64,000 nt of DNA. Origin: a virus. Positions 1 through 64,000 of this stretch are shown here, one piece after another. How positions within the stretch are numbered: the stretch's first letter is position 1; every line of letters begins with the position of its first letter. The notes under the pieces are model-generated. The model ran no database searches, was not told the DNA's origin, and saw only the letters and a list, made by a program, of their open reading frames with translations. The stretch lies in the IMG/VR virus record IMGVR_UViG_3300029121_000001. One strand, 5' to 3'. The position numbers and the translations under genes are program-made.

Positions 1-2096
1 TCAAGATCATCTTTAAAATAATCCCATTCTCTACCAATAGTATTAGCAGTAGTAGGGCCAATTCCTTTAATGCTTGACATATGCTCTATTACTCTCTTAC
101 GATAAAATCCAGAAGGATCGAGCATATTGAACATGTCTCTAATCTTCTGATAATTTAACTCAGGAAGAATTAGTTCCCATGTTTTGGTAGAGATGCTAGT
201 AAATCCAATTGATCCAAGTAATACAGAATCCATAAGTGGTTTAGTAAGAAGATTCATACATTGAGAATGGATATTATCAGATTCAATAGGGCCAAATCCT
301 TTGCTCTGAAGATTCTGTAACCAATTAGTTCCAGTAGTAATCTCTAAAAGTTCTCTCAAATGATAAACACCAATTTGGTTGATAGTTGCTTCACCAAATC
401 CAATAAGACCAAGTTTAGCACACATATTAACCATTCTTGCAAGCTGTCTACCACCGCAGTCAGGATTAATGCATTTAGCAGATCTTCCAGAATCAGATAC
501 TTGAACTGGACCTCCACAGATTGGGCAGATATTGGGAAATACTTCGAGAGGAGATACTTTCTCATTATCAATATTCCAATCGTTGATCGGCTTAGATACA
601 TATGGCATGACATCATTTACATATTCGACATCAATCATGTCACCCTTATGCAGTTGAAGTTCATTAAATCTTGCAAGAGACTGTCCAGAAGATTTAGGAT
701 GAATAGTACCATAGAATTCTACTGGATCGTAATGAATCATAGGTGTAATACTACCATCTTGACCTACTGTATAGGAATATCCTCTAAAGATAGTCTGCTT
801 TCTAAGAGGATTAAACTTAACAGCCATGCTATATTTGTTGATATAATTTTCTCTTCCAAGCTTTTGACGAATTGCTTCATCTCTATAAGAGAATACAATG
901 CCATCATACATGAAAGGAATTCTACTTCTCAACATCTCTGCATTCTTTGTAAAGATATTAATCCATACAAGATTCTCAATATAAGTTCCACTTGCCATTG
1001 CCCATCTGAGAGGACATCCTTTAGAAACAAAATTATCATTAAGATATTTAATCTCTTGAAGTCTGTCAGAATGACAAGTTGTATGATACACTTCACTCTC
1101 AACTGCTAGAGGAACTAGAGTAATAAAATCTCTAAATTTCCATGCATCTCCAGAAGCAAATAGACCTACAATTGCAGATCTACAGTTCTTATATTCATAT
1201 CCTTTAGCAGCATTGAAATAAGGAAGATCATATTGAGTAATGATAGCTTCAAACTTAACACCTATCATAGGAGCATTCTTTTCTCTATGAGGGAACTTAT
1301 ATCCTTTAAGAATAGGAGTTAAGTCTGCTGCTCTGCCAACTCCAGTATCACCACGAGATCTTGCAGATATTACTTCATCAGTACAATCAGCTTCAACAGA
1401 AATTCCATCATACTTTAATTCAAGAATAATATCAAATTTCTGATTGGGTTGAATAATACCTCTAAGAAGATGATCTTGGAAAAAGTCTCTTTCAACTGTT
1501 TTCACATTAGAGTCATCCAATACACCACGTTCTGCAGCATCTTTATCCAGAACAAATTTACACTTATCAAGAGTACCAACAAGTTCAGGATGATTATGCT
1601 GAGTATCATGATAACGTTTGGTAATATAATCTGCACTAATAGGAACAGATTTGTTCTCAAAATCTCTACGATCAATAAACTTAGTATCGGGGATTACTAG
1701 ATCATTTAAGAAGAAATACTCTTTATCATCAACAGGCTCTTCAAAAGTAATAGCAGGAATCATTTGCTGTTCTGCATATACTTTATTATTTCCATTGGAT
1801 GATTTGAAATTAATAACTTCTGCACCTACTTGAAAATTAGGATCATAGATCTTATATTTTTCAAGAAGAAGATCATAGAATCCATCTTCGATCGGAAGAA
1901 GCTCTTTATCAGTATCATTATAAGTGATATTACAAATAGTAATGATACCTTTAAGATCTTCAATATCTTCGGCTGTGAGTTGAGGTTTATTATATAACGT
2001 CATAGCTACGTCATTTAAATATCCTTTATACTCATATGCAGAAGCCATATTACCATTTCGAAGACCATTAAGAACATTCTGAATTGCAATATTCAT
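1..2096 (-). CDS. ligA: NAD+-dependent DNA ligase (LigA family); 3' end runs off the window
   Basis: Own minus-strand translation from ATG 2096..2094 (SD AAGGAG upstream): MNIAIQNVLNG... Adenylation motif ELKYDGIS (K codon 1415..1413) and Zn finger CPICGGPV..CINPDCGG (C codon 527..525) are both in frame. HhH-like IKGIGPTTA lies near nt 50. Missing from the ORF track because there is no stop in the window. Confidence 0.85.
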   Translation of the reverse strand, partial: MNIAIQNVLNGLRNGNMASAYEYKGYLNDVAMTLYNKPQLTAEDIEDLKGIITICNITYNDTDKELLPIEDGFYDLLLEKYKIYDPNFQVGAEVINFKSSNGNNKVYAEQQMIPAITFEEPVDDKEYFFLNDLVIPDTKFIDRRDFENKSVPISADYITKRYHDTQHNHPELVGTLDKCKFVLDKDAAERGVLDDSNVKTVERDFFQDHLLRGIIQPNQKFDIILELKYDGISVEADCTDEVISARSRGDTGVGRAADLTPILKGYKFPHREKNAPMIGVKFEAIITQYDLPYFNAAKGYEYKNCRSAIVGLFASGDAWKFRDFITLVPLAVESEVYHTTCHSDRLQEIKYLNDNFVSKGCPLRWAMASGTYIENLVWINIFTKNAEMLRSRIPFMYDGIVFSYRDEAIRQKLGRENYINKYSMAVKFNPLRKQTIFRGYSYTVGQDGSITPMIHYDPVEFYGTIHPKSSGQSLARFNELQLHKGDMIDVEYVNDVMPYVSKPINDWNIDNEKVSPLEVFPNICPICGGPVQVSDSGRSAKCINPDCGGRQLARMVNMCAKLGLIGFGEATINQIGVYHLRELLEITTGTNWLQNLQSKGFGPIESDNIHSQCMNLLTKPLMDSVLLGSIGFTSISTKTWELILPELNYQKIRDMFNMLDPSGFYRKRVIEHMSSIKGIGPTTANTIGREWDYFKDDL

Positions 2097-2162
2097 TTAG
2101 TTTCTCCTTTCTAATTTGTATTTCGAAGTTAAAATAATAGTAATATTGTATCATCCTTCATA

Positions 2163-2174
2163 ATTATAATATCT
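2163..2174 (-). promoter_or_regulatory. promoter-like motif AGATATTATAAT(T)ATG
   Basis: Minus strand reads TAAGATATTATAATTATGA, between the terminator at 2191..2224 and the ligA start. Confidence 0.45.
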
Positions 2175-2190
2175 TACTAGATAGATTTTT

Positions 2191-2224
2191 AAAAATAAAA
2201 GGATAGGAGATTTCTCTCCTATCC
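2191..2224 (-). terminator. intrinsic terminator
   Basis: Hairpin GGATAGGAGA/TCTCCTATCC (2201..2224), then TTTTATTTTT on the minus strand. Lies 8 nt after the stop of 2232..4472. Confidence 0.7.
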
Positions 2225-2231
2225 AGTATTT

Positions 2232-4472
2232 TTATTGTTCTTCTACTTCATCAGGAATCTGAGGCTGATGATCTTCCAATTTAGATTCACTAAAAGAGAT
2301 AGCTTCAATAGTGAATCCAAGATGCTTAGAAATTTCCTTGATTTCATCAATGGTCTTATACCAATGATCGAAGTCATATCCAGGCTCCATGAATTCGATA
2401 GCAGGTGTCATGCCATCTTCGTTACCAAGGAATTCAATAGCATTCATACCAAAGGGATATTGGTTCTTAATTCTCTTCTTGGAGAATGTAATTTTATATC
2501 CCATAATCTTTAAGCGAGCATTTAGAATTTCAGCAGATCTATTCTTCGATTTAGTATCGATTTTAACATCGACATTATACGGATCTGTAATAGCAATCTG
2601 CTCAACCAAACGTCTTGCATGAGGAGACAGAGAATGCAACAGAAGGTTGATAACAACATATTCTGTTCCCATGTGATCTAGATCACCAGATTCCATCTGA
2701 CCTAGCTTAATAGGAGTATTGGAGTTAGGCTCTCTATAATTCTTAGATGCTTTACTCTTTGCATTCTCATTCTTAAGATTAGTAGAAGACAAACTAGCAG
2801 CAGAGAATTTTTCTTCAGCAAACTGTTTCAATCTGATTACATACTGAGGAGCAGCAATCATAGGTCTTCTAGTATATACGAATCTAACATTTCCTCTAGA
2901 GTCTCTAATAGGAACTTGTACTTTCTGTTCATCGATCCACGGAAACGCTTGTTTCAGTGTTATAAGTTTATCGATGTTCATTGTTTCAGATATAGGTTTA
3001 TTAGAAACATTAATACAAGTTTTATTGAGAATACTTTCAAGGAAATATTCTTGATTACGATAGTCAAGAGAATCAATATATGCTTTGATATCTTGATACT
3101 GTTCAGGAGATTGAATCTCATAGAACTTAAGAATCATAGCAAAAGAATCCTGAAGACTCATATCGCCTTGTCTAATTCTATCAAGAATATTCATAGAAAT
3201 ATAATTGATTTCATGCTCAAAGATCTGACCAGCATTCTCTCTATTATACATAGTAGAAGAATTCTTAATCATATCAATAGGCTGACCATTGCACATCTTA
3301 GGCATTAATTCAGTATCAACGATCTTAGAGACAACACCTTTTCCGCCGTATCTATCAGAGACTTTATCACCAACATCAAGAATACGATTTTCCATAACAA
3401 CGAATTCAATTGTGATGTTGCTAAACTGTTTCTTATCGATAAATTTCTTACCTTCAAGTTCAGATTTAGCATTATAGAACATCTTGTTCAATTGATAACT
3501 CAAATGATATCCTTGAGTTGCATAAGAGCCAACAACATTTACGATATCCTGATTCATTCTCTGACGATCGCTATAATACGAATAGAATTGCTGATTATAT
3601 GCATTAGTCTTGATATATTCAGGATTATTACAATAGATATTGATATCAATGACTTTACCTTTAATAGTAATCTTGTCATCAGACATCATGATCTCTTGTA
3701 ATCTCTTGACAGACTGAGTATAGATTGCTTCTTCTTTCTTATCTCGTCTATATGCCATAAGGATACCATCTTTGATATCTTCACCGATATCAGGAAATAC
3801 CTTATACATATTATCATTACCATAGATATTCAGAGGAATATCATTTTCATTGATAATGATTTTAACAGTACGAAGAAGAGGAGCAGACATCAGTTCACTA
3901 CATCTTTTAGAAATAAGAACAGAGTCTTCCATATTAATGTCCAATGCCATATATGCAACATTAATATTTTTACCACTTGTTCTATTACCATATCTGTCAA
4001 AGCCTGTAGATCTTCTAATAATATCTCCTTTATGGATAATAGTACCAGGCGCGCTCATACTATCCATGATAGAATTATTATGAAGATATCCATAAACTTC
4101 TGTTACGTATTTATAAGAAATACGTTCAACTACTGTAATCTCATTCTTATTGATACTTCTAAGAATAAGATAATAGTGGTGATCAGGAGCATAAGAAAAT
4201 TTAGGAATCTTGGCGATGACTTCATAGTCATCGTCCATTCTAATAATAGACGAAGATTGTTCACCGAATCTGTTTTCATATCCGGTTGCTACATAAGGAA
4301 TCTCACCTTGAGTAAGAACAAGCGAATGAGATTGATGAGTATTACCCATAATCTTACGACCACCACTATTAGTCGCATTATTGGGTATATTTAGACCTTT
4401 ACCGAGCATCTGCTCTTTAGAGGTCAAATAACTCATCGAATCCCTTACTTGGTCTACAAAGTTACTTGCCAT
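2232..4472 (-). CDS. multisubunit RNA polymerase beta-like subunit (C-terminal-half homolog)
   Basis: GDKVSDRYGGKGVVSKI matches bacterial beta GDKxxxRHGNKGVxSKI. Also NINVAYMALDINMEDSVLIS (cf. GxNxxVAxMxWxGYNxEDA) and GQMESGDLDHMG (cf. GEMEVWALEAYGA). Confidence 0.8.
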   Translation of the reverse strand: MASNFVDQVRDSMSYLTSKEQMLGKGLNIPNNATNSGGRKIMGNTHQSHSLVLTQGEIPYVATGYENRFGEQSSSIIRMDDDYEVIAKIPKFSYAPDHHYYLILRSINKNEITVVERISYKYVTEVYGYLHNNSIMDSMSAPGTIIHKGDIIRRSTGFDRYGNRTSGKNINVAYMALDINMEDSVLISKRCSELMSAPLLRTVKIIINENDIPLNIYGNDNMYKVFPDIGEDIKDGILMAYRRDKKEEAIYTQSVKRLQEIMMSDDKITIKGKVIDINIYCNNPEYIKTNAYNQQFYSYYSDRQRMNQDIVNVVGSYATQGYHLSYQLNKMFYNAKSELEGKKFIDKKQFSNITIEFVVMENRILDVGDKVSDRYGGKGVVSKIVDTELMPKMCNGQPIDMIKNSSTMYNRENAGQIFEHEINYISMNILDRIRQGDMSLQDSFAMILKFYEIQSPEQYQDIKAYIDSLDYRNQEYFLESILNKTCINVSNKPISETMNIDKLITLKQAFPWIDEQKVQVPIRDSRGNVRFVYTRRPMIAAPQYVIRLKQFAEEKFSAASLSSTNLKNENAKSKASKNYREPNSNTPIKLGQMESGDLDHMGTEYVVINLLLHSLSPHARRLVEQIAITDPYNVDVKIDTKSKNRSAEILNARLKIMGYKITFSKKRIKNQYPFGMNAIEFLGNEDGMTPAIEFMEPGYDFDHWYKTIDEIKEISKHLGFTIEAISFSESKLEDHQPQIPDEVEEQ

Positions 4473-4498
4473 TTGTTTATCTCCTTTTCATTATAAAG

Positions 4499-4954
4499 TC
4501 ATAACCAGTAACAATTAGTTGGACTGTAGTCTTCTGTAGGGTGTTTCTTAGCAAGTCTACATCCTTGCTTATAAGAGATGTGCATGTCATTATAAAAATT
4601 TAATAGCCCATTTGGGTTATCTCGTGACCATCGTTCACAGATCTCTTCAGGATGTCTACTTACCATATGATAATATACACATGCTTCTTTTGTTTTAGAT
4701 AATCCATGAGTTCTAGTTTTATCTCCAACATGTTTCTTAATTTCTCTAAATACACATCCACATGAAGTTGTATGCCCAGTTTTTAGATACTCACCAATTA
4801 CTACTACTCTAGTATGATCTTTACAATCGCACTCGCAGAGAAATGCAGGTTTCTTATCTCCACAAGCAAATTTTCTATCTTCTACTCTCTTAATCACTGT
4901 TAAATGATTGTATACATCTCCAGGTTGAATTATTGTTCCCTTAAGCTTACCCAA
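4499..4954 (-). CDS. Zn-ribbon (CxC...SCGC) homing-endonuclease-like protein, paralog 1
   Basis: HLTVIKRVED..FLCECDCKDHTRVVVIGEYLKTGHTTSCGC module, C-terminal ..YSPTNCYW. TTG start 9 nt after AAGGAG. Confidence 0.5.
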   Translation of the reverse strand: MGKLKGTIIQPGDVYNHLTVIKRVEDRKFACGDKKPAFLCECDCKDHTRVVVIGEYLKTGHTTSCGCVFREIKKHVGDKTRTHGLSKTKEACVYYHMVSRHPEEICERWSRDNPNGLLNFYNDMHISYKQGCRLAKKHPTEDYSPTNCYWL

Positions 4955-4957
4955 AAT

Positions 4958-5446
4958 TTACAACTCCTTTTTAGGTGGCATATCTACATAATATCTTGTA
5001 TCCCAATAACAATTCTCTTTAGAATATTTCTTTTCGACATTATGTCTATGAAGATATAGATGCTTTTTATGGTCATCTTTCATATCGTTAATAAAATTAT
5101 AAAGGCCTTTTTCTTCATCCTTCCATTCATCACATAATTCATTAAAATGACCTCTTATTAGTCTATAATAAGTGTGTGTAAGATATGGGTACTTTTTTGT
5201 TATACCTTTTTTATATGCAGATTTATAAGTTACTATTCTATGATTATTCTCTTTTTGATAGCAGCCGCAAGATGTAGTATGTCCAGATCTTAATGCTGTA
5301 CCACATACAGAAATCACATTATGATTAGGGCAATCACATTGGCAAATCCAGAATGCTTCTCTCCTTGGATAATGATCTTTATCATCTCTTTTGATTACAT
5401 AAAGATGTCCAAATCGTTTACCTGTTAAGTCTATTAATCGACTCAT
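4958..5446 (-). CDS. Zn-ribbon homing-endonuclease-like protein, paralog 2
   Basis: LTGKRFGHLYVIKRDD..WICQCDCPNHNVISVCGTALRSGHTTSCGC, C-terminal ..YSKENCYW. Start trimmed to ATG 5446 (SD AAGGAG 9 nt upstream). Confidence 0.5.
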   Translation of the reverse strand: MSRLIDLTGKRFGHLYVIKRDDKDHYPRREAFWICQCDCPNHNVISVCGTALRSGHTTSCGCYQKENNHRIVTYKSAYKKGITKKYPYLTHTYYRLIRGHFNELCDEWKDEEKGLYNFINDMKDDHKKHLYLHRHNVEKKYSKENCYWDTRYYVDMPPKKEL

Positions 5447-5500
5447 ACATTTCAACTCCTTTTAATATTAAATTAGAGAAATTATCAATCTCTAATCATA

Positions 5501-5512
5501 ATTATAATATCT
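5501..5512 (-). promoter_or_regulatory. promoter-like motif AGATATTATAATTATG
   Basis: Minus strand reads GCAAGATATTATAATTATGAT, upstream of 4958..5446. Confidence 0.4.
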
Positions 5513-5526
5513 TGCTCTTTCATATT

Positions 5527-6279
5527 TTAGCCCATAATATATCTTACGTAATCATTATTAAGAGGTCTACCATTATTATCCATAAAGAATATAGCATTTA
5601 CTTGATCAAAATCTCTATCTTCCCAAGTACCAGTAATAGCTTCTTGATAATCATATCCATCAATAATTCTATCTCTAATGGTATTCTTTTCATATCCCAT
5701 TGCTCTATTCCATTCAGATACCATATAGCAAGAATCATTATATGCAATTACCATATCATTGATTCTATCATATTGTCTAATACTACATTCAACCCAGATG
5801 CAATTATCTGGTCTATAACCAATAGATTCATTTAATCGTCCTATTTTACATCCACTCTCATATGTAGGAGACATATCGTCATAAAATGATTTAATTCCTG
5901 TTCTAGAATTAATCCATTCTCCATAAATAGGAATATTAAAATGCTTGGTCTCAGGAGCTCTAGTAGCTTCATATATCATATAATGATATGCATAAATCAC
6001 CTGCTTTACGATATATTTTGCTGGAGGATACTCTGTTATTGGTTTATGATTAAACTTAGCAGCAGTAGTTTCTCTTCTTAAGCAACCACAGGATCTAGTA
6101 ATATTTCCTACTAAATTCTTTGCTTTTACCACTACTGTATTCTTCTCTGGACAACTACATTGACACAAATACTGAGAGCAATGCTTTTTACTCTTCGGAT
6201 CTATGAAATCTTCCACTCTTCCGATAACAACAAGTCTTCCAAAGATATCTCCACTTTGGATATTATACATACTACTCAT
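5527..6279 (-). CDS. Zn-ribbon homing-endonuclease-like protein, paralog 3
   Basis: IFGRLVVIGRVED..YLCQCSCPEKNTVVVKAKNLVGNITRSCGC and ..GYRPDNCIWVE. SD GGAGGA upstream of ATG 6279. Confidence 0.5.
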   Translation of the reverse strand: MSSMYNIQSGDIFGRLVVIGRVEDFIDPKSKKHCSQYLCQCSCPEKNTVVVKAKNLVGNITRSCGCLRRETTAAKFNHKPITEYPPAKYIVKQVIYAYHYMIYEATRAPETKHFNIPIYGEWINSRTGIKSFYDDMSPTYESGCKIGRLNESIGYRPDNCIWVECSIRQYDRINDMVIAYNDSCYMVSEWNRAMGYEKNTIRDRIIDGYDYQEAITGTWEDRDFDQVNAIFFMDNNGRPLNNDYVRYIMG

Positions 6280-6295
6280 ATAAAATATCCTCCAT

Positions 6296-6332
6296 TAAAA
6301 AATAAAAGGTCTAGAGATTTCTCTCTAGACCT
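6296..6332 (-). terminator. intrinsic terminator
   Basis: Hairpin AGGTCTAGAG/CTCTAGACCT (6307..6332), then TTTATTTTTT on the minus strand. Confidence 0.7.
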
Positions 6333-6340
6333 CTTTTCAT

Positions 6341-6760
6341 TTAAATATCTGTGTGCTCCTCAGGAATAGGTTCAACTACGTCAGATTTTGTTTCTTCTTC
6401 TGCTCCATGTTGTGGATCAATTTCATCAGGAGCAGGTTCAGATAACTCATCAGCTTTAATTGCAAAGTAAATGCACATTGCAATGGCAATAACAATAGCT
6501 ACAAGGTACATTATAAGCTTAGACATGTGGGACATTGTATCAATCTTGCTAATAACCACCATAGCAAGTTTGATAATACAATATCCAGCAGCTTCTAATA
6601 TTGCAATAGATAATACTGATAATCCAACTACCATTGCAATCTGAGGATTAAGACCTTTCTTTTCATTGATAATATTATCTCTAATAACCAAAATCAGTGC
6701 AACACTGAAAATGATTGCAAAGATAAAAATCATAGTACTCAATATACGTCCTTCTAGCAT
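6341..6760 (-). CDS. small multi-pass membrane protein with acidic C-tail
   Basis: Start trimmed to MLEGRIL.. (SD AAGGAGAA upstream of ATG 6760). Three or four hydrophobic segments. The longer track ORF would overlap the recombinase gene. Confidence 0.5.
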   Translation of the reverse strand: MLEGRILSTMIFIFAIIFSVALILVIRDNIINEKKGLNPQIAMVVGLSVLSIAILEAAGYCIIKLAMVVISKIDTMSHMSKLIMYLVAIVIAIAMCIYFAIKADELSEPAPDEIDPQHGAEEETKSDVVEPIPEEHTDI

Positions 6761-6770
6761 TATTTTCTCC

Positions 6771-7991
6771 TTACAATCCAAGAATACTATTGATGATCGC
6801 CTGATTAGGCTGGGTAAATTTTGTTTCTTCTTCAACAGGATTACCCAATAGTGTTTCAAGTTCAGCTTTTGCTACCTGATTAAATACTGTAGCAAACTCA
6901 GGATCTGTAAACAGCTTATTCTTGAAATCTTTCTGTCTAAACTTCATATCTTCATGGCCACGAAGATAACAAGTAGCACCAGTTACAATAGCACCAGTAG
7001 ACTTTAGGAACATAAACAAAGAAAGAATATCATCAAAACCATTTGCAAAATCAAATACCATAGGAACAGATCTACCTGCAGCATTGGTACGAGATTTAAT
7101 GATTTCAAAATCTACGATCTTGCCATCGATTCCTAAGCCTTCGCTAGATTTAAGTTTAGCACCATCATCTACTCTAATCAAATTATTTGCAAGATAAAGA
7201 GCAGCTTTACCACCAGGAAGAGTTTCTCCAGGCTTTAAGAAACTAACTTGAGATTTAGTATGACTAAAAGGATTCAACTCAATCTTATCATTAATATGAT
7301 TAATAGTAAATAGAATGATATTAGCTGCTTTAAGTTTAGGAACAATTCTCTTGAATACAGCTGTATTAGTTTTAGCTGTAGCAGTAGTAGACATCTGCCC
7401 ACTAAGTTCTTCTTCTTCAGTCAACTTCTCAGGAGTAAGCATAGCAAGAGAATCAAGAATATATACTGTAGGAATCAGTTTATAGATTCTATTACCATAA
7501 GAATCATATTTCCCAGTATCGTATTCAAAGTCTGCTCTATTGTTCAATTTGATATCATAGATAGAAGCGATACGCTTATAGAAATTTTCTGCAGATACTG
7601 CAGTATTTCTATAAATAATTTTCTGCTGACATTCTTCAGGAGAGAAATGCGTAAGAAGTTCTCTACGAGTAGCATTAGAACCACCTTCAATGTCATCAAA
7701 AAAGATAGTAGCTTCAGGAAAAGGTCTAACAATATTTGCAGCCATTTGAATAGCAGCTGTTGTTTTGCCAGATCCCGAGCGCCCACAGAAACTAACAGAT
7801 GATCCATCCACAATTCCTACAGAATCATACCAAAAATCTTGAGTATCAGATTTAACATGAACTCTATATCCATTTAGAAAATCAAAAGGAAGAAATCCTG
7901 TAGGATACATAACATCAGATACAGCCTCTTCCATTCTAGGATCTTTAGATTTTGCCATTTGTGCTCTAAAACGATCTGCGAGTAGTCCCAT
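6771..7991 (-). CDS. RecA/UvsX-like recombinase ATPase
   Basis: Walker A GRSGSGKTT, Walker B-like VYILDSLAM, RecA-like size and layout. Confidence 0.6.
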   Translation of the reverse strand: MGLLADRFRAQMAKSKDPRMEEAVSDVMYPTGFLPFDFLNGYRVHVKSDTQDFWYDSVGIVDGSSVSFCGRSGSGKTTAAIQMAANIVRPFPEATIFFDDIEGGSNATRRELLTHFSPEECQQKIIYRNTAVSAENFYKRIASIYDIKLNNRADFEYDTGKYDSYGNRIYKLIPTVYILDSLAMLTPEKLTEEEELSGQMSTTATAKTNTAVFKRIVPKLKAANIILFTINHINDKIELNPFSHTKSQVSFLKPGETLPGGKAALYLANNLIRVDDGAKLKSSEGLGIDGKIVDFEIIKSRTNAAGRSVPMVFDFANGFDDILSLFMFLKSTGAIVTGATCYLRGHEDMKFRQKDFKNKLFTDPEFATVFNQVAKAELETLLGNPVEEETKFTQPNQAIINSILGL

Positions 7992-8024
7992 ATATAAAAC
8001 CTCTCATTTCTATATTTTGGATTT

Positions 8025-8624
8025 TTACATCAGCCAGTTAATAAGTCTCTCAAGAGTATTATCATCTTTGGCAAACTGTTTCAACCCAGGAATATTGTCC
8101 AAATTGATCCTATGAAATTCACCATTATCATCTATTACGACTGCATTATAATATTTATTCTTTGTAGTTTTAGTCTCATTCTTAGAAGAGTCCATAGTAG
8201 CTCTGGGATACTCCTTATCAGGAATCTCATTGAGATCAATTTTGTACTCTCTTTTATCCTTATCATACTTTACATTACATCTCGGATTAGTGTTAATAGG
8301 ATTATTGATAGGCTGTTTCTTTTGTTCTTCATGCTTATTCACTTTAGCATCATTACGAAGATTCTTCGGATCAACCTTAGATGCTGCAGTAGCAGATTCA
8401 CCAGGAAGCATAGAAACTACTCTATCATCACATACACCCCAGTCATCGCAGAGCATATTAGAAATAGTATGCATCATATCAGGTGATTCACGAAGATTAA
8501 CTGCTTTACCTTCCTTTGTCACCATAACAATTTCACCATTCAGAATGCACCAATAGCCTTTCCAAGTGGTGCGAGTTACTTTGTGACCCTGCTGCATAGA
8601 AATAAAAGCACTAGTGAAATCCAT
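8025..8624 (-). CDS. DUF2829 (Tad2-like) N-terminal domain fused to a Lys/Asn-rich C-terminal region
   Basis: MDFTSAFISMQQGHKVTRTTWKGYW....ISNMLCDDWGV fits the DUF2829 pattern F..A...M..G.KV.R..W.G...DDW.v. Start trimmed to ATG 8624 (SD GGAGG). Confidence 0.45.
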   Translation of the reverse strand: MDFTSAFISMQQGHKVTRTTWKGYWCILNGEIVMVTKEGKAVNLRESPDMMHTISNMLCDDWGVCDDRVVSMLPGESATAASKVDPKNLRNDAKVNKHEEQKKQPINNPINTNPRCNVKYDKDKREYKIDLNEIPDKEYPRATMDSSKNETKTTKNKYYNAVVIDDNGEFHRINLDNIPGLKQFAKDDNTLERLINWLM

Positions 8625-8688
8625 AATAATAACCTCCAAAAATTTATATTTATTATTGGTATATAGATGTATTCCAACCTATATACTT

Positions 8689-9237
8689 TTAAACATTAGG
8701 ATTATAAGTTCTATCTTCAATAGGAAGAAGAATGATTTTATTTTCTTTGATTGTTTTCTTTACATCGATAATTCTCTGATTAGAAGACCCTCTAAATTTT
8801 AATGCAGGAGAATGGAGATCTTCTTCATAAGGTCCATCAACAAGAACATCGATAAGTTTAATATATTCTTCAGAGCAACTAGTATGAGGATACACAGTAG
8901 GATCTAGAATGTCTTCAAATCTAAATCCTGTATATGCCCAAATATCTTTATCAGGAACTTCCTTCTTTACTCTAAGAAGAAATTGATACAGAGGATATTG
9001 ATTATTAGGTTCAAACGGATCTCCTCCTAATAATGTAAGTCCATTAACATAAGACTGCTTAAGAGAATCAATTATGACATCTTCAGCTTTCTTATCAAAT
9101 TCCCAACCATAATTAAAGTCCCAAGTTTCAGGCTGAAAACATCCTTTGCAATGATTGGTGCATCCAGAAACAAATAATGATACTCTAACACCTAAACCAT
9201 CAGCAATATCACATTGTTTAATCTTACAATAATTCAT
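8689..9237 (-). CDS. nrdG: anaerobic ribonucleotide reductase activating enzyme (radical SAM)
   Basis: MNYCKIKQCDIADGLGVRVSLFVSGCTNHCKGCFQPETW with the CxxxCxxC cluster. Start trimmed to ATG 9237 (SD GGAGGA). Confidence 0.85.
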   Translation of the reverse strand: MNYCKIKQCDIADGLGVRVSLFVSGCTNHCKGCFQPETWDFNYGWEFDKKAEDVIIDSLKQSYVNGLTLLGGDPFEPNNQYPLYQFLLRVKKEVPDKDIWAYTGFRFEDILDPTVYPHTSCSEEYIKLIDVLVDGPYEEDLHSPALKFRGSSNQRIIDVKKTIKENKIILLPIEDRTYNPNV

Positions 9238-9298
9238 AATATTTCCTCCAAATAAAATAAAGAGGAGTGGAATAATTTCCACTCCTCAATTTTAAACT

Positions 9299-9366
9299 TT
9301 ACAGATGAAGAACTCGATCCTTGATTTCCTCAGTACGACCCTGATTCCAGAATTGAGTCCCAATAT
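9299..9366 (-). CDS. nrdD: NrdD exon 2 (completes the glycyl-radical motif and C-terminus)
   Basis: Joined to exon 1 it reads ..RRTCG/YIGTQFWNQGRTEEIKDRVLHL*, which is the canonical RxCGY(I/L)G...WNxG(K/R)xxEIxDRVxH end of class III RNRs. Confidence 0.75.
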
Positions 9367-9694
9367 CCTTTATACCCTCGGTTTCCCGATATTTAAGTAC
9401 GGGAGTAGACTATACATTATCACCTAATTTATAGTATTAGACTTATTGCTATTATAGTCGTTGAACGTCTCTCATATATTTCTATAGAAGATTTCGCTGC
9501 GTCTGAGTGACTTGCACACTCGGTTGATCCTACTCCAACCAGTTCTTATGGTCTCTACTATATTTCAAGCTGTTGAGTTTTAAACTCGTGCCACTATCAC
9601 GCTTATCATTTCTGATTACGTTGTAGTCGGTTGGGATTATGGGATTGTTCCCGCAATTTAAGCAATTTAACGTGAGCCATATTTTATTCATCTA
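9367..9694 (-). ncRNA. group I self-splicing intron (no ORF) in nrdD
   Basis: Minus-strand core GUUCAACGACUAUAAU (cf. Tetrahymena R element GUUCACAGACUAAAU) and AUGUAUAGUCUAC (cf. S element GAUAUAGUC). P7 is GACUA/UAGUC. P1 is exon GUGGGU with guide GCUCAC, including the terminal U.G pair. P10 is exon-2 AUAUU with AAUAU just 5' of the guide. The intron ends in G. Confidence 0.75.
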
Positions 9695-12044
9695 ACCCAC
9701 AGGTACGTCTTGCGACATTCATCTTATTCTGATCAGTATTGCCACAATTAGGACATTTCCAAATAAGTTCTCCCTTATCATTCCTTACAATTTCAATTTG
9801 GCCATCAAATCCACAGCATTGGCAATAGTCACTCTTTGTATTTAGCTCTGCATAAATGATAGTATTATAGATGTATTTAAGTACTTGGAGTACAGCTTCA
9901 ATATTATCTTTCATGTCAGGGATTTCTACATAGCTGATTGCACCGCCTGGGGACATCTCCTGAAACTTAGATTCGAAATGAAGCTTTTCGAATGCATCAA
10001 TGTGCTCCCGTACACATACATGATAAGAATTCGTAATATATCCATGGTCATTTACGCCAGGTACAGTTTCGAACTTCTTAAGAGCCTTTGCAAAAGTCTG
10101 AATTGTACTCTCCATAGGAGTGCCATACAAAGAATAATCGATATTCTCTGCTTTCTTCCATTCTGCGGTCTTATCATTCATATGCTGCATAACTTGGATA
10201 GCAAAAGGTTCACCTTCAGGATCAGTATGAGATTTACCAGTCATATAGAGAGTACATTCATAAAGTCCTGCATAACCAAGAGAGATAGTAGAATATCCAC
10301 CATACAAGAGTTTATCGATAACTTCACCTTTCTTAAGACGAGCAATTGCACCATGCTGCCAAAGAATAGGAGCAACATCAGAAGGTGTACCAAGAAGTCT
10401 TTCATGACGGCATCTCAGTGCAGTATGACAGATATCAAGATACTTATCAAAGATCTTCCAGAAATCTTCTTTATTTCTATGAGAAAGCATAGCAATATAA
10501 GGAAGATTAATAGTTACAACACCCTGATTGAATCTGCCATAATACTTATGTTTTCCAGGTTCATAATTCTTAGCATTAGCAATATTACCAATGCCATTAT
10601 CTGTGAATCTATCAGGAGTAAGGAAAGATCTGCATCCCATCGGAGGATATACATCACCCTTAATCTCAAGCATCTTCTTTTCAGAAACATAATCAGGAAC
10701 CATCCGCTTAGCAGTACACTTAGCAGCAAGTTCTGTTAGATACCAATAAGGAGAGTCCTCAGAAATATTATCATCTTCAAGAACATAGATTAATTTAGGA
10801 AATGCAGGAGTAACCCAAACGCCACATTCATTCTTGACACCTTGATAACGCTGCTTTAGAGTCTCTTCAATGATCATTGCAAGATCTTTTTTCTCTTGCT
10901 CATTTCTAGCTTCATTCAGATACATGAATACTGTAATAAACGGAGCCTGACCATTAGTAGTAAGAAGAGTTACAACCTGATACTGGATAGTTTGAACGCC
11001 TTTTTGAACTTCGATGCGAAGACGCATTTCAGTAATTTTCTCAATCTCTTCTGTAGAAAGTGCAATTCCAAGTTCATTATGCTCTTTGATGACTTCAGCA
11101 CGAATTTTCTTTCTACTAACATCAACAAAGGGAGCAAGGTGGGTTAGAGAGATACTTTGACCACCATACTGATTAGAAGAAACTTGAGCAATAATCTGAG
11201 TTGTGATATTACATGCAGTAGAGAAACTATGAGGAGTCTCAATGAGTGTTCCAGTAATAACAGTGCCATTTTTTAACATATCATCGAGATTTATCAAATC
11301 GCAGTTAAATGCGTGTGAGATAGAATAGTCACTATCATGGAAATGAATAGCACCTTCATTCCATGCATCAAGAACAATCTGAGGAAGCAAATAACGTCTA
11401 GTAAGATCTCTAGAAACTTCACCTGCAATATAATCTCTCTGAGTAGAATTAATGATGGGATTCTTATTAGAGTTCTCATATTTGGCTTCTTTATTATTCA
11501 AGCCAACAAGAGAAAGAATCTTGTCGTCTGTAGTATTCTTCTGACGAATCTGACTATGCTGATATCTATAGGTAATGTAGTGCTTAGCTACAGTAAATGC
11601 GCCAGCTTCCATGATACCAGTTTCAACAAGATCCTGAATATCCTCAACACCAATATTTTCAGTAGCTTTAGAACACTCATTGACTACTTTAATCACGATA
11701 TTATTGATCTCATTTTCAGACATTCTATCATTCTTAGCGACAGAAGCATTTGCTTTACGAATAGCATTGATGATCTTTTCGTGATCAAACGGAACGATTT
11801 GACCATTTCTCTTGACAACGTTTACAACAACCTTATTTACAGATTCAATCTTGACCCAATTACTGCCATCGTAAGTATATGAGTTGAAGAAATTTTCCCC
11901 ATTTACAGTGGCTACATCACCAATTTTCGGATCGGCAATAACACTAGTAATGGTTTCGATATCTTCACCATCAGAATTATGATTCAAGATAGCACGAAAG
12001 TGAAAAGCTCCTGTATTATGAATCTTTTTAATAGTTTCATCCAT
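9695..12044 (-). CDS. nrdD: anaerobic ribonucleoside-triphosphate reductase NrdD, exon 1
   Basis: ATP-cone VVKRNGQIVPFDHEKIINAI, long class III RNR body, Zn-ribbon CQCCGF..CPNCG, ends ..ARRTCG. The track tail LDE* is intron read-through. Start trimmed to ATG 12044 (SD AGGAGGA). Confidence 0.9.
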
Positions 12045-12126
12045 TGGATATTTCCTCCTAAAGTAAAAATTTCTTTCGAGCAAAGTCGATTACTATTAAG
12101 TTCAGCTAGAGAGTAAAATCAAAATA

Positions 12127-12161
12127 GAGAAAAATAAAGTCAGAGAGCAAAATCTCTGACT
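12127..12161 (-). terminator. intrinsic terminator
   Basis: Hairpin AGTCAGAGA/TCTCTGACT, then TTTATTTTT on the minus strand. Confidence 0.6.
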
Positions 12162-12174
12162 CTATTATTAGATG

Positions 12175-12807
12175 TTATCCTTTTTTCTCATCATCGAATG
12201 TTTCTACTAGCATCTTCATAAGAATGCCAATATCAGTAATAATAGTAGCTAGCTTGTAATATAGATCTGTATTATTACTAAAATTATTCAACTTCCCTAG
12301 TCTAACATCATCAGCTATATGAAGTTTAAGAACATATCTATCATGTTTAACACGTGGTGGATTTCCATAAGCATCTATTGCTACATGAAATTTAGAATTT
12401 TCATCTGCAATATCTGTCAACTCCCATATTTTATTAGGAATTGTATAGTTTCCTTTCAGATACTGTTCCATATGATTGAAAATATCAGTATTAGTAGGAC
12501 ATCTAAGCATATTTTCCATTACTGAAACAAATTCAGGATTTTCTTTATAATTAGTATCAAGAATCAAATAAGGAATATAAATCCATCCATCTCGATTATA
12601 GGTTTCTTGCTTTTCCACATAATGACCAAAGCTAAGATCACCAACAACTTTACATTTAACTCCAAGCTTTTCAAAGAATGGAACGAATAATCCCATTACA
12701 GGATCATTTACAGGAACTTCTGTATCATTATTAGGAATCATTTTATAATCTTCTTTAGTGATCATATGTTCGTCATTGTTATACAAGTTATACAATAGAT
12801 CTCTCAT
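12175..12807 (-). CDS. hypothetical protein
   Basis: ORF track. ATG 12807 overlaps the upstream stop (ATGA). SD GGAGTGGAG. Confidence 0.5.
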   Translation of the reverse strand: MRDLLYNLYNNDEHMITKEDYKMIPNNDTEVPVNDPVMGLFVPFFEKLGVKCKVVGDLSFGHYVEKQETYNRDGWIYIPYLILDTNYKENPEFVSVMENMLRCPTNTDIFNHMEQYLKGNYTIPNKIWELTDIADENSKFHVAIDAYGNPPRVKHDRYVLKLHIADDVRLGKLNNFSNNTDLYYKLATIITDIGILMKMLVETFDDEKKG

Positions 12808-13313
12808 TTTCTCCACTCCAATCCACAAGCCCACTTATAAAGATCTTCTGCACATTCAATAGCTCTTCTATGAAAAGTAAAGAATTCATAATGATCTACA
12901 ATACTATTATCTATCTTTGCTTCAATAGTAATACATCCATGTGTCTTACCTTTTCTAATTTGCCAGCTAGAAGGAAGATTATAAAGATCATGCCGAGTAA
13001 TAGATTTCTCAAACATGATATAAGGAACACATATGTTAGAAGCAGAGGGCACTTCAAAATTTTCTACAATAGGAATATCAGTTCCGTGTACTGTAGAAAT
13101 ATCATTTACAAAATCAGGAGCTATATGACCTTGACAGCAATACTTAGTCTGATATCCTCTCTTAAGAAGCTCAGCAACTGCAGGAGCAAGTAAATCATCG
13201 CATTCAAAATTATCCATAGGATAAGTAATTTCAATATTCCCAGGAAGATCCATTGAATTTGTGATACTTCTATCTTTGATAATATACCTTCCATCATTTG
13301 CAACATAAACCAT
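12804..13313 (-). CDS. hypothetical protein
   Basis: ORF track. SD AAGGAG upstream of ATG 13313. Confidence 0.5.
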   Translation of the reverse strand: MVYVANDGRYIIKDRSITNSMDLPGNIEITYPMDNFECDDLLAPAVAELLKRGYQTKYCCQGHIAPDFVNDISTVHGTDIPIVENFEVPSASNICVPYIMFEKSITRHDLYNLPSSWQIRKGKTHGCITIEAKIDNSIVDHYEFFTFHRRAIECAEDLYKWACGLEWRK

Positions 13314-13341
13314 TTTATTATCTCCTTTAATATAAATATTT

Positions 13342-13366
13342 GAGAGTAAGTATTTAACTTACTCTC
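13342..13366 (-). terminator. intrinsic terminator (hairpin)
   Basis: GAGAGTAAG/CTTACTCTC hairpin after 13396..14325. Confidence 0.5.
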
Positions 13367-13369
13367 ATT

Positions 13370-13381
13370 ATTATAATATCT
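13370..13381 (-). promoter_or_regulatory. promoter-like motif AGATATTATAATAATG
   Basis: Minus strand reads AAATAGATATTATAATAATGAG, immediately after the hairpin at 13342..13366. Confidence 0.45.
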
Positions 13382-13395
13382 ATTTTTACTAAAAT

Positions 13396-14325
13396 TTAAT
13401 CATCCATGAAATGATCTAATAGATATTTAGAAGCTTTCTCTAATATTTTAGCGAGATTTATTAAAGACTGATGAAATATACCAATAATAGTATCTTTCTT
13501 CTTCTTTTCAGATTTTGAATTTCTAATTACTACAGACTGGGCTTGATCACAATCATCTTTTGCTGTCTGAGTCATACTAATACCAACGACAGTATTTCCA
13601 TTACCAGAAATATTTTGAGTAATATTAATAGACTGAGTTTGTTTTAAACTATTACTAATAGTCCTATAAGAATCTATATTAATATTCTCTATTCTATACT
13701 TATCATGTTTCTTATTAAGTTCTTCTACAGTAATATTAGTAAGACCTAAATCTACACATAGTGACCAACTATAGTTAATCCAATCTCTATCCTGTACAGA
13801 TGTTGTGATAAATACTCCAATACCTTTAATAACATAGAAAAATCCTAGAGTTGTAGCATTGCATTCAATGTAAGGCCTTATGATATCTTCTTTATCACTA
13901 TAAACGATTTTAGCATCATTTTTAATTAAATTAAAAAGTTTTGCCTTATCGTCACTAGTAGCAGTATAGTTTCCACACATTTGACGCATTCTAGCATATG
14001 CTTCTGCTTGAGACATTTCTTTATCATAATAAGGACTGTTATGTTTAATTGTAGTAATCTTCTCCCATCTACAAATTCCGCATTCTACAATAACAATCCA
14101 TACATTATCATACATATCTGTCACGTCATGATTCCTGTATGATATTGTAAGATAAAGATTATTCTCCATTCCTCGTTCTGGTTTGATTTTAGGACAACCC
14201 ATGGGACCATATCCAGTGCAGAATGATTTTCTTAATGCTATATGTTTCATTCCACAATGGCATTCAGCATCATTAATAATTTCTTTTACTAGATTATTCA
14301 ATCTTACAGTTTCTTCATTTGCCAT
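13396..14325 (-). CDS. hypothetical protein
   Basis: ORF track. SD AAAGGAGG upstream of ATG 14325. Confidence 0.5.
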   Translation of the reverse strand: MANEETVRLNNLVKEIINDAECHCGMKHIALRKSFCTGYGPMGCPKIKPERGMENNLYLTISYRNHDVTDMYDNVWIVIVECGICRWEKITTIKHNSPYYDKEMSQAEAYARMRQMCGNYTATSDDKAKLFNLIKNDAKIVYSDKEDIIRPYIECNATTLGFFYVIKGIGVFITTSVQDRDWINYSWSLCVDLGLTNITVEELNKKHDKYRIENINIDSYRTISNSLKQTQSINITQNISGNGNTVVGISMTQTAKDDCDQAQSVVIRNSKSEKKKKDTIIGIFHQSLINLAKILEKASKYLLDHFMDD

Positions 14326-14434
14326 ATTTAATACCTCCTTTAATTAATTTTTGGTTATTTATTAGATAAAAAATAAAATATAAAATGTGTTCTAATACTT
14401 TAAGTAATAAACAAATGAAAGGAGTAGTTAGATT

Positions 14435-15670
14435 ATGAGAGAATATACTACAGAAGATCTAACTGGACGAAAATTTGGAATGCTAACCGTAATAAGAAGG
14501 GATGTTGGAAATGATTACATCACTCCAAGCACTGGTAGGAAATCAGCTCGATGGATATGCAAATGTCTTTGCGGGAACATAAGAAGTGTTCCAGTACAAC
14601 AATTAAGAAGTGGCCATACATGGAATTGTGGATGCCAATCCAAGAATAAACTTAAAGATTTGACAGGACAAAAATTCGGAAAACTTACAGTAATAGGAAG
14701 AGCTGAAGATTACATTAGTCCAAGAAATGAGCGCGAGGTTCAATGGAGGTGCAAGTGTGACTGCGGCAGGGAATGTATTGTAAGAGGGCATAGTCTTCGT
14801 AATGGTCATACAACATCTTGTGGCTGTGCTATAATTGAAGCATCTACAAAACATGGTATGCACGGCACTAGATTGTATGGTATTTACAGAGGAATGATCA
14901 ATAGATGTTATAATAAAAATTTAGCTCAATATCCTGATTATGGTGCTAGAGGAATTTATGTTTGTGATGAATGGAGAGGTGAAAATGGTTTTATAAACTT
15001 TATGAATTGGGCTCTTGCTAATGGATATACTGAGGAATTAACTATTGACCGTAAAGATAACAATGGCCCTTATTCTCCTGATAATTGTAGATGGGTTACA
15101 ATGGTAATTCAAGCAAACAATAGAAGATCAAATGTTTATGTTGAATATAATGGAGAATCTCATACTATTTCTGAATGGTCTATGATTACTGGCATTCCAT
15201 ATGCTACTTTACGCAAAAGACTAAATGATGGATGGGATATTGATAAAATTTTTAATACTCCTGTAAATGATTATATTCAAACAATAACTAATTCTAATGG
15301 AGAATCTCATACTATTTCTGAATGGTCTATGATTATTGGATTAAATCGTGATTTGATTTATGATAGACTTTATAAACAGAATTGGGATGTAGATAAAGCA
15401 TTGTATACGCCAGTGTCAACTGATAGAATGCCCAATTATATTACATATTATGGAACTACAATGAATTATTCTGATTGGGAAAAAGCTAGAGGATTTTCTA
15501 GTGGTACAGTTTCTCATAGATTAAAACGAGGAATGTCTGTACAAGAAGCTCTTAATGCTCCAATAACTGATCAGAATGGAAATGATAAAGTAATTCCTAA
15601 TGCAATATATTTTATTGATGAAAATAATAAACCGATTAGTCAATTTGATTTTAGCGTAATGTTTAAATAA
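14435..15670 (+). CDS. free-standing homing-endonuclease-like protein (two Zn-ribbon modules, IDR..NCRW domain, three HTH-like repeats)
   Basis: LTGRKFGMLTVIRR..WICKCLCG..LRSGHTWNCGC and LTGQKFGKLTVIGR..WRCKCDCG..LRNGHTTSCGC. Then LTIDRKDNNGPYSPDNCRWVT..QANNRR. Then three copies of (NGESHTISEWSMI.G....L..RL...W....A...P). One of only three plus-strand genes. Confidence 0.55.
   Translation: MREYTTEDLTGRKFGMLTVIRRDVGNDYITPSTGRKSARWICKCLCGNIRSVPVQQLRSGHTWNCGCQSKNKLKDLTGQKFGKLTVIGRAEDYISPRNEREVQWRCKCDCGRECIVRGHSLRNGHTTSCGCAIIEASTKHGMHGTRLYGIYRGMINRCYNKNLAQYPDYGARGIYVCDEWRGENGFINFMNWALANGYTEELTIDRKDNNGPYSPDNCRWVTMVIQANNRRSNVYVEYNGESHTISEWSMITGIPYATLRKRLNDGWDIDKIFNTPVNDYIQTITNSNGESHTISEWSMIIGLNRDLIYDRLYKQNWDVDKALYTPVSTDRMPNYITYYGTTMNYSDWEKARGFSSGTVSHRLKRGMSVQEALNAPITDQNGNDKVIPNAIYFIDENNKPISQFDFSVMFK
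15148..15188 (+). repeat. 41-nt perfect direct repeat, copy 1
   Basis: taatggagaatctcatactatttctgaatggtctatgatta, identical to 15295..15335. Confidence 0.9.
15295..15335 (+). repeat. 41-nt perfect direct repeat, copy 2
   Basis: Identical to 15148..15188. Encodes the repeated NGESHTISEWSMI segment. Confidence 0.9.
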
Positions 15671-15674
15671 AAAA

Positions 15675-15703
15675 TAGGGATAGACCTTTATGGCCTATCC
15701 CTA
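15675..15703. terminator. bidirectional terminator between convergent genes
   Basis: Hairpin TAGGGATAG/CTATCCCTA flanked by A/T runs on both sides. Confidence 0.6.
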
Positions 15704-15741
15704 TTATTAATTAATACCTAGTTATTCAACTATATATTAAA

Positions 15742-17496
15742 TTAGTTTTGACCGTTCCTGATTCCGCTTCTATTGAGAATGCGACAACGACTCTGTACTG
15801 GTTGATACTCGTCGATTAGGAAGCGCTCAAATGCGGTGACTGCAGGCAGCGTCGGATTAGCTGCATTGCGAATCTCGTTGGAGACATACATCTGATAGTC
15901 ATAGATACGATAAGTAACACGGTTAGTGTTATGAGGCATCAGCAGAACAATCAGAGTATCATTCCAACGAAGCTTATCAGAACCAATGAACTGATAGATG
16001 CGCTTGTCAGAAGTCACAACAGTACGCTTATAATCCAGATCAACTGCACCAATAGAGTTGGGAGTAGTGTAGGAATACTCAACAGGAGTAATCTTACGGA
16101 TCAGATCAGGATCACCGAAGATAGTGATGACCATGTTAGGATCATTTAGGACCTGCAGCATACGAGTGATCTCGGTGTCAAATGCATCAAAGAACATCGA
16201 ATGACGCCAGGTCAGAGGATCCAGAGCATAGCCCGTCGGAGGTGCATAGTCGAACTCCATGTAACCACGAGAACGATCATCCAGACGATCATAAGAATCA
16301 TCCAGATACTGCTTAATCTTATCATCCTTGTAGTTAGCCAGAGTAGTCTTCAGCATGCTCATAATCTTGGTCAGCTGATTGACCTGATACAGTGCAGCCA
16401 GATCCTTAATTTCCTCAGGGCTGATGGTAACAGACAGAGGAATAGCATTAGGAATCTCGATCAGACGAGTATCAGTATCCCACTTAACAGTGCAGGTATC
16501 CATCATGTGGTTAGCAGTATCCAGCTCAGCAGACAGCATAACCTTAGTGATCTTACCAGCAGCAGAGAAGATATTGAAGACATTCTTATCCATAGTGCCA
16601 GACAGAGTATCATTGATCTTCTCAACAGTGTCAGCATCCTTACGGATAAACAGCTCAACAGGAGCAGTGAAGGTACGTTCATACTGATTGTAGCCAGGAG
16701 CAAACTTGATATTGGTCTGGAACCAGACATTCTGGACCTCACCTGCATCAGCAGCAGTAGCAACCTTACCATTCTTACGAATGAAGCCATCAGCATCAGG
16801 CATAATATCACCCTCAGCGATGTACATCTTCGCGATCTGAATAGCAGAAATATGAGTCTTAATAGACAGATCATCCTGCTTGGTACCACCACAGCGCTTC
16901 AGAATATCGGTGCCACCCATCTCAGGCAGAGTCAGCTCGATATCATACACAGGATTGGACTCATCGATGGCAGCAGTCATCTTGTCCTGATTCAGATACA
17001 TATCGATCTCATTACCCTTGGTGTCGACCAGCAGACGACGCTCCATGGTCATGGTGAACTTGGGACCCTCAGCAACAACCTTCTGAATTGCACCCTTATC
17101 GAAGACCATGTTCATCAGAATATTCTTATGAACAGGGAAAGTCATACCAATGACAGGGTTATAATCTGCCATATTAGCATGCTCCAGGATAGCATTCGCA
17201 TCGTTCTCGAACTGCTGTTCCATCATAGCCTGCTGATCCTCGAGATAACCAGGATCATTGACAAACGGATCGCGAGTATCCTGATCCATAAAGTTCTCGC
17301 AGAAGAACTGCTTCAGGGTCTCACGCTCAGCAGGACGACGCAGAAGCGTCTTGGGCTGCTCGAAGATATCAATACTAGATTCGGTTAGAATATTTTGAGC
17401 AAGATTAATAAAACTCTGAGTATAGCCACTCATCGGATCGCGCGTATAGCTGCCACCGACAAAGCCAGTCTTAGAGTTAACAGCACCGATAGGCAT
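15742..17496 (-). CDS. abundant virion protein, possibly major capsid protein
   Basis: 584 aa, strong SD AAGGAGG, visibly G+C-rich codon usage relative to its neighbours, and preceded by an acidic scaffold-like gene. No diagnostic motif recognised. Confidence 0.35.
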   Translation of the reverse strand: MPIGAVNSKTGFVGGSYTRDPMSGYTQSFINLAQNILTESSIDIFEQPKTLLRRPAERETLKQFFCENFMDQDTRDPFVNDPGYLEDQQAMMEQQFENDANAILEHANMADYNPVIGMTFPVHKNILMNMVFDKGAIQKVVAEGPKFTMTMERRLLVDTKGNEIDMYLNQDKMTAAIDESNPVYDIELTLPEMGGTDILKRCGGTKQDDLSIKTHISAIQIAKMYIAEGDIMPDADGFIRKNGKVATAADAGEVQNVWFQTNIKFAPGYNQYERTFTAPVELFIRKDADTVEKINDTLSGTMDKNVFNIFSAAGKITKVMLSAELDTANHMMDTCTVKWDTDTRLIEIPNAIPLSVTISPEEIKDLAALYQVNQLTKIMSMLKTTLANYKDDKIKQYLDDSYDRLDDRSRGYMEFDYAPPTGYALDPLTWRHSMFFDAFDTEITRMLQVLNDPNMVITIFGDPDLIRKITPVEYSYTTPNSIGAVDLDYKRTVVTSDKRIYQFIGSDKLRWNDTLIVLLMPHNTNRVTYRIYDYQMYVSNEIRNAANPTLPAVTAFERFLIDEYQPVQSRCRILNRSGIRNGQN

Positions 17497-17657
17497 TAGG
17501 TATATCCTCCTTGATTAGTTATATGACCTACTATTTGAAGGACGTGACAAATAGTAAATCGAAAATGTTAAATTAATATAAAGATATAAGCAGGAATTAG
17601 AGAGGTTTCCTACAAATATTTATTTATTAGTTATGATAAATTAACCGAAAATGGTCG

Positions 17658-18647
17658 TTATTTATCACTGTTTATATATGATATAATTTCAGATACAGTT
17701 CTAAGAACAGCGATAAATTTGATATAGTTACTATAGTTATCTATATAAGATCTATTATCAAAATTATAGGTTACATAATCAACAATAATCTCTTTCAGTT
17801 TAGAAAGAGATACTTGCACTCTTTGAATTTTCTCAAGGTTATTAGCATTTTTAGGGATATTATTTACAGCATTAATAGTTGTATTAATGGTATCATATAT
17901 ATCTCTATAACTTTCCTTAAGTTTTACAATTCTCTTTATTTTGTCATCGTCAGAAAGAGAATCATACAAAGATTCTTCAGCAGCCCGTTGATCATCATCT
18001 GTAATAGTAGAAGAAGGATCCTTAGCTCCACCAGTAGATCCATCAGAAGACCCGGAATCATCGGAACCAGAATCAGAAGAACCGCCATCTGTACCATCGT
18101 CACTAGAGTCATCAGAACCTCCATCTCCACTTATAGTGAAATCATCGGAACCATCGTCGTCACCTGAATCATCAGATATATCATCACTACCAGTATCGTC
18201 TTCGGAATCAGGGTCATCGTTACCAGTATTATCATCTGTAGAAGTTTCGTCTCCACCATCATCAGATTGTGTATCAGGATCATCTGCTCCTGTATCATCA
18301 TTAACAGTGAAGTCGTCATTCTCATCGTCAGATTGAGCATCTGTACCATCAGAATCATCCATAGATCCATCGTCTTCATCATCTAGAGTAAAATCATCCT
18401 CAGATGCATCACTATCATCTGTAGTAGTTTCATCTCCAGTGTTGTCGTCACCTGTATCTTCATTCTCATCTTCTACAGCATTATCTGCTGTATCTGAAGT
18501 GTCATCAGAAGGGGTAGAATCATCTGTATTTTGATCCTGATCATCTTTATTTTCATCATCAGTATCATCTACATTAAAATCATCATTGTCATCAACAGTT
18601 TCACCATCAACTGACAATTCATTTAAGTAGTATTTGAATAGACCCAT
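17658..18647 (-). CDS. hyper-acidic low-complexity protein (scaffold-like?)
   Basis: About 200 aa of D/S/T/G/E-rich sequence followed by a roughly 100-aa helical C-terminal domain. ATG 18647 abuts the upstream stop. Confidence 0.5.
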   Translation of the reverse strand: MGLFKYYLNELSVDGETVDDNDDFNVDDTDDENKDDQDQNTDDSTPSDDTSDTADNAVEDENEDTGDDNTGDETTTDDSDASEDDFTLDDEDDGSMDDSDGTDAQSDDENDDFTVNDDTGADDPDTQSDDGGDETSTDDNTGNDDPDSEDDTGSDDISDDSGDDDGSDDFTISGDGGSDDSSDDGTDGGSSDSGSDDSGSSDGSTGGAKDPSSTITDDDQRAAEESLYDSLSDDDKIKRIVKLKESYRDIYDTINTTINAVNNIPKNANNLEKIQRVQVSLSKLKEIIVDYVTYNFDNRSYIDNYSNYIKFIAVLRTVSEIISYINSDK

Positions 18648-18651
18648 TTTA

Positions 18652-21336
18652 TCACTCCCTATCTCTCAGACCAACAGTAGATTGCATCGGAATACGATGA
18701 CCAGATTTTGCAATACCATAGTATATCTCTTGTCTCTTACGCTGCAGATTCTTTTGAATTGTAAGAAGCTGACGATATTTCTTAGTAGAACCAGAAGATT
18801 CAGCACGACTAATTTCTCTATCTAGTACTTGAAGTTCAATATCAATCTCATCAAGAATCATTTTCTTTTCTTTATGAGAAGCATGCTTAGATAGAGCAAA
18901 TAGTGCAATAGCGCCAACGGCAGGAACAACCACTGTATGTGCAGCAAGACCTGCACCAGCCAATCCAATACCAATCTTAATAATCTTAGAGATACTATGA
19001 TTTACTTCACCAGTAATAATTTCTTCTCTATGATCAGTAGTATATAGCATCTTAACAGTCTTAAGAAGATGATTGAATTCAATATCTAGATCTCTAGACA
19101 TTTCTTGTTCTTTAGAATGTAGATCCTTACCCTTAGATCCTAGACCCTTTAGTGCAAGTTTTGCATCATTTAGAGTTTTGACAGCTTTTCCATATGCCTT
19201 GTCATTTTCTCCAGAATCATTAGAATCTTCATTGGAAGTATCATTTTTATCTTTTACATCTTCTTTGTCGTCATCTTTCTTAGAAGAAGATTTATCATCG
19301 GATTTTTTATCATCCTTATCATTCTTCTTCATTTTCTTATCAGAGGATTTATCTTCATAATAATCACTGCTATCTTTATCATTAAGCTTTCTGAAAGCCT
19401 TATTTGTCTTCGGCTTAATACCAACAGCTTTCTTAACATTAGCTACCGCTGTATTAGCAGCATTCTTTACAATACCTTCATGGAGCTCAATAACTCTAGC
19501 ACATAGATTAATTCTATCAGCAGCAGATTCTACTAAACTCATAGAAAAATCTGTATTAGAAGGAAGACTATTATAAGCCTCTTTGATCATATCATAATAT
19601 ATATTTCCTTCAGTATAACAATTATGAACAAATTCTTTTAGAACTCCACTATCTTTATCAAGAATAGGATTCATAATATCAAAGATAAGTTGTGCTTCTT
19701 CAATAGAAATATTTGCAGCGAGATCGCGATCAAAACGAAGACTATTAACAACTTCATCAATCGGAGAATCATTTAAAGATTCTGCTGCTTCAAGTATTCT
19801 ATATACATTGCAAATATTACGTTTATTATCTCTAGTAATATCTTTTGCATTTTCTTGAGATTCACTGAGAATAACTTTATACTTACTACGTAGACAGAAA
19901 TCAAAATATCCTTCTTGGATATTATAATACACTGCAGAATTTCTATTAGAAAGAATATTATTAGCACACTTAGAAGTAGATTCTACAAGTCTATGTAAAA
20001 CATCAGGATTTCCATTATAAGAATAAGATCTAAGCTTAATAGAAATATATTCAGATTCATCTACATAATTCAATATTGTAGATTCATTGACATCAGAAAT
20101 ATCTCCATCAGAAACAATCTTTTCAATCTTAATAGGAGTTTCTTTACTTCCTACTTCAATACTATGATCAATAAATTCTCCAGCATCTTGAGCATCAGTA
20201 ATAAGATTATGCATTTTGAATTTATCGATGTCATCAGAAGTAAAGCTCATAGGAATTGTATTGCCATCGCTATAAGAAGAATCATTAACTTCTGCTTCCC
20301 AAAGAGAACGTAGATTACATACTAAATCATCAGAATTCTTAATATTACTTTCTCCAATAATGCCAATTATATTATGAGCTTGCTTAGCATCCATCGGATC
20401 TTTGAAATCTTCGAATACAGTTTTAATATCGAAATCCATTTCATTAATCTTAGCAAAATCTTTTGCAGTGTTAATGATTGCATCAAAAGCACCTACATCA
20501 GAATAGTTTTCTCTAGCAAGTTCAATAATAGATTGCATCGATTTATTAGGATTAACTTTCCATTCATTAAGCTTATCAAACCAAGTTCCATTCTTAATAG
20601 GCCCATTCATAAGATATGGAACTAGACATGCAGCATTATTACTAAGAATCTTTGATTCAGTAATAGCTTTACGGTAACTCTGAATATCTTGAGCAGAGTT
20701 ATTATCGAATTCAAGAAAATAATCAGTAATATATTTTACAAGACGATCCTCACACATAGAACCAGTTCTGAAATTATTAATACTCTCTAGATAAGCAGCT
20801 TCTTCCAGTGCAATATTAAAATTAATATAATTACTTCTACCATAAGTACATACCATTTCACAAACAGTATGCATTCTATCTTTCTCACTCTTTCCTTTTA
20901 GAGAGTCAATTCTGAATCTCTTGGAAAGAGTTTTATGATTCTTTAGAATTCTATCGATTGATTTATAATTGTTAGCAGCTTCAGTAAGTCTATCTCGGTT
21001 AATATCTCCAATTACAGAATTATTGATTGCTGCAATGCAATTAGGAAGTTCAGAAGATTCCACTGTAGGAATAATATTAATAATAGTAGAATTTACAGTT
21101 TCTTCAAGGATATCAAACTGATTGTCCATATACATTGTTTCCATGAGAGATAATGCATCTTTATAAGATACACATTCTTTCAAAAATGTTTCAGTTCGAT
21201 ATCTATAGATATCCTTACTCTTTACATTATTAAGGTCAGGATATGCAACAGTATTCTCTTTAATCACTCTTTTGCGTTCAAGCGAAATCGTTCGCTTGTA
21301 AGCGTATTTCATGATATTCAGTGGTGTCGATACCAT
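18652..21336 (-). CDS. large hypothetical (virion-associated?) protein
   Basis: ORF track. Start trimmed to ATG 21336 (SD GGGAGG). K/D-rich stretch, hydrophobic hairpin IGIGLAGAGLAAHTVVVPAVGAIALFAL, charged C-terminal helix. Confidence 0.5.
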   Translation of the reverse strand: MVSTPLNIMKYAYKRTISLERKRVIKENTVAYPDLNNVKSKDIYRYRTETFLKECVSYKDALSLMETMYMDNQFDILEETVNSTIINIIPTVESSELPNCIAAINNSVIGDINRDRLTEAANNYKSIDRILKNHKTLSKRFRIDSLKGKSEKDRMHTVCEMVCTYGRSNYINFNIALEEAAYLESINNFRTGSMCEDRLVKYITDYFLEFDNNSAQDIQSYRKAITESKILSNNAACLVPYLMNGPIKNGTWFDKLNEWKVNPNKSMQSIIELARENYSDVGAFDAIINTAKDFAKINEMDFDIKTVFEDFKDPMDAKQAHNIIGIIGESNIKNSDDLVCNLRSLWEAEVNDSSYSDGNTIPMSFTSDDIDKFKMHNLITDAQDAGEFIDHSIEVGSKETPIKIEKIVSDGDISDVNESTILNYVDESEYISIKLRSYSYNGNPDVLHRLVESTSKCANNILSNRNSAVYYNIQEGYFDFCLRSKYKVILSESQENAKDITRDNKRNICNVYRILEAAESLNDSPIDEVVNSLRFDRDLAANISIEEAQLIFDIMNPILDKDSGVLKEFVHNCYTEGNIYYDMIKEAYNSLPSNTDFSMSLVESAADRINLCARVIELHEGIVKNAANTAVANVKKAVGIKPKTNKAFRKLNDKDSSDYYEDKSSDKKMKKNDKDDKKSDDKSSSKKDDDKEDVKDKNDTSNEDSNDSGENDKAYGKAVKTLNDAKLALKGLGSKGKDLHSKEQEMSRDLDIEFNHLLKTVKMLYTTDHREEIITGEVNHSISKIIKIGIGLAGAGLAAHTVVVPAVGAIALFALSKHASHKEKKMILDEIDIELQVLDREISRAESSGSTKKYRQLLTIQKNLQRKRQEIYYGIAKSGHRIPMQSTVGLRDRE

Positions 21337-21393
21337 TTTCAAAAACCTCCCAAATTATTTGTTTACTTATCTGTTCAGTTTTCATGGTTTAAC

Positions 21394-21432
21394 AAAAAAA
21401 AAATAAAAGGGAGTGAGCATTTGCCCACTCCC
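21394..21432 (-). terminator. intrinsic terminator
   Basis: Hairpin GGGAGTGAGC/GCCCACTCCC, then TTTTATTTTTTTTTT on the minus strand. Confidence 0.7.
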
Positions 21433-21440
21433 AATTATTC

Positions 21441-21902
21441 TTAGATCTTGACAGCACATTCGTCAAGAACGGCTGTGATCTTCGCAACGATTTCTCGGAC
21501 CTGCTGGGGATTACGCCCAGTATGATCAGAGATCTCGCTGATCCAGCTATCGAGATCAGTTGCAAATTTCTTTACATTGATCTCGGTCTGGAAATAGCCG
21601 CCATTGCTACCATAGGTCTTCAGCCCAAAGCTGACGCCACCATAGAGACAATGGTTGAAATCATTGCCTCCCTTTGTAGCAACATTCCTCTCCAGGAATG
21701 CTTCGCCAATGGTCTTGCCGTCTTTGACGACATAGGCCTCGGCCTTGCCAGACCACTGGCAAATGTCTTTGGCAATTCCAGTAACCTGATAGGTACTGGT
21801 AATTGCCTTCTTGTAGAAGGTGACATCAGTTACCTTCGCACGGTTGCAGTAGTCATTGACCATCTGCAGGAATTCGTTCTTCTGTGCTGTGTTGATCATC
21901 AT
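21441..21902 (-). CDS. hypothetical protein, G+C-rich codon usage (probably highly expressed)
   Basis: ORF track. SD AGGAGG. Composition resembles 15742..17496. Confidence 0.55.
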   Translation of the reverse strand: MMINTAQKNEFLQMVNDYCNRAKVTDVTFYKKAITSTYQVTGIAKDICQWSGKAEAYVVKDGKTIGEAFLERNVATKGGNDFNHCLYGGVSFGLKTYGSNGGYFQTEINVKKFATDLDSWISEISDHTGRNPQQVREIVAKITAVLDECAVKI

Positions 21903-22011
21903 AAGTACCTCCTAATTGTACTTCCATAAATATAATGAATATTCTTCTAAGAAGAAATATATTTATCCTTCTTATCACTTTTATACTATACAAGTGAAAT
22001 ATTGAATTATT

Positions 22012-22050
22012 TAAAAAAAATAAAAGGCCTAAGGATTTACTCCTTAGGCC
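22012..22050 (-). terminator. intrinsic terminator
   Basis: Hairpin GGCCTAAGGA/TCCTTAGGCC, then TTTTATTTTTTTT on the minus strand. Confidence 0.7.
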
Positions 22051-22089
22051 CTTATGTGGAGATATAAAACTTGGGAAATTTTTGGTAAA

Positions 22090-22100
22090 TGATGGACGCA
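22090..22100. repeat. 11-nt direct repeat TGATGGACGCA, copy 1
   Basis: Exact copy 30 nt downstream (22120..22130). Confidence 0.8.
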
Positions 22101-22119
22101 AATGAAACTGAATATATAG

Positions 22120-22130
22120 TGATGGACGCA
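22120..22130. repeat. 11-nt direct repeat TGATGGACGCA, copy 2
   Basis: Exact copy of 22090..22100. Confidence 0.8.
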
Positions 22131-22494
22131 CTATATTTTATATAAAATAGAATTACTTCTATCTTATAACAAAGAAACCCGATAGATTGGATTAACAGAG
22201 GTTAACCACGGAGATATCTATCGGGAGTGAACAAGAAGATCGACAAAGAAAAATGTCAAATTCATATAAAAAGGAGATTCAACATGATGATTGAATTTGA
22301 AGACGAATCTATTCCCGCGCATAAATAGATAGTCAAAAAGATATGAATTTGCATTTTGACAAATAGATGATGTGATGGAATCTGTGTCAAGCATTCGAAA
22401 GGATGTGAAACTCAACCCTAGAACAGTTCAGAGGAACCAAAGACGCATCTCCTTGCCACTACTTAGTAGTTATACGTGTTATAAAATAATATTT

Positions 22495-23556
22495 TTAATA
22501 TAGCCATCGATGGGTAATAACTTTTTCATTTATTCTATTAAGAGGAACTCCAAAGTCTTTTTCTCCAGGAAATATATTTCTATGCTCATATATAAAAGCT
22601 CTATATGGAGACATAGATCTCACTAAATCTTCAATCATATATTTACTACCAGCATCATCATTATCAGGATAAATATGAAGCTCAAAATAGAATAATTTAA
22701 AAGTATTGATTAAATGCATTACTAAACTCTTATATCCAGATCCAGTAATCGCAGCAAATATAGAATTCTTTTGATCATTGGATCTTAGATTATGCTTAAT
22801 ACTGAGGATATCGAATGGACCTTCTGCAATATGAATACTTACTCTGACTGGCTGTGTAAGATCTATTGTAGAATGCAGTATATACATCTTCTCAGTATTG
22901 TCTCTCTTATTATGAATATTATAATTGATATATCGTTTATCAATTCCTTCATAAACAATACCTTCATTACATATTCTTCTAAGATTAACGAAATTATTAT
23001 CTAGGCTAAGAAATCCAACAAAATTATCATTTAATTGAGATACAATATTCGGATGTCTTGTAAGAGGAAGATTCATAGATCCTAAGCAATCACCAAGATT
23101 CAATATAATCTTATCTTGAATACAATCTGCAAAAGTAAGATTAGTTCCTAAACGATTATTGATATAATCTAATTTTATTTTTGCAAGATGCTCATTATAA
23201 ATTACATTATTGAAGCTATACCATATTTTGTCATATCCTACAAATTTATTTGCTTTCGCAGCTTCTTTGTTAATCTTATCTAGATTTACTGCAATAGTAG
23301 GATCATACATTCCCCAATCTAAAAGAGTTCTAGAATCTAATGCGCCAGCAGCATGACATTTAAAACAGTTAAACAATACAGGATCATCTGCTTGTTGTGG
23401 TACTTTGATATACATATGTCCATGAGAAGGATCTCTAGAATCTGGACAATATCTACATCTACAAACAATTTCTTTACCACCAGATACTTCTCTTGCTCCA
23501 GGAATTTTAGATTTAATAAAGTTTATAAATTGCTGTCCAAACAAAAATTCATTCAT
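22495..23556 (-). CDS. DNA primase (Zn-ribbon plus TOPRIM)
   Basis: Zn finger CRCRYCPDS...CFKCH, TOPRIM motifs IAEGPFDILS and IYPDNDDAG. Start trimmed to ATG 23556 (SD GGAGGA). Confidence 0.7.
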   Translation of the reverse strand: MNEFLFGQQFINFIKSKIPGAREVSGGKEIVCRCRYCPDSRDPSHGHMYIKVPQQADDPVLFNCFKCHAAGALDSRTLLDWGMYDPTIAVNLDKINKEAAKANKFVGYDKIWYSFNNVIYNEHLAKIKLDYINNRLGTNLTFADCIQDKIILNLGDCLGSMNLPLTRHPNIVSQLNDNFVGFLSLDNNFVNLRRICNEGIVYEGIDKRYINYNIHNKRDNTEKMYILHSTIDLTQPVRVSIHIAEGPFDILSIKHNLRSNDQKNSIFAAITGSGYKSLVMHLINTFKLFYFELHIYPDNDDAGSKYMIEDLVRSMSPYRAFIYEHRNIFPGEKDFGVPLNRINEKVITHRWLY

Positions 23557-23594
23557 ATACATTTCCTCCTAATTATATTGGAGTCATAATTTAT

Positions 23595-23634
23595 ATTAAA
23601 AATAAAAGAGGAGAACTCGTAATGAGTTCTCCTC
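23595..23634 (-). terminator. intrinsic terminator
   Basis: Hairpin GAGGAGAACTC/GAGTTCTCCTC, then TTTTATTTTT on the minus strand. Confidence 0.7.
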
Positions 23635-23642
23635 AGTTTTAA

Positions 23643-24128
23643 TCATTGCGCAATTTCAATAGGAACATCATTAGTTTTACAATTAATGGTAATCATATCA
23701 CCATACCGAAGAATAGTAATAAAATGATTATCATTAGAGGTTGATGTAAAATTAACGGCCATAGAAACAAGATCATGGATGGCACCATTAAGCTTAAGAT
23801 CAATTAGTCTAGCCCAAAGTGCTTCTGCATAATCCTGAAGACGAACTGCTTCACCAACAAGAATCATATTCTTAAAGATAGAATACTTAATGGTGCAAGC
23901 AAAGTTACCAGAATCATCAAAATTATATCCTGTGCAAGACTCATGATAGCTCTTAAGGTGCGAATAAAGAGAACTAGATACGATTCTAATCCATAGATCA
24001 TCGATCTGTGTCATCCACATAAAATAATCAGGATGATCTTTATCAGCAGCAAGAATAAATTCCATACGTTTATCTCCACCAAGATTAAACGTATTACTCT
24101 GATATGTTTTCTTATCTGCAATAGCCAT
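23643..24128 (-). CDS. hypothetical protein
   Basis: ORF track. SD AAGGAG. Confidence 0.5.
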   Translation of the reverse strand: MAIADKKTYQSNTFNLGGDKRMEFILAADKDHPDYFMWMTQIDDLWIRIVSSSLYSHLKSYHESCTGYNFDDSGNFACTIKYSIFKNMILVGEAVRLQDYAEALWARLIDLKLNGAIHDLVSMAVNFTSTSNDNHFITILRYGDMITINCKTNDVPIEIAQ

Positions 24129-24140
24129 AATATATTCTCC

Positions 24141-25715
24141 TTAGCAAAGTAATACGAAGACTTCTACTTCTTCGATAATAGAATTTACATTTACGGTATT
24201 GAGGATTTTACCATCAATATTAGGATCCATATCAACAATAGAGAAATCAGAAGAGATGATTGTAGCGACAATGCTTAATATATCGCCAACCACTTTATCA
24301 CTCTTATATTTCTCAAGAATCAGAGGATAAGAAGGAGAAGCTTCTACCATAACCTTCTCTTTCTTATTCACATTCTTGCGTTGGACAAGCTTCTCAACTT
24401 TTCCAGAAATGATATACGGGAGAATTACCATATTCTTAGAAATGAGAAGTTTCTTAGCAGCAATTACCAACTTGATAAAGTCTACTCGATTAATGGAATG
24501 AATAGACTGAGTATCACCAAACCAATGAGAAAACAGATTAGATATAAGTTGCTTTTGGAACGAATTGATCGTATAATTTCCATTAGCATCAATCAGAATT
24601 CTCTGGGTATAGTGTTCAATCTCAACAGGATCAAAAGGTCCAAACATGTCCTCGATTCTCTTCATACATGTTTCACCATTAATTTTATTCTGAAGATAAA
24701 GACCTTCATTAGATCTGATAAGATTAGATTCAAACTTATCAAAATCAGAAATGGAATCATTATCTCTCTTAGAAGAACTAATAGGAACATAAGAAAATTC
24801 AAAAGAAATATCAGTAATCTTATAACTAGTATTTCTACGAATAGACGCATAGTTAAAAGAAATGATATTCTTATCGAATGTATACTTGGGCATGATGTTG
24901 AGAATGATATTATGTACAGAATCTGTGCTATGTGTAGTTGTGTCAATAGAACGAATATCCTGCTTAACCCAAATACCTTGGTTATTCTTCTGATTTGCAG
25001 TTACATTAGTAAATGCAGTATCATAGAGCTTAGCATAAATATTTACACTAGGATCCATATGAAGAATCACATCATAGAATGCAAGCAGAAAATCATCAAT
25101 GACATCAACCTTATGCATATAAGCATAATTAGTTAAAAGAGGAATGCACAGATCAATTAGAATAGACATCTTATGCAGAAGCTTTGCATGTTCATTGGTA
25201 TATTGCAAAGTAGGGTTCTTGATATTAGAATAATTGAGTTCTTGATAATAATTATCTTGAACCATTTGTTCTACTTTCTTTGCAATATTGCTTCTAATAA
25301 TATATCTATCCATATCATAGAATAAAGCATCTGCAGAATATGCAGATGCATCGTATCTATCCATGTTCATCTTCATCTTAAGCAACACGGACATATATTC
25401 CCAATCAGGATCATAATAATTGCAAAAGTAGTTGATGTACTTGAATAGATGCGTACGCATGTCAGCCGAATTATAACATTTCTTAGTAGAAAGCATGAAA
25501 TAATTCAGTTTATCATTAGGATCGATATTGAGTCCAAAGATAATACTAAGTGGTGCAATAAAGAAACCAGGTTTACAGTTGATAATTACTTCGTTTTCAT
25601 TAGCAGGAGTCCAGAGGTCTACAGGTACAAACTGAGTTCTATTATCTCTTCGAGGTTTACAGAACTCATCCAAAAAGTATATTGCGTTAAGTTTACCTTC
25701 CATTGATGCGCCCAT
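24141..25715 (-). CDS. hypothetical protein (524 aa)
   Basis: ORF track. SD AGGGAG upstream of ATG 25715. Confidence 0.5.
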   Translation of the reverse strand: MGASMEGKLNAIYFLDEFCKPRRDNRTQFVPVDLWTPANENEVIINCKPGFFIAPLSIIFGLNIDPNDKLNYFMLSTKKCYNSADMRTHLFKYINYFCNYYDPDWEYMSVLLKMKMNMDRYDASAYSADALFYDMDRYIIRSNIAKKVEQMVQDNYYQELNYSNIKNPTLQYTNEHAKLLHKMSILIDLCIPLLTNYAYMHKVDVIDDFLLAFYDVILHMDPSVNIYAKLYDTAFTNVTANQKNNQGIWVKQDIRSIDTTTHSTDSVHNIILNIMPKYTFDKNIISFNYASIRRNTSYKITDISFEFSYVPISSSKRDNDSISDFDKFESNLIRSNEGLYLQNKINGETCMKRIEDMFGPFDPVEIEHYTQRILIDANGNYTINSFQKQLISNLFSHWFGDTQSIHSINRVDFIKLVIAAKKLLISKNMVILPYIISGKVEKLVQRKNVNKKEKVMVEASPSYPLILEKYKSDKVVGDILSIVATIISSDFSIVDMDPNIDGKILNTVNVNSIIEEVEVFVLLC

Positions 25716-25771
25716 TATGTTTTCTCCCTTTAAAAAGTTTTATTGACAGATAATGCTCTATATCTATCAGA

Positions 25772-25783
25772 ATTATAATATCT
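25772..25783 (-). promoter_or_regulatory. promoter-like motif AGATATTATAAT
   Basis: Minus strand reads GAAAAGATATTATAATTCTG, upstream of 24141..25715. Confidence 0.4.
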
Positions 25784-25793
25784 TTTCGATGCT

Positions 25794-26573
25794 TTATTTA
25801 AAAGGCTTTTTAAATTTTAAATCAAATTTAACTTGTCCATTCTTGTTAAAATCAATTTTCTTAAAATGTCCAAAGTCTTTTTTGTTAGGGCTAGCAAATA
25901 CAGGTGGAATTGGGTTTGTTATCCTAGTTTTATTCTGGGATTTAACGATATTTTCTTTTCTACGATTTTCTCTAGCAATAGCGTTACCTTTTTCTTGACG
26001 TTCTCTGATTTTATCCTCAGCATGCTCAATCTGTTTCCATATATCTTTAGAATAAGGTTTAGCCTTAATATCCCATTGAGATTTAGAAAATAGATTAAAT
26101 TGCTTAATAGCAAAATACATGAATACCAGAGATTTTACATAGCCAATTTCATCCTTAGGGTTCTTCTCAACTGCTTTCTTATCAAGAGCAGCTTTGATCA
26201 TTTTAGGTTCTAGATCTTTGATAAACATTCCATTCTTTTTAAAAGCATGAGCAAATGTATATACAAAGCTAGGATCATTAGAATAAAATTGAACTTCATA
26301 TGTATTCAAACTTGAAGGAAGAGTACCAGAAGTTTTATGCTTGTCAATATAAAATAAAGCTACTGTATCATAATAAAATTTTGGTACAACTTCAGAAGGA
26401 ATCTTAAAATGAAGATAGTAATTATCTTTATCTCTATAGAGATAGTAATTAATCTTACCATTTTCTCTAACTAGAAGATCGTTCCATTTCCGATTGTACA
26501 TATCCATGAGTACTTGTCTATTTGTAACAACAGAACCACCCATAGGATTCTTTATGTATTGGTCGTATGTCAT
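25794..26573 (-). CDS. hypothetical protein with basic C-terminal tail
   Basis: ORF track. Start trimmed to ATG 26573 (SD GGAGG). K/R-rich last 70 aa. Confidence 0.5.
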   Translation of the reverse strand: MTYDQYIKNPMGGSVVTNRQVLMDMYNRKWNDLLVRENGKINYYLYRDKDNYYLHFKIPSEVVPKFYYDTVALFYIDKHKTSGTLPSSLNTYEVQFYSNDPSFVYTFAHAFKKNGMFIKDLEPKMIKAALDKKAVEKNPKDEIGYVKSLVFMYFAIKQFNLFSKSQWDIKAKPYSKDIWKQIEHAEDKIRERQEKGNAIARENRRKENIVKSQNKTRITNPIPPVFASPNKKDFGHFKKIDFNKNGQVKFDLKFKKPFK

Positions 26574-26639
26574 TTCAACCTCCACATATAATAATACTCA
26601 TGGGAGAAGAGTTGATGCTCTTCTCCCATGATTTATGTA

Positions 26640-28469
26640 TTAATAACGCACAGCGAGAGCAGGTGTCTGAAGAATAGCCTGGTTTGCAGTAAACATGATG
26701 GTGATAATCTTGGAAATAGTATCAAGAATCATGGGTTCGGATTCAATGGAAGTAAGAACCTTACCATCATACTGCTCAGTATTCATATTAAAAGGAATAC
26801 CATTTTTAGCCATGTTATTAGCAATCTCACTAACAGTTGTACTCTGATACATGGTGCCATAAAGGGAATGAATGGCCTCATTATATGCATTGTACAAAAT
26901 GTTAACGATATTGCAAGCATACTTATACTCTTCATCAGATGCATCTCTAAAATCATTTTCAATAGTCTTACCATTAGTAATACTATATCCAACAGCATTA
27001 GCACCGTAGCCAACACCATTCTTAGCAGCAGAACGAGTATTCAGAACAGCATCTTCAACAAGGTCACGAAGCGAATCTCTATCAGAAATAGAAATACCAC
27101 CAACAAAGATTTCAATCATATTGCAGCGAATTGCATTAAGTTGACGCTTCAGAGAACCAAGTGTACCAACATTTCCTGCCTGAGAGGAGAGACTATTATA
27201 CTGTGCCTGAATAAAGTTTACAATACTGTTATATGTATCACTATATACAGGCTTATCATCATTATCGTAGATGATATTACCATTATCATCAGTCTTATAC
27301 ATCAAAGCAGGATCGATAACCTTAGTACGAGTTTCATCAGCATCAATCTCATTTGCAGTACCATAGAAATTATCGCAAACAGTATCTAGAGTAGGAGCTA
27401 GACCACTTTCCTGATCCTGCTTCTTGATCTTATCATCGATATATTTCTTAATGGGCTTACAACCACATAGCTGAGAAATATAATCGATATAATTCTCATC
27501 AAGCCCTACATAATTCGTTACAATCAGAATAGGAGGTTTCTGGCTATAAGAAGATTCAGGATACTGAAGTAGCATCTGAACAATACGGCGCATATAAGCC
27601 TGAGCATCACGACTAATCTGAGGTGCAAAGATGGCAGTAGGAATATACTTACCATCTCTGCGAGTAAAATGATCCATGATGTTAGACTCAATAATCTTCT
27701 GGAATAGTGCAAGCTGTTCAGGCGTATCGATAGTTTCTGCAAAGTGATAGATACGCAACGGATGAGTAGTAGTAGAATGAATTACACAAGAATGTGTATC
27801 AATGCTATTAATCATTGCAGGATCAGAATAACCAGATTCAATAGTTACACCATCATAAGTCTTGATGTAAGTATTCTCATTGGTAGATGCAGAAACATCA
27901 ATAAAGACATTCATTCCATATTCAGAATAAATTTCCTTTAGTGTATCTGCAATATATTCATTTCCATTTGTAGAAATATATGCAATGTCATAAATATCAT
28001 CAAGAGTGCATTCATGACCTTTTGCACGAATCTTCTCAGAAATACTAGAGATAACTTTCTTAAAGATTCTCATAGTTTCATAAGGATTAGACGGAAGATT
28101 ACCTTCAGCTTCTGCTTTACAGAGACCATTGAAGATATTAGAAGACATGACAACAATAGAAGAAGTGCCATCGCCAACAGTCTTTTCGATATGTCGAGTA
28201 GCATTTTCAATTTCAGACTTAATAGCCATTTCAATGGGTTCCTGATACTTGACATTCTTAATGATCTTATTACCATCCTTAGTATATTCTGCAACAATAT
28301 CTGCATCAGAATTACCACGGATAATTAGAGAGTTAGATCCAGCAGGACCCATAGAAGGAATGATCGCATTTGCAAGATCCTGAAGAACCTTCTGCTGAAC
28401 ATCACGAAGCTTGGTACCAGAAACAACATTGTTTACACTACCAATAGAAATCTGGTTAGCTATTGCCAT
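26640..28469 (-). CDS. phage-encoded chaperonin (GroEL/Cpn60-like)
   Basis: SMGPAGSNSLI (cf. TLGPKGRNVV), TKDG, GDGTSSIVVMS (cf. GDGTTTATVLA), about 600 aa. Confidence 0.65.
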   Translation of the reverse strand: MAIANQISIGSVNNVVSGTKLRDVQQKVLQDLANAIIPSMGPAGSNSLIIRGNSDADIVAEYTKDGNKIIKNVKYQEPIEMAIKSEIENATRHIEKTVGDGTSSIVVMSSNIFNGLCKAEAEGNLPSNPYETMRIFKKVISSISEKIRAKGHECTLDDIYDIAYISTNGNEYIADTLKEIYSEYGMNVFIDVSASTNENTYIKTYDGVTIESGYSDPAMINSIDTHSCVIHSTTTHPLRIYHFAETIDTPEQLALFQKIIESNIMDHFTRRDGKYIPTAIFAPQISRDAQAYMRRIVQMLLQYPESSYSQKPPILIVTNYVGLDENYIDYISQLCGCKPIKKYIDDKIKKQDQESGLAPTLDTVCDNFYGTANEIDADETRTKVIDPALMYKTDDNGNIIYDNDDKPVYSDTYNSIVNFIQAQYNSLSSQAGNVGTLGSLKRQLNAIRCNMIEIFVGGISISDRDSLRDLVEDAVLNTRSAAKNGVGYGANAVGYSITNGKTIENDFRDASDEEYKYACNIVNILYNAYNEAIHSLYGTMYQSTTVSEIANNMAKNGIPFNMNTEQYDGKVLTSIESEPMILDTISKIITIMFTANQAILQTPALAVRY

Positions 28470-29127
28470 TAGTATTATCTCCTTTTAAATTTCTAAAATC
28501 TTTTCCAAAGAGAATAAATTGGTTTTGGGTTGCAAATCTAGTTTCATCTTTATCAATATAATCAAGACTATATTGCAAAGGTGTAATATAGATTTTCTTA
28601 TGTACAATTTTATTCTTATTATATCTATCAAAGAATCTATAATCGTTTATATAAAAAACTTCTCTAGATAAAATAAGTTTATCTGCTTTATTGATAAAAA
28701 CTGGTCTATTAAAATGCTTATAAATCTCTTCTTCTTCAATAGAATCGTTAACAGCAATAGCTGTATTGATTCCAACATCTGCTCTAGATGAAATTGCTAA
28801 ACTTACAAAATTAAAGATATCACTAAAAATAATAGCATTATCAATAATTTCTTGCTTATACGATTCAAAGAAAGATTTATAAAGAGAATCGATTTCACTA
28901 AGCATATCTGGATTAACAATAACTGACAATGGATTTGGATTATTACGAGAATATAGGAGTGATAGCATTGTTCTATCACTCCTATTTAACTTCTCTAAAT
29001 CGAAAACCTTATCATCTTGAAAATTGCCTTGAATGAATTTAATCAATCCAATGTCAGTATTGACAATTAGATCGAAGTCTATTACAGATGTAACAACTCG
29101 ACCATTTAGATTGTGTTCATTTGGCAT
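28456..29127 (-). CDS. hypothetical protein (overlaps the chaperonin start by 14 nt)
   Basis: ORF track. SD GGAG. Confidence 0.5.
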   Translation of the reverse strand: MPNEHNLNGRVVTSVIDFDLIVNTDIGLIKFIQGNFQDDKVFDLEKLNRSDRTMLSLLYSRNNPNPLSVIVNPDMLSEIDSLYKSFFESYKQEIIDNAIIFSDIFNFVSLAISSRADVGINTAIAVNDSIEEEEIYKHFNRPVFINKADKLILSREVFYINDYRFFDRYNKNKIVHKKIYITPLQYSLDYIDKDETRFATQNQFILFGKDFRNLKGDNTNGNS

Positions 29128-29133
29128 TTCAAA

Positions 29134-29928
29134 TTACTCCAGTGCATCTTCCAGATCATCAATATTCTCATACTTGTTAGAATGAGAATTATTATTGGAA
29201 TGATTATTTGCAGAAGGATCAGAATACTCAGTGTTAGCTCCGTTAAAGAAATTATTATTCTTGTAGCTACCACCATTACCATTGCGAGTCTCAACACCAA
29301 CCTTATTGGCAATACTACGCATTAGCACATTCATACGATTAGATTCATAATAGTTAATATCATGAACACTAGCTGCAAATGCACCAGAGGCGGCACGAGC
29401 ATAATCAATCAGAACATCTCTGAACTCTTCCAGTTCAACATTGTTCATATACTCTTTCTGAATCTTGAGAGTATTCAGATCCTTAACATTGAAAATGGCA
29501 TTTGCATTTACGTTAAAATCATAACGCTGAGAAGACTCATAAGTTCCATCAGCATTGACCTTGGAAATAAACAGGAAAGGATTACCCTTTTCACGACCAA
29601 TGACAATAAAGCCCTTAGTTGTACCAGATCCAGTATCAACACCAAACTTATTATCTGCCTCAGATGCAATAATACGATTGACACCTTCAGCAAGAATACG
29701 AGCCTTGGTAGGAGACATATAAATGCTTGCCAATTCATTAGGACGAGTACCAACATCCTGAGAAGCTTCACTAATAGAAATCTTCAGAGTGCCCTTCCAA
29801 TAGTTGAAACCGATCATCTTATTATCAGTGTAATTCTTAATACGCATACGGGAATAATATGTGGGATTGTTATTGCTGTTACCATTGTTTCCAGAATTAT
29901 TATTCTGATAATTTCCACCGAGTGCCAT
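29134..29928 (-). CDS. hypothetical protein, possibly ssDNA-binding
   Basis: Start trimmed to ATG 29928 (SD AAGGAG). N/G/S-rich flanks and an acidic C-terminal tip ..NIDDLEDALE, reminiscent of SSB tails. Weak evidence. Confidence 0.3.
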   Translation of the reverse strand: MALGGNYQNNNSGNNGNSNNNPTYYSRMRIKNYTDNKMIGFNYWKGTLKISISEASQDVGTRPNELASIYMSPTKARILAEGVNRIIASEADNKFGVDTGSGTTKGFIVIGREKGNPFLFISKVNADGTYESSQRYDFNVNANAIFNVKDLNTLKIQKEYMNNVELEEFRDVLIDYARAASGAFAASVHDINYYESNRMNVLMRSIANKVGVETRNGNGGSYKNNNFFNGANTEYSDPSANNHSNNNSHSNKYENIDDLEDALE

Positions 29929-29986
29929 AGTTAAATCTCCTTTTATTAAATAGAATTTTTCGAACATAAACCCAATCAGGTTCATA

Positions 29987-29999
29987 ATTATATTATATC
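29987..29999 (-). promoter_or_regulatory. promoter-like motif variant GATATAATATAATTATG
   Basis: Minus strand reads CTGATATAATATAATTATGAAC, upstream of 29134..29928. Confidence 0.35.
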
Positions 30000-30058
30000 A
30001 GTATAACATTTATTGATCAGATTTATATAGTATTAATAAGTTTTTCAGTTAATAATAA

Positions 30059-31846
30059 TTAAAACTTTGGATCTGTTAATTTACTAACATCATCTCTTAA
30101 GACCAAAGTCATATTGTATAGAGATTGAACTGCTTCTTTTTCAGAAACACGAATATTAGTACAAGCCATATTAATAAAATTAGCTTTAGAGTTAGTGAAG
30201 TTTGCCAACTCTTGGTTGGTTTCATTAAAGAAAGATCCCTTAACTTGACCCATATCACCATCATAGTCAGCTCCCATACCATTTAGATATAGGTTAGAAA
30301 TTTGCATTGTATCAATGAATTTCTGAGCAGAAGGAGCATTGATATCTTCAAGCCTAATCTTTGGATAGAACTTATATAGTTCTCCATTAAGCATAATAGG
30401 TTCTGTTTCTTTAGTAGTAGCAACTTCAATACCTGTATAGATGGTATTAAAATAAGAGTCATAAGGATATCGAGTAAACGAAATTTGCTTACCATCAGTA
30501 GCTCTAATAGCTGCTACATAAATAACATCAACCCAAGTAAGAGGTCTCTGCAAAGTAGGTTCAGGTGATAGCTCTGCATCTTTTACACTGTCCCATCTCT
30601 TACCTTTAAAAGTCATATAATATGTATGGTCAGTATTCTTTGTAGGTAATTCAACAGGAATAAAACGAGTATCATGAGAATAAACAAATTTCTTTAGGTG
30701 ATCTTTAATCATATCATCATTGAAATAAGCCATAGGATCATCAGCTAATGCAATAGAAACTTGTTCACCATTATCATTTACGAATTCATATGATGTAGCA
30801 TTTTGAAGTTCATTTTCAAAGAATTTTCTGATATGGAACATCATGAAAGGATAGAAATCCGCTGCAACAGCAGCAAGTGGAATAGCAGATTTATCTATTG
30901 TTACCATTAGATCATCTACACTATTTGTATTTAGATTAGGAGCAGATAGGACTAGACGAGAAGAATAGTCAGAAGTATATCCCATATTTGCTCTAATCAA
31001 ACCAAATTTACCACCTAGACCAGAACCTTTATCTTTAATATCACTATTAGAATTTCCACAAAACCAGTCGTAAATAGCTTTCAATGTATTCTGAATTCTA
31101 TAGCAAGTAGTATCTGCCATAGATAGACCATAATCATTATTCTCTTTCAATGCTCTAGCAGCAGTAAGTAAATTAACATAGAAAGTATTGATCTGTCCAA
31201 CGCCGGTATGTTTACCAGTTGTATTAACGTCTCTATAGTAAGGAGGAATAACAATATATTTATTTATAAACATTCTTCCTTTGTTATAGTTATGCATTAT
31301 ATACTTAATACGCATATCTCTTGTGCGAGAATCAGTTTTCTTAAACTTAATTTTGCCAAAGTTTTGCTTAAGCCATTTAATGCCAGTATTGCCGGTTTCA
31401 TCTTCAACTAGCTCACCATCAGGAGTAATAATATATTTATTAATACCATTAATAATTCCTTTAAATTTAGAGTCAAGTTTTGTAAGAGTCTTCCAACAGC
31501 TCGGATCTATGAAATATTCTGCAAGATCGATATATGCATAAATACCAGATCTTTCTTTCTGAGTCATACCAAAGATTTCGTTAGAAAGAAGTCCATCTGA
31601 TGTAGGAGCTCCACTAGGAGAAAAGAAAGTAGGATTAGTAATTTCTTTAAGTTCATTTTGCTTAATATATAGAGGAACATCAAGAACCTCAAGTTGTAGA
31701 ACAGCATTATTTGCACGGTCTTGATAAGTAGCCTCATCAAGTCTAGTCCAATCAGGATCTTGATCAATACTTTCAAAAAATCTATCTAGAGGATCACTGT
31801 CCTGAAGATATCCATATTCGATAAGAATATTACAGTTATCAATCAT
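30059..31846 (-). CDS. multisubunit RNA polymerase beta'-like subunit, N-terminal part with catalytic DxDGD loop
   Basis: NGMGADYDGDMG matches the NADFDGD Mg-binding motif about 45 aa from the C-terminus. Start trimmed to ATG 31846 (SD GGAGG). Confidence 0.8.
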   Translation of the reverse strand: MIDNCNILIEYGYLQDSDPLDRFFESIDQDPDWTRLDEATYQDRANNAVLQLEVLDVPLYIKQNELKEITNPTFFSPSGAPTSDGLLSNEIFGMTQKERSGIYAYIDLAEYFIDPSCWKTLTKLDSKFKGIINGINKYIITPDGELVEDETGNTGIKWLKQNFGKIKFKKTDSRTRDMRIKYIMHNYNKGRMFINKYIVIPPYYRDVNTTGKHTGVGQINTFYVNLLTAARALKENNDYGLSMADTTCYRIQNTLKAIYDWFCGNSNSDIKDKGSGLGGKFGLIRANMGYTSDYSSRLVLSAPNLNTNSVDDLMVTIDKSAIPLAAVAADFYPFMMFHIRKFFENELQNATSYEFVNDNGEQVSIALADDPMAYFNDDMIKDHLKKFVYSHDTRFIPVELPTKNTDHTYYMTFKGKRWDSVKDAELSPEPTLQRPLTWVDVIYVAAIRATDGKQISFTRYPYDSYFNTIYTGIEVATTKETEPIMLNGELYKFYPKIRLEDINAPSAQKFIDTMQISNLYLNGMGADYDGDMGQVKGSFFNETNQELANFTNSKANFINMACTNIRVSEKEAVQSLYNMTLVLRDDVSKLTDPKF

Positions 31847-32471
31847 TGTTATTACCTCCTTCTGCAACAGCATTTAAAACAGAAACATATCTAGAGTGCA
31901 TTTTTCCAAAATACTCTTTTTCTTCGTTATTACCAATATATGCAAAGAAATATAGTTTCTCCATTAATGAATAATACTGTACACTTATTTTAAATAATAT
32001 ATCTTCCTGGTTAGCTTCATACAGTGGACTACATAAATATCTAATGGAGCATAATACATTAGATATATTAGAAAGAATAATAGCTTCTTTACATGGACCA
32101 TTAGCATAAAAAATATGTTCATGTGAATAAATAATATCATCAATTAAGGTATACAAAATTGAATCAGTATGAACCAATGTATCTATATCATCTCTATATT
32201 TAGCATTAAATAGTTCATATATAATAGCGGTTATAGAATCTTCTATAGCATTAATAGTAAATACAGGAGCTTGCTCAAAAGAAGTACAAAATATATTACC
32301 ACATATAGCAGAGATATCATTATGATTAATTGCAGATAAAAAATCTATGCATTCATTTATAGATCCAAATACATGATCTGATTTAATTCTTTCATTGAAT
32401 TCAAAATATCTATCTGATCTAGACTTAAATTTCTTTTGACAAAATGCATTAATTTGTCTATCAGTCATCAT
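31839..32471 (-). CDS. hypothetical protein
   Basis: ORF track. Start trimmed to ATG 32471 (SD AAGGAGAG). Its 3' end overlaps the beta' start by 8 nt. Confidence 0.5.
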   Translation of the reverse strand: MMTDRQINAFCQKKFKSRSDRYFEFNERIKSDHVFGSINECIDFLSAINHNDISAICGNIFCTSFEQAPVFTINAIEDSITAIIYELFNAKYRDDIDTLVHTDSILYTLIDDIIYSHEHIFYANGPCKEAIILSNISNVLCSIRYLCSPLYEANQEDILFKISVQYYSLMEKLYFFAYIGNNEEKEYFGKMHSRYVSVLNAVAEGGNNND

Positions 32472-32525
32472 ATTCTTTCTCTCCTTTTTAATCATTTAAT
32501 GTAACGTTGAATTAATAAAAATATC

Positions 32526-32549
32526 GGGATAGAGCTTCTACTCTATCCC
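32526..32549 (-). terminator. intrinsic terminator (hairpin)
   Basis: GGGATAGAG/CTCTATCCC hairpin after 32555..33088. Confidence 0.55.
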
Positions 32550-32554
32550 AAATG

Positions 32555-33088
32555 TTAAAAATTAAATGCTATCTTATCTAAAGCTTTAGTCCAATTATAA
32601 AAATACAAATTATAATCTGCATTCTTATATAAATAATATAACGTCTTGAAATAATACTTCCCCATTAGAAGTATCCAACCTTTTTCATAAAAATTTTCAT
32701 TATGATTTTTTCTTACAATCTTAAGAAGAATTTTTATTATTCTTTTAAAATAGAAATAAAAAGAATAATCAATATTCATATTATCTACTTCAGATAAAGA
32801 AACCATATAATAAATTACAGCAAGTTCTGCAATATTATTTTCTTTAATAGCTTTAAAAATAGTATTAATGATATAGCAAATGCCAAAGTCAATACTATTA
32901 ATTGCTTTTATATCATTATTTCTTTTTCTATGTTTTTCATATTCTTTATCAGAAAGATATTTAAGAGAATCTTTAATATCTACTAAAGCATACTTTATAT
33001 CATCGTATTCACAGCTAGAAGTTTCTACTCTAAGTCCAAAATCCAAAGGTCTAGATTCTGGTGTATATATTCTATTTCTCATACTCAT
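32555..33088 (-). CDS. hypothetical protein
   Basis: ORF track. Weak SD. Confidence 0.45.
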   Translation of the reverse strand: MSMRNRIYTPESRPLDFGLRVETSSCEYDDIKYALVDIKDSLKYLSDKEYEKHRKRNNDIKAINSIDFGICYIINTIFKAIKENNIAELAVIYYMVSLSEVDNMNIDYSFYFYFKRIIKILLKIVRKNHNENFYEKGWILLMGKYYFKTLYYLYKNADYNLYFYNWTKALDKIAFNF

Positions 33089-33127
33089 AGATAATAATCA
33101 CCCCTTATATAATATTATTATAAATGT

Positions 33128-33152
33128 GGGATAGAGAGTACATCTCTATCCC
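33128..33152 (-). terminator. intrinsic terminator (hairpin)
   Basis: GGGATAGAGA/TCTCTATCCC hairpin 8 nt after the endolysin stop. Confidence 0.5.
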
Positions 33153-33159
33153 ATTATTT

Positions 33160-34140
33160 TTATACAACGGTAAGATATTTCTTATCTACATATCCAGTCA
33201 GTGCACCGGTTTGATATACAGAAATTCCAATTTTATTTCCACTAATAGATCTTATATATAGTTTAGAAGTATAAACCCAAGATGCGAAAGTCTTAGTAGA
33301 ATTATAAATTGGAGCATTCTTAGTAATGGTAACTTGCTTTCCAACTACCAGTGTATTACTAGCAGGAAGAAGTTTTGCCCAAGAAGGATCATATGCAATC
33401 CAGTTATTATTAGCAATTCTATACCGAGTATATCCACCCATATTCTCAGTAGCAGTATAGTTATAATAACCTTGCTTAGCATGTCCTATAGCTTTGCCAT
33501 TATTATCTCTAATTCTTAGATTATTTGTCATAACTTGAATTTGATTAACATTGGTATTTCTAGCTACAGGAACAGCTATAACAGATGTAGTGGATTCTTT
33601 TACTACTGTTGTATCTTTTACAGCTGGATTATAAATAAATCCTCTAAAATGATATTTACCAGCAGTTCCCCAGTTACCATCAGATCCTTTACTTCTGACT
33701 CTATTTCTAAAAGCAAAAGAATTATATCCAGATTCAGAAGTTTTGACACTAGTAGAGCTTATAACAGATTCTACAACTGCTACATGACCAGCACCATCAC
33801 TACGCTTAAGTGTAGCACCTTTTTGCCAAACCATAATAGCTCCAGCTTTAGGAGTAAGTCCAACGGACAATCCATATGCTTTTGCTACTTCAATAAAGTT
33901 TTCTGCATTGCAGCAAAAATTAGGATATTTGATTCCATTAAATCCAGTAAGAAGATTATAAATATGATTAAATCTACCACAAGCCCAACCAACACAATTA
34001 CACAGCACATTGCAATCAGAATCGGCAGGCTTACCAGTAATACATCTAGATTTACCACCTTTAGATGCATTATTGTATAGATATGCATACCTATCTGTCT
34101 TCCTTGGCTTAGAAGTCAAAATAGGAAAAGGATTAGCCAT
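33160..34140 (-). CDS. endolysin: N-terminal Cys-His peptidase/amidase (CHAP/NlpC-P60-like) plus C-terminal SH3b-like repeats
   Basis: NCVGWACGRF (nucleophile Cys) and GAGHVAVVESV (His). Two C-terminal SH3b-like modules (..NNLRIRDNNGKAIGH..YTRYRIANNNWIAYD.. and ..ITKNAPIYNS..GALTGYVDKKYL). Confidence 0.7.
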   Translation of the reverse strand: MANPFPILTSKPRKTDRYAYLYNNASKGGKSRCITGKPADSDCNVLCNCVGWACGRFNHIYNLLTGFNGIKYPNFCCNAENFIEVAKAYGLSVGLTPKAGAIMVWQKGATLKRSDGAGHVAVVESVISSTSVKTSESGYNSFAFRNRVRSKGSDGNWGTAGKYHFRGFIYNPAVKDTTVVKESTTSVIAVPVARNTNVNQIQVMTNNLRIRDNNGKAIGHAKQGYYNYTATENMGGYTRYRIANNNWIAYDPSWAKLLPASNTLVVGKQVTITKNAPIYNSTKTFASWVYTSKLYIRSISGNKIGISVYQTGALTGYVDKKYLTVV

Positions 34141-34162
34141 TGGTAATCACCTCTTTAAAGAT

Positions 34163-34525
34163 TTATCCCAAATCTTCATCATAATCTGGGACATTTGATT
34201 CATCCTGCACATCAATGGCTTTCTCTTCGGAAACTTGAGCAGTGATAGTTTCTGGAATATCCTGAATATCAAGTTCATTTGTGTAATCTGGCATGTCTTT
34301 ATATTCAGTACTAGGAGCGTCTTTACTTTTGACCTTAATGCCAAACAGTAAAGCTAACTCAATTGTCCAAGCTGCAAACCAAGCAGTGGTCAATTCAGCA
34401 GGAACAGTATGATCATAGAAAGATAGTACCAGTACTACAATAGTGTACCAAATGATATTCATGATTGCTAAAATAGTAAACTTTGTTCTCCGTTTCATGG
34501 GAACTTTCTTTTTAGCATGCTTCAT
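34163..34525 (-). CDS. holin/antiholin-like membrane protein
   Basis: Basic N-terminus, two TM segments, acidic tail. Start overlaps the stop of 34522..34794 (ATGA). Sits between the holin and the endolysin. Confidence 0.4.
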   Translation of the reverse strand: MKHAKKKVPMKRRTKFTILAIMNIIWYTIVVLVLSFYDHTVPAELTTAWFAAWTIELALLFGIKVKSKDAPSTEYKDMPDYTNELDIQDIPETITAQVSEEKAIDVQDESNVPDYDEDLG

Positions 34526-34794
34526 TGATCATCACTCTTATCGTTCTTAATAGTGGTAGTAGTAATGGTATTATTAGCAGTAGTATTAGCGGAGATACGG
34601 CTAGAATCAACCAGACCTTCACCAATAATATATGCAATCAGAGTTGCACCTGCCATGATAATAGAAGTTGCTTCTGCAATTTGATTATCAGAGAATCCAA
34701 ATGCGATAAGCAAAGGAGTAACAAAGCCAACAACGGCTGCCCAAAATTTACGAGAAGTAAGCTTCTGTTTCCAATTAATCTTATTGTCACTCAT
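34522..34794 (-). CDS. holin
   Basis: 90 aa. ..KLTSRKFWAAVVGFVTPLLIAFG.. plus a second TM segment. SD AAGGAG. First gene of the lysis cassette. Confidence 0.55.
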   Translation of the reverse strand: MSDNKINWKQKLTSRKFWAAVVGFVTPLLIAFGFSDNQIAEATSIIMAGATLIAYIIGEGLVDSSRISANTTANNTITTTTIKNDKSDDQ

Positions 34795-34870
34795 AATATT
34801 ATTCTCCTTTTGTAGTAAAGATTATCAGAATTAAAAGTTTCTGATTTTATTAGAATGTAGGAATAAATTA

Positions 34871-34915
34871 ATCAAAAAAAAAATAAAGAGGAGTGGGCAA
34901 ATGAGACCCACTCCT
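34871..34915 (-). terminator. intrinsic terminator
   Basis: Hairpin GAGGAGTGGG/CCCACTCCTC, then TTTATTTTTTTTTT on the minus strand. Confidence 0.7.
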
Positions 34916-34930
34916 CAATATCAAATTACT

Positions 34931-35560
34931 TTAACCCTTCATCTCATCGTTCGGAGTATAACTCCGTTTGCACATTTTCTCAGTAAATGCAACAATATGA
35001 ACAGTGTAATTCTTACCATCCTTGTTTTTATGAACCCTGATATTTGTAAGAATATCGTTATCACGATAGTAAACATTAGACAGGTTGTTACACTTCTTGA
35101 ACTCCTCCTTTGCAGATTCGATGATACTCTTCACAAGGAAGATAACACCGGTATATGCATCATTATGAAGATCAAGATAATCAAAGCCATGGATGCTATG
35201 ATTAAAGTTATCAGCATCCATTAGTGCAGATTTCATCTTATCATCAATGGTCTCATTGATAAGAGTTTCCATCTGAGTATTAAAAATACTAGGTGCATCA
35301 TCTGCAGCAAGTCTGATGATTGCATTACGGGCGGTTTTAATTGCCTTGAAATTGTATCCAAACTTTTTATCGAAGTCGGATACAATGCAAGCGTTGATAA
35401 GGCTAAAGAGCATCCCATTGATATGAGGCGCATTTTCCCCATATTTTACATTGAAATCCGTCGACATGGTCTGAATACCATAAACAGTTTCATCCAGATT
35501 GTATGTCCTGGTAATGGAATCCTCGAACATCGCGGGAGCAATAAATTTCATTTCTGCCAT
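34931..35560 (-). CDS. hypothetical protein, paralog family member A
   Basis: MAEMKFIAPAMFEDSITRTYNL..FNVKYGENAPHINGMLFSLINA..GFDYLDLHNDAYTGVIFLV aligns along its length with 36022..36606. Confidence 0.55.
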   Translation of the reverse strand: MAEMKFIAPAMFEDSITRTYNLDETVYGIQTMSTDFNVKYGENAPHINGMLFSLINACIVSDFDKKFGYNFKAIKTARNAIIRLAADDAPSIFNTQMETLINETIDDKMKSALMDADNFNHSIHGFDYLDLHNDAYTGVIFLVKSIIESAKEEFKKCNNLSNVYYRDNDILTNIRVHKNKDGKNYTVHIVAFTEKMCKRSYTPNDEMKG

Positions 35561-35620
35561 CGTAAATACATCCTTTCTGATTATAAATATATAATGATGA
35601 GGAATACCTTATCCCTCATC

Positions 35621-35632
35621 ATTATAATACCT
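35621..35632 (-). promoter_or_regulatory. promoter-like motif AGGTATTATAATGATG
   Basis: Minus strand reads AATTAGGTATTATAATGATGAGG, directly after the hairpin GATGAGG/CCCTCATC (35594..35621). Confidence 0.4.
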
Positions 35633-35686
35633 AATTATTTTACAAATTCATTTAAATCATCGCAAATCTATAATAAGCATCAGCAA

Positions 35687-36019
35687 TTACTTCATAATGC
35701 TTTTAGATGCTCTGGAATTGGTTTTACTTAATTGACTATGCTGACGTTCCATGATTGTATCAAAAGCACTGCATCCATCATTAGGATCCATATTAGAAGT
35801 ATTGCCACTAAGTGTAGTACAGGATGGATTAGGGTCAATGCTTCTTACACCAGTACCATAGTAAATACTAGGAACAGGCTGAGTAGGAAATTCATTGGCA
35901 GTAGCAATGATCTCTCCATTACCATTGATAGAAACTTTAACAGAACCATCTTTAAAACCATAGATTCTGCTCAACATTTTTTCGATGTCCGTAGTGCTTA
36001 ATTTAATATTGATTTCCAT
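35687..36019 (-). CDS. hypothetical protein
   Basis: Start trimmed to ATG 36019 (SD GGGAGG). Confidence 0.5.
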   Translation of the reverse strand: MEINIKLSTTDIEKMLSRIYGFKDGSVKVSINGNGEIIATANEFPTQPVPSIYYGTGVRSIDPNPSCTTLSGNTSNMDPNDGCSAFDTIMERQHSQLSKTNSRASKSIMK

Positions 36020-36021
36020 AA

Positions 36022-36606
36022 TTAAACCTCCCTGCATTTATCTGCATATGCTTTAATGGTGATATTGTAAATATTTGGAGAGAAAGAAATTCTACGTATA
36101 GAGATAGAAGTGAAGGCATCACTGGTAATAATTTTAATCAGAGAAAGGTCTTTTTCCATCTCAGAGATGCTTTCCTCGATAACGTGATTAATGATAAACA
36201 TAACGCCTTCATATGCGTTATTCTTTAAATCAAAGTACGTAAACCCATCGATTTTAGTATTATAATTATCATTATCAAAGAGAGCAACTTCGAACTGAGG
36301 CTCAATGGTACAAGCCTGAAGAGATTTAAAAATCTTTTCAAGTTTGTTCTCATAATGATGAGTATCGAAACTCATAATGCGGCTATACTTTTCAGAGCTA
36401 CAATGGTAATCATTATCATCATTACCGATTGCAGCCATGTTGATCAGAGAGAACGTTAGTCCACTAAAGCTAGGCACATTGCCAATACGATAGTTGACAT
36501 CAAAACCTTCAGACAAAGCGCCAACAATAGAGATCACATGCTGAAGATTATAGTACCGAGTAGTCTTATCCGTATATATGAGTGGCATCGCAAATTTCAG
36601 TTCCAT
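36022..36606 (-). CDS. hypothetical protein, paralog family member B
   Basis: MELKFAMPLIYTDKTTRYYNL..FDVNYRIGNVPSFSGLTFSLINM..GFTYFDLKNNAYEGVMFII. Confidence 0.55.
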   Translation of the reverse strand: MELKFAMPLIYTDKTTRYYNLQHVISIVGALSEGFDVNYRIGNVPSFSGLTFSLINMAAIGNDDNDYHCSSEKYSRIMSFDTHHYENKLEKIFKSLQACTIEPQFEVALFDNDNYNTKIDGFTYFDLKNNAYEGVMFIINHVIEESISEMEKDLSLIKIITSDAFTSISIRRISFSPNIYNITIKAYADKCREV

Positions 36607-36633
36607 GTTTTATTTCCTTTCTGGTTATAGAGA

Positions 36634-37326
36634 TTATTGTTTCCTATTAATCTCTGAAGAAATTGTGAAAACAGCTGAATTATTTAGATTATCAATTTCA
36701 AGTTTAAATGAAATCTTCTTACTACTATCAGTGATTTCATAAACCGTTGTAATCGGATATTCAGCTGCTACATGCTGTTGGATACCATTCTTCATTCCTG
36801 CTCCAATATTATAAAGGATACTATAAAGCAGGAAATTAATGCATCTACTAATAGTAGATTTTGCATATTCATATGACTTTCCAGCAATGTACGGATTAAA
36901 TCCTTTTGCTTTATTCAGGAAATATCCATATTTCTTAATAATTGCATCAATCGGATTTTCTTCACCTCCTCTTGTCTTATTGATAAGATCATAAAGATCA
37001 AGATAGTCTTTAAAGAGTCTCCTGATCTTAATAATATTACCAGTATCAGTAATATCAGGAATCACAATTTTCAGCTTAGCGATTCTTTTTGTATCGTAAA
37101 GATCTCTGTATACTGTATACAGGATACTGTTATATTTAGAGACTCTATTATCACGATATGCATAGTTACTGCATATCATGATAACACCATTGCATAGATC
37201 TGCTAAGCCAGGATCGATAAAATTAATGATAGCATATCCTTCATCATTTTCTTTAGGAACGAAGTTTATGATATCATATTCCTTTGTAGTAGTTTCCTTA
37301 AATGGAGCTACGAATAATTCTGCCAT
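36634..37326 (-). CDS. hypothetical protein, paralog family member C (N-terminal similarity)
   Basis: MAELFVAPFKETTTKEYDI.. shares the MAExxF(I/V)AP...T..Y leader with member A. Confidence 0.5.
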   Translation of the reverse strand: MAELFVAPFKETTTKEYDIINFVPKENDEGYAIINFIDPGLADLCNGVIMICSNYAYRDNRVSKYNSILYTVYRDLYDTKRIAKLKIVIPDITDTGNIIKIRRLFKDYLDLYDLINKTRGGEENPIDAIIKKYGYFLNKAKGFNPYIAGKSYEYAKSTISRCINFLLYSILYNIGAGMKNGIQQHVAAEYPITTVYEITDSSKKISFKLEIDNLNNSAVFTISSEINRKQ

Positions 37327-37357
37327 ATATTACCACTCTTTTCTTTTTAACGAATTC

Positions 37358-37933
37358 TCAATACAAAACTGTTCTATTGCCATCCTTATCTATAACATCG
37401 CAAACTGGATAAATGGATAATACAAATGAGATTTTATCGGTATCATCTATTCTAGAAGCTGTGAATATAATGCTATTTTGATATTCATATCCTCCAGTAA
37501 TCATAATTTTCCAGATTTCATCTCTATGATTATCTAACAATTTTGCACTTGCGATCAGCATAGTGTCAATTAATTGAATTGCTGGATAATAACACTCTGC
37601 ATATTTTTTCAACTTTTTAGATACGGCTTCATATAAAGCATCTGAATGAATAAGCTTTGAAAATTTAAATGATGAATCGACTCTAATTACATAATGACCA
37701 ATTGTTGATGCTGATACCATAAAATCTATTTGATCTATATTAATGATTTTACTATAATAGGCTTTATGATCATGAATTTCATCAGCAATAGATCTATATA
37801 TCAAATTTAAATTTCCAAAAGCACAATCAATATCATATTCGTTATATCTTTTTTCTTCACACTCCTCTTTAGCTTTATCAATAAACCAATCAATGTCATA
37901 CGTGATATCTAGAATCTTTGGCTTCGACTTCAT
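37358..37933 (-). CDS. hypothetical protein
   Basis: ORF track 37358..38047. Start trimmed to MKSKPKILD (ATG 37933), because the longer form overlaps the upstream gene by 150 nt. Confidence 0.4.
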   Translation of the reverse strand: MKSKPKILDITYDIDWFIDKAKEECEEKRYNEYDIDCAFGNLNLIYRSIADEIHDHKAYYSKIINIDQIDFMVSASTIGHYVIRVDSSFKFSKLIHSDALYEAVSKKLKKYAECYYPAIQLIDTMLIASAKLLDNHRDEIWKIMITGGYEYQNSIIFTASRIDDTDKISFVLSIYPVCDVIDKDGNRTVLY

Positions 37934-38627
37934 ATTTTGCCCTTTCCAACATCTTCTCTTCTCTAAAAGTATGCATCTTAGAAAAGAAATCTTTAGTAAT
38001 CGGAAAAGAATCTCCAGGCATTCTGATTGTACAAATACATCCTTCATGAGTTTTCCTCATAGAAATCTTATGAAGAGAATTTGGATACATATAAAGTATC
38101 ACTGATTTTACAGATGGAGTTTCGTCAAGCATATTATACATTGCTTTAAGACAAAAATCCAAAAGGCCGATGGTATAGATCCAATGAGGATCATAGTCAT
38201 CTGATGGATCAAAACTGTATCGTCCATTATAGATACCAGGAAGATGATTTCCAAGAGCATCATAGTTATGAACAAAATCTTGGAACACTTTATAAATACC
38301 TGGTGCGACAAGACTACCAAATCTGAAATTGTTATCGAATTCGATAGTCAAAGTTTCAAGATCTCTATCAGTAGTCATATACTGACAAATTTTTCTGCCT
38401 TTATCTGATAATCCTGATACCTCTTCAAGATTACTAGCAATATTGATCATTGAATCTTCCCATGTTCGAAGCATATTATATGGAGAAGGATCAGTCTTAG
38501 TGAATTCCACCTTTGCTTTAGAATATTTTTCTTCATATTGCTTCCGAAAATCTTCGATATTGAACCCATATTCAATAGGATAAATATGAGTATTGACGAA
38601 AGAAAAAGAAATATTCATATCTTTCAT
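37896..38627 (-). CDS. hypothetical protein
   Basis: ORF track. SD AAGGAG. ATG overlaps the upstream TAA (TAATG). Confidence 0.5.
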   Translation of the reverse strand: MKDMNISFSFVNTHIYPIEYGFNIEDFRKQYEEKYSKAKVEFTKTDPSPYNMLRTWEDSMINIASNLEEVSGLSDKGRKICQYMTTDRDLETLTIEFDNNFRFGSLVAPGIYKVFQDFVHNYDALGNHLPGIYNGRYSFDPSDDYDPHWIYTIGLLDFCLKAMYNMLDETPSVKSVILYMYPNSLHKISMRKTHEGCICTIRMPGDSFPITKDFFSKMHTFREEKMLERAKYEVEAKDSRYHV

Positions 38628-38935
38628 TATACATTCTCCTTTGTAACAGTGAACTTCCGAATATGTCTGCGGCCATTACTAGTATACATGAGCGTAATAT
38701 AACGCTCAGTAGCAGTATATCCAATGCTTTTATATTTAACCGTAGGCATTGTTTCGATATACTCTGTAAAATCCATTCTCTTGATGGATTCTGTAAGCAG
38801 TGTATTGATATCATTGAGAACACCAACAATTGCATTACTACTATCAGATGTCAGAAGATCATCATCACAATAAGGAATAACATTTTTACCATCAACAAAG
38901 TTATCATAGCAGTGAATCTTATAAATTTCAGACAT
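38627..38935 (-). CDS. hypothetical protein
   Basis: ORF track. SD AAGGAGGA. Confidence 0.5.
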   Translation of the reverse strand: MSEIYKIHCYDNFVDGKNVIPYCDDDLLTSDSSNAIVGVLNDINTLLTESIKRMDFTEYIETMPTVKYKSIGYTATERYITLMYTSNGRRHIRKFTVTKENV

Positions 38936-38949
38936 TTTTATTTTCCTCC

Positions 38950-39612
38950 TTAAATTGCTTCGATAAAAATTTCGATTACATTTTTATCACTTTTATTGAG
39001 GGTTCGAACTTTTCTTTCTGCCCTGATAACAATATTGCTCGGACTATTTGGATCATTCATGAAGATGCATTCAAGTGTTTTATATCTCATAAACATATTC
39101 CGAATCTCAGAAATAATCGAATAAATCATGTACCGAGCAACTTCATAATGCGGATCAATAGGATTAAAGATATCCCAGGAGCATGCTTTGGTGCCAAAGT
39201 ACCTTCTGTAAATATCACATTTATCTTTACTCTTAGAAAAGACAAATGCATTCTTCCATTCATCCGGAGTCATATCAACACCGAATTTAAGAAGATCATT
39301 AATCTTATTGATATCTTCGGTATTATCAATATTAACCCAATAGAACATAACCGAATAACCATTCATATTGCCACGGAAACCTTGGTAATTGCTAGTAAAT
39401 GGATTATCGCTTTCAACTTCAGAAGGCGAATGATCGGTGTTATTGGTAACTGCCAGACTCAACAAAGCTGATACAATTGCAGGCATAGTAGGATCATCGT
39501 TACCGAAATTGAGAGTCTGACCGATCTCATTAGTATTGATAAATCCATTAACAATAGAAGTGCTATTGTAAGAGATGGACTTAATGTCGGAATTATTAAA
39601 AACATACTTCAT
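38950..39612 (-). CDS. hypothetical protein, probable paralog family member D
   Basis: Start trimmed to ATG 39612 (SD GAGGAG). LNFGNDDPTMPAIVSALLSLAVTN resembles VNYRIGNVPSFSGLTFSLINMAAIGN of member B. Confidence 0.45.
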   Translation of the reverse strand: MKYVFNNSDIKSISYNSTSIVNGFINTNEIGQTLNFGNDDPTMPAIVSALLSLAVTNNTDHSPSEVESDNPFTSNYQGFRGNMNGYSVMFYWVNIDNTEDINKINDLLKFGVDMTPDEWKNAFVFSKSKDKCDIYRRYFGTKACSWDIFNPIDPHYEVARYMIYSIISEIRNMFMRYKTLECIFMNDPNSPSNIVIRAERKVRTLNKSDKNVIEIFIEAI

Positions 39613-39616
39613 AATT

Positions 39617-39976
39617 TTATTTCTCCTCTTCCATTTCATCTAACAGCAGAATGTTATCATTCCACAACTTGTCATAGTCGATTTTAATGTCTGGATAAAA
39701 ATCTTCCATAAACTCTGCCAGGATTTTAGCATTTTTCCGAAGATCTCTATGCTTCACTACAAGTTTGTTCAAATTCTCATAGATCTGCCTCTTGCAACAT
39801 CCCAAGAAACAAGTGCCATTTTCATGAAACTTGTTTTTGCACATGAAGAAGATAATCCCAGTCTTTACCTCACTAAATTTGAAATAATCTTCATCATTAA
39901 CACCTGCAACATCATCGAAGAAGTAATCGAGTGCTCGCTGAAATTCAATATACCGTTGCTTTTCTGTCTTTACCAT
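39617..39976 (-). CDS. hypothetical protein
   Basis: Start trimmed to MVKTEKQ (ATG 39976, SD AAAGGAA). Confidence 0.45.
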   Translation of the reverse strand: MVKTEKQRYIEFQRALDYFFDDVAGVNDEDYFKFSEVKTGIIFFMCKNKFHENGTCFLGCCKRQIYENLNKLVVKHRDLRKNAKILAEFMEDFYPDIKIDYDKLWNDNILLLDEMEEEK

Positions 39977-40031
39977 TTTTATTTTCCTTTCTTTTTTTTT
40001 TGTTATTGAGAGCAATACATTCATACTCTCA

Positions 40032-40045
40032 ATTATATAATATCT
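40032..40045 (-). promoter_or_regulatory. promoter-like motif AGATATTATATAAT
   Basis: Minus strand reads GAATAGATATTATATAATTGAG, upstream of 39617..39976. Confidence 0.35.
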
Positions 40046-40085
40046 ATTCAAAAGAATAAACATTATTAAAATATTAGATTTATAA

Positions 40086-40124
40086 TAAAAAATAAATCCC
40101 GTAGAGAGTTAATCTCTACAGGAT
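40086..40124 (-). terminator. intrinsic terminator
   Basis: Hairpin ATCCCGTAGAGA/TCTCTACAGGAT (one mismatch), then TTTATTTTTT on the minus strand. Confidence 0.6.
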
Positions 40125-40164
40125 TTTTAACTATGCTTGATATACTTTGCTGATAATATTGATA

Positions 40165-40947
40165 TTAGCTATTTTTCTCATTCTCCTTATGGATAAAGTA
40201 TTTGGTAAAGACACTAAGTGCCTTACCATGAATAAACAGGAATACATTATCGGTAGGAATACCATGTTCATTCATAAAATCAAGAGTATTGTCGTTATCC
40301 ATATCAGGATATTCTCCAATATAAATAGATTTATCAGCTCCAACAGAGCAGCCGCATTCTTCATCATATCCAATATAGAATTTACCAATACCAGTAATAT
40401 GCTTACTGCCATCATTACCATCGACGATATTAGAGGTAATGTTACCAGACAATTTATCAATATCGGCATTGATATAAACGCATGCAGTATATTTATGCCC
40501 ACAGATATAGAAATCGAATTCTACATATGCAGGCATATCACTGGTAGGCTCATTGAATTTGATATTATCGCTATTTACTTCAATTACTTCTTTCGCAATA
40601 TCATAGAAGTAAGTCTTAGATACATCAGTACCAAAATCAGCTTTAGACCTGATACTTGTAGTACTATCAGGAGTATTTCGATACATATCACAGAAAGCCT
40701 GAAATTCATGAAAGCAATCATTATACTCATCCTCATTATAAGCACGAGAATTATAAATAGGCATATACTCAGGATAGTATTTCAAAGTATTGCTATTAGG
40801 CTCAAGAACTGCGCTATGGGTATATACCGCATCCTGGAAAATATATCTACGATGATTGGTAATAGTGCAGTAGTTCAGCTCAAAAATGGTCAAATAGTGA
40901 CCATTGATAAAGGTGCTGTTAACGATATCAGTACGAGTGAAGTTCAT
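40165..40947 (-). CDS. hypothetical protein
   Basis: Start trimmed to ATG 40947 (SD AAGGAG). Confidence 0.5.
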   Translation of the reverse strand: MNFTRTDIVNSTFINGHYLTIFELNYCTITNHRRYIFQDAVYTHSAVLEPNSNTLKYYPEYMPIYNSRAYNEDEYNDCFHEFQAFCDMYRNTPDSTTSIRSKADFGTDVSKTYFYDIAKEVIEVNSDNIKFNEPTSDMPAYVEFDFYICGHKYTACVYINADIDKLSGNITSNIVDGNDGSKHITGIGKFYIGYDEECGCSVGADKSIYIGEYPDMDNDNTLDFMNEHGIPTDNVFLFIHGKALSVFTKYFIHKENEKNS

Positions 40948-40951
40948 AATA

Positions 40952-41746
40952 TTATTCTCCTTTTTTATAGATAGCCTTATTGTATTCATTAATAATCGTG
41001 GGAGTAGCTTGCGTAATTATATGCTGACAAAGATACCCCGGATCAATACGATATTTACCAATGAAGTCATTAGATGTTTCACATTTCTGATTATAAGGTG
41101 AATGGTAGTACTTTACTAAGATTGCATTAATGAAATATTTTCCCTTTGCTTCCTTAGGCTTAGCTTTAATGCGATCAACATCACATTCTGCAGAATTCTT
41201 TACAACAAGATTTCCATCCGCATCTGTGATATCAATGATGATATAATCATTAGCCACACATACATCATTTGATTTTGCAAAATTAAAGTAGATATTTACA
41301 TCATATTCTGTATTATCAAATGCTGTAATATTGCCACTGAGTAGCATCATAGCAGTAGGCTCAATCATAAAGAAGTCTACTTTAAATTCGCTACAGGTAA
41401 ACATTTCCTTTGCGGAAATCAAATCAAAGTCACTAGTTTCACCAAAGTATCTCTGAAAAGCATCCCTGAAAGTAATGAGGCTGATATTTGCATACTGAGA
41501 AATAGCCTCTTCATATTTCTTTTCTGCATCTTCGATCTTATCGAAGAACCCATATTTATTGCAGTTGAAAATTTCATACCTTTCATATTTAGGATTAGAA
41601 GTAATCTGTTTGTAATACACGATATCATCCAAGACAAGATATTTGCAAATATCCTTGTCAGTATTACTTACCCATTCCTGAAGGGTAATTCTGTGGCCTT
41701 TGACAAGTTTGCGCTTTAGATCTCGAGTTCTAACATCAGAAACCAT
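40952..41746 (-). CDS. hypothetical protein
   Basis: Start trimmed to ATG 41746 (SD GAAAGGA). Confidence 0.5.
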   Translation of the reverse strand: MVSDVRTRDLKRKLVKGHRITLQEWVSNTDKDICKYLVLDDIVYYKQITSNPKYERYEIFNCNKYGFFDKIEDAEKKYEEAISQYANISLITFRDAFQRYFGETSDFDLISAKEMFTCSEFKVDFFMIEPTAMMLLSGNITAFDNTEYDVNIYFNFAKSNDVCVANDYIIIDITDADGNLVVKNSAECDVDRIKAKPKEAKGKYFINAILVKYYHSPYNQKCETSNDFIGKYRIDPGYLCQHIITQATPTIINEYNKAIYKKGE

Positions 41747-41803
41747 AGTGTACATCCTTTCTGTTTATAAAATATATATGGTAAAGATATCTTCCTTACC
41801 ATT

Positions 41804-41815
41804 ATTATAATATCT
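41804..41815 (-). promoter_or_regulatory. promoter-like motif AGATATTATAATAATG
   Basis: Minus strand reads AAGCAGATATTATAATAATGG. Confidence 0.45.
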
Positions 41816-41825
41816 GCTTAAGTTT

Positions 41826-41874
41826 AAAAATAAAAAATAAATCCCAGTGGGTTTGGGTTTTAACCCACTGGGAT
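41826..41874 (-). terminator. intrinsic terminator
   Basis: Hairpin ATCCCAGTGGGT/ACCCACTGGGAT, then a T-rich tail on the minus strand. Confidence 0.7.
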
Positions 41875-41908
41875 TATACTATTTATTCAGCTTATTTCTA
41901 TATTCCTT

Positions 41909-42745
41909 TTAGCTCAAAATAGCAATAACGATGCTTGCAATGAAATAATCGATCATGCCTCCATTGAACATCTTGCTGATATGATCTTTTGCCTTATCAA
42001 AAGGCATATCTCCAACAATATCCATGGCCAAACGAACGCTAGTATTATTGTTCTGCATATGGTCATAGATATAATTTGATATCACTGCATAGATAGCATT
42101 GATAATGCTATCGTTAGCGACACCAAACGTATCTCTCAGGATATGATTGATTTCAGGGTCGGAGAGATATGCATTGTATGGGCCCTTCAGTTCAATGCTA
42201 TATCCGTTAACGGAAGGAATAGCACTGAACGTTAAGATCGTGTCATTCCTGTGATTGCTGTTGATGCAGATATCTCCAATGAATTCATATTTGCCATTGT
42301 GGGTATATTCGTTGAAGCGTGCCACATGGATGATATTTGCAACAAAGTTGCAAATATTCACGGATACAAATGTTTCTGCATAGTTCATGGACTTCCACCC
42401 ATAAAATCTGGGTAAGTTGTAATTGAACTCACGGATATAGGAAACATCCTTTTCCGTGTGCTTGTAGTCTGCAACATTCCAATTGAAAATTGCATTCTTG
42501 ATAGCTTCTTCTTCATTGCTAAAACTGAAGAAATAGTTATCGATATTGTTTGCATTTGTATCAGTGCTATTGAGAGATACATAGCAATGCTCCTGATCAA
42601 ATTCAGACTTGAAATTGATCAATTCACCAACGAAAACGGTCTTGAGATGATAATCATCAAAGATGAATTCTTTGAACATCCTAACCTTAATAGTCGGTGC
42701 TGCCATGGTCGCAGCTTTCACCATTTCCATTTTTTCATTACCCAT
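41909..42745 (-). CDS. hypothetical protein
   Basis: ORF track. SD AAGGAGG. Confidence 0.5.
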   Translation of the reverse strand: MGNEKMEMVKAATMAAPTIKVRMFKEFIFDDYHLKTVFVGELINFKSEFDQEHCYVSLNSTDTNANNIDNYFFSFSNEEEAIKNAIFNWNVADYKHTEKDVSYIREFNYNLPRFYGWKSMNYAETFVSVNICNFVANIIHVARFNEYTHNGKYEFIGDICINSNHRNDTILTFSAIPSVNGYSIELKGPYNAYLSDPEINHILRDTFGVANDSIINAIYAVISNYIYDHMQNNNTSVRLAMDIVGDMPFDKAKDHISKMFNGGMIDYFIASIVIAILS

Positions 42746-42822
42746 AATTTTAACCTCCTTTATTATGGATCTTAGAAATAATATATTGAAGACAAAGATA
42801 CATTTTCCTTCATCTTCTCATT

Positions 42823-42834
42823 ATTATAATATCC
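42823..42834 (-). promoter_or_regulatory. promoter-like motif GGATATTATAATAATG
   Basis: Minus strand reads AATTGGATATTATAATAATGAG. Confidence 0.4.
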
Positions 42835-42854
42835 AATTGATAATATAAATTTAT

Positions 42855-42892
42855 AAAAAAATAAAAGGAGTGGGTTTCATTCACCCACTCCT
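42855..42892 (-). terminator. intrinsic terminator
   Basis: Hairpin GGAGTGGGT/ACCCACTCC, then TTTTATTTTTTT on the minus strand. Confidence 0.7.
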
Positions 42893-42898
42893 TTTTTA

Positions 42899-44200
42899 TC
42901 ATCCTTCTTTCTTTTTATCAACGTAATCTTTAGGTTTAAACTCTTTATCTTTATTGCGAATATAGTGCTCAACCCAGATTACTTTACCAGATTTGTAGTG
43001 ACGAAAATGTCCCTTGACAGTAACAGCATACTGACAAGGAGTATATTTCCGTTTCTCTTTAGCTTCTGCTTCAGTAACAGGAGTTACTTTCTTAGTAATT
43101 CCATATACTTTATGAGAGCAGATACTAGTTTCAAAGCGAGGTTTATTATTTTCTTTGGGAGTATAGTTACTAGAAGTTTCTATAGATCCAATAACTACAT
43201 CCTTTTTGGAAACGAGTTCTATATGATAAGCCATATATTTCAACACATCAAGCGTGAACATTAGATTTGCATCTTTAAAATTATCTCTTGCATGATCTGT
43301 ATTTATACGTGGATCTATTGGATAGTATTCATAATGACCATATATGCCTTTCTCGTTTTGATATTCATAATCAAGAGTATAATTTGTAACTTTACATATA
43401 CTACCATCTGTATACAGCATATATGCATCAAGATGAATAGTAGATTTTCTTATCATGTTAAATACAATGGCTAATTTTGAATGATAGCAATCATCATTTA
43501 ATTTATCTATATTTTCCTTTCGCATAATATTTATTGTATCTGAAATAATAATACCAGATTTTAAAGGAAATATAGGATTAAGAAGATGCTTTGGATCATA
43601 TCTAATATATTCTCCTGATATTTTGATACGATCAAGTGACATATATTTTTCACCAATATAATCAGTGATAAAATATTGTTTATTAAATCTGTATTCAAGT
43701 ATTCTATGAGGAGTTTTATTTCCTTTTTTACTTGTATTTTTAATATATACAACTTTTTGATTAAAATATTCTGAATGTATAGCAAGAATTTTAAGTTGAA
43801 TAATTATATTTGATACCATGTATTTAATATAATTATTTATTTCTTTTTTACCAGCAATTAAAACTTTTGCATTAGTTATGCGATCAATATTTGTATCAAA
43901 TATATCAGATAGATAATATGTATTTTTATCAATAGATGATTCAATTTTATAATCGCTGCCAATATTAGAACCAACCATAATTGATACTTTTTCATCATCT
44001 AAATATGTAATGATGATAAATGATCTATTCTCAGTAATCGCAACGGTATTTCCAATAAATTGTTGTATACTAGATGAATTAAACAAATATGCAAGTCTAA
44101 CATTATCATCATTAGAATCAATTATTCTATGAAGTAATAATTCTCTATCATTATTTAATCCACCTGAAATAAAAAGTTTATTCATTTTACTGATGTCCAT
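42899..44200 (-). CDS. hypothetical protein (433 aa)
   Basis: ORF track. SD AAGGAGG. Confidence 0.5.
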   Translation of the reverse strand: MDISKMNKLFISGGLNNDRELLLHRIIDSNDDNVRLAYLFNSSSIQQFIGNTVAITENRSFIIITYLDDEKVSIMVGSNIGSDYKIESSIDKNTYYLSDIFDTNIDRITNAKVLIAGKKEINNYIKYMVSNIIIQLKILAIHSEYFNQKVVYIKNTSKKGNKTPHRILEYRFNKQYFITDYIGEKYMSLDRIKISGEYIRYDPKHLLNPIFPLKSGIIISDTINIMRKENIDKLNDDCYHSKLAIVFNMIRKSTIHLDAYMLYTDGSICKVTNYTLDYEYQNEKGIYGHYEYYPIDPRINTDHARDNFKDANLMFTLDVLKYMAYHIELVSKKDVVIGSIETSSNYTPKENNKPRFETSICSHKVYGITKKVTPVTEAEAKEKRKYTPCQYAVTVKGHFRHYKSGKVIWVEHYIRNKDKEFKPKDYVDKKKEG

Positions 44201-44265
44201 AATCTTTGGACCTCCTTATAAAAGATTTTTATACTTTGATAAAGAAACTATTTGCCTTTATCAAT

Positions 44266-44277
44266 TTTATAATATCT
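44266..44277 (-). promoter_or_regulatory. promoter-like motif AGATATTATAAA
   Basis: Minus strand reads AATTAGATATTATAAAATTG. Confidence 0.35.
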
Positions 44278-44283
44278 AATTAA

Positions 44284-44320
44284 AATAAATAAAATCCGGA
44301 AGAGATTATACTCTTCCGGA
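44284..44320 (-). terminator. intrinsic terminator
   Basis: Hairpin TCCGGAAGAG/CTCTTCCGGA, then TTTTATTTATTTT on the minus strand. Confidence 0.65.
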
Positions 44321-44365
44321 ATATTTTATCATTAAAATTGTCTATAGATATATCTTGGTTCTAAT

Positions 44366-44728
44366 TTAATTTTCATTGTTAATTTCCATAAATCCTTTCC
44401 ATGCAGGATTATAATAAATATACATTAATAGAAATGCCATAAAATCTAGTTGACCAATATATTCATAAGGTAATTCTTTTATAATCTCATAAGATTTTTT
44501 ATTATAGCATATTTCATATTTAATCTCTCCAATGATATTATCATCGGCATCTCTAAATACAAAATTATCTAATGTATTTTTATATGTAGTATATTTGCTG
44601 GTATGTCTTTCAATGATACATTTTCTAGTATGCTCATCTTTAATAATACATTCGGCAAATTCTTCTACATAATCTACAGTAGAACATTTATGAAGTTCAT
44701 GTTTAATAGATTTAAGTTGTACTTCCAT
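44366..44728 (-). CDS. hypothetical protein
   Basis: Start trimmed to ATG 44728 (SD AAGGAG). Confidence 0.45.
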   Translation of the reverse strand: MEVQLKSIKHELHKCSTVDYVEEFAECIIKDEHTRKCIIERHTSKYTTYKNTLDNFVFRDADDNIIGEIKYEICYNKKSYEIIKELPYEYIGQLDFMAFLLMYIYYNPAWKGFMEINNEN

Positions 44729-45395
44729 TTTTATTCTCCTTACTCTTTTCACGAAAAGCATCTACTTTTTCATTTAGAATATTTTCAATAATGTTACCAA
44801 ATGTATCAGTATCATATCCATGCTTTTTAAATACATCATAATTATGAATATAGTTTCCATTTAGATCATAGCATTCAAGTATAAAATTATTAAGTAAATC
44901 TTTTAAATCATCAGCACTTGCTGTATCATAATCATATACAAAAATATACGTATCGCCATCGGCAAATTTCAGAGTTCCGGAATATACGTATTCATTACTA
45001 TCAGCACATTCATTTATAGAAACTTCAATATCATGCTCAATAGTTCCTCTTAACAGATAATATCCATTTGGAATATGAACTTTATCTTTATCTGAATCTA
45101 CATATTTAGGATATTCAAGAAATGCAATGGTATCGGAATCAATATCAATATTATTGATTTCTGTTACCCAATCTGCATAAGTATCAAGAATTTGTTTATA
45201 GTCTTCATTGAAGTTAGAATATCTATCAGCTGCAGAAATTGCAGTAGACGGATAATCTTTAAAGATTTGCTTAATTCCAGGTATGTGAAGATGAACTCTA
45301 TAAGTAGTATATTTTTCAGGTAAACTATACTCCTCTAGGACAACAATATATCCACGAATACTAGAAACCTTAAGTGCTTTAATTTTATATTCCAT
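44712..45395 (-). CDS. hypothetical protein
   Basis: ORF track. SD AAGGAG. Confidence 0.5.
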   Translation of the reverse strand: MEYKIKALKVSSIRGYIVVLEEYSLPEKYTTYRVHLHIPGIKQIFKDYPSTAISAADRYSNFNEDYKQILDTYADWVTEINNIDIDSDTIAFLEYPKYVDSDKDKVHIPNGYYLLRGTIEHDIEVSINECADSNEYVYSGTLKFADGDTYIFVYDYDTASADDLKDLLNNFILECYDLNGNYIHNYDVFKKHGYDTDTFGNIIENILNEKVDAFREKSKENKNGSTT

Positions 45396-45807
45396 TTTTT
45401 ATACTCCTTTTAAATTCTTCACAGTTATCAAATAGATCTATACCTCCATATGGATCTTTATAAAATTCTTTTCCTGCATTAAAAATATTATATTCTCTAT
45501 AATCATTTTTAATATCTTTATATTCTGTAATATCATCAATATCTGGAAGATTTTTTAATGCTAAGATTTGATCATTATAATTATTTTCTGCAGCATCTTT
45601 TAATGAAAACTCAGACCTTGTATATATTTTTAGCCAAGGCATATTATGTTCGATTCCCCAATTTGAATTTAAAAAATTTACATGCCCGATACAATATAAT
45701 TCTTTTCCATTTAATGACCATCTTTCTAAGAATATAGCATATCTCTTAATATTTATATGATATGCAAATGCCTTAATAATAGAAATTCTAAGAATATTAT
45801 CTTTCAT
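45385..45807 (-). CDS. hypothetical protein
   Basis: ORF track. SD AGGAGG. Confidence 0.5.
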   Translation of the reverse strand: MKDNILRISIIKAFAYHINIKRYAIFLERWSLNGKELYCIGHVNFLNSNWGIEHNMPWLKIYTRSEFSLKDAAENNYNDQILALKNLPDIDDITEYKDIKNDYREYNIFNAGKEFYKDPYGGIDLFDNCEEFKRSIKNGI

Positions 45808-45858
45808 ATTATAAACCTCCTAATTATTATAATGCTAAGTCAAAAATCAAAAATTAAT

Positions 45859-45886
45859 AGAGGATAGAGAGTGATCTCTATCCTCT
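45859..45886 (-). terminator. intrinsic terminator (hairpin) closing the fibre/rSAM operon
   Basis: AGAGGATAGAGA/TCTCTATCCTCT hairpin after the stop at 45925. Confidence 0.55.
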
Positions 45887-45924
45887 ATATTATATTTCAG
45901 TATTTATAAAATGGATATTATTCG

Positions 45925-47286
45925 TTACTTATTAAATGCTTCTTTTTCTAGATTAAATAGATAATCTGCTTCTTCTTTACCAAGAATATCTACTACCTCA
46001 TTATATGGAAGATTGATCTTCTTAGGTTCAACATCATTTAATTCCATATGCCGTTTATTATAATAATAACAAGATGACAATACTCTACCTTTATGTGCAT
46101 AGCAGATTCCAGTATATCTTTTATTTGCTGTCCCATAAAGTTCGTAATTATATCCAGAACACCAGCCACATCCCTGAGATACTGGGCAAATCATGCATTT
46201 TTCAGGAGATTGAGATTCTCTAGTGATAGAATCTAATTCTTCTTTTATTTTCTTTTCACTATCTCGTTGATAAATGCCATTAAAGCAATCTCCAATACAA
46301 ATTTTAGATGCTTTTTCATCACCAATGGATATAGGCGCATATCTAATACAAGGATATACTTTTCCATCAGGAGCAAATGCAAGCATTGCTCCAGTGCCTC
46401 CACAATAATTTCTTACAGAGATATCAATATCTCCTATATTGTCATTAATCATTGTGATATATCCATTATATTTAGATTTTATCAAATAATTAGATAATTT
46501 CTTTAATTCTGCATATATTTCATTTGCTGTTTTTATTGTATATTCTGGCTCATATGCAAAATTACAATGAATATTCATGCAGCCATTATTTATCATCATC
46601 TTAATAGAATCAGAAATATATTTAATAGACCCAGGAGTAAATGTCATTTTACTATCTATCCAGCCATATTTCTTTTTTCCATCAAGAAAAGCAGCATATG
46701 CTTTTTCAAATGATCCATTTCCGAATTGATCTATTCTATATTTATCATGTAATTCCTGTACCCCATCAATCGATACTGTACATCTTAAAAAATTATGATA
46801 TTTTTTAAATAGGTGTTGAGCATTTGGAGTAAACCATAAAAGTCCATTGGTTGCAAATGAAAATCTTGTAAATGGTGCTAGTGGTATATTTCTTTCTTCA
46901 CATTGGTAAAAATAATAATCGATAATCGATTCAATTAACTTTGCTTCTATCAAAGGCTCGCCACCAATAAAATCGATTATCAATCCTTTAGAAAAATCAC
47001 CAATAAAATCACCATTATTATACATATCTAAAAGTGTATCGACACACTTTCTAGCCGTATAAATGTTCATTGATCCACATTTCTTATTATGCTCATAACA
47101 ATATGAACATCTCAAATTGCATTGATTGGTGACTTGAAATGTTACTGTTCTACATTTAAAATAATTTTCATTGTTATTATTATCATTTCTAAAAATTCTT
47201 TCGATAAATTTAGAATAATCTTCAGATCGTTTAATCACTATATCGTACCTCACGATTTTCAAAATCAAAAATATATTCAATCTCAT
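45925..47286 (-). CDS. radical SAM enzyme with C-terminal SPASM domain (peptide/protein maturase, anSME-like)
   Basis: CNLRCSYCYE (CxxxCxxC). SPASM-type Cys clusters YCGGTGAMLAFAPDGKVYPC and CMICPVSQGCGWCSGYNY..GICYAH. An alternative coupled start is GTG 47238 (GAGG 9 nt upstream, overlapping the upstream stop). Confidence 0.8.
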   Translation of the reverse strand: MRLNIFLILKIVRYDIVIKRSEDYSKFIERIFRNDNNNNENYFKCRTVTFQVTNQCNLRCSYCYEHNKKCGSMNIYTARKCVDTLLDMYNNGDFIGDFSKGLIIDFIGGEPLIEAKLIESIIDYYFYQCEERNIPLAPFTRFSFATNGLLWFTPNAQHLFKKYHNFLRCTVSIDGVQELHDKYRIDQFGNGSFEKAYAAFLDGKKKYGWIDSKMTFTPGSIKYISDSIKMMINNGCMNIHCNFAYEPEYTIKTANEIYAELKKLSNYLIKSKYNGYITMINDNIGDIDISVRNYCGGTGAMLAFAPDGKVYPCIRYAPISIGDEKASKICIGDCFNGIYQRDSEKKIKEELDSITRESQSPEKCMICPVSQGCGWCSGYNYELYGTANKRYTGICYAHKGRVLSSCYYYNKRHMELNDVEPKKINLPYNEVVDILGKEEADYLFNLEKEAFNK

Positions 47287-47527
47287 GATCTAATTTTGGT
47301 AAGTGATTAGAAATAATTTTTCTACGGGCATAATCTAATTCAATAAAAGACAGTCTTAATTTATCTGAATATTTCTTTAGCACTTCTTCTTTTTTACTAT
47401 TAGATTCATTCTCTTGTAGTGAATCGAAAATAATTTTAACCATTATTTCATAGCTTTTATATATATAAAATAATCGTTCAATATATTCCAATTCTGCTTC
47501 TTGAATATCTTCAATTTTATGTTCCAT
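47231..47527 (-). CDS. small helical protein of the rSAM operon
   Basis: Start trimmed to ATG 47527 (SD GGAG, 1 nt after the upstream stop). 98 aa, charged and helical. Confidence 0.5.
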   Translation of the reverse strand: MEHKIEDIQEAELEYIERLFYIYKSYEIMVKIIFDSLQENESNSKKEEVLKKYSDKLRLSFIELDYARRKIISNHLPKLDHEIEYIFDFENREVRYSD

Positions 47528-47528
47528 A

Positions 47529-48122
47529 TTAGTTTTCTCCATGGATTATATTATATTGAGTATTACTGATCTTTTCAAAAGATTCTTGAATATCCATTCT
47601 CATTTTTATTAATTTAATCATGGTTGAAAAATTATCATCAGTAGAATTTCTAAAAAATAAAATCATACTTGAAATTATATAATATAAAGAAAATATAATT
47701 TCATCAGATAATTCACTAAGATTAAGATTAATAATTGAATCTGTAAAATCTTTTGTAAAAACATTTTGAAAATATTTTTTATTATTATCTAAGATTTTGA
47801 AATAAAAAGTTCTTATTGCAAGTCCTAAAGAGATAATATATTTTTCATAATCATTATTAAATTTATAATTGCATCCATTTGCAATAATATCTATTTTCGA
47901 CTTTACATAATTTAGCCAAGAATTAAAAACATAATTACTATCTATTTTATTGAATTGACCCATATAATATAAAATATAAACTATATTATTTTTATTGATA
48001 TTTCCATTTATATGATTATAAATATCATTAACAGAGAAATCTTCTCTATTCAAAAAATGAAAAAGAGCTAGATCTTGATCAACAATTTTATCTGGATCTA
48101 TTGATTTTATATAATATTCCAT
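47529..48122 (-). CDS. hypothetical protein of the rSAM operon (197 aa)
   Basis: ORF track. SD AAGGAG. 11 nt after the stop of the CXXX-repeat gene. Confidence 0.5.
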   Translation of the reverse strand: MEYYIKSIDPDKIVDQDLALFHFLNREDFSVNDIYNHINGNINKNNIVYILYYMGQFNKIDSNYVFNSWLNYVKSKIDIIANGCNYKFNNDYEKYIISLGLAIRTFYFKILDNNKKYFQNVFTKDFTDSIINLNLSELSDEIIFSLYYIISSMILFFRNSTDDNFSTMIKLIKMRMDIQESFEKISNTQYNIIHGEN

Positions 48123-48133
48123 ATTTTATCTCC

Positions 48134-48700
48134 TTAATTCAACCAAAATTTAGCATTTCCACAGGATCCACCACAATCTGCAGTACAATTACCTCCATCA
48201 CAATTTTCATAGCATGCTCCCATACAATTACCACTCATAAGTTGGCTAGCACATGCTACGTCACACATACCATCACAGCTTCCGCTGCAACCACCACTAC
48301 AGCCACTACAGCCACTATAGCATCCTGTATAGCACAATCCACTGCAGCTAGATTTACATCCTGTATCTGCCCTAGATGATGCTGTAACAGATTTAGAACT
48401 TAAACTAGAAACTGTACTAGTAGCAGTTGTGATTTGATTAGCATAAACAATAGTATCTGTATTAGGAGTTAATTTGCCTCCATTTACAGCATCTAGTGGA
48501 TTAGTAATCTTTTGAATGTGCTCTAGTTTTATATTTTTGCCTTTTGCAGGTGTAATAGTATAATCATATGAAGTTCCATTATAGGATTTCATACTTCCAA
48601 CACTTGCTGAATTTGATCTACGCGTAATCTCCGATTTTACAAGTTTCTTAAGTGCAGTAAAATCACTAGCACTAATTAATCCACCTTTATTAGTAGCCAT
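48134..48700 (-). CDS. protein with C-terminal 16-Cys CXXX-repeat domain
   Basis: Start trimmed to MATNKGG (ATG 48700, SD AAAGGAG inside the fibre gene end). The last 74 aa are CKSSCSGLCYTGCYSGCSGCSGGCSGSCDGMCDVACASQLMSGNCMGACYENCDGGNCTADCGGSCGNAKFWLN. Confidence 0.7.
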   Translation of the reverse strand: MATNKGGLISASDFTALKKLVKSEITRRSNSASVGSMKSYNGTSYDYTITPAKGKNIKLEHIQKITNPLDAVNGGKLTPNTDTIVYANQITTATSTVSSLSSKSVTASSRADTGCKSSCSGLCYTGCYSGCSGCSGGCSGSCDGMCDVACASQLMSGNCMGACYENCDGGNCTADCGGSCGNAKFWLN

Positions 48701-48707
48701 AATTATA

Positions 48708-49649
48708 TTACTCCTTTCCAATAATAATTCTTACTTTATGAATATTATTATTACTATTAGAAGATTCTATTACTCTGCCTACAGATAGATTAGAATATTC
48801 TTTACTAGACTTTCCAACTCCAGGAATATCAGAAGGGATAATATAATCTCCAATATCTACATTACCAATACACTTTACATATACACGTCCACATAATCCT
48901 ATGGGAATATATTTCTTAATATTCTTAGAAATATAATCATCTCCAGTATCTACTGTTTCTCCACCAATAATCATAGCATATTCATCAGAATGAACTCCTG
49001 CAATAATACTACTTTTATTAGTAGCTTTAATATATTTCTCTTCTTTATTATTTTCATCTAATGCAATAATATCTCCAGGTTCTGTATATTCTCCTCTAGG
49101 GAAGAACTCTGCATAGTCATTATATACAGCACCATAACATTTACTAAATTTTGCTACACCATTTTTATCTACATAATAACTAGCACTACCAAAATTAATA
49201 GTACCAGTCATTGTTCCTCCTGCTATAGGAAGATAAGCGTCATTTAGCGAAGTCAGAGTCTGATTCATAGAATAGATCAGAGCAGAGGTAGGAATGTAGT
49301 CATTGGAGTTAACTTGAGTACTAGAAGTAGGTAGTTGAGCAACCTTATGAGAGTGATTAGAAGGTGCTTTGCCATCAATTTGGCCCTTAACAGTAGAGCC
49401 AGTAGAGAAGCCAGTACCAAGAACATTGTACAGATAGCGGACATTTTTTGCCATCTGAGTAATCTTAGTAAAGATACTAGCATGGTTATCGGAAGTAGTA
49501 ATTTGACCTACATTAGTCCAAGATGTTGCACTTGCTTGGGCAACATCGCTAGAAGAGAATCCACCAGTACCTGTAGTAAGAGTACCAGTAGGGGAAGGAG
49601 ATATGTCGTAAGACGTAGATCCTACCTTAATATGATCAACATTAGCCAT
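48708..49649 (-). CDS. tail-fibre-like protein
   Basis: AYLPIAGGTMTGTINF (the common phage fibre motif YLPLAGGTMTG). C-terminal ..VYNDYAEFFP.. resembles the autoproteolytic/chaperone domains of fibre and appendage proteins. Confidence 0.55.
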   Translation of the reverse strand: MANVDHIKVGSTSYDISPSPTGTLTTGTGGFSSSDVAQASATSWTNVGQITTSDNHASIFTKITQMAKNVRYLYNVLGTGFSTGSTVKGQIDGKAPSNHSHKVAQLPTSSTQVNSNDYIPTSALIYSMNQTLTSLNDAYLPIAGGTMTGTINFGSASYYVDKNGVAKFSKCYGAVYNDYAEFFPRGEYTEPGDIIALDENNKEEKYIKATNKSSIIAGVHSDEYAMIIGGETVDTGDDYISKNIKKYIPIGLCGRVYVKCIGNVDIGDYIIPSDIPGVGKSSKEYSNLSVGRVIESSNSNNNIHKVRIIIGKE

Positions 49650-49760
49650 ATTTTTTAGTTTCCTTTCTCTAAATTTACCTGTTTTGGCTTGATTTTGAGT
49701 AACTATTTTAAAAAAGAAATTGCGGGGTGATCATAAAGACCACACCGAATAAGATCTTAA

Positions 49761-49905
49761 ACGTAGCCTTCAATAAAATAAATTCAACGAAACCTTCAAA
49801 TTATCTGACGCTTCTTATAGTCTTCAATTACAATGGATAAATCTGTATATCGAAATCTTCAAAACATTTTAACGAATCGTTCATTCATTTTAACGCAATC
49901 TTCAT
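49761..49905 (+). repeat. array of six or seven degenerate repeats ACG(N0-3)(C/T)(C/G)TTCA(A/T), spaced about 21-26 nt
   Basis: ACGTAGCCTTCAAT (49761), ACGAAACCTTCAAA (49787), ACGCTTCTTAT (49808), TCTTCAAT (49821), CGAAATCTTCAAA (49851), ACGAATCGTTCATT (49872), ACGCAATCTTCATT (49893). Confidence 0.5.
49803..49815 (+). repeat. inverted copy of the AGAAGCGTCAGAT repeat
   Basis: atctgacgcttct is the reverse complement of the core at 50361..50375 and 50664..50678. Confidence 0.8.
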
Positions 49906-49979
49906 TATCATATTGTTACATATTTTTAAATTAAAAATGATATTATATGAAACATATACTAAATAAGATATAAAAATAT

Positions 49980-50009
49980 GAGGGTAGAAATCGTCAAATT
50001 TCTACCCTC
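49980..50009 (-). terminator. intrinsic terminator
   Basis: 12-bp stem GAGGGTAGAAAT/ATTTCTACCCTC, then ATATTTTTAT on the minus strand. Confidence 0.6.
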
Positions 50010-50113
50010 TAAATACCCCATTTTAGGCCATTTTAGAGGCGTTTGGCAGATTTCTCAGACTACTTCGTAATAGCGTCATATTATTTAAAAAATAATAAAA
50101 ATAAAAAGAAAAG

Positions 50114-50137
50114 CCAATAGAGATTTCTCTCTATTGG
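50114..50137 (-). terminator. intrinsic terminator
   Basis: Hairpin CCAATAGAG/CTCTATTGG, then CTTTTCTTTTTATTTTT on the minus strand. Confidence 0.6.
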
Positions 50138-50145
50138 TTTATAAT

Positions 50146-50376
50146 TTAAATATAGACAATGTTTGCATGATAATCTGTATTACCAGATACTGCACTATCA
50201 GAGTAGTGATTTATGTATTTGCAATATAATTTTCCATTTTCTTTACAAACCTAGTAGATTGTACTGCCGTATGTACTTAAATTCAATAATTCATATCCAA
50301 TCATTATATCATTTAATTTATATCCTTTAGTATCAATATAAATATTATTAAGTCTTTTTATAGAAGCGTCAGATTG
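50146..50376 (-). pseudogene. cassette-like gene remnant with an in-frame TAG
   Basis: In the same frame as 50380..50622: QSDASIKRLNNIYIDTKGYKLNDIMIGYELLNLSTYGSTIY*VCKENGKLYCKYINHYSDSAVSGNTDYHANIVYI*. The TAG is at 50251..50253. No SD. Confidence 0.3.
50361..50375 (-). repeat. 15-nt direct repeat TAGAAGCGTCAGATT, copy 2
   Basis: Exact copy of 50664..50678 (303 nt apart). On the minus strand it encodes SDAS right after stop codons. Confidence 0.85.
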
Positions 50377-50379
50377 CTA

Positions 50380-50622
50380 TTATATAGAAATATAATAAAT
50401 ATTTATGGTTCCAACCATAGGTGATCTAATAAATGTAAAATTATTACTATTATTAATTTTACATGAATAAAATAAATAAATAATAAATCTTTCATTTGTA
50501 GATGTATATTGTGAATGTGCTACATTTACTAATATCATCGTAATATTGTCAGTCGTATCTGGAATTGCATTAATTAGATACTCACTAGAATAATCTGTTG
50601 AAGTCATTTTCACTTCAATCAT
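50380..50622 (-). CDS. small hypothetical ORF (cassette 1)
   Basis: ORF track. No convincing SD. The frame stays open upstream to the repeat at 50664..50678 (SDASTKIKQRTQSINNTY-M..). Confidence 0.3.
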   Translation of the reverse strand: MIEVKMTSTDYSSEYLINAIPDTTDNITMILVNVAHSQYTSTNERFIIYLFYSCKINNSNNFTFIRSPMVGTINIYYISI

Positions 50623-50663
50623 ATATGTATTATTTATACTCTGAGTTCGCTGCTTAATTTTAG

Positions 50664-50678
50664 TAGAAGCGTCAGATT
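50664..50678 (-). repeat. 15-nt direct repeat TAGAAGCGTCAGATT, copy 1
   Basis: Exact copy of 50361..50375. Confidence 0.85.
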
Positions 50679-50683
50679 AATAG

Positions 50684-50723
50684 AAAAAAAAATAAAGAGG
50701 AAGTAGTTTTATCTACTTCCTCT
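50684..50723 (-). terminator. intrinsic terminator
   Basis: Hairpin AGAGGAAGTAG/CTACTTCCTCT, then TTTATTTTTTTTT on the minus strand. Confidence 0.7.
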
Positions 50724-50730
50724 TTTACAT

Positions 50731-51576
50731 TTATAGAGCAGATAATGGATTTATTACCATCATGATAGTAATCTTTCTATTTTCATCATCAATAGTAAAA
50801 CTTATATCATCGATATTATCTCCAAATGTTTTAATGCAAACATTTCTCACAAACAATTTAGTTTCGATATATACTTGTTTATTATTTATATTCATTGGTA
50901 TAAGTTCAAGATTACTAAAATATTTTATTTTACTAATATCAGTAATGCTATATCCAGCACATCCACATAGTTTAGCAAAATCTTCATATTGCATTTCGAT
51001 AGTATACCTTGTTTTTATGGCAGTATCTACTTTTGCACCAATCTTTTCATCATTTAAGAATTTGATAATTGGATCATTATCTGCTGGTTTATTATCCGAT
51101 TTTGCATTATCATCAATATGATCTGTATCAATAGTAATATTTTTCTTAGGTCTACCTCTTTTTGCTTTAGGTTGTTTGGGTACAATGATTTTATCATAAT
51201 CATCTATTTCAATATTCTTTAATTTGGGACGAACTTTTTCATTTTCATTATCTCCATAATCATCGTAGTTAAATGATTGATATGCTATAATTGTAACTTC
51301 TCCATTTTTATCATCAATAGAAAAAGAACAATTATAAAGATCATTTGCATCGAAAATACGTTTAGCTATTCTTTTTGTAATATAGATTAGATCCATACCA
51401 TTATGGCCATGGCTATCAATATCACTTGCAGATACTCCTAGCATATCTTGGATATAATAATTTGAAAATTTAAATCCAGATTGAAAGATAATGTTTGCAA
51501 ATGTATCCCAATCCAATATTGCAGTTCTTTTTATTTCGAACTTACATTCTTTTTTATATTTTATATTGTTATACAT
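50731..51576 (-). CDS. hypothetical protein with internal duplication and an AT-hook linker
   Basis: Start trimmed to MYNNIKYKK (ATG 51576, SD AGGAGA). Linker PKAKRGRPKKN (GRP AT-hook core). The two halves both end ..FSIDDKNGEVTIIAY / ..FTIDDENRKITIMMV. Confidence 0.5.
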   Translation of the reverse strand: MYNNIKYKKECKFEIKRTAILDWDTFANIIFQSGFKFSNYYIQDMLGVSASDIDSHGHNGMDLIYITKRIAKRIFDANDLYNCSFSIDDKNGEVTIIAYQSFNYDDYGDNENEKVRPKLKNIEIDDYDKIIVPKQPKAKRGRPKKNITIDTDHIDDNAKSDNKPADNDPIIKFLNDEKIGAKVDTAIKTRYTIEMQYEDFAKLCGCAGYSITDISKIKYFSNLELIPMNINNKQVYIETKLFVRNVCIKTFGDNIDDISFTIDDENRKITIMMVINPLSAL

Positions 51577-51600
51577 ATATAAATCTCCTAAAAATAAATG

Positions 51601-51624
51601 GTGGTGAGCATTTCTACTCACCAC
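51601..51624 (-). terminator. intrinsic terminator (hairpin)
   Basis: GTGGTGAG/CTCACCAC hairpin, then CATTTATTTTT on the minus strand. Confidence 0.55.
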
Positions 51625-51631
51625 CACATAA

Positions 51632-52168
51632 TCAAAACAGAATAACGAAGATTCTATCAATAATATTGATCCGAATTGCGAATCCTTCCGATTCAGGATT
51701 CCATACAGGAATCAATACATGAATCTTCTTGATTTCACCAGAATCTTCATCCTTCATCGCTTTATCATAGGCTTTCTTACAGGCCTTGACAGCATTGTTG
51801 AGAATGATGTCAGGAACTTTATCAAGAGCCTCATTGATAGATCCAATGAAGTTGTAGATGGGCATCAGAACACCTTTGTCTCGACGAACATCAGTCAACA
51901 CAGTTTTAATATTCTGACTCTTCAAAGACTTATCTTTCCTGATAAAAATCTTAGGAAGTCTTCTATCAAATACATTGATATAGTCTTTGTGCCGTTCAGG
52001 AATGTTTTGAACGCCTTCTTGCTGCTGGTGATCTTTATAGTCACCAACATAGATGACATAATCGCCATCATCTACGCTTTCAATTGTATAGTCGATCAGC
52101 ATATTAACGTCACGACCATCGTCATGAGTATCAACATTGATACGGATTGCAGAGATAAATTTTTTCAT
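51632..52168 (-). CDS. hypothetical protein
   Basis: ORF track. SD AAAGGAAG. Confidence 0.5.
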   Translation of the reverse strand: MKKFISAIRINVDTHDDGRDVNMLIDYTIESVDDGDYVIYVGDYKDHQQQEGVQNIPERHKDYINVFDRRLPKIFIRKDKSLKSQNIKTVLTDVRRDKGVLMPIYNFIGSINEALDKVPDIILNNAVKACKKAYDKAMKDEDSGEIKKIHVLIPVWNPESEGFAIRINIIDRIFVILF

Positions 52169-52235
52169 AATAAATACTACTTCCTTTCAATTGATAAGTA
52201 CGTCTTGATCCAATAATAGTCTACTATCGGATTCA

Positions 52236-52249
52236 ATTATATAATATCT
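52236..52249 (-). promoter_or_regulatory. promoter-like motif AGATATTATATAAT
   Basis: Minus strand reads AATAAGATATTATATAATTGAA, upstream of 51632..52168. Confidence 0.35.
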
Positions 52250-52274
52250 TATTGAAAGGAAGTAAATATTGAAA

Positions 52275-53153
52275 TTAATCTACCTTAATACCCATACTCT
52301 CAACTTCATCAATGGCTTTGCAAATATGATAATAATTTCCAAAGCTAATAGATCTCAAAGAGAATCTACCAGAAACACCAGACTTCTTTAATTCGTCTTC
52401 ATATTCAATAATGATATCCTTAATTTCATCCTCATCCATAGTATTGAGAATATCAAGAATAGCATTTGATACTGTAGAATATACATACCTTTCATTCTCG
52501 TCATCAAAGGTATCAAATCTATCAGTCATAATGGAGATGAATAAATTAGTAAGTTGATCATTAAATGTCTTAGAGAAGATATTAATGATCATTTGTTCAT
52601 CCATAATACCAGGATCAACATGTTGCATAGTTCTTACCATGCGTCTGATATTTCTACGTTCATCTGTACTAGAATTTCTATTTACAGAAATCCATAATGC
52701 ATGATTGTCAGGTAAACCAATCTCGACGAGAATATTAACGAGATCATCATTAAACTTATATGCAATCTTACCAAGTAATTTTGCATTCTCTTCATTATAG
52801 ATAACATTATTAGCTGGATTAATTACATAAGCACGATAAACTCTATTAAATCTATTGGTATACTCTCTATTCAAAGTAATACCAGACATATCTAAAGCTG
52901 TTAAGAAATCAATGTCTGTAATTGTTTTTAAAGCTTTAGGCTGTTTATCAACAGCAGAAGATAATAGAATCATAATGTTTTGTGTAACATAATCAATCAT
53001 TTTAGTATATCCTTCATAAGGAATACTAGATTTGATTTCCATGAATCTTTCATAAATTCTATTAGGATTAGAAAATCTCTCAATATTAGTGCTTACATTT
53101 CCATCATCAATAAGAGAGCTCATATTGATAATTACATTATTCAGTTCCATCAT
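52275..53153 (-). CDS. hypothetical protein
   Basis: ORF track. SD AGAGGA. Confidence 0.5.
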   Translation of the reverse strand: MMELNNVIINMSSLIDDGNVSTNIERFSNPNRIYERFMEIKSSIPYEGYTKMIDYVTQNIMILLSSAVDKQPKALKTITDIDFLTALDMSGITLNREYTNRFNRVYRAYVINPANNVIYNEENAKLLGKIAYKFNDDLVNILVEIGLPDNHALWISVNRNSSTDERRNIRRMVRTMQHVDPGIMDEQMIINIFSKTFNDQLTNLFISIMTDRFDTFDDENERYVYSTVSNAILDILNTMDEDEIKDIIIEYEDELKKSGVSGRFSLRSISFGNYYHICKAIDEVESMGIKVD

Positions 53154-53166
53154 AGCGAATTATTTC
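53148..53166 (-). repeat. 19-nt identical translation-initiation region, copy 1
   Basis: Minus strand GAAATAATTCGCTATGATG, identical to 53805..53823. Confidence 0.85.
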
Positions 53167-53810
53167 CTCTTATAAGTCATAAATTTAAAGGTGAAGTCAT
53201 ACTTACCATGGACATTTCTCCAAGCCTCTGTTTCAGCAACTCTCCAATTATCATCTTCATCCAGATTAGGAAATACTGCATCATATTCAGGAGCAATAGC
53301 AGCAACCTTAGTTACATATACAGTATCACAATAAGGAAGAAGAAGTCTATAGATTTGTTCTCCACCACATACAATAGTATTTTCACTGTCTCCAATGATT
53401 TCTACTGTATCTAGTAGACCACGAAGATTTTCTACCCAGAAAATCATGGTTCTATTGTTAGGAGTTTTAACTTCAGGATTACTTCTAACAGCAAAAGAAG
53501 ATCTATACTCTGCTTCATCTATATCAGGATTACGAATTCCACCTTCAGGAGCTAAGAAAAATCCCGCATACTTAGCGCCAAATAAAGATTTATGGTCAAG
53601 TTTATCCCAATGCTTAGTCATGACAATATTTTTTCTTCCAGGAAGAGGTTTCTTTCCAGGAAACGATTCTAATGTCTTACGACCACATACAATAGTTTTA
53701 CCCATTGTAATATCCTTGAATCGAGCCATATCCTCTTTGATATTAAAAAGAAGGCTATTATTATTTCCAATTGCCCAATTTTTATCTACGCACACAATAG
53801 CTTTCATCAT
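53160..53810 (-). CDS. folA: dihydrofolate reductase
   Basis: MMKAIVCVDKNWAIGNNNSLLFNIKEDMARFKDITMGKTIVCGRKTLESFPGKKPLPGRKNIVMT matches the DHFR N-terminal signature (..VIMGRKTWESI..PLPGRxNIVLS). Confidence 0.85.
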   Translation of the reverse strand: MMKAIVCVDKNWAIGNNNSLLFNIKEDMARFKDITMGKTIVCGRKTLESFPGKKPLPGRKNIVMTKHWDKLDHKSLFGAKYAGFFLAPEGGIRNPDIDEAEYRSSFAVRSNPEVKTPNNRTMIFWVENLRGLLDTVEIIGDSENTIVCGGEQIYRLLLPYCDTVYVTKVAAIAPEYDAVFPNLDEDDNWRVAETEAWRNVHGKYDFTFKFMTYKRK

Positions 53811-53823
53811 AGCGAATTATTTC
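53805..53823 (-). repeat. 19-nt identical translation-initiation region, copy 2
   Basis: Identical to 53148..53166. Contains the DHFR ATGATG start. Confidence 0.85.
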
Positions 53824-54080
53824 TCCTTATTAAATTCAGTAAAGCGAGTTACTCCAGGTTTTACTTCATCGAACCACATACTTTCAGGTCTTACCCAAAT
53901 AGTATCACCAGGCTTGGTAAAGAATAAATTAGGATCTGTGTTTTCTTTTCTTGCATTATATACATGAATATATGCAATCATATTTTCACTAGTTTCAGTA
54001 TGCTTACATTTAGCAAGTACTTTTACATAGTTACCTTTATGATGTACATAGATTTCTCCTACATGAATCTCAGTATTCAT
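53817..54080 (-). CDS. DUF1653-like small protein
   Basis: GEIYVHHKGNYVKVLAKCKHTETSENMIAYI.....IWVRPESMWFDEV..GVTRF fits the pattern Y.HYKG..Y.V...a.hTE....V.Y....g..W.RP..mF. Start trimmed to ATG 54080. Confidence 0.45.
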   Translation of the reverse strand: MNTEIHVGEIYVHHKGNYVKVLAKCKHTETSENMIAYIHVYNARKENTDPNLFFTKPGDTIWVRPESMWFDEVKPGVTRFTEFNKEK

Positions 54081-54084
54081 TTTA

Positions 54085-54318
54085 TCATGTCCTATCTGCT
54101 CTATGAGCAATTTTTCTCCATTGTGAAATAGGCATTAATCTCACATTATCTGTAGTATCACTAGATTTACAATCTTCTTCAATATAATTAAAAGGACAAT
54201 ATGCAACAAGATATTCACCAGTGTCATTACGCTGAGCAATATACAATACTCGCACAACATCATTACCTACTCGGTAATCTTCACCAACCTTGGCTCCACG
54301 GACAGCTAGTTTTTCCAT
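54085..54318 (-). CDS. small hypothetical protein (possibly a second DUF1653-like)
   Basis: ORF track. SD AAGGAG. Confidence 0.45.
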   Translation of the reverse strand: MEKLAVRGAKVGEDYRVGNDVVRVLYIAQRNDTGEYLVAYCPFNYIEEDCKSSDTTDNVRLMPISQWRKIAHRADRT

Positions 54319-54345
54319 TTTGATGTATTCTCCTTTTAATTTATA

Positions 54346-55278
54346 TTAAATTGCTACAGGGAATTTTACATTAGGACCAGCATTATAATTTTCAATGTGA
54401 ATATTATCTACTGTAAAATCATAAAAACTATCTACTTTATCAATCCATACTGTAGGAGCATCAAGAATAGGTCTCTCAATAAGTTTCTGTACTACAGGAA
54501 CATGACGATCATAGATATGGCAATCAGAAATTACGTGAACCAATTCACCAGGATACATATCACATACCTTAGCAAACATCATCACTAGAGCCGCATACTG
54601 AACCACGTTCCAGTTACTAGCAGTAAGCATATCCTGAGAACGCTGATTTAGAATAGCGTTCAACGTCATACGACCATCTTCCTTATCTCTAGTAACATTA
54701 AAAGTCATAGAGTAAGCACAAGGATAAAGATTCATTTCATGAAGGTCATTGAAATTATAAATATTGGTCATGATACGGCGAGAGAAAGGATTATGCTTCA
54801 GATCCCATAGAACTCCATCGACCTGATCAAGAGCAACATAGTATTTACCGTTCTTCATAATAACAGAAGAACTAGGATAAGCAGCTAACTCTTCATACAA
54901 TTCATGGGTAGGATAATCAGGGATAGTATGATGAAGATACTTTTTACCAAGCTGGTATCCATAAGCTTTGCCAATAGTACTATTTTCATCAGCCCAAGAA
55001 TCCCAAATATGAGAATTAAGATCTTTCACATTGTTACTCTTCTTCTGCCAAATCCAAAGGAGTTCATCAATAGCAGCTTTAATATTAATCTTGCGTAGAG
55101 TAAGTGCAGGAAACTCTTTCTGAAGATTATATCGATTAACTACACCAAATTTCTTAATGGTATATGCAGGCTCATTAGTATCGGCCCATTTTGCACGAAC
55201 CTCTTCACCTGTAGTATCAATACCATTTTCAATAATATCGGTACAAGTTTTAATAAAAATATTATCCGCCTGAGACAT
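54346..55278 (-). CDS. thyA: thymidylate synthase family enzyme (ThyA-like, divergent)
   Basis: SRRIMTNIYN..LYPCAYSMTFNV (cf. RRxIxSAWN..PCHAFFQF), NQRSQDMLTASNWNVVQYAAL (cf. QRSxDxxLGxPFNIASY), SDCHIYDRH (cf. GDxHxYxNH). Start trimmed to ATG 55278 (SD AGGAGG). Confidence 0.75.
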   Translation of the reverse strand: MSQADNIFIKTCTDIIENGIDTTGEEVRAKWADTNEPAYTIKKFGVVNRYNLQKEFPALTLRKINIKAAIDELLWIWQKKSNNVKDLNSHIWDSWADENSTIGKAYGYQLGKKYLHHTIPDYPTHELYEELAAYPSSSVIMKNGKYYVALDQVDGVLWDLKHNPFSRRIMTNIYNFNDLHEMNLYPCAYSMTFNVTRDKEDGRMTLNAILNQRSQDMLTASNWNVVQYAALVMMFAKVCDMYPGELVHVISDCHIYDRHVPVVQKLIERPILDAPTVWIDKVDSFYDFTVDNIHIENYNAGPNVKFPVAI

Positions 55279-55330
55279 AGTTGGAAACCTCCTATATAAT
55301 AAGTAATTATATAAAAGTGCTTCATCTAGT

Positions 55331-55369
55331 AAAAAATAAAGAGGGATTGGAGTTAAATCCAATCCCTCT
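55331..55369 (-). terminator. intrinsic terminator
   Basis: Hairpin AGAGGGATTGG/CCAATCCCTCT, then TTTATTTTTT on the minus strand. Confidence 0.7.
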
Positions 55370-55376
55370 TTAATTG

Positions 55377-55790
55377 TCAACTAATCATGAAGTAACAAAG
55401 TTCAATGAAACTCTCAACATCTGAGAGCTTTGAAGTTACTTTATGAGGAAATACTCTAGGAGTATCAATAAACCCTTTATAGAGATCATTGATAATGCAG
55501 CAATAATCATTAATTGCATACATGATCTGGCATTTCATAATGCCGATGATTTCCATTTTAGGAATTTTATATTCCTTTACGTATTTCTCATACTGGACTT
55601 CTGGCGAAGCCCCAATCATAGATTGGGTTTCTTCACCGTTATAAACGCGATAAATTTCAAATCGCGTTCCTGTGAATTTTAACATCCCCTGATAGATCTT
55701 CTTGGTTGCAGAATGAGTAGAATAAACATTAATCTCAACCATAGGAAGCTCACTATCTTTATGGACTTTTTCAACGACCAAATGATTCAT
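55377..55790 (-). CDS. hypothetical protein
   Basis: Start trimmed to MNHLVVEK (ATG 55790, 1 nt after the upstream stop). Confidence 0.45.
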   Translation of the reverse strand: MNHLVVEKVHKDSELPMVEINVYSTHSATKKIYQGMLKFTGTRFEIYRVYNGEETQSMIGASPEVQYEKYVKEYKIPKMEIIGIMKCQIMYAINDYCCIINDLYKGFIDTPRVFPHKVTSKLSDVESFIELCYFMIS

Positions 55791-55791
55791 T

Positions 55792-56748
55792 TTATTCTTT
55801 AGCCTCTTCTTTCTTCTCAGGAATTTCAAATTCATTATGGTGCTTGATAAAGAACTGTTTTGCAGTTTTCTTATCATTAAAAGTTGCCATAAATCCACCA
55901 GGATGGCAGAAGGTCATTCCAGACTCAGAATGAAGTTCCTCGAAATTGGGGCTCTTGATAGAAAGTCCACGATACTTATTAGGGAACAACTTCTTGTTTA
56001 CTCCATCGGTATCTTTTGCTGCAATGACATTGTATTTGCCAATGTCACGATTAGATGGAGAACCATAGAATTCAAGCCCATCAACGTCGCTCATGAATTT
56101 GCCAATAGGAGCGTAATAGTCAAGATATACAACTCCATATTCGATATCTTGAGCGTTCTCCAGAACTGCCTTGGCTCTGTAATCGGATCTAATACGTTCA
56201 AGCTTATAGCTTAACGTATCCTTAGCTTTAGAGATTGCCAAAGCAACTCGAATATTGATATTGGGATCAGGACAATCCCATGTCGGATTCATACAACTGA
56301 TTTCATCACTGATACCATTATATGCACCAGTGTTATCAGTATAATCAATTGTCTTAACCCACTTATCAAATTCCTGATATTCGTAATCGTTCAAGAATCC
56401 ATCATGAAATTCTCGAACGATTAGTCCAAATGCAGCATAAGGACTGCCATCAGGACGACGCTGCTTAAGCTCCTCTCTAAAGTGATGATCAAAACGACCA
56501 CCGCCTACATCGTAGACGAGGTAGCCGTTCTGCTCTGTCATTTCATCAGAAATGACGTTCTTCCTTTCCCATTTGGGGAAAGGAATTCCAAGCCAATCAT
56601 AGACCAGCATAAGATATGCTGATGCGAAAACTTCATCAGCATGGAATACACCGCTATGGAATATAATGTGATCATACTTTTCAAGTTTGCTCTTAAGGAT
56701 AAGAGCTTCATTAGAAAGTGAATAATCGATAAGTGCACTGTTGTTCAT
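55792..56748 (-). CDS. MYG1/UPF0160-family (DHH-superfamily) metal-dependent hydrolase
   Basis: IIFHSGVFHADEVFASAYL (cf. MYG1 THxGxFHxDEALA) and YDVGGGRFDHHF (cf. DVGGxYDxxxxRYDHHQ). Confidence 0.6.
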   Translation of the reverse strand: MNNSALIDYSLSNEALILKSKLEKYDHIIFHSGVFHADEVFASAYLMLVYDWLGIPFPKWERKNVISDEMTEQNGYLVYDVGGGRFDHHFREELKQRRPDGSPYAAFGLIVREFHDGFLNDYEYQEFDKWVKTIDYTDNTGAYNGISDEISCMNPTWDCPDPNINIRVALAISKAKDTLSYKLERIRSDYRAKAVLENAQDIEYGVVYLDYYAPIGKFMSDVDGLEFYGSPSNRDIGKYNVIAAKDTDGVNKKLFPNKYRGLSIKSPNFEELHSESGMTFCHPGGFMATFNDKKTAKQFFIKHHNEFEIPEKKEEAKE

Positions 56749-56762
56749 AATACAATCTCCTT

Positions 56763-57350
56763 TTAATTGTCAATATTTTTCTTAATGGTGATAGTTACTT
56801 CACCACTGAAGCCATTGCTTTTCAGCATCTTTACAATATCGTCTGTATCGATGTTGAAACTTACCTCCATGCTCATGGAATTGATGTGAATATTGCCGTT
56901 TGTTTTTTCTTCTTTCTTGACACTATTCTTATACTCCACACCAAAGTCCTTATAAAACTGCTCAATGCTTTCTTTGGCTGTTTTATAAGGGTTGCCAGAT
57001 TTGCCGATGGGAATAATGTTTCCTAGATCAATATTGATCTTATAGAAAGTTTTGTAACAGCAATGCATCATATTGGCAATAGCAGCCACAGTGACAGAAG
57101 GATATTTATTAATAATACCAGTGAGATATTTAATTTGAATATCCTTAGGCCAATGGATAAAGTCTGCATACGATACTTTCCTATCCATAGAATATGTTTT
57201 GCAAACCCCCTCTTCATCAGTAATCCTGAAGGTGCGATTGTACTTCCTCTTCTGTCGAGGAAGAGATTGACGCTTTTCCTTGGTGTCCTCGAAAAATTCT
57301 TCGCGAGGAGTGATATCGAAAGTTCCTTTGCCGATAGTTTTGTTGTCCAT
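56763..57350 (-). CDS. hypothetical protein
   Basis: ORF track. SD AAGGAGG. Confidence 0.5.
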   Translation of the reverse strand: MDNKTIGKGTFDITPREEFFEDTKEKRQSLPRQKRKYNRTFRITDEEGVCKTYSMDRKVSYADFIHWPKDIQIKYLTGIINKYPSVTVAAIANMMHCCYKTFYKINIDLGNIIPIGKSGNPYKTAKESIEQFYKDFGVEYKNSVKKEEKTNGNIHINSMSMEVSFNIDTDDIVKMLKSNGFSGEVTITIKKNIDN

Positions 57351-57417
57351 AATATTGGACCTCCTTTAAATAAAATATAGAATACTTCTGATAAGGAAAT
57401 CATTTATCCTCATCATT

Positions 57418-57429
57418 GTTATAATACCT
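57418..57429 (-). promoter_or_regulatory. promoter-like motif AGGTATTATAACAATG
   Basis: Minus strand reads AAATAGGTATTATAACAATGATG, upstream of 56763..57350. Confidence 0.35.
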
Positions 57430-57449
57430 ATTTGAATTTAAGTATTGTA

Positions 57450-57485
57450 AAAAAAAATAAAGGGATAGACGAAAAGTCTATCCCT
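57450..57485 (-). terminator. intrinsic terminator
   Basis: Hairpin AGGGATAGAC/GTCTATCCCT, then TTTATTTTTTTTT on the minus strand. Confidence 0.7.
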
Positions 57486-57495
57486 TTCTTAAAAT

Positions 57496-59318
57496 TTACA
57501 TTCGAACAGAATTAGAGAAGTTTGCTCTCTTTGCACCGAATTGGCCAATACCAGCAGACGATGCAGGGAAATTACCAAGATTATCAGAAATGATCTGTTC
57601 ATAATCAATCAATTTTCTCAACCAATCAGGAACAGGAAGATCTTTAGGTAGTGCAATAGTATCAAGCTTTCCTTTGAAAACTTTATTAATTGTTCTACCT
57701 TCTACTAATCCTGTATTATTAAGATCAATCAATTCACAGATCTTTACATACTGCATTGGATAATCTTCTCTAATAGTTTCCAAGGTATATTTATCAACTT
57801 TAACCTTGATTACATCAATGGCATTTCTATCATTCAAATCAAATCCAGGAAGATCACACTTGATATAATTCCATGCCATTGCTGCTTTAACACCTTGAAT
57901 TCTAGTAGGATCATCATAGTTATCCATAGACTTAATAGTTGCAGGCTTGTAATATTTCTTAGATCCGGAAACAAGATCATTATAAATGGTCTTTTCAAGA
58001 ATAGCAATGTCTTTGATCAACTTCAATTGATCAATAGAATCTCCAGTAAGCATATCTTCAAGAAGAATCTTTTTCAATGCTTTCTGGGTATCTTTAGAAG
58101 TAGAAGATTTAGTTAGACAATCAATACCCTTGACATCCAATACGCCACTTCCAAGATAATTGCCTTCCTGCAGAATCTGAAGACTTGCATAATGTTTCTT
58201 TGCATCTGTCAACATGATTCGAGACATATAGAACTCATTCTTCATGTTGATCTTACATTTATCAGCTCCTCTAAAAGATTTAGATTCCTTAGTAAAATCA
58301 ATCATATACTGATTAATTACAGAAGAGAGAATATAACACATGATATTGATCAATGCAAATTTTACATTATCCTGAGGAATAATCTTCGTAGCATCAATCA
58401 TTCTCTTTTGCTCAATAATCTCTTCATTAAAGAAATCATAATCTTTTTTATTTTCCAGAAATTCAATAGCTGCTAATTCATCAGGGTTTGCAATGTCACC
58501 AAAACTATCAGTTTTTAAGAAACTTATTGCAACCTGTTTATCTACAGCATTATACCAATCTGGGGTTTCTGTATCTTTCCAGAAATAATCTTCTTTCTTC
58601 TTTTCAGCTTCTAGATACTTAAATACATCAATCTGTTGATGCATAATAGGACAGTCATAATTCTGAAGATACTGGATATTATAATTATACCAAGCATCCA
58701 AAGAAATGAAAGACGAGTCAGTATCAGATACAATAGATACTGTCTTAATCATTTCTTTATTTCTAATCATTCTATCCATATATTGATGACAGTAGAAGAC
58801 ATATTCCATCAATAGATCACGAAGCTGATCAAGATATCCGATTATTTCTTTCGGAGGTTTAGCAGGTTCAATATAAGGAGTTTTCATTCCAGTAATAATC
58901 TTTATCATCAAATCTCTTGCAATAGGCAAGTCCATAAAACAATAAAGATTATTCTTATAGAACAATCTATTCAATTCAATCTGATTACAATTTTGAATAA
59001 TTCTCCATACAGTTTCCATATCCTGTTCTGTAGGAACATATTTAAAACCACAATTTAGAATGATCTTATTAAAACATTCATCTGGAGAAATAAAACCATT
59101 AAATCCAAGAACTTCATAATCATTATATTTCCAGTCATTTCCCTCCATTCTTACATTGTCAATAAAGATGAGAACATCATTAAGACTTCCAAACTTAACA
59201 TTGTTCCCAAGGAATCCTTCAAAGCAAAGAATTGCAGAACTAATTAGAGATCTACCGATAGATGTTACAGAAGGTGCAATGTTGAGGTCGAACAAAATCG
59301 ATACATACAAACCAACCA
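57496..59318 (-). CDS. family B DNA polymerase, exon 3 (palm/thumb)
   Basis: After splicing it reads ..IYG/LVGLYVSILFDLNIAPSVTSIGR (cf. RB69 [26 protein letters not shown]). Motif C is VSIVSDTDSSF and the KKxY motif is DAKKHYASL. The track N-terminus MINSNELREDFV is intron sequence. Confidence 0.8.
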
Positions 59319-59653
59319 CAAAATCTTCACGTAGCTCGTTGGAGTTAATCAATGGATTAATCCTCTCTTCTACGCAGTTCTCTTATGAACTTCTCTAGGT
59401 GTTGCCTAGAAGTTGTGACTATATAATAGTCTATATAAATTATTTTATATAGACCCAGGATTTTCGAATTAAACGGTCTTACGTTTACAAGACAGCCGTC
59501 CCCACTTGGGGCCTACTCCTCTTAAGAGGATAGTCGATAAGCGTCTCTTATGATTTCTCATAAGCTTTCGCAATTGATTAGAGCCGTAGCCCTTTCCCAA
59601 TTTTAACCCTTGTTATCATTCTTGACTCACATCAAGAAGGGGCAGTTTAGTTT
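59319..59653 (-). ncRNA. group I intron B in the DNA polymerase gene (no ORF)
   Basis: Minus-strand core CUUAUCGACUAUCC and UAUAUAGUCAC (P7 GACUA/UAGUC), preceded by a P8 hairpin. P1 is exon GGGU with GCCC, including U.G. P10 is exon-3 GGUU with AACU. Ends in G. The 3' hairpins are shared with intron A, with compensatory changes. Confidence 0.65.
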
Positions 59654-59663
59654 ACCCGTATAT
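59654..59663 (-). CDS. family B DNA polymerase, 10-nt micro-exon (AUAUACGGGU, encoding I-Y-G)
   Basis: This is the only way to restore motif B: ..QALDKIDVNG-IYG-LVG.., matching KxxxN(S/G)xYG. Bounded by an intron-terminal G (59664) and an exon-terminal U (59654). Confidence 0.55.
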
Positions 59664-60042
59664 CGCAATATTCATGTAAGTCGTTGATATTATCTCTCAC
59701 TTACACAGTTCTCTAATGAACTTCCCTAGATTATCTCTAGGATACTAGACTATATCACTACCATATCATATTTCTATGACTTAGGTACACCAGATTTCGA
59801 GACTCACTTGAGCTCTACAACTAGTCGTTGAACCTATTAGAGAATTATTTCTCTAAGCTGGATGCTGATTGTCTATTTTGGTTTAAAAATACTTAGGCTT
59901 ACTATCACCATATATCATCCTAATTATTATTTCTGCTTTCGCTCTAATATCTACACATATTAGCAATTAGGCTTTAAGACTTCCCAGCAATTTCTTGGTG
60001 TTACCATTTGACCGTTTCCAGCCTAATGGGGCTATATAGTTA
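59664..60042 (-). ncRNA. group I intron A in the DNA polymerase gene (no ORF)
   Basis: Minus-strand core GGUUCAACGACUAGUUG and GAUAUAGUCUAG (P7 GACUA/UAGUC). P1 is exon GGU with GCC. P10 is micro-exon AUAUA with UAUAU just 5' of the guide. Ends in G. Confidence 0.65.
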
Positions 60043-60483
60043 ACCATTTACATCTATCTTGTCCAAAGCTTGTAATAGATTATATTTCTCAAATTGTTCT
60101 GATCCTTTAGGATATTTAAACATTTCCTTTTTATGAATTTTTCGAAGGTCTAGGAAGTTTTGAATGACTCTCGCCATAGGATTAGGAACTACATCATGTC
60201 TTCTAAACATAGTTCCATAACTTGTCAGAATTGGTTCTCTTCGTGCAATATAATCAATCAACTCTAGCATTGTTAGTTGAGGATCAGAGTTTGTATAATT
60301 ATTTTTTACAGTCAGAGTAAAATTCTGAAATCGCTTAGCTATCGAATATTCTACACCAGCATAAATGTCTCTAATATCCATTTCTGGATGAATAGAGTGA
60401 ATTATTCTAGACATAGTATCTCGATAATGCATAAGCATCTCGTGATCTTTCGGATTTACTGTTCCATTAATGTCTCTTATCAT
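60043..60483 (-). CDS. family B DNA polymerase, exon 1 (fingers region); begins a separate cistron
   Basis: ..NPMARVIQNFLDLRKIHKKEM.. and ..YNLLQALDKIDVNG align with RB69 [10 protein letters not shown]. Start trimmed to ATG 60483 (SD AAGGAG). No exonuclease motifs or motif A (DxxSLYPS) upstream in this window. Confidence 0.7.
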
Positions 60484-60528
60484 TCCATATAGTTCTCCTT
60501 TCAAAATGTTATATTACTAAAATATTGA

Positions 60529-60554
60529 CCCAGAGGTAACTTTATACCTCTGGG
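60529..60554 (-). terminator. intrinsic terminator (hairpin)
   Basis: CCCAGAGGTA/TACCTCTGGG hairpin between 60572..61054 and the polymerase cistron. Confidence 0.5.
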
Positions 60555-60571
60555 CCGATATTCAAGTCAAG

Positions 60572-61054
60572 TTAACAATTGGGACACTCATTGCAACATC
60601 CAGGACAGGTATTATCAAATTCAGTAGGTATAAAAGGATTCTTTGTATAGATTCCAAACATTTCACCGAATTCGATTACCTTGTTCTTTAGACCAGCATA
60701 AGGGATCTGATCTACTTCTACAGGATTGTAAGTAATAATCAGATTAGGTGCACCTTGCTGATCAGGATCGAATTTAAACTGACCAGAGAAAGATCTGCAG
60801 AGTTTATAAGAATTCTCTACAATATTCTTGTTCAGTTCTTCATCGAATTTTTCTTTATAGAAGTCTCTCAGATTGATATAATGAAGATATGGCATAAAAA
60901 TCTGAAACTTTTCAAGTATGGACATTTGATCCCATCCAGATAGAAGCCAATCCCATCTATCAAGAGCATCATTCTTATAAGTATCGTCAGTTACAACGGT
61001 AGTGTTAGAAGATGAGCATGAGCAATCATCTTCGCGTTCGATGTAATTAGCCAT
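60572..61054 (-). CDS. hypothetical protein with Cys-rich C-terminus
   Basis: Start trimmed to MANYIERED (ATG 61054, overlapping the upstream gene by 8 nt). Ends ..NTCPGCCNECPNC. Confidence 0.45.
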   Translation of the reverse strand: MANYIEREDDCSCSSSNTTVVTDDTYKNDALDRWDWLLSGWDQMSILEKFQIFMPYLHYINLRDFYKEKFDEELNKNIVENSYKLCRSFSGQFKFDPDQQGAPNLIITYNPVEVDQIPYAGLKNKVIEFGEMFGIYTKNPFIPTEFDNTCPGCCNECPNC

Positions 61055-61508
61055 TCTTCTTTTCTTCCATAACAGTCTTGTAGCCCTCACCGTTGGTGTC
61101 AACCCATTTTAGCAGAGCAGGATAGTTCTTCATCATATTCTCAATACGCTCATGAAGTTCCTTCTTAAAAGTAGTCTTCATACGCTCATGGAAATACAGA
61201 ACACGAATGTTCATACGATCATCGGAGATATACTTATTCATACGGCCATTGGCAATATCAATGATGATATCATTGAGACGAGAAACAGAACGAGTCTCGT
61301 CTGCGCTATATCCCTTTTCACCGTTCAGATAAGCAAGCAGATCACGCATAGCGATCTTGTGAACACTTGCATCAGAGATCTTCTTCTCAAGGAAATCACA
61401 AGTTGCTTCAATGATCTCAACACTCTTAGTCTGGAAAGCTAGCTTCTCAGCCTTAATCTTTGCATATTCTTCATTGGACATACGAGGCTTACCGTTGTAA
61501 TTGTTCAT
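61047..61508 (-). CDS. hypothetical protein
   Basis: ORF track. SD AAAGGA. Confidence 0.5.
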   Translation of the reverse strand: MNNYNGKPRMSNEEYAKIKAEKLAFQTKSVEIIEATCDFLEKKISDASVHKIAMRDLLAYLNGEKGYSADETRSVSRLNDIIIDIANGRMNKYISDDRMNIRVLYFHERMKTTFKKELHERIENMMKNYPALLKWVDTNGEGYKTVMEEKKNG

Positions 61509-61622
61509 AACTTTATTATCCTTTCTAAATTAAAAAGAGAGCTTTCTACTCTCATTGATTAATATAAAGTATACAAAATTATCAATTATAAATGTAACTT
61601 TACATTTTTTATAATTGAACTA

Positions 61623-61635
61623 TTTTATAATACCT
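61623..61635 (-). promoter_or_regulatory. promoter-like motif AGGTATTATAAAA
   Basis: Minus strand reads TGAGGTATTATAAAATAG, in the divergent intergenic region. Confidence 0.3.
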
Positions 61636-61641
61636 CATAAT

Positions 61642-61656
61642 AGAGATTATAAAATG
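61642..61656 (+). promoter_or_regulatory. promoter-like motif AGAGATTATAAAATG (plus strand)
   Basis: The same motif family, read on the plus strand about 80 nt upstream of 61737..62186. Confidence 0.3.
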
Positions 61657-61680
61657 AGGATGGAGAGCTCGATCTATCAT

Positions 61681-61693
61681 TTTTATAATATCT
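61681..61693 (-). promoter_or_regulatory. promoter-like motif AGATATTATAAAA
   Basis: Minus strand reads ATAGATATTATAAAAATGAT. Confidence 0.3.
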
Positions 61694-61736
61694 ATCTATT
61701 ATGAAAATTCTACATGTAGAAAGGACTTATATTATT

Positions 61737-62186
61737 ATGGGCATTTATTCTGAAAACGGATATAACGATGAATTTGGAATCGATATGGATGCTCTGGTTG
61801 AAGCATTCTTGGTTGATGATCTGACTCATCATTATAGTAATAATGTTATCCAGGAGTTCTGCGCTCCTAATGGTGTTGGCGAATCTCTGCTTGAAGCTAA
61901 GGTTCTGTCTAATAAGCGTACTATGGTTCGTCTGTCTAAGGCAACTGACCTGCAGCGTCGTAAGACTATTGCTGCTATCATGATGGCTAAGGCTAAGAAC
62001 GATCCTCTGTATAAGAAGCTTGTTAAGTATCAGCTGCTTCGTAAGCAGACTCGTGCAAAGATTATGGAGAAGTATGGTAATAAGGCTGCTCGTGCTGCTA
62101 CGATTGCTCAGAAGCAGTATCTGAAGACCATGAGAAATGTTAACCTGACTAACACCAGCTTTATTACTGCTGATCCTAATCGTTAA
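61737..62186 (+). CDS. hypothetical protein, G+C-rich codon usage (probably highly expressed)
   Basis: Start trimmed to MGIYSENG (ATG 61737, SD GAAAGGA). CTG/CGT/GCT-rich codons unlike the neighbours. Lys/Ala-rich helical C-terminal half. Confidence 0.55.
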   Translation: MGIYSENGYNDEFGIDMDALVEAFLVDDLTHHYSNNVIQEFCAPNGVGESLLEAKVLSNKRTMVRLSKATDLQRRKTIAAIMMAKAKNDPLYKKLVKYQLLRKQTRAKIMEKYGNKAARAATIAQKQYLKTMRNVNLTNTSFITADPNR

Positions 62187-62229
62187 TTAAGTCATTATCT
62201 CATAGTCGAGATTCCTTTTCTTTCTATAT

Positions 62230-62262
62230 ACCCGGTAGGGCAATAGCTCTACCGGGTATTTT
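62230..62262 (+). terminator. intrinsic terminator
   Basis: Hairpin ACCCGGTAG/CTACCGGGT, then ATTTTT on the plus strand. Confidence 0.65.
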
Positions 62263-62300
62263 TAACTTCATAATAAAAATATTCAAGGAGGTTAAGTATC

Positions 62301-62609
62301 ATGCATGTACCTAATCCGCTAGGATCATATCCTCTAGTTCTAAGAAGCAAAGATGCAGCAAATCCTAGAAATAATGAGCTAATGTATGATTACGTTAGCA
62401 ATGATTTATATTTTGTGAATAATGGCAAAAAAGATAAACTTGCTAAAGATATATATGATAAAATGATTAGATCTAAAATTGAAAATGCAAATATTATTGT
62501 ATGCAAAAGCGATAAAGAAGGAACTGAATCTACTGCTCCAGATATTAAAAATCGTGAAATGAATTATTGGTATATAAATATACAAAGCAGATCAAATGCT
62601 GTAGGATAA
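62301..62609 (+). CDS. hypothetical protein
   Basis: ORF track. SD AAGGAGG. Confidence 0.5.
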   Translation: MHVPNPLGSYPLVLRSKDAANPRNNELMYDYVSNDLYFVNNGKKDKLAKDIYDKMIRSKIENANIIVCKSDKEGTESTAPDIKNREMNYWYINIQSRSNAVG

Positions 62610-62617
62610 ATAAAAAT

Positions 62618-62643
62618 GGAGAAGGATTTAGAAATCCTTCTCC
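62618..62643. terminator. bidirectional terminator between convergent genes
   Basis: Hairpin GGAGAAGGAT/ATCCTTCTCC. Confidence 0.6.
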
Positions 62644-62650
62644 TATAATT

Positions 62651-63280
62651 TTAACTAATTGTAATACTAAATACTCCATTAGATTGAGAATGCCTTGCTT
62701 TTAGTATTCTGGTAGAAGTAGCAAGATCCACTTTACCAAATCTAGATTTATAGACAATATTATTGTCCCTTGTTCTAATAACACAACAAGGGCTTTTATC
62801 ACATACCTTAATAGCTTCTTCTTTATTAGGAGTTTTTATAATGATTTCACCATTACGAGTATTTTGCACACTATACATTTCTACAGGTTTAATATTTCTT
62901 TTATTGAATTCATCAACTTTGTGAAGATATGTAGTAAGAATAGCTGTAATATCTGCTAATAGAAAATCACAAGTATCAGAAATAATAATATTTCTATCTG
63001 CATTTTCAGAATACCAAATACTATCTTTTACAGCTACAATTTCTTTTCTCTTTGTGAAATTAAGAATTCCTTGAATAAAATCTTTATCCTGTTGAGTAGG
63101 AACAGCAATGTCACAATCAGCCAGATGAGTATAAACCACATATAATTGGCAATTGTTAATTCTTGCTTTAACTTCTGACATAGTATTTCCAAAGATTACA
63201 TCAACAGGATATGTATTAATCTTCTTTGGAATATCAAAATTTGTATGATTGTTATAAAAGAATATCTTGATATGCTTCAT
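62651..63280 (-). CDS. hypothetical protein
   Basis: ORF track. SD AAAGGA. Confidence 0.5.
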   Translation of the reverse strand: MKHIKIFFYNNHTNFDIPKKINTYPVDVIFGNTMSEVKARINNCQLYVVYTHLADCDIAVPTQQDKDFIQGILNFTKRKEIVAVKDSIWYSENADRNIIISDTCDFLLADITAILTTYLHKVDEFNKRNIKPVEMYSVQNTRNGEIIIKTPNKEEAIKVCDKSPCCVIRTRDNNIVYKSRFGKVDLATSTRILKARHSQSNGVFSITIS

Positions 63281-63294
63281 CTTAATATCCTTTC

Positions 63295-63942
63295 TTATTG
63301 ATTGATATTAATATATCCAAGAATATAACTAGGATTCTTCTTAATCATATGCTGTGTAGCAGTAATCTTTGCACGACCATTTACAATAGTCTCATCATAA
63401 AAATAGAATCTACCAGAAATCTGCTTAAAATACATTTTATCAGAAGCATTTCTATATACAGGAGTATTATGAAGATCAATAACTCTACCCTGGAAAGGAT
63501 GGATAACATCTTTAACACCAGGAATATTTGTAGGCATTGTAACAGGTTTTACTTCTTCTTTCTTAATCCAAGGATCTTCAAATAGTTCTCCATCGTCATC
63601 GATATAAATCTTATATCCTTCATGTTCTAGAGCCTTTGATTTAGCAGCTTCATAGTTAGGACTTGCAAAGATCTGAGTATCAGGCTTGTCCCAATCAAGA
63701 CGAACACGATACATATGAGAAACATATTCTTCAGCAGAAATAGATTGTACAGCTGATTGAGGAGCTCTATTGCTACGTTTCTTTCTAGACATATTTTCTT
63801 TAACCTCATTATCCCAATCATATAGCTTCGCATTCTCAATAATACTTACACATGTATTAAAGAAATAAGAAGTTGTTGTATACATAAATTCTTTTACGAA
63901 TCCAAGTCTACTAAGTTTATTAATAGTATTTTTATAATCCAT
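63295..63942 (-). CDS. hypothetical protein (start uncertain)
   Basis: ORF track. The frame stays open with no stop from 63943 to the window end, so the gene may start beyond nt 64000. Confidence 0.4.
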   Translation of the reverse strand: MDYKNTINKLSRLGFVKEFMYTTTSYFFNTCVSIIENAKLYDWDNEVKENMSRKKRSNRAPQSAVQSISAEEYVSHMYRVRLDWDKPDTQIFASPNYEAAKSKALEHEGYKIYIDDDGELFEDPWIKKEEVKPVTMPTNIPGVKDVIHPFQGRVIDLHNTPVYRNASDKMYFKQISGRFYFYDETIVNGRAKITATQHMIKKNPSYILGYININQ

Positions 63943-64000
63943 ATCTCCTACAATTGAATTATATTTAAGAGGACCATTCTCAGATCTTCTAGATGTATTA

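Follow-up and report, generated by a model that had tools for sequence, protein, structure and literature searches.

A tail-fibre gene linked to a putative phage-adapted CXXX-repeat radical SAM system in a phiKZ-like gut jumbo phage

On balance, five neighbouring minus-strand genes of the window, i.e., the whole 64,000-nt stretch of viral DNA analysed here, are best explained as a late operon of a phiKZ-like gut jumbo phage, in which a tail-fibre gene is joined to a phage-adapted variant of the known CXXX-repeat radical SAM system. By analogy with related enzymes, its most likely product would be a thioether-cross-linked, fibre-associated protein. Taken as a whole, this explanation is given slightly better than an even chance. 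As judged from genome comparisons, the pairing of fibre gene and phage-specific cassette is kept in hundreds of unrelated phages and prophages.

Organisation of the gene block

The five ORFs at 49649-45925 encode, in order of transcription, the tail-fibre protein, the Cys-repeat protein CX, two small proteins named B190 and A100, and the radical SAM enzyme (Table 1). They are tightly coupled, and the ribosome-binding site of CX (AAGGAG) sits within the end of the fibre gene. The block is flanked by terminator-like hairpins and contains none; the region upstream of the fibre gene has three (between 50725 and 49980), and a single one (45888-45857) follows the last gene. The original prediction of five tightly coupled genes, with no internal terminator and one after the last gene, is thereby borne out. 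The longest ORF of A100 begins at 47542. For the radical SAM enzyme, the longest ORF (47286-45925) corresponds to 453 aa, while a length of 437 aa agrees with the lengths of homologues; the 450 aa originally predicted should probably be corrected to 437 aa, counted from GTG 47238.

Table 1. Features of the fibre and radical SAM gene block in the window.
Feature	Coordinates	Strand	Remarks
Tail-fibre protein, 313 aa	48708..49649	-	PHROG tail fiber, E=1e-3
CX, presumed radical SAM substrate, 188 aa	48134..48700	-	ATG at 48700; 16-Cys CXXX array
B190, 197 aa, all-helical	47529..48122	-	Starts 11 nt after CX; phage-type cassettes only
A100, 98 aa	47231..47527	-	Likeliest start ATG 47527, 1 nt past the preceding stop
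Radical SAM/SPASM maturase, ~437 aa	45925..47238	-	Likeliest start GTG 47238, GAGG site, 8-nt overlap
Terminator-like hairpin	45857..45888	-	14-bp stem, then T-run; after the radical SAM stop, closes the operon
Terminator-like hairpin	49980..50009	-	Upstream of the fibre gene; marks the 5' boundary of the unit

Maturase and accessory proteins

The family search showed that the enzyme is most similar to TIGR04115 (283.2 bits, model positions 2-359 of 359), although the curated cutoff of 350 was missed. As relatives pass this cutoff (427.9 bits for the orthologue from the Vallitalea prophage cassette and 630 for the bacterial L003), the TIGR04115 lineage is right and the window copy is a divergent member. 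The other families scored 149.3 bits (PapB, NF047865, the second best; cutoff 340), 84 bits (SCIFF maturase), 77 bits (QhpD; cutoff 453) and 49.7 bits (anSME, TIGR03942; cutoff 349), and phrog_1802 was matched with E=2.8e-57. The radical SAM motif CxxxCxxC (C56/C60/C63) and seven SPASM cysteines (C295, C313, C364, C367, C373, C376 and C395), both recognised in the original prediction, are invariant across eight relatives. Its proposal of a CXXX-repeat maturase also holds, the 283 bits for TIGR04115 against 50 for anSME placing the enzyme outside the sulfatase-maturase group. An anaerobic sulfatase-maturating enzyme was rejected because the alignment is confined to the N-terminal radical SAM core and the operon contains no sulfatase gene or sulfatase-type C/SxPxR motif. 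Assignment to the ranthipeptide maturases of the PapB family was likewise rejected, given the score of 149.3 against 340 bits and a substrate without the Cys-X3-Asp/Glu motif. The window enzyme, its substrate and the 98-aa protein all fall short of curated family cutoffs.

The two small ORFs had been proposed for comparison with RiPP partner families, and such a relation was found for one of them. Judged from profile comparison, A100 is a remote homologue of TIGR04116, the 'CXXX repeat peptide modification system protein'. The alignment of 56 phage with 36 bacterial sequences (hhalign) gave a probability of 82% and E=1.1e-5 over 97 aligned columns, i.e., the full length, and iterated HMMs converged on common ORFs, 90 of them shared. 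In hmmscan, A100 and three phage homologues had no TIGR04116 match at E<=0.1 (curated cutoff 50 bits). B190 had no match in Pfam, NCBIfam or PHROG, and its identity with TIGR04119 was rejected, the two being unrelated (hhalign 0.3%). The protein evolves fast (11 profile matches), and its AF2 model, with a pLDDT of 45, is unusable for the fold. B190 occurs together with the N-terminal domain of CX in 55/80 viral loci; the fibre C-terminal domain is present as well in 54 of these. For B190, a role as partner or chaperone of this N-domain is presumed.

Substrate and fibre

The last 74 aa of CX contain 16 Cys with spacings of 4,4,4,4,3,4,4,4,4,9,4,4,5,4,4, which agrees with the count and the mostly i,i+4 pattern originally reported; the binomial probability of the array is 6e-14 at a background of 1.6% Cys across the 41 other ORFs of the window. 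Residues ~10-110 form a helical N-domain, from which the conserved junction GCKSSCSGLCYTGC leads into the array, and the protein ends in ...GNAKFWLN. In the AF2 model, the N-domain reached a pLDDT of 80-90 and the array 30-40, and the model yields no structure for the array; the fold of the N-domain had no informative structural match. The N-domain HMM matched only CXXX proteins (93/93), and the domain is confined to phage-type loci.

CX belongs to a conserved family of at least 112 homologue clusters, some of them tagged PF27846 (tSAM_targ_Cxxx_rpt), on many homologues as weak or faint matches. CX itself matched TIGR04117 below threshold (E=0.005, 16.9 bits, cutoff 50). Substrates of the family are 125-473 aa long, with phage arrays of 12 to 95 Cys (median 38). 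The unit C-[ST]-G-[SGT] is common to phage and bacterial arrays, 84-90% of Cys pairs being at i,i+4. Cys is the sole invariant residue of the array, and the non-Cys positions diverge fast. At the three positions between successive Cys, Asp accounts for only 4-7% and Glu stays below the listed frequencies; i+4 is the next Cys. Recombination shuffles the N-domain and the array independently of each other, as is also the case for fibre modules. No signal peptide was found on phage substrates (0/87), as opposed to Tat-like signals on 31/50 bacterial targets, and no peptidase or exporter/transporter gene is conserved in the cassette. A classical RiPP gene cluster was rejected on the grounds of the 188-aa precursor with a folded N-domain and the missing conserved peptidase or transporter. 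The lack of a signal peptide, exporter and peptidase, the long arrays and the module recombination do not fit a secreted peptide.

In the tail-fibre protein, a variable N-terminal shaft, which bears the AYLPIAGGTMTG motif and an HxH motif (NHSH), is followed by a conserved C-terminal domain of ~170 aa (YGAVYNDYAEFFPRG...GDIIALD). Its own tail-fibre scores are weak; LPxxGGxMxG and HxH motifs are present. The C-domain matched Pfam Peptidase_G2 IMC (PF11962) weakly, at 21.9 bits against a gathering cutoff of 25, two relatives scoring 17-19 bits, and no PDB match was obtained by sequence or by profile. The sequence 'N|DYAE' may resemble the phi29 gp12 cleavage site. If the C-domain is a self-cleaving intramolecular chaperone, it may be missing from the mature fibre, and the linkage of the cassette to it would then concern assembly and not structure.

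Occurrence in other phages

The cassette is widespread in gut phages and Clostridia prophages, and it is neither rare nor particular to the phage of the window. The order CX, B190, A100 and radical SAM enzyme after a tail-fibre gene was found in jumbo phages, in a phage with a P22 portal and in PBSX-like Clostridia prophages (Vallitalea, Desnuesiella and Anaerobacterium). The survey of phages and prophages suggested by the original prediction thus showed that the linkage of enzyme, CXXX protein and fibre gene is conserved across very different phages. When the radical SAM enzyme was used as seed, the fibre C-domain, the N-domain CX, B190 and A100 occurred together in 54/80 viral loci, and a CXXX-array ORF lay near the enzyme in 75/80 viral and 69/80 genomic loci. 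Seeding on the fibre C-domain alone placed the cassette directly downstream in 62/66 loci; in each of the four exceptions, the fibre is a second copy and the genome has its cassette next to a different fibre gene. In 56/96 distinct loci, the gene that immediately precedes CX is homologous to the fibre C-domain. Enzymes encoded with N-domain substrates fall into a single radical SAM clade, ~33% identical to bacterial members.

The fibre relatives carry a tail-collar fibre N-terminal domain or collagen repeats. Likewise, genes in the slot upstream of CX, with or without the conserved C-domain, have matches to Phage_tail_fib (37.6 bits, cutoff 23) or collagen repeats, and in relatives they come after Baseplate_J and gp48 or P2_I; in the prophages, the fibre and cassette are followed by holin and lysin genes. 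The proposed setting in a receptor-binding module is shown by relatives but overstated for the window, where no other recognisable tail gene lies close to the fibre gene. Some jumbo phages contain two fibre and cassette pairs, and in locus L015 two divergent modules of fibre, CX, B190 and A100 are adjacent.

SPN3US-like phages carry a divergent version of the cassette with unannotated substrate genes; in SPN3US, it adjoins the genes of virion protein gp167 and tail protein gp168. The SPN3US gp168 is similar to phiKZ gp131, which was located at the baseplate periphery (PMC5105663). The published SPN3US virion proteomes do not mention gp163-167; as the substrate ORFs are unannotated, CX could not have been detected there.

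Relation to known systems

The bacterial CXXX-repeat system consists of the TIGR04115 radical SAM enzyme, the second maturase TIGR04119, the accessory protein TIGR04116 and targets of the TIGR04114, TIGR04117 or PF27846 type. The phage cassette has in common with it the radical SAM lineage, the array with Cys at every fourth position, the homologue of the ~95-aa accessory protein and the tight operon. However, the phage cassette, in the window as in other phage-type loci, lacks TIGR04119, which is present, separate or fused, in the systems of Bacteroidales and Clostridia, and its target lacks the Tat or Sec signal of the bacterial targets. The target has gained a helical N-domain of ~105 aa, and the phage-type loci encode an extra protein of ~190 aa that is absent from the bacterial system. 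Moreover, the phage enzymes form a separate clade, and their cassette is always tied to a tail-fibre gene. In our literature searches, no TIGR04115 family member was described as characterised, nor was the chemistry of the parent system; a fibre-linked radical SAM cassette was not found described either, in line with the original statement that no described phage structural-protein maturation of such a kind was known to its author.

Among SPASM enzymes, PapB, acting on PapA (freyrasin), and the ranthipeptide/SCIFF maturases likewise act on repeated Cys motifs. These maturases form serial thioether rings from Cys-S to Cβ/Cγ (PMC9413430; PMC10114670). PapB, however, joins Cys to Asp/Glu within the motif of a short peptide, whereas arrays of the window type are poor in Asp at the intervening positions and belong to proteins of up to 473 aa. 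QhpD, also a SPASM radical SAM enzyme, introduces several intramolecular thioethers into a protein subunit that joins a larger assembly (PMC10114670). QhpD/QhpC is the best conceptual precedent for the radical cross-linking of a structural subunit, although the homology is only distant and QhpC, a subunit of a periplasmic enzyme, lacks a repeat array and any phage link.

On the phage side, gp38 of T-even phages and Tfa of Mu/P2 are tip adhesins or assembly proteins encoded downstream of fibre genes. CX resembles them in its position directly after the fibre gene and in its recombining modules, of which one is conserved and for attachment and the other variable and rich in Gly, but no sequence or fold similarity to gp38/Tfa-type proteins was detected. 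To our knowledge, none of these proteins requires an enzymatic maturase.

Discussion

In the proposed mechanism, the radical SAM enzyme would modify the CX array in the cytoplasm of the infected cell. A100 may act in trans, for recognition or as a scaffold, since an N-terminal recognition domain is missing from the enzyme; the absence of ~88 N-terminal positions of the SCIFF maturase model makes such a factor plausible. The analogy with its nearest characterised relatives, PapB, QhpD and the SCIFF maturases, suggests as the most likely product successive thioether rings that join Cys-S to carbon over a short range. A flexible Gly/Ser/Thr/Cys stretch would thereby become rigid and resistant to proteases and reduction. 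The N-domain and B190, both missing in bacterial systems, would join the modified CX to the fibre, where it could serve as distal tip, adhesin-like subunit or fibre-bound decoration.

In temperate phages, accessory 'moron' cargo is classically carried between the fibre and lysis genes, and synteny there is no proof of a structural role. The prophage cassettes lie exactly between fibre and holin/lysin genes, in this known hotspot, and could make a modified Cys-rich product that is no part of the virion and is freed at lysis (for instance, a toxin of the bacteriocin type, a signal or an anti-competitor factor), the cassette being located there only because phages carry cargo at this site. The bacterial relatives are RiPP-like with exported targets, and an exporter would be needless given lysis. 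Nevertheless, we regard the cargo explanation as unlikely: the cassette remains with fibres of a single C-domain type, also in lytic jumbo phages where gene order is scattered, and is duplicated along with the fibre; the substrates of 125-473 aa have a folded N-domain and no leader peptidase; and the operon, without an internal terminator, has genes overlapping with the fibre gene.

Less probable still is that CX and B190 form a fibre chaperone or scaffold like Tfa or gp38/gp57 that is not kept in the particle, CX helping to fold or trim the fibre and its Cys array possibly binding metal or Fe-S. Known fibre chaperones sit directly downstream of the fibre gene, the slot of CX; the strict linkage is to a fibre C-domain weakly resembling an intramolecular chaperone, and the fibres have metal-binding HxH motifs. 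This would leave unexplained the dedicated radical SAM maturase and accessory protein, which are common to non-phage bacterial systems, and the range of 12-95 Cys with fast non-Cys divergence fits an exposed, fast-evolving element better. We consider a different chemistry in an otherwise possibly identical context, i.e., formylglycine as made by anSME, C-C or ether links or a cofactor-like product, the least probable of the alternatives. Many reactions are known for SPASM enzymes, the literature searches returned no characterised TIGR04115 member, identity between the phage clade and bacterial members is only ~33%, and the TIGR04119 that bacterial systems need is lacking in phages. On the other hand, all of the closest characterised families form Cys thioethers (PapB 149, SCIFF 84 and QhpD 77 bits, against 50 for anSME), and Cys alone is invariant in the array.

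With thioether-cross-linked, fibre-associated CX as the preferred reading, the concentration of the cassette in phages of strict anaerobes may be explained by the stability of thioethers, as opposed to disulfides, in the reducing anaerobic gut. If CX sits on the fibre, it would be the first virion protein known to be matured by a radical enzyme.

Organisation of the five-gene block and its surroundings

Reading of the ORFs and junctions at 49649-45925 (minus strand) confirmed the original prediction of five consecutive, coupled genes, which code for a tail-fibre protein, a Cys-repeat protein (CX), a helical protein (B190), an accessory protein (A100) and a radical SAM enzyme; the last four are called the cassette here. 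The AAGGAG serving the CX ATG lies within the 3' end of the fibre gene, the gap before the B190 gene is 11 nt, the A100 ATG is 1 nt past the preceding stop, and the radical SAM GTG has a GAGG ahead of it and an 8-nt overlap with the A100 gene stop. Judged from the sequence, these ribosome-binding sites and spacings are typical of translational coupling. The scan of the block and its flanks for terminator-like hairpins found none inside the block and one directly after the last gene, as predicted. The CxxxCxxC and SPASM cysteines of the enzyme were also present; its predicted length of 450 aa was not upheld, as the likely GTG start gives ~437 aa, in agreement with the homologues (430-465 aa).

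The predicted Cys array was borne out as well: the last 74 residues of CX contain 16 Cys (P ~6e-14 against the background Cys frequency of 1.6% in the window), and the spacing is exactly four in 11 of 15 cases. No nucleotide match to the block was found among 50,697 phage records.

Features of the five-gene block and its flanks in the window
Feature	Coordinates	Strand	Remarks
Tail fibre	49649-48708	minus	ORF, 313 aa
CX	48700 (ATG) to 48134	minus	Cys-rich ORF, 188 aa
B190	48122-47529	minus	helical ORF, 197 aa
A100	likely ATG 47527	minus	98 aa; longest ORF 103 aa
Radical SAM enzyme	likely GTG 47238	minus	~437 aa; longest ORF 453 aa
Terminator-like hairpin	45888-45857	minus	directly 3' of the radical SAM stop
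Three terminator-like hairpins	between 50725 and 49980	minus	upstream of the block

The window belongs to a phiKZ-like jumbo phage with a GC content of ~32%, and it codes for split multisubunit RNA polymerase beta subunits, a GroEL-like chaperonin, a UvsX-like recombinase and the major head protein. An anaerobic ribonucleotide reductase (NrdD) is also encoded, which points to an anaerobic host. An HNH endonuclease gene (14435-15670, phrog_374, E = 2e-87), one of only eight plus-strand ORFs among mostly minus-strand genes, directly adjoins the major head protein gene (15742-17496) and may code for a homing endonuclease.

The radical SAM enzyme and the accessory proteins

The enzyme matched the NCBIfam model TIGR04115 ('radical SAM peptide maturase, CXXX-repeat target family') with 283 bits over positions 2-359 of 359, followed by PapB (149 bits), the SCIFF maturase (84), QhpD (77) and the sulfatase maturase (50). 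The score of 283 is under the curated cutoff of 350; an orthologue in the same cassette of a Vallitalea prophage scored 428 and a canonical bacterial member 630. The match over the whole TIGR04115 model, set against the 50 bits for the sulfatase maturase, supports the assignment to SPASM-type maturases of the CXXX-target lineage. The CxxxCxxC motif and seven SPASM cysteines are invariant in the aligned relatives. Enzymes found with substrates carrying the helical N-terminal part of CX (N-domain) form one clade, with ~33% identity to bacterial members. The ~88-residue N-terminal region of the SCIFF maturase model is missing from the window enzyme. Matches to the enzyme were also obtained with tblastn in radical SAM genes of 14 Campylobacter phage (myovirus) records.

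The scans against Pfam, NCBIfam and PHROG gave no match for A100 or B190. Iterated HMMs started from separate phage and bacterial seeds converged on the same A100 ORFs, and an unmixed profile-profile comparison of phage A100 with the bacterial TIGR04116-type accessory protein gave a probability of 82% (E = 1.1e-5) over the full length, with common motifs at the N-terminus ('E..I..LF') and the C-terminus ('Y/W-x-[FI]-[DN]-F...E-[VI]'). On these profiles, we take A100 to be a remote TIGR04116 homologue, so that one of the two small ORFs proposed for comparison with partner families could be placed. Sequence searches detected no relatives of B190 outside these cassettes. Its homologues (2 by word-based search, 11 by profile) indicate fast evolution, and its AF2 model has a pLDDT of 45. 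B190 was also considered as a homologous stand-in for TIGR04119, the second maturase of bacterial systems, and this was rejected (hhalign 0.3%).

The Cys-repeat protein

Clustering at 90% identity gave at least 112 clusters for the CX family, every one of metagenome or MAG origin; some bear the tag of a recent Pfam family, PF27846 'tSAM_targ_Cxxx_rpt'. CX proteins consist of a conserved N-domain of ~105 aa, a conserved junction GCxxSCSGLCxxxC and a CXXX array of varying length. In the AF2 model of CX, the N-domain is formed by three helices (pLDDT 80-90) and the array is without predicted structure. Foldseek comparison of the model with the PDB gave nothing below E = 3, and with BFVD only homologues without annotation, so no informative neighbour of the N-domain was obtained. 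All 93 matches of a clean N-domain HMM were CXXX proteins, and the apparent N-domains that exhaustive phmmer searches returned in giant fn3, MucBP and DUF7507 repeat proteins were composition artefacts.

Among the homologues P0008, P0009 and P0017, identity in the N-domain and in the array was 50% and 82% in one case, and 73% and 52% in another, a discordance that indicates that the N-domain and array parts of the gene have recombined. Within the array, Cys alone is invariant. Phage and bacterial arrays are built from a common unit, C-[ST]-G-[SGT], and 84-90% of the Cys pairs are spaced i,i+4. The arrays of phages are long (median 38 Cys, range 12-95). The opening motif CxxSCxGLCxxxC, considered as a recognition element common to bacterial targets, proved mostly phage-specific (59 of 87 phage arrays versus six of 50 bacterial ones). 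In two homologues, P0210 (375 aa) and P0255 (327 aa), the N-domain and array are preceded by additional fused domains of ~135-175 aa. The extension of P0210 starts with 'NLIPNSSFE...GW', which recalls carbohydrate-binding jelly rolls; neither extension matched Pfam families or PDB structures.

Distribution of CXXX systems in phages and bacteria

The survey was seeded on the radical SAM enzyme and covered the best 80 of 445 IMG/VR matches and 80 GTDB genome loci, whose ORFs were classed by purpose-built HMMs. The N-domain was present at 66 of the 80 viral loci; the 17 genome loci that have it are almost all from Clostridia. It occurred together with TIGR04119 at one locus only.

Architectures of CXXX loci in the survey
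Type	Genes	Remarks
Phage	fibre, CX (N-domain), B190, A100, radical SAM	few loci: A100, radical SAM, CX
Bacteroidales	CX (Tat signal), radical SAM, TIGR04119, TIGR04116	canonical system
Clostridia	~710-aa fused enzyme, A100, short CX	targets 52-100 aa
Margulisbacteria	CX, radical SAM, A100	targets ~650 aa

A Tat-like signal (SRRxF) was observed in 31 of 50 bacterial targets (L113-L168, Bacteroidales and others) versus none of 87 phage CX proteins. The 6.8-kb record MT837480.1, filed as 'Bacteriophage sp.', looks bacterial: it has no phage genes and carries a canonical CXXX system with a Tat-signal target, TIGR04115, a SPASM-only TIGR04119 and a 91-aa TIGR04116, followed by tatA and tatC. The Tat-like signals and this system suggest that the product, modified and probably rigid, is in its folded state when exported; we found no description in the literature of such export in the parent family.

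Several Clostridia loci (L107, L110, L111, L114, L115, L120, L121 and others) code for radical SAM proteins of ~683-735 aa, which by sequence appear to be TIGR04115 fused to a TIGR04119-like module; in most, an A100-like gene and short targets come next. In Margulisiibacteriota/Termititenax (L117, L118, L124, L131), CXXX proteins of 638-667 aa, very large for a RiPP-type system, adjoin a ~400-aa radical SAM enzyme and an A100-like protein; targets of their class (non-phage, non-TIGR04119) have up to 122 Cys. The IMG/VR contigs L069-L074 (111-179 kb; L074, 19.6 kb) contain very few long standard-code ORFs, which may reflect stop-codon reassignment. Their radical SAM gene is seemingly split, the N-domain of CX is truncated, and the CX gene lies downstream of the radical SAM gene.

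Linkage of the cassette to tail fibres

In 56 of 96 distinct cases, the gene immediately before CX codes for a homologue of the conserved C-terminal ~170 aa of the window fibre (fibre C-domain). The shafts at the N-terminus of these proteins vary and bear the fibre motifs HxH, 'P[IV]xxGGTG' and 'LGA[LM]PxxGGxMxG'. At 54 of 80 viral loci (best 80 of 445), fibre C-domain, N-domain CX, B190 and A100 all occurred together. When the search was reversed and seeded on the fibre C-domain (best 80 of 191), CX, A100 and radical SAM genes lay immediately downstream in 62 of the 66 loci with enough downstream sequence; the profile was built from cassette-linked fibres, and distant cassette-free C-domains may exist. 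The four exceptions are second fibre copies, with the cassette at the other fibre of the same contig. The proposed co-occurrence of radical SAM, CXXX protein and fibre genes thus held in both directions.

Duplications follow the same pattern. A jumbo phage contig (IMGVR_UViG_3300045988_158992, 766-8398 of locus L015) carries two divergent back-to-back modules, each with fibre, CX, B190 and A100, and two cassettes are also present on contigs 156218 and 138928 (L013/L046 and L014/L043).

The original prediction that the cassette is embedded in a receptor-binding module stood in part. The genes on either side of the block have no recognisable function in the PHROG scan, so the fibre gene is not visibly part of a larger tail module in this window; in relatives whose loci were inspected one by one, the cassette comes after genes of the distal tail. 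A ~35-kb P22-portal phage has it after tail proteins of 635 aa and 843 aa (collagen-like) and before an amidase, and on a human-gut contig it is surrounded by consecutive fibre-like genes. The order Baseplate_J, Mu gp48 or P2 gpI, fibre, CX, ~185-aa protein, ~105-110-aa protein, radical SAM, holin and lysin is seen in PBSX-like prophages of Vallitalea, Desnuesiella massiliensis and Anaerobacterium chartisolvens.

SPN3US-like jumbo phages of Salmonella, Erwinia, Escherichia and Proteus (70 records) carry a divergent version, in which the genes of two ~130-aa proteins, each with a CXXX array at its C-terminus, precede gp165 and the radical SAM genes gp164 and gp163; the top family match of gp163 is TIGR04115 (126 bits). 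These genes are directly downstream of the 'virion structural protein' gp167 and the tail protein gp168, which resembles phiKZ gp131, placed at the baseplate periphery and possibly associated with fibres (PMC5105663). In SPN3US (NC_027402/JN641803), the array ORFs lie at 3094-3486 and 3497-3901 of locus L002, between gp167 and gp165. In most of the ~70 GenBank records both either lack annotation or have a wrong-frame ORF (gp166/ACQ60_gp100) in their place, so the published SPN3US proteomes could not have detected them; the proteome papers do not mention gp163-167.

Proposed function and alternative explanations

Sequence comparison shows the cassette to combine an enzyme of the CXXX lineage, a remote accessory homologue, a matching array on a phage-specific N-domain and a phage-specific fourth protein, and its linkage to one fibre type to be conserved and co-duplicating. 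In the proposed mechanism, the radical SAM enzyme would modify the CX array in the cytoplasm, and we consider it highly probable that the array is its target. The missing SCIFF-type N-terminal region of the enzyme makes it likely that a trans factor presents the substrate, and A100 is the candidate. By analogy, the most likely reaction is formation of thioethers from Cys sulphur to carbon, since the nearest characterised relatives, PapB, SCIFF maturases and QhpD, are all thioether formers (PMC9413430; PMC10114670) and Cys is the sole invariant array residue. QhpD is also a precedent for radical SAM cross-linking of a protein subunit instead of a free peptide. A different chemistry seems improbable; in its favour, the parent CXXX family is uncharacterised as far as the literature found goes and TIGR04119 is missing from the phages.

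The N-domain and B190, both phage-only, would couple the modified product to the fibre, and whether CX is fibre-associated in the virion appears evenly balanced. The window fibre protein and the C-domain profile matched no PDB sequence, and the C-domain matched the Peptidase_G2 intramolecular-chaperone family weakly and always below threshold. If the C-domain is cleaved off, the linkage may reflect a common assembly pathway and not contact in the mature particle. It is in keeping with the gene position that CX might be an assembly factor absent from the finished particle, but this would leave unexplained a dedicated maturase common to non-phage systems, and we regard it as quite unlikely. That the product is a cargo freed at lysis is made plausible by the fibre-to-lysis position in prophages. 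However, the fibre-specific linkage holds even in lytic jumbo phages, fibre and cassette are duplicated as a pair, the substrates are large and folded, and the cassette has neither peptidase nor exporter, which makes such a cargo unlikely.

Returning to the fibre-associated product, the covalent stabilisation known from phage particles is autocatalytic, as in the isopeptide bonds of HK97, or achieved by disulfides. A thioether ladder would be insensitive to reductants and thus suited to phages of strict anaerobes, where disulfides are unreliable. We tentatively suggest, with somewhat less than even confidence, that phages of many morphotypes 'weld' a dedicated fibre subunit by radical SAM chemistry, that thioether rings, arranged as a ladder, take the place of disulfides where the habitat is anaerobic, reducing and rich in proteases, and that the array is a fast-diversifying receptor-binding or stabilising tip.

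Novelty and significance

The enzyme, target and accessory families are already known as bioinformatic definitions, and the system is therefore not categorically new. New are the phage architecture (a substrate with an N-domain, the presence of B190, the lack of TIGR04119 and of a signal peptide, and enzymes in a clade of their own), the systematic coupling to one tail-fibre type across jumbo, myo-type and P22-portal phages, and the so far unnoticed presence in a model phage, SPN3US. Full-text searches found no description of this system or its phage link.

The CXXX family has so far been defined by bioinformatics only. In its phage version the set is compact, with four genes, and the substrate is large and easy to detect. 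This version is tractable in SPN3US and its Erwinia relatives, and in prophages of the cultured Clostridia Desnuesiella massiliensis mt10, Anaerobacterium chartisolvens DSM 27016 and Neglectibacter timonensis SN17. If the proposal is true, no earlier case of a virion protein modified by an enzyme through radical chemistry would be known, and the entire uncharacterised CXXX-repeat radical SAM family would gain a biological role, its first, together with a handle for experiments. Virions would then mature by a new principle, in which an enzyme installs radical cross-links in a component of the fibre, and this would be relevant to how stable gut phages are and which hosts they infect.

Follow-up and report, generated by a model that had tools for sequence, protein, structure and literature searches.

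A cysteine-repeat protein encoded next to a phage tail-fibre gene as the probable substrate of an adjacent radical SAM/SPASM enzyme

Background

The known targets of thioether-forming radical SAM enzymes are small secreted peptides and a single dehydrogenase subunit, and we know of no phage structural protein that is matured by such an enzyme. In the QhpD/QhpC system, a SPASM enzyme puts several Cys thioethers into a protein subunit that is retained in a larger assembly. Very small rings, with the acceptor within three residues, have to our knowledge little precedent among radical-SAM thioethers. In the PapB/PapA system (freyrasin, Paenibacillus polymyxa), a SPASM enzyme is paired with tandem Cys units of four or five residues (C-X3-D units) in a short leader-core peptide; PapB holds the substrate Cys on auxiliary cluster 1, and its acceptor has to be a carboxylate-bearing residue on the C-terminal side of the Cys (PMC12373016). 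CteB, which belongs with the SCIFF peptides (about 45 aa, six Cys), has a three-cluster architecture and an N-terminal RRE of about 96 residues. The CXXX-repeat target system (TIGR04115/TIGR04114/PF27846/TIGR04117), whose TIGRFAMs families were reportedly introduced by Haft and Basu in 2011, is defined by comparative genomics alone; our literature searches found no biochemical study of any TIGR04115 member. Virion parts that are covalently stabilised or built from short length-variable repeats are represented by the isopeptide chainmail of the HK97 capsid and by collagen-like G-X-Y fibres; these differ from the locus described here in their chemistry and repeat and have no dedicated radical SAM enzyme, and the likeness is a functional analogy only.

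The locus described here resembles the CXXX-repeat target system most closely, in that TIGR04115 is the best match of its enzyme and a tandem Cys-X-X-X target lies 848 bases away, and it differs from the curated members in that both the enzyme and the tail of the target score under the cutoffs. In our view, it is a divergent member of a family that has a name but no biochemical characterisation, and its phage-structural context has not been described before. Literature searches on CXXX-repeat targets, radical SAM with tail fibre, ranthipeptide with prophage, and Faecalibacterium phage with radical SAM found no study of the module nor, for the CXXX-repeat system, any account of the N-terminal domain (about 110 aa), of the pair of accessory proteins or of an association with tail fibres.

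Results and discussion

The Cys-repeat gene and its product

In the window (the whole 64-kb stretch of phage DNA that was analysed), the Cys-repeat gene is the ORF 48134-48700 on the minus strand (188 aa), read from the translation of 48134-48721, and its product ends with ...ADTG-CKSSCSGLCYTGCYSGCSGCSGGCSGSCDGMCDVACASQLMSGNCMGACYENCDGGNCTADCGGSCGNAKFWLN*. The earlier note had named no strand for this gene. The plus-strand reading of 48134-48721, an unrelated Thr/Ile-rich shadow ORF, was rejected. Translation probably starts from the ATG at 48700, which has an RBS and is preceded by GGAAAGGAG, and the residue count from this ATG confirmed the N-terminal part of 114 aa that had been proposed earlier. 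The first Cys codon begins at 48358, and the last base of the stop codon is 48134. The protein is thus divided as follows:

48134..48358, minus strand: CXXX-repeat tail, residues 115-188 plus stop codon, 16 Cys, with the hydrophobic end GNAKFWLN
48359..48700, minus strand: N-terminal domain (residues 1-114), conserved, predicted three-helix domain

The Cys residues are at positions 115, 119, 123, 127, 131, 134, 138, 142, 146, 150, 159, 163, 167, 172, 176 and 180, with spacings of 4,4,4,4,3,4,4,4,4,9,4,4,5,4,4 (4 in 12/15), so that the earlier description of 16 Cys in 74 residues at these spacings matched the minus-strand translation exactly. The array is not a chance feature, because the binomial probability of at least 16 Cys in 74 residues is 1.5e-13 (background, 1.7% Cys in the long minus-strand ORFs of the window), stop-free stretches of 74 residues elsewhere in the window, in any of the six frames, contain at most 9 Cys, and the Cys positions are kept in 112 homologues. 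A search of the gene for recent DNA-level tandem amplification of the repeat found only a 9-nt x 3.1 repeat, and such an amplification was rejected. The 5 D/E and 3 N residues of the tail all follow Cys 8; the distal half of this protein is thus truly enriched in D/E/N, as had been noted before, and across the family the enrichment is a mild trend, the D/E share of the tail being 1.2% in the first fifth and 8.6% in the fourth fifth.

Among 145 family members, the number of tail Cys ranged from 13 to 64 and was odd in 91 (63%), and the Cys intervals were mostly of spacing 4 (84%) or 3 (14%). The tail composition is 26% Cys with Gly/Ser-rich spacers, and the X positions of the repeat in the family are mostly S/T, G and S/G/T. 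In the homologue alignments, the Cys positions vary little or not at all, and the X residues drift; the first repeats (G-C-x-S-S-C-S-G-L-C-x-x-G-C) are nearly invariant, and close relatives are separated by whole-repeat indels. Additional domains were found ahead of or within the Cys-repeat protein in some relatives (P0320 and P0357), which is unlike a leader peptide. The AlphaFold2 pLDDT of the tail is about 33, and therefore no confident fold is predicted for the unmodified tail. With the profile models, the tail was matched weakly by TIGR04117, the 'Cys-Xaa-Xaa-Xaa repeat radical SAM target protein' model (16.7 bits, E 0.006; cutoff, 50), which was the only useful match of the Cys-repeat protein in the Pfam (a set without PF27846), NCBIfam and PHROG searches; TIGR04114 did not match it in the NCBIfam search. 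In the test of the TIGR04114/PF27846 repeat model, the homologue P0011 scored 20.2 bits (cutoff, 20), and precomputed PF27846 (tSAM_targ_Cxxx_rpt) assignments are present on about a third of the 112 homologues, among which TIGR04114 was also seen.

The N-terminal domain is better conserved than the Cys tail. Residues E24, R27 and R28 are shared by all 85 sequences compared, nearly all of the 176 representative relatives carry the domain from residue 1, and AlphaFold2 predicted helices at residues 11-28, 59-73 and 87-101 (pLDDT, 70-90). The domain had no match in Pfam, NCBIfam or PHROG, and its profile gave noise only (E > 0.1) against the PDB sequences; with Foldseek, its model gave zero matches in the PDB and, in BFVD, only unannotated members of the Cys-repeat family. 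Similarity to a known fibre or adaptor domain was thus not detected by the profile and Foldseek searches. The presence of a conserved, predicted three-helix domain at the N-terminus, encoded 3' of a tail-fibre gene, favours, without proving, a structural reading of this domain (attachment to the fibre) over a leader or docking function.

The radical SAM/SPASM enzyme

The candidate modifying enzyme is encoded on the same strand as the Cys-repeat gene and downstream of it:

45925..47286, minus strand: radical SAM/SPASM enzyme, 453-aa ORF, 848 bases downstream of the Cys-repeat gene

A 99%-identical protein (P0114) has 437 aa, and therefore the true start may lie 16 codons later. The best match of the enzyme was TIGR04115 'radical SAM peptide maturase, CXXX-repeat target family' (283.2 bits, E 3.7e-84), with an alignment that spans model positions 2-359 of 359, followed by PapB (NF047865; 149.3 bits, far under the cutoff of 340) and the SCIFF maturase TIGR03974 (83.8 bits; cutoff, 425); TIGR03906 (QhpD; 77 bits) and the anaerobic sulfatase maturase (49.7 bits) matched more weakly, and phrog_1802 was matched in the PHROG search. 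The score is under the curated TIGR04115 cutoff (283 vs 350 bits), as are those of the syntenic orthologues in four other loci (L001, L007, L085 and L086; 286-314 bits), whereas the syntenic orthologues in L003 and L004 are above it (386.9 and 427.9 bits, respectively). Since the latter two pass the cutoff that the window enzyme fails, the window enzyme belongs to a divergent branch within one and the same group of syntenic orthologues. Phage homologues of 67-75% identity bear the name of the TIGR04115 family in public records; 1587 homologues were found at E <= 1e-40, and some of the 90%-identity clusters contain more than 2000 sequences.

In an alignment of 63 enzyme sequences, the Cys residues of the CX3CX2C motif (C56, C60 and C63) and seven SPASM Cys (C295, C313 (GX4C), C364, C367, C373, C376 and C395) are invariant; judged from these residues, the Cys set of the window enzyme for one SAM cluster and two auxiliary [4Fe-4S] clusters is complete. 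The closest solved structure is that of CteB (5WGG, E 3e-19; enzyme residues 46-404 against chain residues 97-444), with which the enzyme shares the predicted three-cluster architecture and the pairing with a Cys-rich substrate. The alignment starts at chain residue 97, and therefore the window enzyme has no counterpart of the N-terminal RRE of CteB; its target (188 aa, 16 Cys) also differs in size from the SCIFF peptides, and its TIGR03974 score is under the cutoff (84 against 425 bits).

The fibre gene and the accessory proteins

The Cys-repeat and enzyme genes belong to a tightly packed five-gene unit with RBSs, which encodes, in this order, a tail-fibre-like protein, the Cys-repeat protein, a pair of small helical proteins of 197 and about 100 aa, and the radical SAM/SPASM enzyme. 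The three other genes are as follows:

48708..49649, minus strand: tail-fibre-like protein, gene 1 of the unit, 313 aa, with a GGTMTGTINF fibre-type motif
47529..48122, minus strand: accessory protein p197, 197 aa, family-specific, fold family unassigned
47231..47542, minus strand: accessory protein p103, 98-103 aa, predicted helical hairpin (the near-identical P0113 has 98 aa)

The fibre-like protein gave a weak match to the Peptidase_G2 intramolecular-chaperone domain (residues 142-240, 21.9 bits; cutoff, 25). Its C-terminal region of about 170 aa co-occurs with the module: in 86/89 related loci, tblastn placed residues ~136-308 next to the Cys-repeat gene, immediately on its upstream side. 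In other loci, the upstream gene has Collagen repeats, a Phage_tail_fib N-terminal domain or a PTR domain, and it is a tail fibre in every locus where typing was possible.

The accessory protein p197 gave no Pfam, NCBIfam or PHROG match. It was seen by tblastn between the Cys-repeat and radical SAM genes in 66/89 loci (20-27% identity), and an ORF of 146-218 aa is at this position in most of the 80 complete loci; p197 is fused to p103 in L005 and absent from L090. In p103, the signature IERLxY...FDFxxxEV is conserved. A homologue search with p103 found one near-identical protein (P0113) and nothing else, the Pfam, NCBIfam and PHROG searches gave nothing useful for p103 and the downstream genes, and its profile gave noise only (E > 0.1) against the PDB sequences; vimentin and an anti-sigma factor were what this search and that with the N-terminal domain returned. 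In P0352, encoded in L090, the Cys-repeat protein carries a p103-like domain as a C-terminal fusion (hhalign probability 94.4%, E 8.5e-8). The AlphaFold2 model of p103, made from a single sequence, consists of two long helices (pLDDT, 70.6) with zero beta-sheet, and therefore p103 is not PqqD/RRE-like in this model; its Foldseek matches were generic coiled hairpins, and no RRE match was found by sequence or fold. The assignment of p103 as a stand-alone RRE (PqqD-like) was rejected, with low certainty owing to the single-sequence model.

Linkage of the module and its carriers

Related loci were gathered with a profile from a 7-sequence alignment; 89 were obtained, of which 80 were long enough to include the downstream genes. 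In 80/89, the radical SAM gene is found 1-2 kb further downstream than the Cys-repeat gene, and the other nine are all cut by a contig end, so that the pairing holds for 80/80 sufficiently long loci, in which the module comes after a tail-fibre gene. The same gene order was found in the window jumbo phage, a podovirus-like contig (L003), two PBSX-like myovirus prophages (L004 and L090) and Faecalibacterium genomes (L085-L089), and the module is placed between baseplate/fibre genes and lysis genes: in L004 and L090, the Cys-repeat gene comes after Baseplate_J and Mu_Gp48 and before the lysins, and in L003, it comes after the portal, the capsid and a collagen-like fibre, which is the gene directly upstream. 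No protease or exporter gene was found within the inspected modules. The window encodes NrdD, and the hosts of the carriers include Faecalibacterium, Ruminococcaceae and Vallitalea; the hosts and the window phage are anaerobic. The module is common in phages of gut anaerobes, across unrelated phage morphotypes. Among the cultured phages of GenBank it was not found, the only matches being unannotated fecal 'Bacteriophage sp.' records.

Enzyme-substrate pairing and the acceptor

That the Cys-repeat tail is the substrate of the adjacent radical SAM/SPASM enzyme, as the earlier note had supposed, is very probable on these comparisons; the pairing is well supported because TIGR04115 is the best-matching family and the linkage is seen in 80/80 loci. 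We infer from this pairing that a modification occurs and, by analogy with characterised enzymes, that it is a thioether. Because TIGR04115 is biochemically uncharacterised, the chemistry is extrapolated from far lower scorers (PapB, 149 bits; CteB, 84 bits), and thioether formation is accordingly rated as somewhat better than an even prospect. QhpD/QhpC offers a precedent for a target that is not secreted, and it differs in its Asp/Glu acceptors, in having three links rather than 16-64, in the distant similarity of its enzyme and in having no phage context.

The resemblance to the Cys-X3-Asp/Asn/Glu acceptor geometry of known thioethers, which had been suggested for this tail, was not supported. 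The period of 4 places the next Cys at i+4 (in 12/15 intervals of the window protein), and therefore PapA-type C-X3-D units are impossible inside the array; the window tail has 5 D/E per 16 Cys, and the family tails have on average 0.19 D/E per Cys (range, 0-0.48), with none in P0042 and P0093. PapB-type acidic acceptors as a family rule were rejected on this tail composition. Since conservation is lacking at every X position and acidic residues are few, the acceptor is probably a backbone C-alpha (sactionine-like) or a carbon of Ser/Thr or the neighbouring Cys rather than an Asp/Glu side chain. The window protein further differs from PapA, which is a short peptide, in being a protein of 188 aa (up to ~400 aa in the family) with a predicted folded N-terminal domain in a phage tail module; as with PapA, action on the tandem Cys units would be iterative.

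Proposed mechanism

The 188-aa protein would be made together with the tail fibre, and the co-transcribed enzyme would modify it in the cytoplasm of the anaerobic host. This enzyme would use a SAM-cleaving cluster plus two auxiliary [4Fe-4S] clusters and have no RRE of its own. It may bind the substrate via the N-terminal domain, which is conserved, and via the first repeats, which are nearly invariant, with p197 and p103 assisting substrate engagement; in other lineages, these two accessory proteins occur as fusions with one another or with the substrate. It would then move along the tail, and at each Cys a 5'-deoxyadenosyl radical would abstract H from a nearby residue, so that a thioether is formed between the Cys sulfur and the carbon. 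A ladder of small rings would result, by which a floppy Gly/Ser/Thr-rich tail is turned into a stiff rod that is resistant to reduction and proteases. The rod may be displayed on or beside the tail fibre; this would be of use to phages that infect strict anaerobes of the gut, a setting in which disulfides would be unstable.

The chances that the Cys-repeat protein has a virion or fibre-associated role seem to us evenly balanced. A fibre-associated protein with an iteratively thioether-stapled tail is the best explanation of the whole, and we would neither bet for it nor against it. More tentatively, and with the balance somewhat against it, the protein could be the first known radical-SAM-matured virion protein, a 'stapled rod' fibre appendage in which 13-64 thioether rings replace disulfides for host contact or for survival in the reducing, protease-rich gut. 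Since no acceptor residue is conserved, new chemistry is conceivable, such as an acceptor-agnostic C-alpha linkage or a Cys-to-neighbouring-Cys ladder.

Alternative explanations

Three other explanations were weighed against a fibre-associated, thioether-stapled protein. Tail-fibre assembly chaperones, which are not virion parts, are typically encoded directly 3' of a fibre gene, so the Cys-repeat protein might be a non-virion factor associated with fibre assembly or with the enzyme; or the enzyme might perform another reaction, in which Cys is converted to formylglycine or dehydroalanine for later cross-linking or the array ligates a chain of Fe-S/metal centres during assembly. The Cys-oxidising anaerobic sulfatase maturase is itself a SPASM enzyme and is among the weaker matches noted above, but the closest characterised relatives by score, unlike the sulfatase maturases, form thioethers, and 13-64 repeats with a free choice of X resemble a length-variable structural element rather than a chaperone. 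We regard these possibilities, taken together, as unlikely but worth keeping in mind. A classical RiPP precursor, from which the 114-aa leader is cleaved off and a cross-linked Cys-rich peptide (bacteriocin-like or signalling, to the benefit of the phage or lysogen) is freed at lysis, would fit the place of the enzyme in the peptide-maturase branch of the SPASM enzymes, the 'peptide' targets of the family names and the label of ranthipeptide cluster that antiSMASH-type tools give to such loci; because the prophage modules adjoin lysis genes, release at lysis is plausible. The inspected modules, however, have no leader peptidase or exporter, the N-terminal part is more conserved than the 'core' and is predicted to be a folded domain instead of a short leader, the 'core' varies greatly in Cys number and accepts extra domains, and the coupling is to the distal part of a tail-fibre gene, also in a lytic-type jumbo phage. 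This explanation is improbable in our judgement.

The refuting condition attached to the earlier claim, a disulfide-rich or metallothionein-like metal-binding module that is independent of an enzyme acting elsewhere, draws on a superficial resemblance of the Cys content and the Gly/Ser-rich spacers to metallothioneins and keratin-associated proteins, and on automatic names (one homologue is named after a Cys-rich receptor fold, and another is 'TNFR-Cys domain-containing'). Against it stand the strict co-occurrence with the enzyme, the gene fusion that ties the substrate to an accessory protein, the definition of the enzyme family by CXXX-type targets, and the strictly anaerobic hosts, in whose reducing habitat disulfides are unstable; it is very improbable. 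An all-disulfide fold is disfavoured in particular, as the Cys number has no fixed even value and the odd counts argue against a fold in which all Cys are paired.

If the stapled fibre appendage is true, it would represent a new route to stable phage host-contact structures without oxygen, and RiPP enzymology would gain a highly iterative enzyme (16-64 turnovers per substrate) with an acceptor rule to work out, and many 'ranthipeptide clusters' of gut Clostridia may be prophage tail modules, which calls for caution in genome mining. If the protein is only a chaperone or a released peptide, the locus would still provide an uncharacterised enzyme-substrate pair that is open to experiment. In either case, the module is abundant, and its carriers infect key gut anaerobes such as Faecalibacterium.

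Borders of the unit

The five-gene unit is flanked on both sides by terminator-like hairpins:

45857..45888, minus strand: terminator-like hairpin, 14-bp stem and T-run, directly after the stop codon of the radical SAM gene
49980..50009, minus strand: terminator-like hairpin, 13-bp stem and T-run, ahead of the fibre gene and marking the upstream border

Scans of the surroundings of the locus for Rfam families and tRNAs gave nothing. Terminator-like sites are enriched in the region (9 found against 1.8 expected).

The Cys-repeat gene

The Cys-repeat protein is encoded by an ORF at 48134-48721(-), whose translated C-terminal sequence is CKSSCSGLCYTGCYSGCSGCSGGCSGSCDGMCDVACASQLMSGNCMGACYENCDGGNCTADCGGSCGNAKFWLN; the gene likely starts at the ATG at 48700, which lies ten bases past GGAAAGGAG, just beyond the stop codon of the upstream gene, and gives a product of 188 aa. 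The plus-strand reading of the same coordinates gave a Thr/Ile-rich shadow ORF and nothing else. The tail contains 16 Cys within residues 115-180 (spacings 4,4,4,4,3,4,4,4,4,9,4,4,5,4,4), which reproduces exactly the array and spacings of the earlier note, and the stretch marked there begins with the first Cys codon and ends with the stop codon. Other stop-free stretches of 74 residues, in any frame of the window, contain at most 9 Cys, and with a local Cys content of 1.7% the array has a binomial probability of 1.5e-13. The Cys-repeat feature is real and the observation is confirmed. The sole NCBIfam match of the protein was a weak one (E 0.006) to TIGR04117, named 'Cys-Xaa-Xaa-Xaa repeat radical SAM target protein'. 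The runner-up in Cys density within the window, 14558-14779 (9 Cys in 74 residues), lies in a 411-aa gene at 14435-15670 (+), among the few plus-strand genes, and its product had no match in Pfam.

The phage and the five-gene module

The source is a jumbo phage of an anaerobe, because genes elsewhere in the window specify split multisubunit RNA polymerase beta subunits, a GroEL-like chaperonin and the anaerobic ribonucleotide reductase NrdD, together with a major head protein, DNA polymerase and thymidylate synthase (example jumbo-phage genes as a set: 2232-4472, 30059-31873, 24141-25715, 26640-28469, 9684-12083, 15742-17496, 57496-59352 and 54346-55380). The window has a GC content of ~32% with nearly all genes on the minus strand, no tRNA was found in it by a tRNA scan, and the closest homologues are carried on contigs of 220-270 kb. 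A CHAP-domain protein at 33160-34140 (-) is likely a peptidoglycan hydrolase or tail lysin. The five module genes are tightly packed on one strand, as follows.

48708-49649 (-), tail-fibre-like protein, 313 aa, with a GGTMTGTINF motif and a weak Peptidase_G2 intramolecular-chaperone match
48134-48700 (-), Cys-repeat protein, 188 aa
47529-48122 (-), p197, 197 aa, no family match
47231-47542 (-), p103, 98-103 aa, no family match
45925-47286 (-), radical SAM enzyme, 453-aa ORF
50009-49980 (-), terminator-like hairpin just upstream of the fibre gene
45888-45857 (-), terminator-like hairpin just past the enzyme gene

The region of ~1 kb that precedes the fibre gene (49650-50730) contains no ORF of at least 90 aa and had no match in an Rfam scan; three terminator-like hairpins lie there (50725-50694, 50137-50114 and 50009-49980, all (-)). 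As listed, the 453-aa enzyme ORF shares 56 bases with the end of p103. In the databases, P0114 (99% identical) has a length of 437 aa, which suggests a true start 16 codons later; the overlap would then be just 8 bases.

The Cys-repeat family

A large protein collection contained 112 homologues of the Cys-repeat protein, all built of the conserved ~110-aa N-domain and, after it, a Cys-repeat tail; adding IMG/VR and GTDB loci brought the family to 145 distinct members, for which the following values are given. The tails contain 13-64 Cys (median, 25), spaced by 4 in 83.6% and by 3 in 13.9% of the intervals, and consist of 26% Cys, 29% S/T, 21% G and 5% D/E, with X1 mainly S/T, X2 mainly G and X3 mainly S/G/T. 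The first repeats (G-C-x-S-S-C-S-G-L-C-x-x-G-C) are almost invariant and the later ones drift; whole-repeat insertions separate close relatives (the database proteins P0006 and P0008 versus P0001), and the residues past the last Cys are usually short and hydrophobic (e.g. FWLN, GFLW, PIFI). PF27846 (tSAM_targ_Cxxx_rpt) was carried by about one third of the homologues, and the TIGR04114 cutoff was reached by P0011. Faecalibacterium-type loci (L014, L063, L066, L086 and similar ones, ~7000-8100) encode Cys-repeat proteins of 360-370 aa with 61-64 Cys in a near-perfect period-4 CTGS/CTGT/CANDC array, by far the longest tails of the family. In P0033, P0040 and the locus L080 (6977-8179) the frame changes within the Cys-repeat region and Ala/Pro-rich sequence follows, probably owing to a sequencing or assembly error or to slippage in repetitive DNA.

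Among 1.84 billion representative proteins, HMMER found 176 relatives of the N-domain, which nearly always starts at residue 1; a Cys-repeat tail was present in 88 of the 101 that have at least 150 aa. A few relatives carry an extra domain, which precedes the N-domain in P0320 and is inserted ahead of the tail in P0357. The variants P0320, P0357, P0368 and P0309 have a ~135-175-aa domain before the N-domain, a ~100-aa beta-rich insert between N-domain and tail, or a C-terminal extension, and these extra domains had no match in Pfam. AlphaFold2 with an 85-sequence alignment predicted three helices for the N-domain (pLDDT 70-90) and left the tail without a confident fold (pLDDT ~33). The N-domain model had no match in the PDB with Foldseek, and its BFVD matches were all unannotated proteins of its own family.

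Linkage to the radical SAM enzyme

Of the 89 loci fetched, 80 had a tblastn match to the enzyme at 1-2 kb downstream from the Cys-repeat gene, and in all nine others the contig edge was reached before the expected position; the C-terminal part of the fibre (residues ~136-308 of the window protein) was directly upstream in 86 of 89. The p197-like and p103-like genes sit between the Cys-repeat and enzyme genes. This order recurs in very different phages: it is kept on a contig with a P22-type portal and collagen-repeat fibre (L003) and in prophages of Faecalibacterium and Ruminococcaceae genomes, and in PBSX-like myovirus prophages (L004, in Vallitalea, and L090) the module comes after Baseplate_J and Mu_Gp48 and before the lysin. 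Fusions were also found, of p197 with p103 into a single 296-aa protein (L005, 7607-8497), and of a Cys-repeat protein with a C-terminal p103-like domain (P0352, L090 5001-6005; hhalign probability 94.4%, E 8.5e-8). The L090 locus has no p197, and its enzyme gene, with 36% identity to the window enzyme, directly follows P0352. With low certainty, we rejected p103 as a PqqD-like recognition element, since its single-sequence model shows a helical hairpin (pLDDT 70.6).

The top NCBIfam match of the window enzyme was TIGR04115, 'radical SAM peptide maturase, CXXX-repeat target family' (283 bits, E 3.7e-84, full model; below the cutoff of 350 bits), followed by PapB (149 bits) and SCIFF maturase (84 bits); it also matches phrog_1802, and its homologues with 67-75% identity bear the public name 'radical SAM peptide maturase, CXXX-repeat target family [Caudoviricetes sp.]'. 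Since the L003 and L004 enzymes exceed the cutoff (387 and 428 bits), the window enzyme belongs to their syntenic group as a divergent member. Across 63 homologues, the CX3CX2C motif and the full set of seven SPASM cysteines are invariant. The closest solved structure is CteB (5WGG, E 3e-19), of which the N-terminal substrate-recognition domain is missing from the window enzyme, because the alignment begins at CteB residue 97.

Function and chemistry

The linkage, the family definition and the gene fusions strongly support the Cys-repeat protein as the substrate of the radical SAM enzyme. Thioether formation at Cys would be the chemistry expected by analogy. CteB, with PapB the nearest characterised relative, makes Cys thioethers. 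PapB also does so, binding the substrate Cys at auxiliary cluster 1, and requires a carboxylate acceptor (PMC12373016). The earlier note was partly right: an enzyme-substrate pairing is well supported, and its Cys-X3-Asp/Asn/Glu acceptor geometry does not fit, because period 4 places the next Cys at i+4, D/E are scarce (mean 0.19 per Cys; two members have none) and no X position is conserved above ~50%. If thioethers form, the acceptor would probably be the backbone C-alpha, or a carbon of Ser, Thr or a neighbouring Cys.

A plain disulfide or metallothionein domain would account for the tail without the enzyme; against this, 91 of the 145 members have an odd number of Cys, the gene is strictly linked to that of the enzyme and the phages infect strict anaerobes. 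As for the role of the modified protein, we prefer a structural protein associated with the fibre and bearing a stapled rod of variable length to a peptide precursor of the leader-core type, because the gene has a constant position after the tail-fibre gene, the fibre C-terminal domain co-transfers with the module, the N-domain is folded and conserved, some members carry inserted extra domains, the repeat number varies and the module has no protease or exporter gene. A non-virion assembly factor is possible. It is credible, though less likely than not, that radical SAM maturation of a virion protein is seen here for the first time.

Comparison with known systems

The system is a divergent, newly found member of the CXXX-repeat radical SAM target family (TIGR04115/TIGR04114/PF27846), which was defined by comparative genomics and is already named yet biochemically uncharacterised; literature searches found no experimental work on this family, nor any account of the N-domain, the pair of accessory proteins or the setting in a phage tail module. 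PapB/PapA and SCIFF/CteB are broadly alike in working, but the window system falls outside them by score, motif and RRE. For thioethers put into a protein that stays in an assembly, the closest precedent is QhpD/QhpC. None of the cultured phages in GenBank has the module. Distant SPASM-type radical SAM homologues (~27-28% identity, 82% query coverage) are present in cultured jumbo phages of Enterobacteria, such as Salmonella phage SPN3US (140135-141313) and Erwinia phages ChrisDB and Huxley, and in Campylobacter phages.

Follow-up and report, generated by a model that had tools for sequence, protein, structure and literature searches.

The best-described short exons between group I introns come from a few systems. 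The gene orf142 of phage Twort carries a 23-nt internal exon between introns I2 and I3 (Landthaler & Shub 1999, via PMC10136302). In Coxiella a 34-nt exon lies between group I introns, and the inclusion of exons between similar guides has so far been studied on 23-nt natural and 24-nt engineered exons (PMC10136302). A 1-nt exon separates two group IB introns in the placozoan cox1 gene (PMC5436844), and mini-exons of under about four codons are described as regular in mitochondria (PMC10352661). Group I introns are also present in human-gut phages. In intron-rich representatives (Jug phages, crAss-like) they split terL, nrdD and DNA polymerase genes, and splicing of about half of the predicted introns is backed by metatranscriptome reads (PMC12880540).

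The window analysed here is a stretch of 64,000 nt from IMG/VR virus record IMGVR_UViG_3300029121_000001. It very probably carries a divergent family B DNA polymerase gene of a ~270-kb human-gut jumbo phage that is interrupted by two independent ORF-less group I introns (A and B), located 10 nt apart in the codons of motif B, with these 10 nt being kept in the mRNA. The gene product is the catalytic (palm/fingers/thumb) subunit, and the insertion context reads K-I-D-V-N-G / I-Y-G-L / V-G (here and below, a slash marks a splice site). The polymerase of this phage is distantly AR9/PBS1-like.

The locus resembles Twort I2/I3 in having two group IA-type introns in one phage protein gene, a very short exon between them and similar guides, which brings a risk of exon skipping. 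It differs in exon length (23 nt in Twort, 10 nt here), and the Twort introns are highly similar, whereas A and B are alike only in P1, P7 and P9.1. The host gene here is a DNA polymerase, the exon codes for invariant residues of a catalytic motif, and we infer splicing from sequence. As in the mitochondrial mini- and micro-exons (PMC5436844, PMC10352661), the exon is far smaller than the normal footprint of P1 plus P10, lies between two independent introns and would be kept for a conserved residue. Those cases are organellar, with protein-assisted splicing being likely, whereas the present one is in the genome of a virulent-type phage, where transcription and translation are coupled, and its 10-nt exon still fits separate P10 and P1 helices. 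The introns of SPO1, SP82 and Bastille with HNH nicking endonucleases (references in PMC3984707) are likewise IA-type, lie in conserved polymerase motifs and occur in ORF-bearing and ORF-less forms; they interrupt family A polymerases with one intron per gene, whereas a divergent family B polymerase carries two introns here and three in relatives. Fungal mitochondrial side-by-side twintrons such as cox3-640 and cob-201 also have two group I modules head to tail, few to 18 nt apart. In contrast to cox3-640, which splices as a unit and has a non-coding spacer (PMC12308204), the spacer here is indispensable coding sequence and the modules occur singly in relatives. The Jug phages belong to a different phage group, and no micro-exons or tandem introns are mentioned in PMC12880540.

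The initial annotation of this DNA knew of no phage gene with so short an internal exon. For phages and bacteria this agrees with the literature searched, in which the shortest internal exons that we found have 23 nt for phages (Twort) and 34 nt for bacteria (Coxiella). Among group I introns as a whole, however, shorter exons are known, such as the 1-nt placozoan exon and the mitochondrial mini-exons.

Gene layout and the predicted spliced polymerase

The gene is split into two ORFs on the minus strand. The real start of the upstream ORF (60040..60504, 154 aa) is the ATG of exon 1 (Table 1), which coincides with the start of full-length homologs (query coverage 98-99%). This ORF ends with ..KIDVNG and is directly followed by TAA. 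In the downstream ORF (57496..59352), polymerase homology is found only from ..VGLYVS onward, and exon 3 matches Pfam PF20286 (divDNApol). The protein encoded by the three joined exons reads ..LDKIDVNG-IYG-LVGLYVS.., in which the micro-exon restores KIDVNGIYGL of motif B as well as the reading frame.

Table 1. Positions of the exons, introns and intron elements at the polymerase locus.
Feature	Position	Strand	Remarks
Exon 1, family B DNA polymerase catalytic-subunit gene	60043..60483	(-)	ATG 60483; ends ..AAU GGU = ..N G
Intron A, ORF-less group I (IA-like), 379 nt	59664..60042	(-)	starts with in-frame UAA; terminal G59664
Intron A guide region	60030..60038	(-)	read from sequence; P1 = UAGCC (60034-60030) with GGU/UA, wobble U60043-G60032
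Intron A P10	UAUAU 60038-60034	(-)	pairs with AUAUA of the micro-exon; read from sequence
Intron A catalytic core	59748..59826	(-)	P7 5′ GACUA 59826-59822; one P7.1/7.2-type hairpin; P7 3′ UAGUC 59752-59748
Intron A core, further helices	P3 3′ strand 59792-59787; P8 59779-59766	(-)	
Micro-exon AUAUACGGGU, 10 nt	59654..59663	(-)	encodes I-Y-G plus base 1 of the Leu codon
Intron B, ORF-less group I (IA-like), 335 nt	59319..59653	(-)	UAA across the 5′ splice site (U/AA); terminal G59319
Intron B guide region	59640..59647	(-)	P1 = UGCCC (59644-59640) with GGGU/A, wobble U59654-G59643
Intron B P10	AACU 59647-59644	(-)	pairs with GGUU of exon 3
Intron B catalytic core	59417..59535	(-)	P7 5′ GACUA 59535-59531; three hairpins at the P7.1/7.2 position; P7 3′ UAGUC 59421-59417
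Intron B core, further helices	P3 3′ strand 59462-59457; P8 59456-59428	(-)	
Exon 3	57496..59318	(-)	starts UG GUU GGU UUG.. = (L)VGL..; stop codon 57496-57498

Both junctions of the spliced protein align without gaps with 18 uninterrupted homologs of ~750 aa. The proposal of the initial annotation that removal of both introns gives ..KIDVNG-IYG-.. is thereby supported, and the comparison with intron-less homologs that it had suggested yields a colinear protein. The sequence is identical to that of homolog P0002 over ..LDKIDVNGIYGLVGLYVSILFDLNIAP, and the poxvirus family B polymerase KIVANSVYGLMG can also be aligned gap-free. RB69, with which the initial annotation had compared the product, did not appear in the PDB hits at E<=10. 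PF00136 (DNA_pol_B) matches the spliced protein gap-free over both junctions (E 1.8e-12, residues 98-179) and neither of the separate ORFs. The motif B pattern K-x3-N-[SG]-x-Y-G arises, as KIDVNGIYG, only after both splices; its poxvirus counterpart is KIVANSVYG, without a gap. This protein colinearity suggests that the micro-exon is present in the mature mRNA. The predicted mRNA junction is ..GUAAAUGGU-AUAUACGGGU-UGGUUGGUUUG, in longer form 5′-GATGTAAATGGTATATACGGGTTGGTTGGTTTGTATG-3′, and the peptide across both junctions would read ..DVNGIYGLVGLY...

The micro-exon had been described as holding the only YG codons of the gap between the ORFs. This proved incorrect, since AUAUAUGGU, which also codes for I-Y-G, occurs within intron A at 59915..59907. 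We rejected this segment as a real exon: it sits inside the covarying P5 extension and is kept in relatives with intron A alone, in which the exon's own IYG follows the intron.

For annotation, the consequence is that gene callers break an essential polymerase up into two ORFs, and three invariant residues drop out. Pipelines that join ORFs and are blind to micro-exons would yield a frameshifted model, and truncated fragments of 603-633 aa can be mistaken for split or degenerate polymerases. Dozens of fragments of such polymerases in this size range are present in the protein database.

Occupancy of the two sites in related phages

Related gut-phage contigs carry the two introns in different combinations. 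Intron A alone is present in L002, L011, L012, L024, L009 and L025, intron B alone in L003, and neither intron in L001, L013-16 and L018. Both introns occur together in L004-6 and L019-21; in all, at least seven independent assemblies of this lineage have both. They are also found together in a diverged lineage (L007), which has diverged versions of both introns and the 10-nt exon AUCUACGGGU. This exon differs from the micro-exon by synonymous change, and the micro-exon is identical in 7 loci with both introns. A megablast search of the region against phage records gave no match, and pattern scans of IMG/VR found no junction with both introns, no ORF-less B-only junction and no intron-less allele with a B-type exon context.

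Intron A is missing at exactly its site in L003 and L001, and intron B is missing in L002, L011, L012 and L024. The 10 nt adjoin exon 3 in A-only alleles and exon 1 in B-only alleles. From alleles with A, with B, with both and with neither, the boundaries of each intron are therefore set independently, without a slide of even one base. The cmscan alignment of P1 offers an alternative 5′ splice site for intron A, with U60042 as the last exon base; it was discarded, as intron-less and single-intron alleles allow only 60043/60042 and 59664/59663. The single-intron alleles, together with the local Rfam matches and the covariation described below, confirm the two tandem introns of the initial annotation, on the minus strand, 10 nt apart and at the coordinates in Table 1.

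We also considered whether a single composite intron, of the tandem or side-by-side twintron type, fills the 724-nt gap and is removed as a unit, with the 10 nt being a spacer between its modules. Tandem group IA modules of fungal mitochondria do splice as one unit (cox3-640, PMC12308204), and tandem group I introns give exon-skipping products (PMC10136302). However, joining exon 1 straight to exon 3 loses I-Y-G, residues that are present in all uninterrupted homologs, and shifts the frame. The 10 nt are conserved as coding sequence, as seen from the synonymous change in L007, and are contiguous with one or the other exon in the single-intron alleles. A composite intron is therefore very improbable.

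Equally hard to believe is that productive splicing does not take place at all, and that the polymerase is put together from polypeptides made separately or its gene is a decaying pseudogene of a defective phage. Gene callers do output two ORFs, and 8 nt upstream of the TTG at the start of the downstream ORF there is an AGAGGA. Against this, the YG of motif B is encoded by neither ORF, and the stretch that extends the downstream ORF at its N-terminus is intronic (P9.2) and differs or is missing in relatives. The arrangement is carried by contigs of 265-270 kb and is found repeatedly in gut assemblies independent of each other. That the exons are intact in these assemblies, and that the intron helices have undergone compensatory changes, points to selection on ribozyme function. 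Two separate introns with a retained 10-nt exon are supported as the only reading that fits the data.

Fold of the two introns

A local cmscan of positions 59200..60200 with RF00028 (Intron_gpI) gave two full-length matches (model positions 1-253), one over intron A (59724..60051, 31.5 bits, E 5.6e-6) and one over intron B (59395..59663, 31.0 bits, E 7.7e-6). Both scores are below the gathering score of 50 bits, so that the Rfam check proposed in the initial annotation gave real, sub-threshold support. At the gathering threshold no match to RF00028 was obtained in the window. Neither intron was listed in a whole-window Rfam scan by E-value, and a scan of five whole loci at E<=0.01 returned nothing. 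We take the absence of A and B from the whole-window scan to be an effect of the filter or of the search space, because the 1-kb scan found both introns.

Covariation was assessed for each intron in alignments of its relatives. The alignment for intron A (12 sequences) has 97.8% paired cells. Both partners have changed in 33 of its pairs, compared with 8.1 pairs for shuffles (0/500) and 3-10 for slid controls. The alignment for intron B has 99.0% paired cells and 17 pairs with changes in both partners, mostly from the single diverged sequence L007, compared with 2.5 pairs for shuffles and 0-5 for slid controls. The helices P3, P4 and P7 barely vary (there is a single one-sided change, in P7 of B), so that it is the model match, rather than covariation, that supports them. 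Model alignments and covariation give both introns a P3-P8 core with the canonical group I topology and its P3/P7 pseudoknot. All features named in the initial annotation, that is the GACUA/UAGUC halves of P7, the P8 hairpins, the 3′ stems (GUAAGU/ACUUAC and CGUAG/CUACG), the exon-final U opposite a G and the terminal G, are present in the sequence.

Phage introns of subgroup IA in the Michel-Westhof classes, such as those of the T4 td and Twort type, carry P7.1/P7.2 between the 5′ strand of P7 and the 3′ strand of P3, as well as a P9.1/P9.2 extension. At the P7.1/7.2 position, intron A has one hairpin (two in the L009 and L025 versions) and intron B has three, and P9, P9.1 and P9.2 covary. 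The core segments resemble introns of AR9/PBS1, Twort-like and Vibrio phages. Each intron would fold as its own complete ribozyme from P1 to P9.2, with the extra hairpins between P7 and P3′ giving the subgroup IA phage layout.

The suggestion that the two introns are related holds for the P1/guide region, P7 and P9.1. Overall they are only loosely alike, with a global identity of 62% compared with 58% for shuffles. The P9.1 motif GAAGUUCAU(U/A)AGAGAACUG that A and B have in common occurs twice in the window, compared with 0.11 occurrences expected. A regular-expression search for further P7 pairs in the window gave no discrimination beyond three introns already found.

Proposed splicing across the micro-exon and the insertion hot spot

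Both introns follow the group I rules at their splice sites. A U ends each 5′ exon opposite a G of the guide, a G ends each intron (Table 1), and removal of the introns brings back the exact reading frame of the host gene. P1 is short in both introns, with 3 base pairs to the exon in A and 4 in B; that of B is predicted by RNAalifold and is invariant. P10 of A covaries in L009 (exon AUCU, guide AGAU), and in L025 it is weak. In L007, P10 of B has one pair changed on both sides and one pair changed on one side. Each of the two complete ribozymes has a P1 and a P10 of its own at the shared exon, as in tandem introns of the Twort orf142 type.

We propose the following course of splicing. Ribosomes would halt at an in-frame UAA exactly at each 5′ splice site (GGU/UAA for A; GGG U/AA for B). 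The guide of intron A would pair first with GGU of exon 1, with a U-G wobble, and in the second step with AUAUA of the micro-exon to form P10. For intron B, the guide would first bind GGGU of the micro-exon, again through a U-G wobble, and next GGUU of exon 3. Each intron would be cut out after its terminal G by guanosine-initiated transesterification, and the product, exon 1 joined to AUAUACGGGU and exon 3, would encode a 757-aa polymerase with KIDVNGIYG intact. The initial annotation had concluded from the shared 10 nt that splicing is ordered or interdependent. This is not required: either order is chemically possible because the exon-binding helices use non-overlapping halves of the micro-exon (P10 of A nucleotides 1-5, P1 of B nucleotides 7-10). 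Intron A would probably splice first, since it is transcribed first. The 10 nt approximately equal one P10 (5 nt) plus one exon strand of P1 (4 nt), which makes the locus a natural test case for the minimal exon between neighbouring group I ribozymes. It is also a test of how exon inclusion is enforced with nearly the same guides.

A refinement that would leave two introns and a retained exon in place is that the ribozymes are functionally coupled, either by an obligatory order or by one guide acting on the splice site of the other. A regulated fraction of transcripts may then skip the micro-exon, as has been described for introns 2 and 3 of Twort orf142 (PMC10136302). The guides are nearly identical (UAGCCCC and CUGCCCC), and GGU ends both 5′ exons. 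Duplex energies with the guide of A are -5.9 kcal/mol for the micro-exon and -4.1 kcal/mol for exon 1; with the guide of B they are -5.8 and -2.2 kcal/mol, respectively. RNAalifold pairs GGGU of the micro-exon with the guide of A, and within the micro-exon a single unpaired base, C59658, is all that lies between P10 of A and P1 of B. The 23-nt Twort and 34-nt Coxiella exons are both documented to be skipped (PMC10136302). Since the guides are nearly the same (GCCCC) and that of A is calculated to pair at least as well with GGGU of the micro-exon as with exon 1, it is plausible that transcripts are mis-spliced or lose the exon; the skipped junction would read 5′-GTAAATGGTTGGTTGGTTTG-3′. On the other hand, P10 of A and P1 of B have no nucleotides in common, and the unlike P10 helices (AUAUA and GGUU) should help to keep the exon in. 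A composite ribozyme is unlikely, because identity between the cores is only ~62%, close to that of shuffles. Each intron is found alone in relatives, and therefore neither needs the other. Skipping would also lead to a frameshifted, truncated polymerase. Weighing these points, we consider functional coupling unlikely, with steric coupling or cross-recognition by the guides being possible forms of it. A broader version, in which the ribozymes are not independent, is more doubtful still. There, splicing would be obligatorily ordered or cooperative, with the guide of A docking the 5′ splice site of B or only one core docking at a time, and how much active polymerase is made could depend on the ratio of inclusion to skipping. 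In relatives, the three introns would form a three-ribozyme relay, and the hot spot would reflect homing endonucleases that compete and mask each other's targets.

With two independently spliced introns as the preferred reading, both would have arrived separately at a homing hot spot. In some relatives, L004 and L020 among them, a third intron lies 23 nt upstream, which gives micro-exons of 23 and 10 nt, and five insertion sites lie within 33 nt of motif B. The insertion sites in SPO1 and Bastille are reportedly nearby but distinct. Four occupancy states, triple-intron alleles and five sites in 33 nt form a compact system for studying how homing elements stack or compete at one conserved target. 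At the B site, all B-containing alleles read GGG U/UG, which matches the required U at position -1. B-less close relatives read GGC CUU or GGU CUU, and the -1 base is C in L001, L002, L011, L012 and L024. The intron-less L013 also reads GGG UUG at this site. No homing-endonuclease ORF is present in either intron of the window, and the sole ORF in the gap has 43 aa. ORF-bearing versions of both introns occur in relatives: L019 has an ORF inside intron A, and in L003 the P1 loop of the B-site intron holds an ORF of 272 aa that weakly matches HNH_3 (E 0.031, below the cut-off). At site E, the intron of L017 contains an HNH_3 ORF (E 3.6e-6).

Reconstruction of motif B from the interrupted polymerase gene

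Joining exon 1 (to 60043), the 10-nt segment AUAUACGGGU (59663..59654) and exon 3 (from 59318) yields a DNA polymerase of 757 aa with the sequence ..LDKIDVNG-IYG-LVGLYVS... A search of a large protein collection gave many uninterrupted homologs of the spliced protein (~750 aa, 64-76% identity, 98-99% coverage), as well as numerous truncated ORFs, 603-633 aa in length. The initial annotation had proposed a comparison with intron-less homologs. When 18 of these were aligned with the spliced protein, neither splice junction showed a gap, and the closest homolog, P0002, was identical over LDKIDVNGIYGLVGLYVSILFDLNIAP. A poxvirus polymerase (..KIVANSVYGLMG..TSIGR) likewise aligned without a gap. The spliced protein matches PF00136 (DNA_pol_B) across the junctions (residues 98-179, E 1.8e-12), whereas the separate ORFs do not. 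In Pfam searches, the downstream ORF 57496..59352 matched PF20286 (divergent family B DNA polymerase) and no match was found for the upstream ORF.

Homologs lack anything corresponding to the first 12 codons of the downstream ORF (MINSNELREDFV). The opening TTG of this ORF is preceded at 8 nt by an AGAGGA (59352..59370, minus strand), which falls within the P9.2 stem-loop of intron B. The AGAGGA is probably there by chance, and because of it gene callers run the ORF into the intron.

The spliced product (57496..60483, minus strand) represents the polymerase domain only: its PF00136 match begins at profile position 115 and that of PF20286, in the best stretch, at 423. An exonuclease domain and an N-terminal domain are both absent from this gene and must therefore be encoded elsewhere. 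Polymerase homologs of AR9-like and phiR1-37 phages are likewise annotated as 'catalytic subunit'; identity to the AR9/PBS1, Staphylococcus S6-like and phiR1-37 jumbo phages is 26-30%. The gene belongs to an AT-rich phage of ~270 kb found in human and animal gut metagenomes.

Features of the interrupted genes and of related loci (L numbers, related gut-phage contigs or loci compared with the window; a slash marks a splice site)
Feature	Sequence	Position	Strand	Remarks
Upstream polymerase ORF	window	ATG 60483; GGU codon ends 60043	-	good ribosome-binding site; MIRD...QALDKIDVNG; UAA directly after GGU
Downstream polymerase ORF	window	57496..59352	-	~724 nt beyond exon 1 end; polymerase-like only from ..VGLYVSILFDLN
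Intron_gpI match, intron A	window	59724..60051	-	31.5 bits, E 5.6e-6; curated cut-off 50
Intron_gpI match, intron B	window	59395..59663	-	31.0 bits, E 7.7e-6; curated cut-off 50
Group I intron in nrdD	window	9367..9694	-	328 nt; flanking exons ..9695 and 9299..9366
No intron	L001, L013-L016, L018			L001 reads ..AATGGTATATACGGTCTTGTAGG..
Intron A only	L011, L012, L009, L010, L025			example AATGGT/TAAC...TACG/ATATATGGCCTTGTTGG
A present, B absent, intron C also present	L002, L024
Intron B only	L003	1847-3034		AATGGTATATACGGGT/AGGT...GATTTTG/TGGTTGG; 272-aa ORF (1913-2731) in P1 loop, into P2; weak HNH_3, E 0.031
A and B as in window	L004, L005, L006, L019, L020, L021
A and B, second lineage	L007			more distant contig; diverged A and B around AUCUACGGGU
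Intron C	L004	1933-2289
Intron C	L006	1901-2257
Intron C	L020	6033-6406
Intron C	L002	2254-2610
Intron C	L024, L021 (reverse complement)
Site 13 nt upstream of A	L008	1-195		contig starts inside intron
Site 6 nt upstream of A	L017	2545-3692		6-bp P1, 6-bp P10; HNH_3/NUMOD4 ORF in P6 region

Ribozyme cores and exon recognition

At gathering thresholds, Rfam gave no match. The group I model check suggested in the initial annotation was carried out as a sensitive scan of 59200..60200, in which two Intron_gpI matches were observed, each over the full model (1-253) and each below the cut-off (Table). The start of the second coincides exactly with the 10-nt segment. Since the scores lie below the cut-off, and neither intron was listed when the scan covered the whole window, independent support was sought in covariation alignments of 12 versions of intron A and 8 of intron B from related contigs. 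RNAalifold recovered P2, P3, P4, P5 with its extension, P6, P7.1/7.2-type hairpins, P8, P9, P9.1 and P9.2; pairs were counted on this structure with the P7 pseudoknot added. For intron A, 97.8% of cells are paired and 33 two-sided pair changes occur, compared with 8.1 ± 2.3 in shuffles (none of 500 reached 33) and 3-10 with slid partners. For intron B, 99.0% are paired, with 17 two-sided changes versus 2.5 ± 1.5 in shuffles and 0-5 with slid partners, most of this covariation being supplied by one diverged sequence, L007. P3, P4 and P7 hardly vary and are therefore backed by the model match only. The claim of two group I introns is thus upheld by sub-threshold matches to the full model and by covariation above the controls.

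Judged by anatomy, both introns presumably belong to subgroup IA, the type usual in phages: extra hairpins separate the 5′ strand of P7 from the 3′ strand of P3, and a P9.1/P9.2 extension is present. Core fragments have matches in or around introns of AR9/PBS1, Twort-like Staphylococcus and Vibrio phages. The cores of A and B share 62% identity, compared with 58% for shuffles.

Intron A starts with UAACUAUAUAGCCCC. Its P1 pairs GCC with exon GGU (U60043-G60032 wobble), extended by U1-A10 and A2-U9, and a possible P10 joins UAUAU (60038-60034) to AUAUA of the micro-exon. In intron B, which starts with AAACUAAACUGCCCC, P1 pairs GCCC with GGGU (U59654-G59643 wobble) plus A1-U10, and a possible P10 joins AACU (59647-59644) to GGUU of exon 3. 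The P10 of intron A covaries with the exon in L009 (exon AUCU, guide AGAU) and is weak in L025; that of intron B shows one two-sided and one one-sided change in L007 (exon 3 UAAUC, guide AAUU). An in-frame UAA is present at each 5′ splice site and should halt ribosomes before the ribozyme core. Such stops are common in phage introns.

Intron occupancy and insertion sites at motif B

In a survey of the DNA of homologs with differing ORF starts, every occupancy state was found (Table). The micro-exon of L007, AUCUACGGGU, is a synonymous variant. For both A and B, the first base of the intron differs from that of the following exon and the last base from that of the preceding exon, so that the splice sites, given the intron-less coding sequence, cannot be moved by 1 nt. 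The 10-nt exon of the initial annotation therefore holds: the junctions are gap-free in 18 homologs, PF00136 is gained, and single-intron and intron-less relatives fix the boundaries. Fungi contain tandem modules that splice as one unit (PMC12308204); this arrangement is excluded here. The observation of two introns and a 10-nt exon is confirmed, and its interpretation is supported.

Synonymous exon differences at 59654..59663 and 59314..59318 follow the presence of intron B. B-containing alleles read UAC GGG U/UG GUU (GGG U/UG in all of them), and close relatives lacking B read GGC CUU or GGU CUU (UAU GGC CUU GUU with A only, UAC GGU CUU in L001). The GGG U/UG of B alleles fits the need for a U opposite the guide G, and the differences would be consistent with homing accompanied by co-conversion of exon markers. 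Intron-less L013 reads GGG UUG, either a ready target or an allele from which the intron was precisely lost.

Introns cluster at motif B of this polymerase, a hot spot with five insertion sites within 33 nt. Intron C of relatives (..CAAGCCU/UAAC...AUUUG/UAGACAAG..) lies 23 nt upstream of A and has a perfect P1 (GCCU with GGGC) and P10 (UAGAC with GUCUA). L004, L006, L020 and L021 carry three introns, and the micro-exons between them measure 23 nt (UAGACAAGAUAGAUGUAAAUGGU) and 10 nt. The window's own introns A and B have no ORF. ORF-bearing forms exist of both, B in L003 and A in L019 (ORF ahead of P7, locus cut), which argues that A and B were or are mobile.

Splicing order, precedents and related observations

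Self-splicing of each intron would follow the standard two-step pathway started by guanosine. Intron A probably splices first, because it is complete ~350 nt before the B core is transcribed; B would then face an ordinary long 5′ exon. It had been claimed that the shared 10 nt imply ordered or interdependent splicing. This does not follow, as P10 of A and P1 of B use separate nucleotides (1-5 and 7-10, with C59658 in between); base pairing forces no order, so such splicing is possible but not implied.

The guides are nearly alike (A UAGCCCC, B CUGCCCC), which poses a real risk of cross-talk. Guide A GCCC(C) (60030..60034) is complementary to micro-exon GGGU (59654..59657), which is the 5′ splice site of B, and this may cause cross-recognition or exon skipping. 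With guide A, duplex energies are -5.9 kcal/mol for the micro-exon and -4.1 for its own exon 1; with guide B, -5.8 for the cognate micro-exon and -2.2 kcal/mol for exon 1. RNAalifold preferred guide A with micro-exon GGGU in loci carrying both introns. Skipping of the micro-exon would give a frameshifted product. Inclusion should be favoured by the unlike P10 helices and by the low similarity of the cores.

The closest phage precedent is Twort orf142, for whose 23-nt exon skipping has been reported (PMC10136302). Skipping is also reported for the 34-nt exon of Coxiella 23S rRNA, and in engineered tandem Tetrahymena introns differing splice-site recognition elements favoured inclusion (PMC10136302). 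In mitochondria, mini-exons are commonplace between group I introns (PMC10352661), and in placozoan cox1 two group IB introns flank an exon of one nucleotide that has RNA-seq support (PMC5436844). Recently described gut phages carry many group I introns, which interrupt polymerase, nrdD and terL genes (PMC12880540). A search of the open-access literature found no phage gene reported to have a micro-exon; within that literature, the 10-nt exon is the shortest between group I introns that can be documented for a phage or bacterium. It lies in an essential catalytic motif, inside a five-site hot spot. It is of solid interest for specialists in introns and in phage annotation; no new principle is involved.

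A second I-Y-G-coding string, AUAUAUGGU (59907..59915, minus strand), was rejected as a micro-exon; it sits inside the P5 extension of intron A and could mislead automated micro-exon finders.

The third group I intron of the window splits the glycine-radical motif of nrdD (..RTCG/YIG..). Its P1 pairs the 5′ exon end GUGGGU with guide GCUCAC and its P10 pairs 3′ exon AUAUU with AAUAU; a local scan with RF00028 gave 21.8 bits (E 0.0034). Once it is spliced out, the NRDD Pfam match grows from 541/562 to 562/562.
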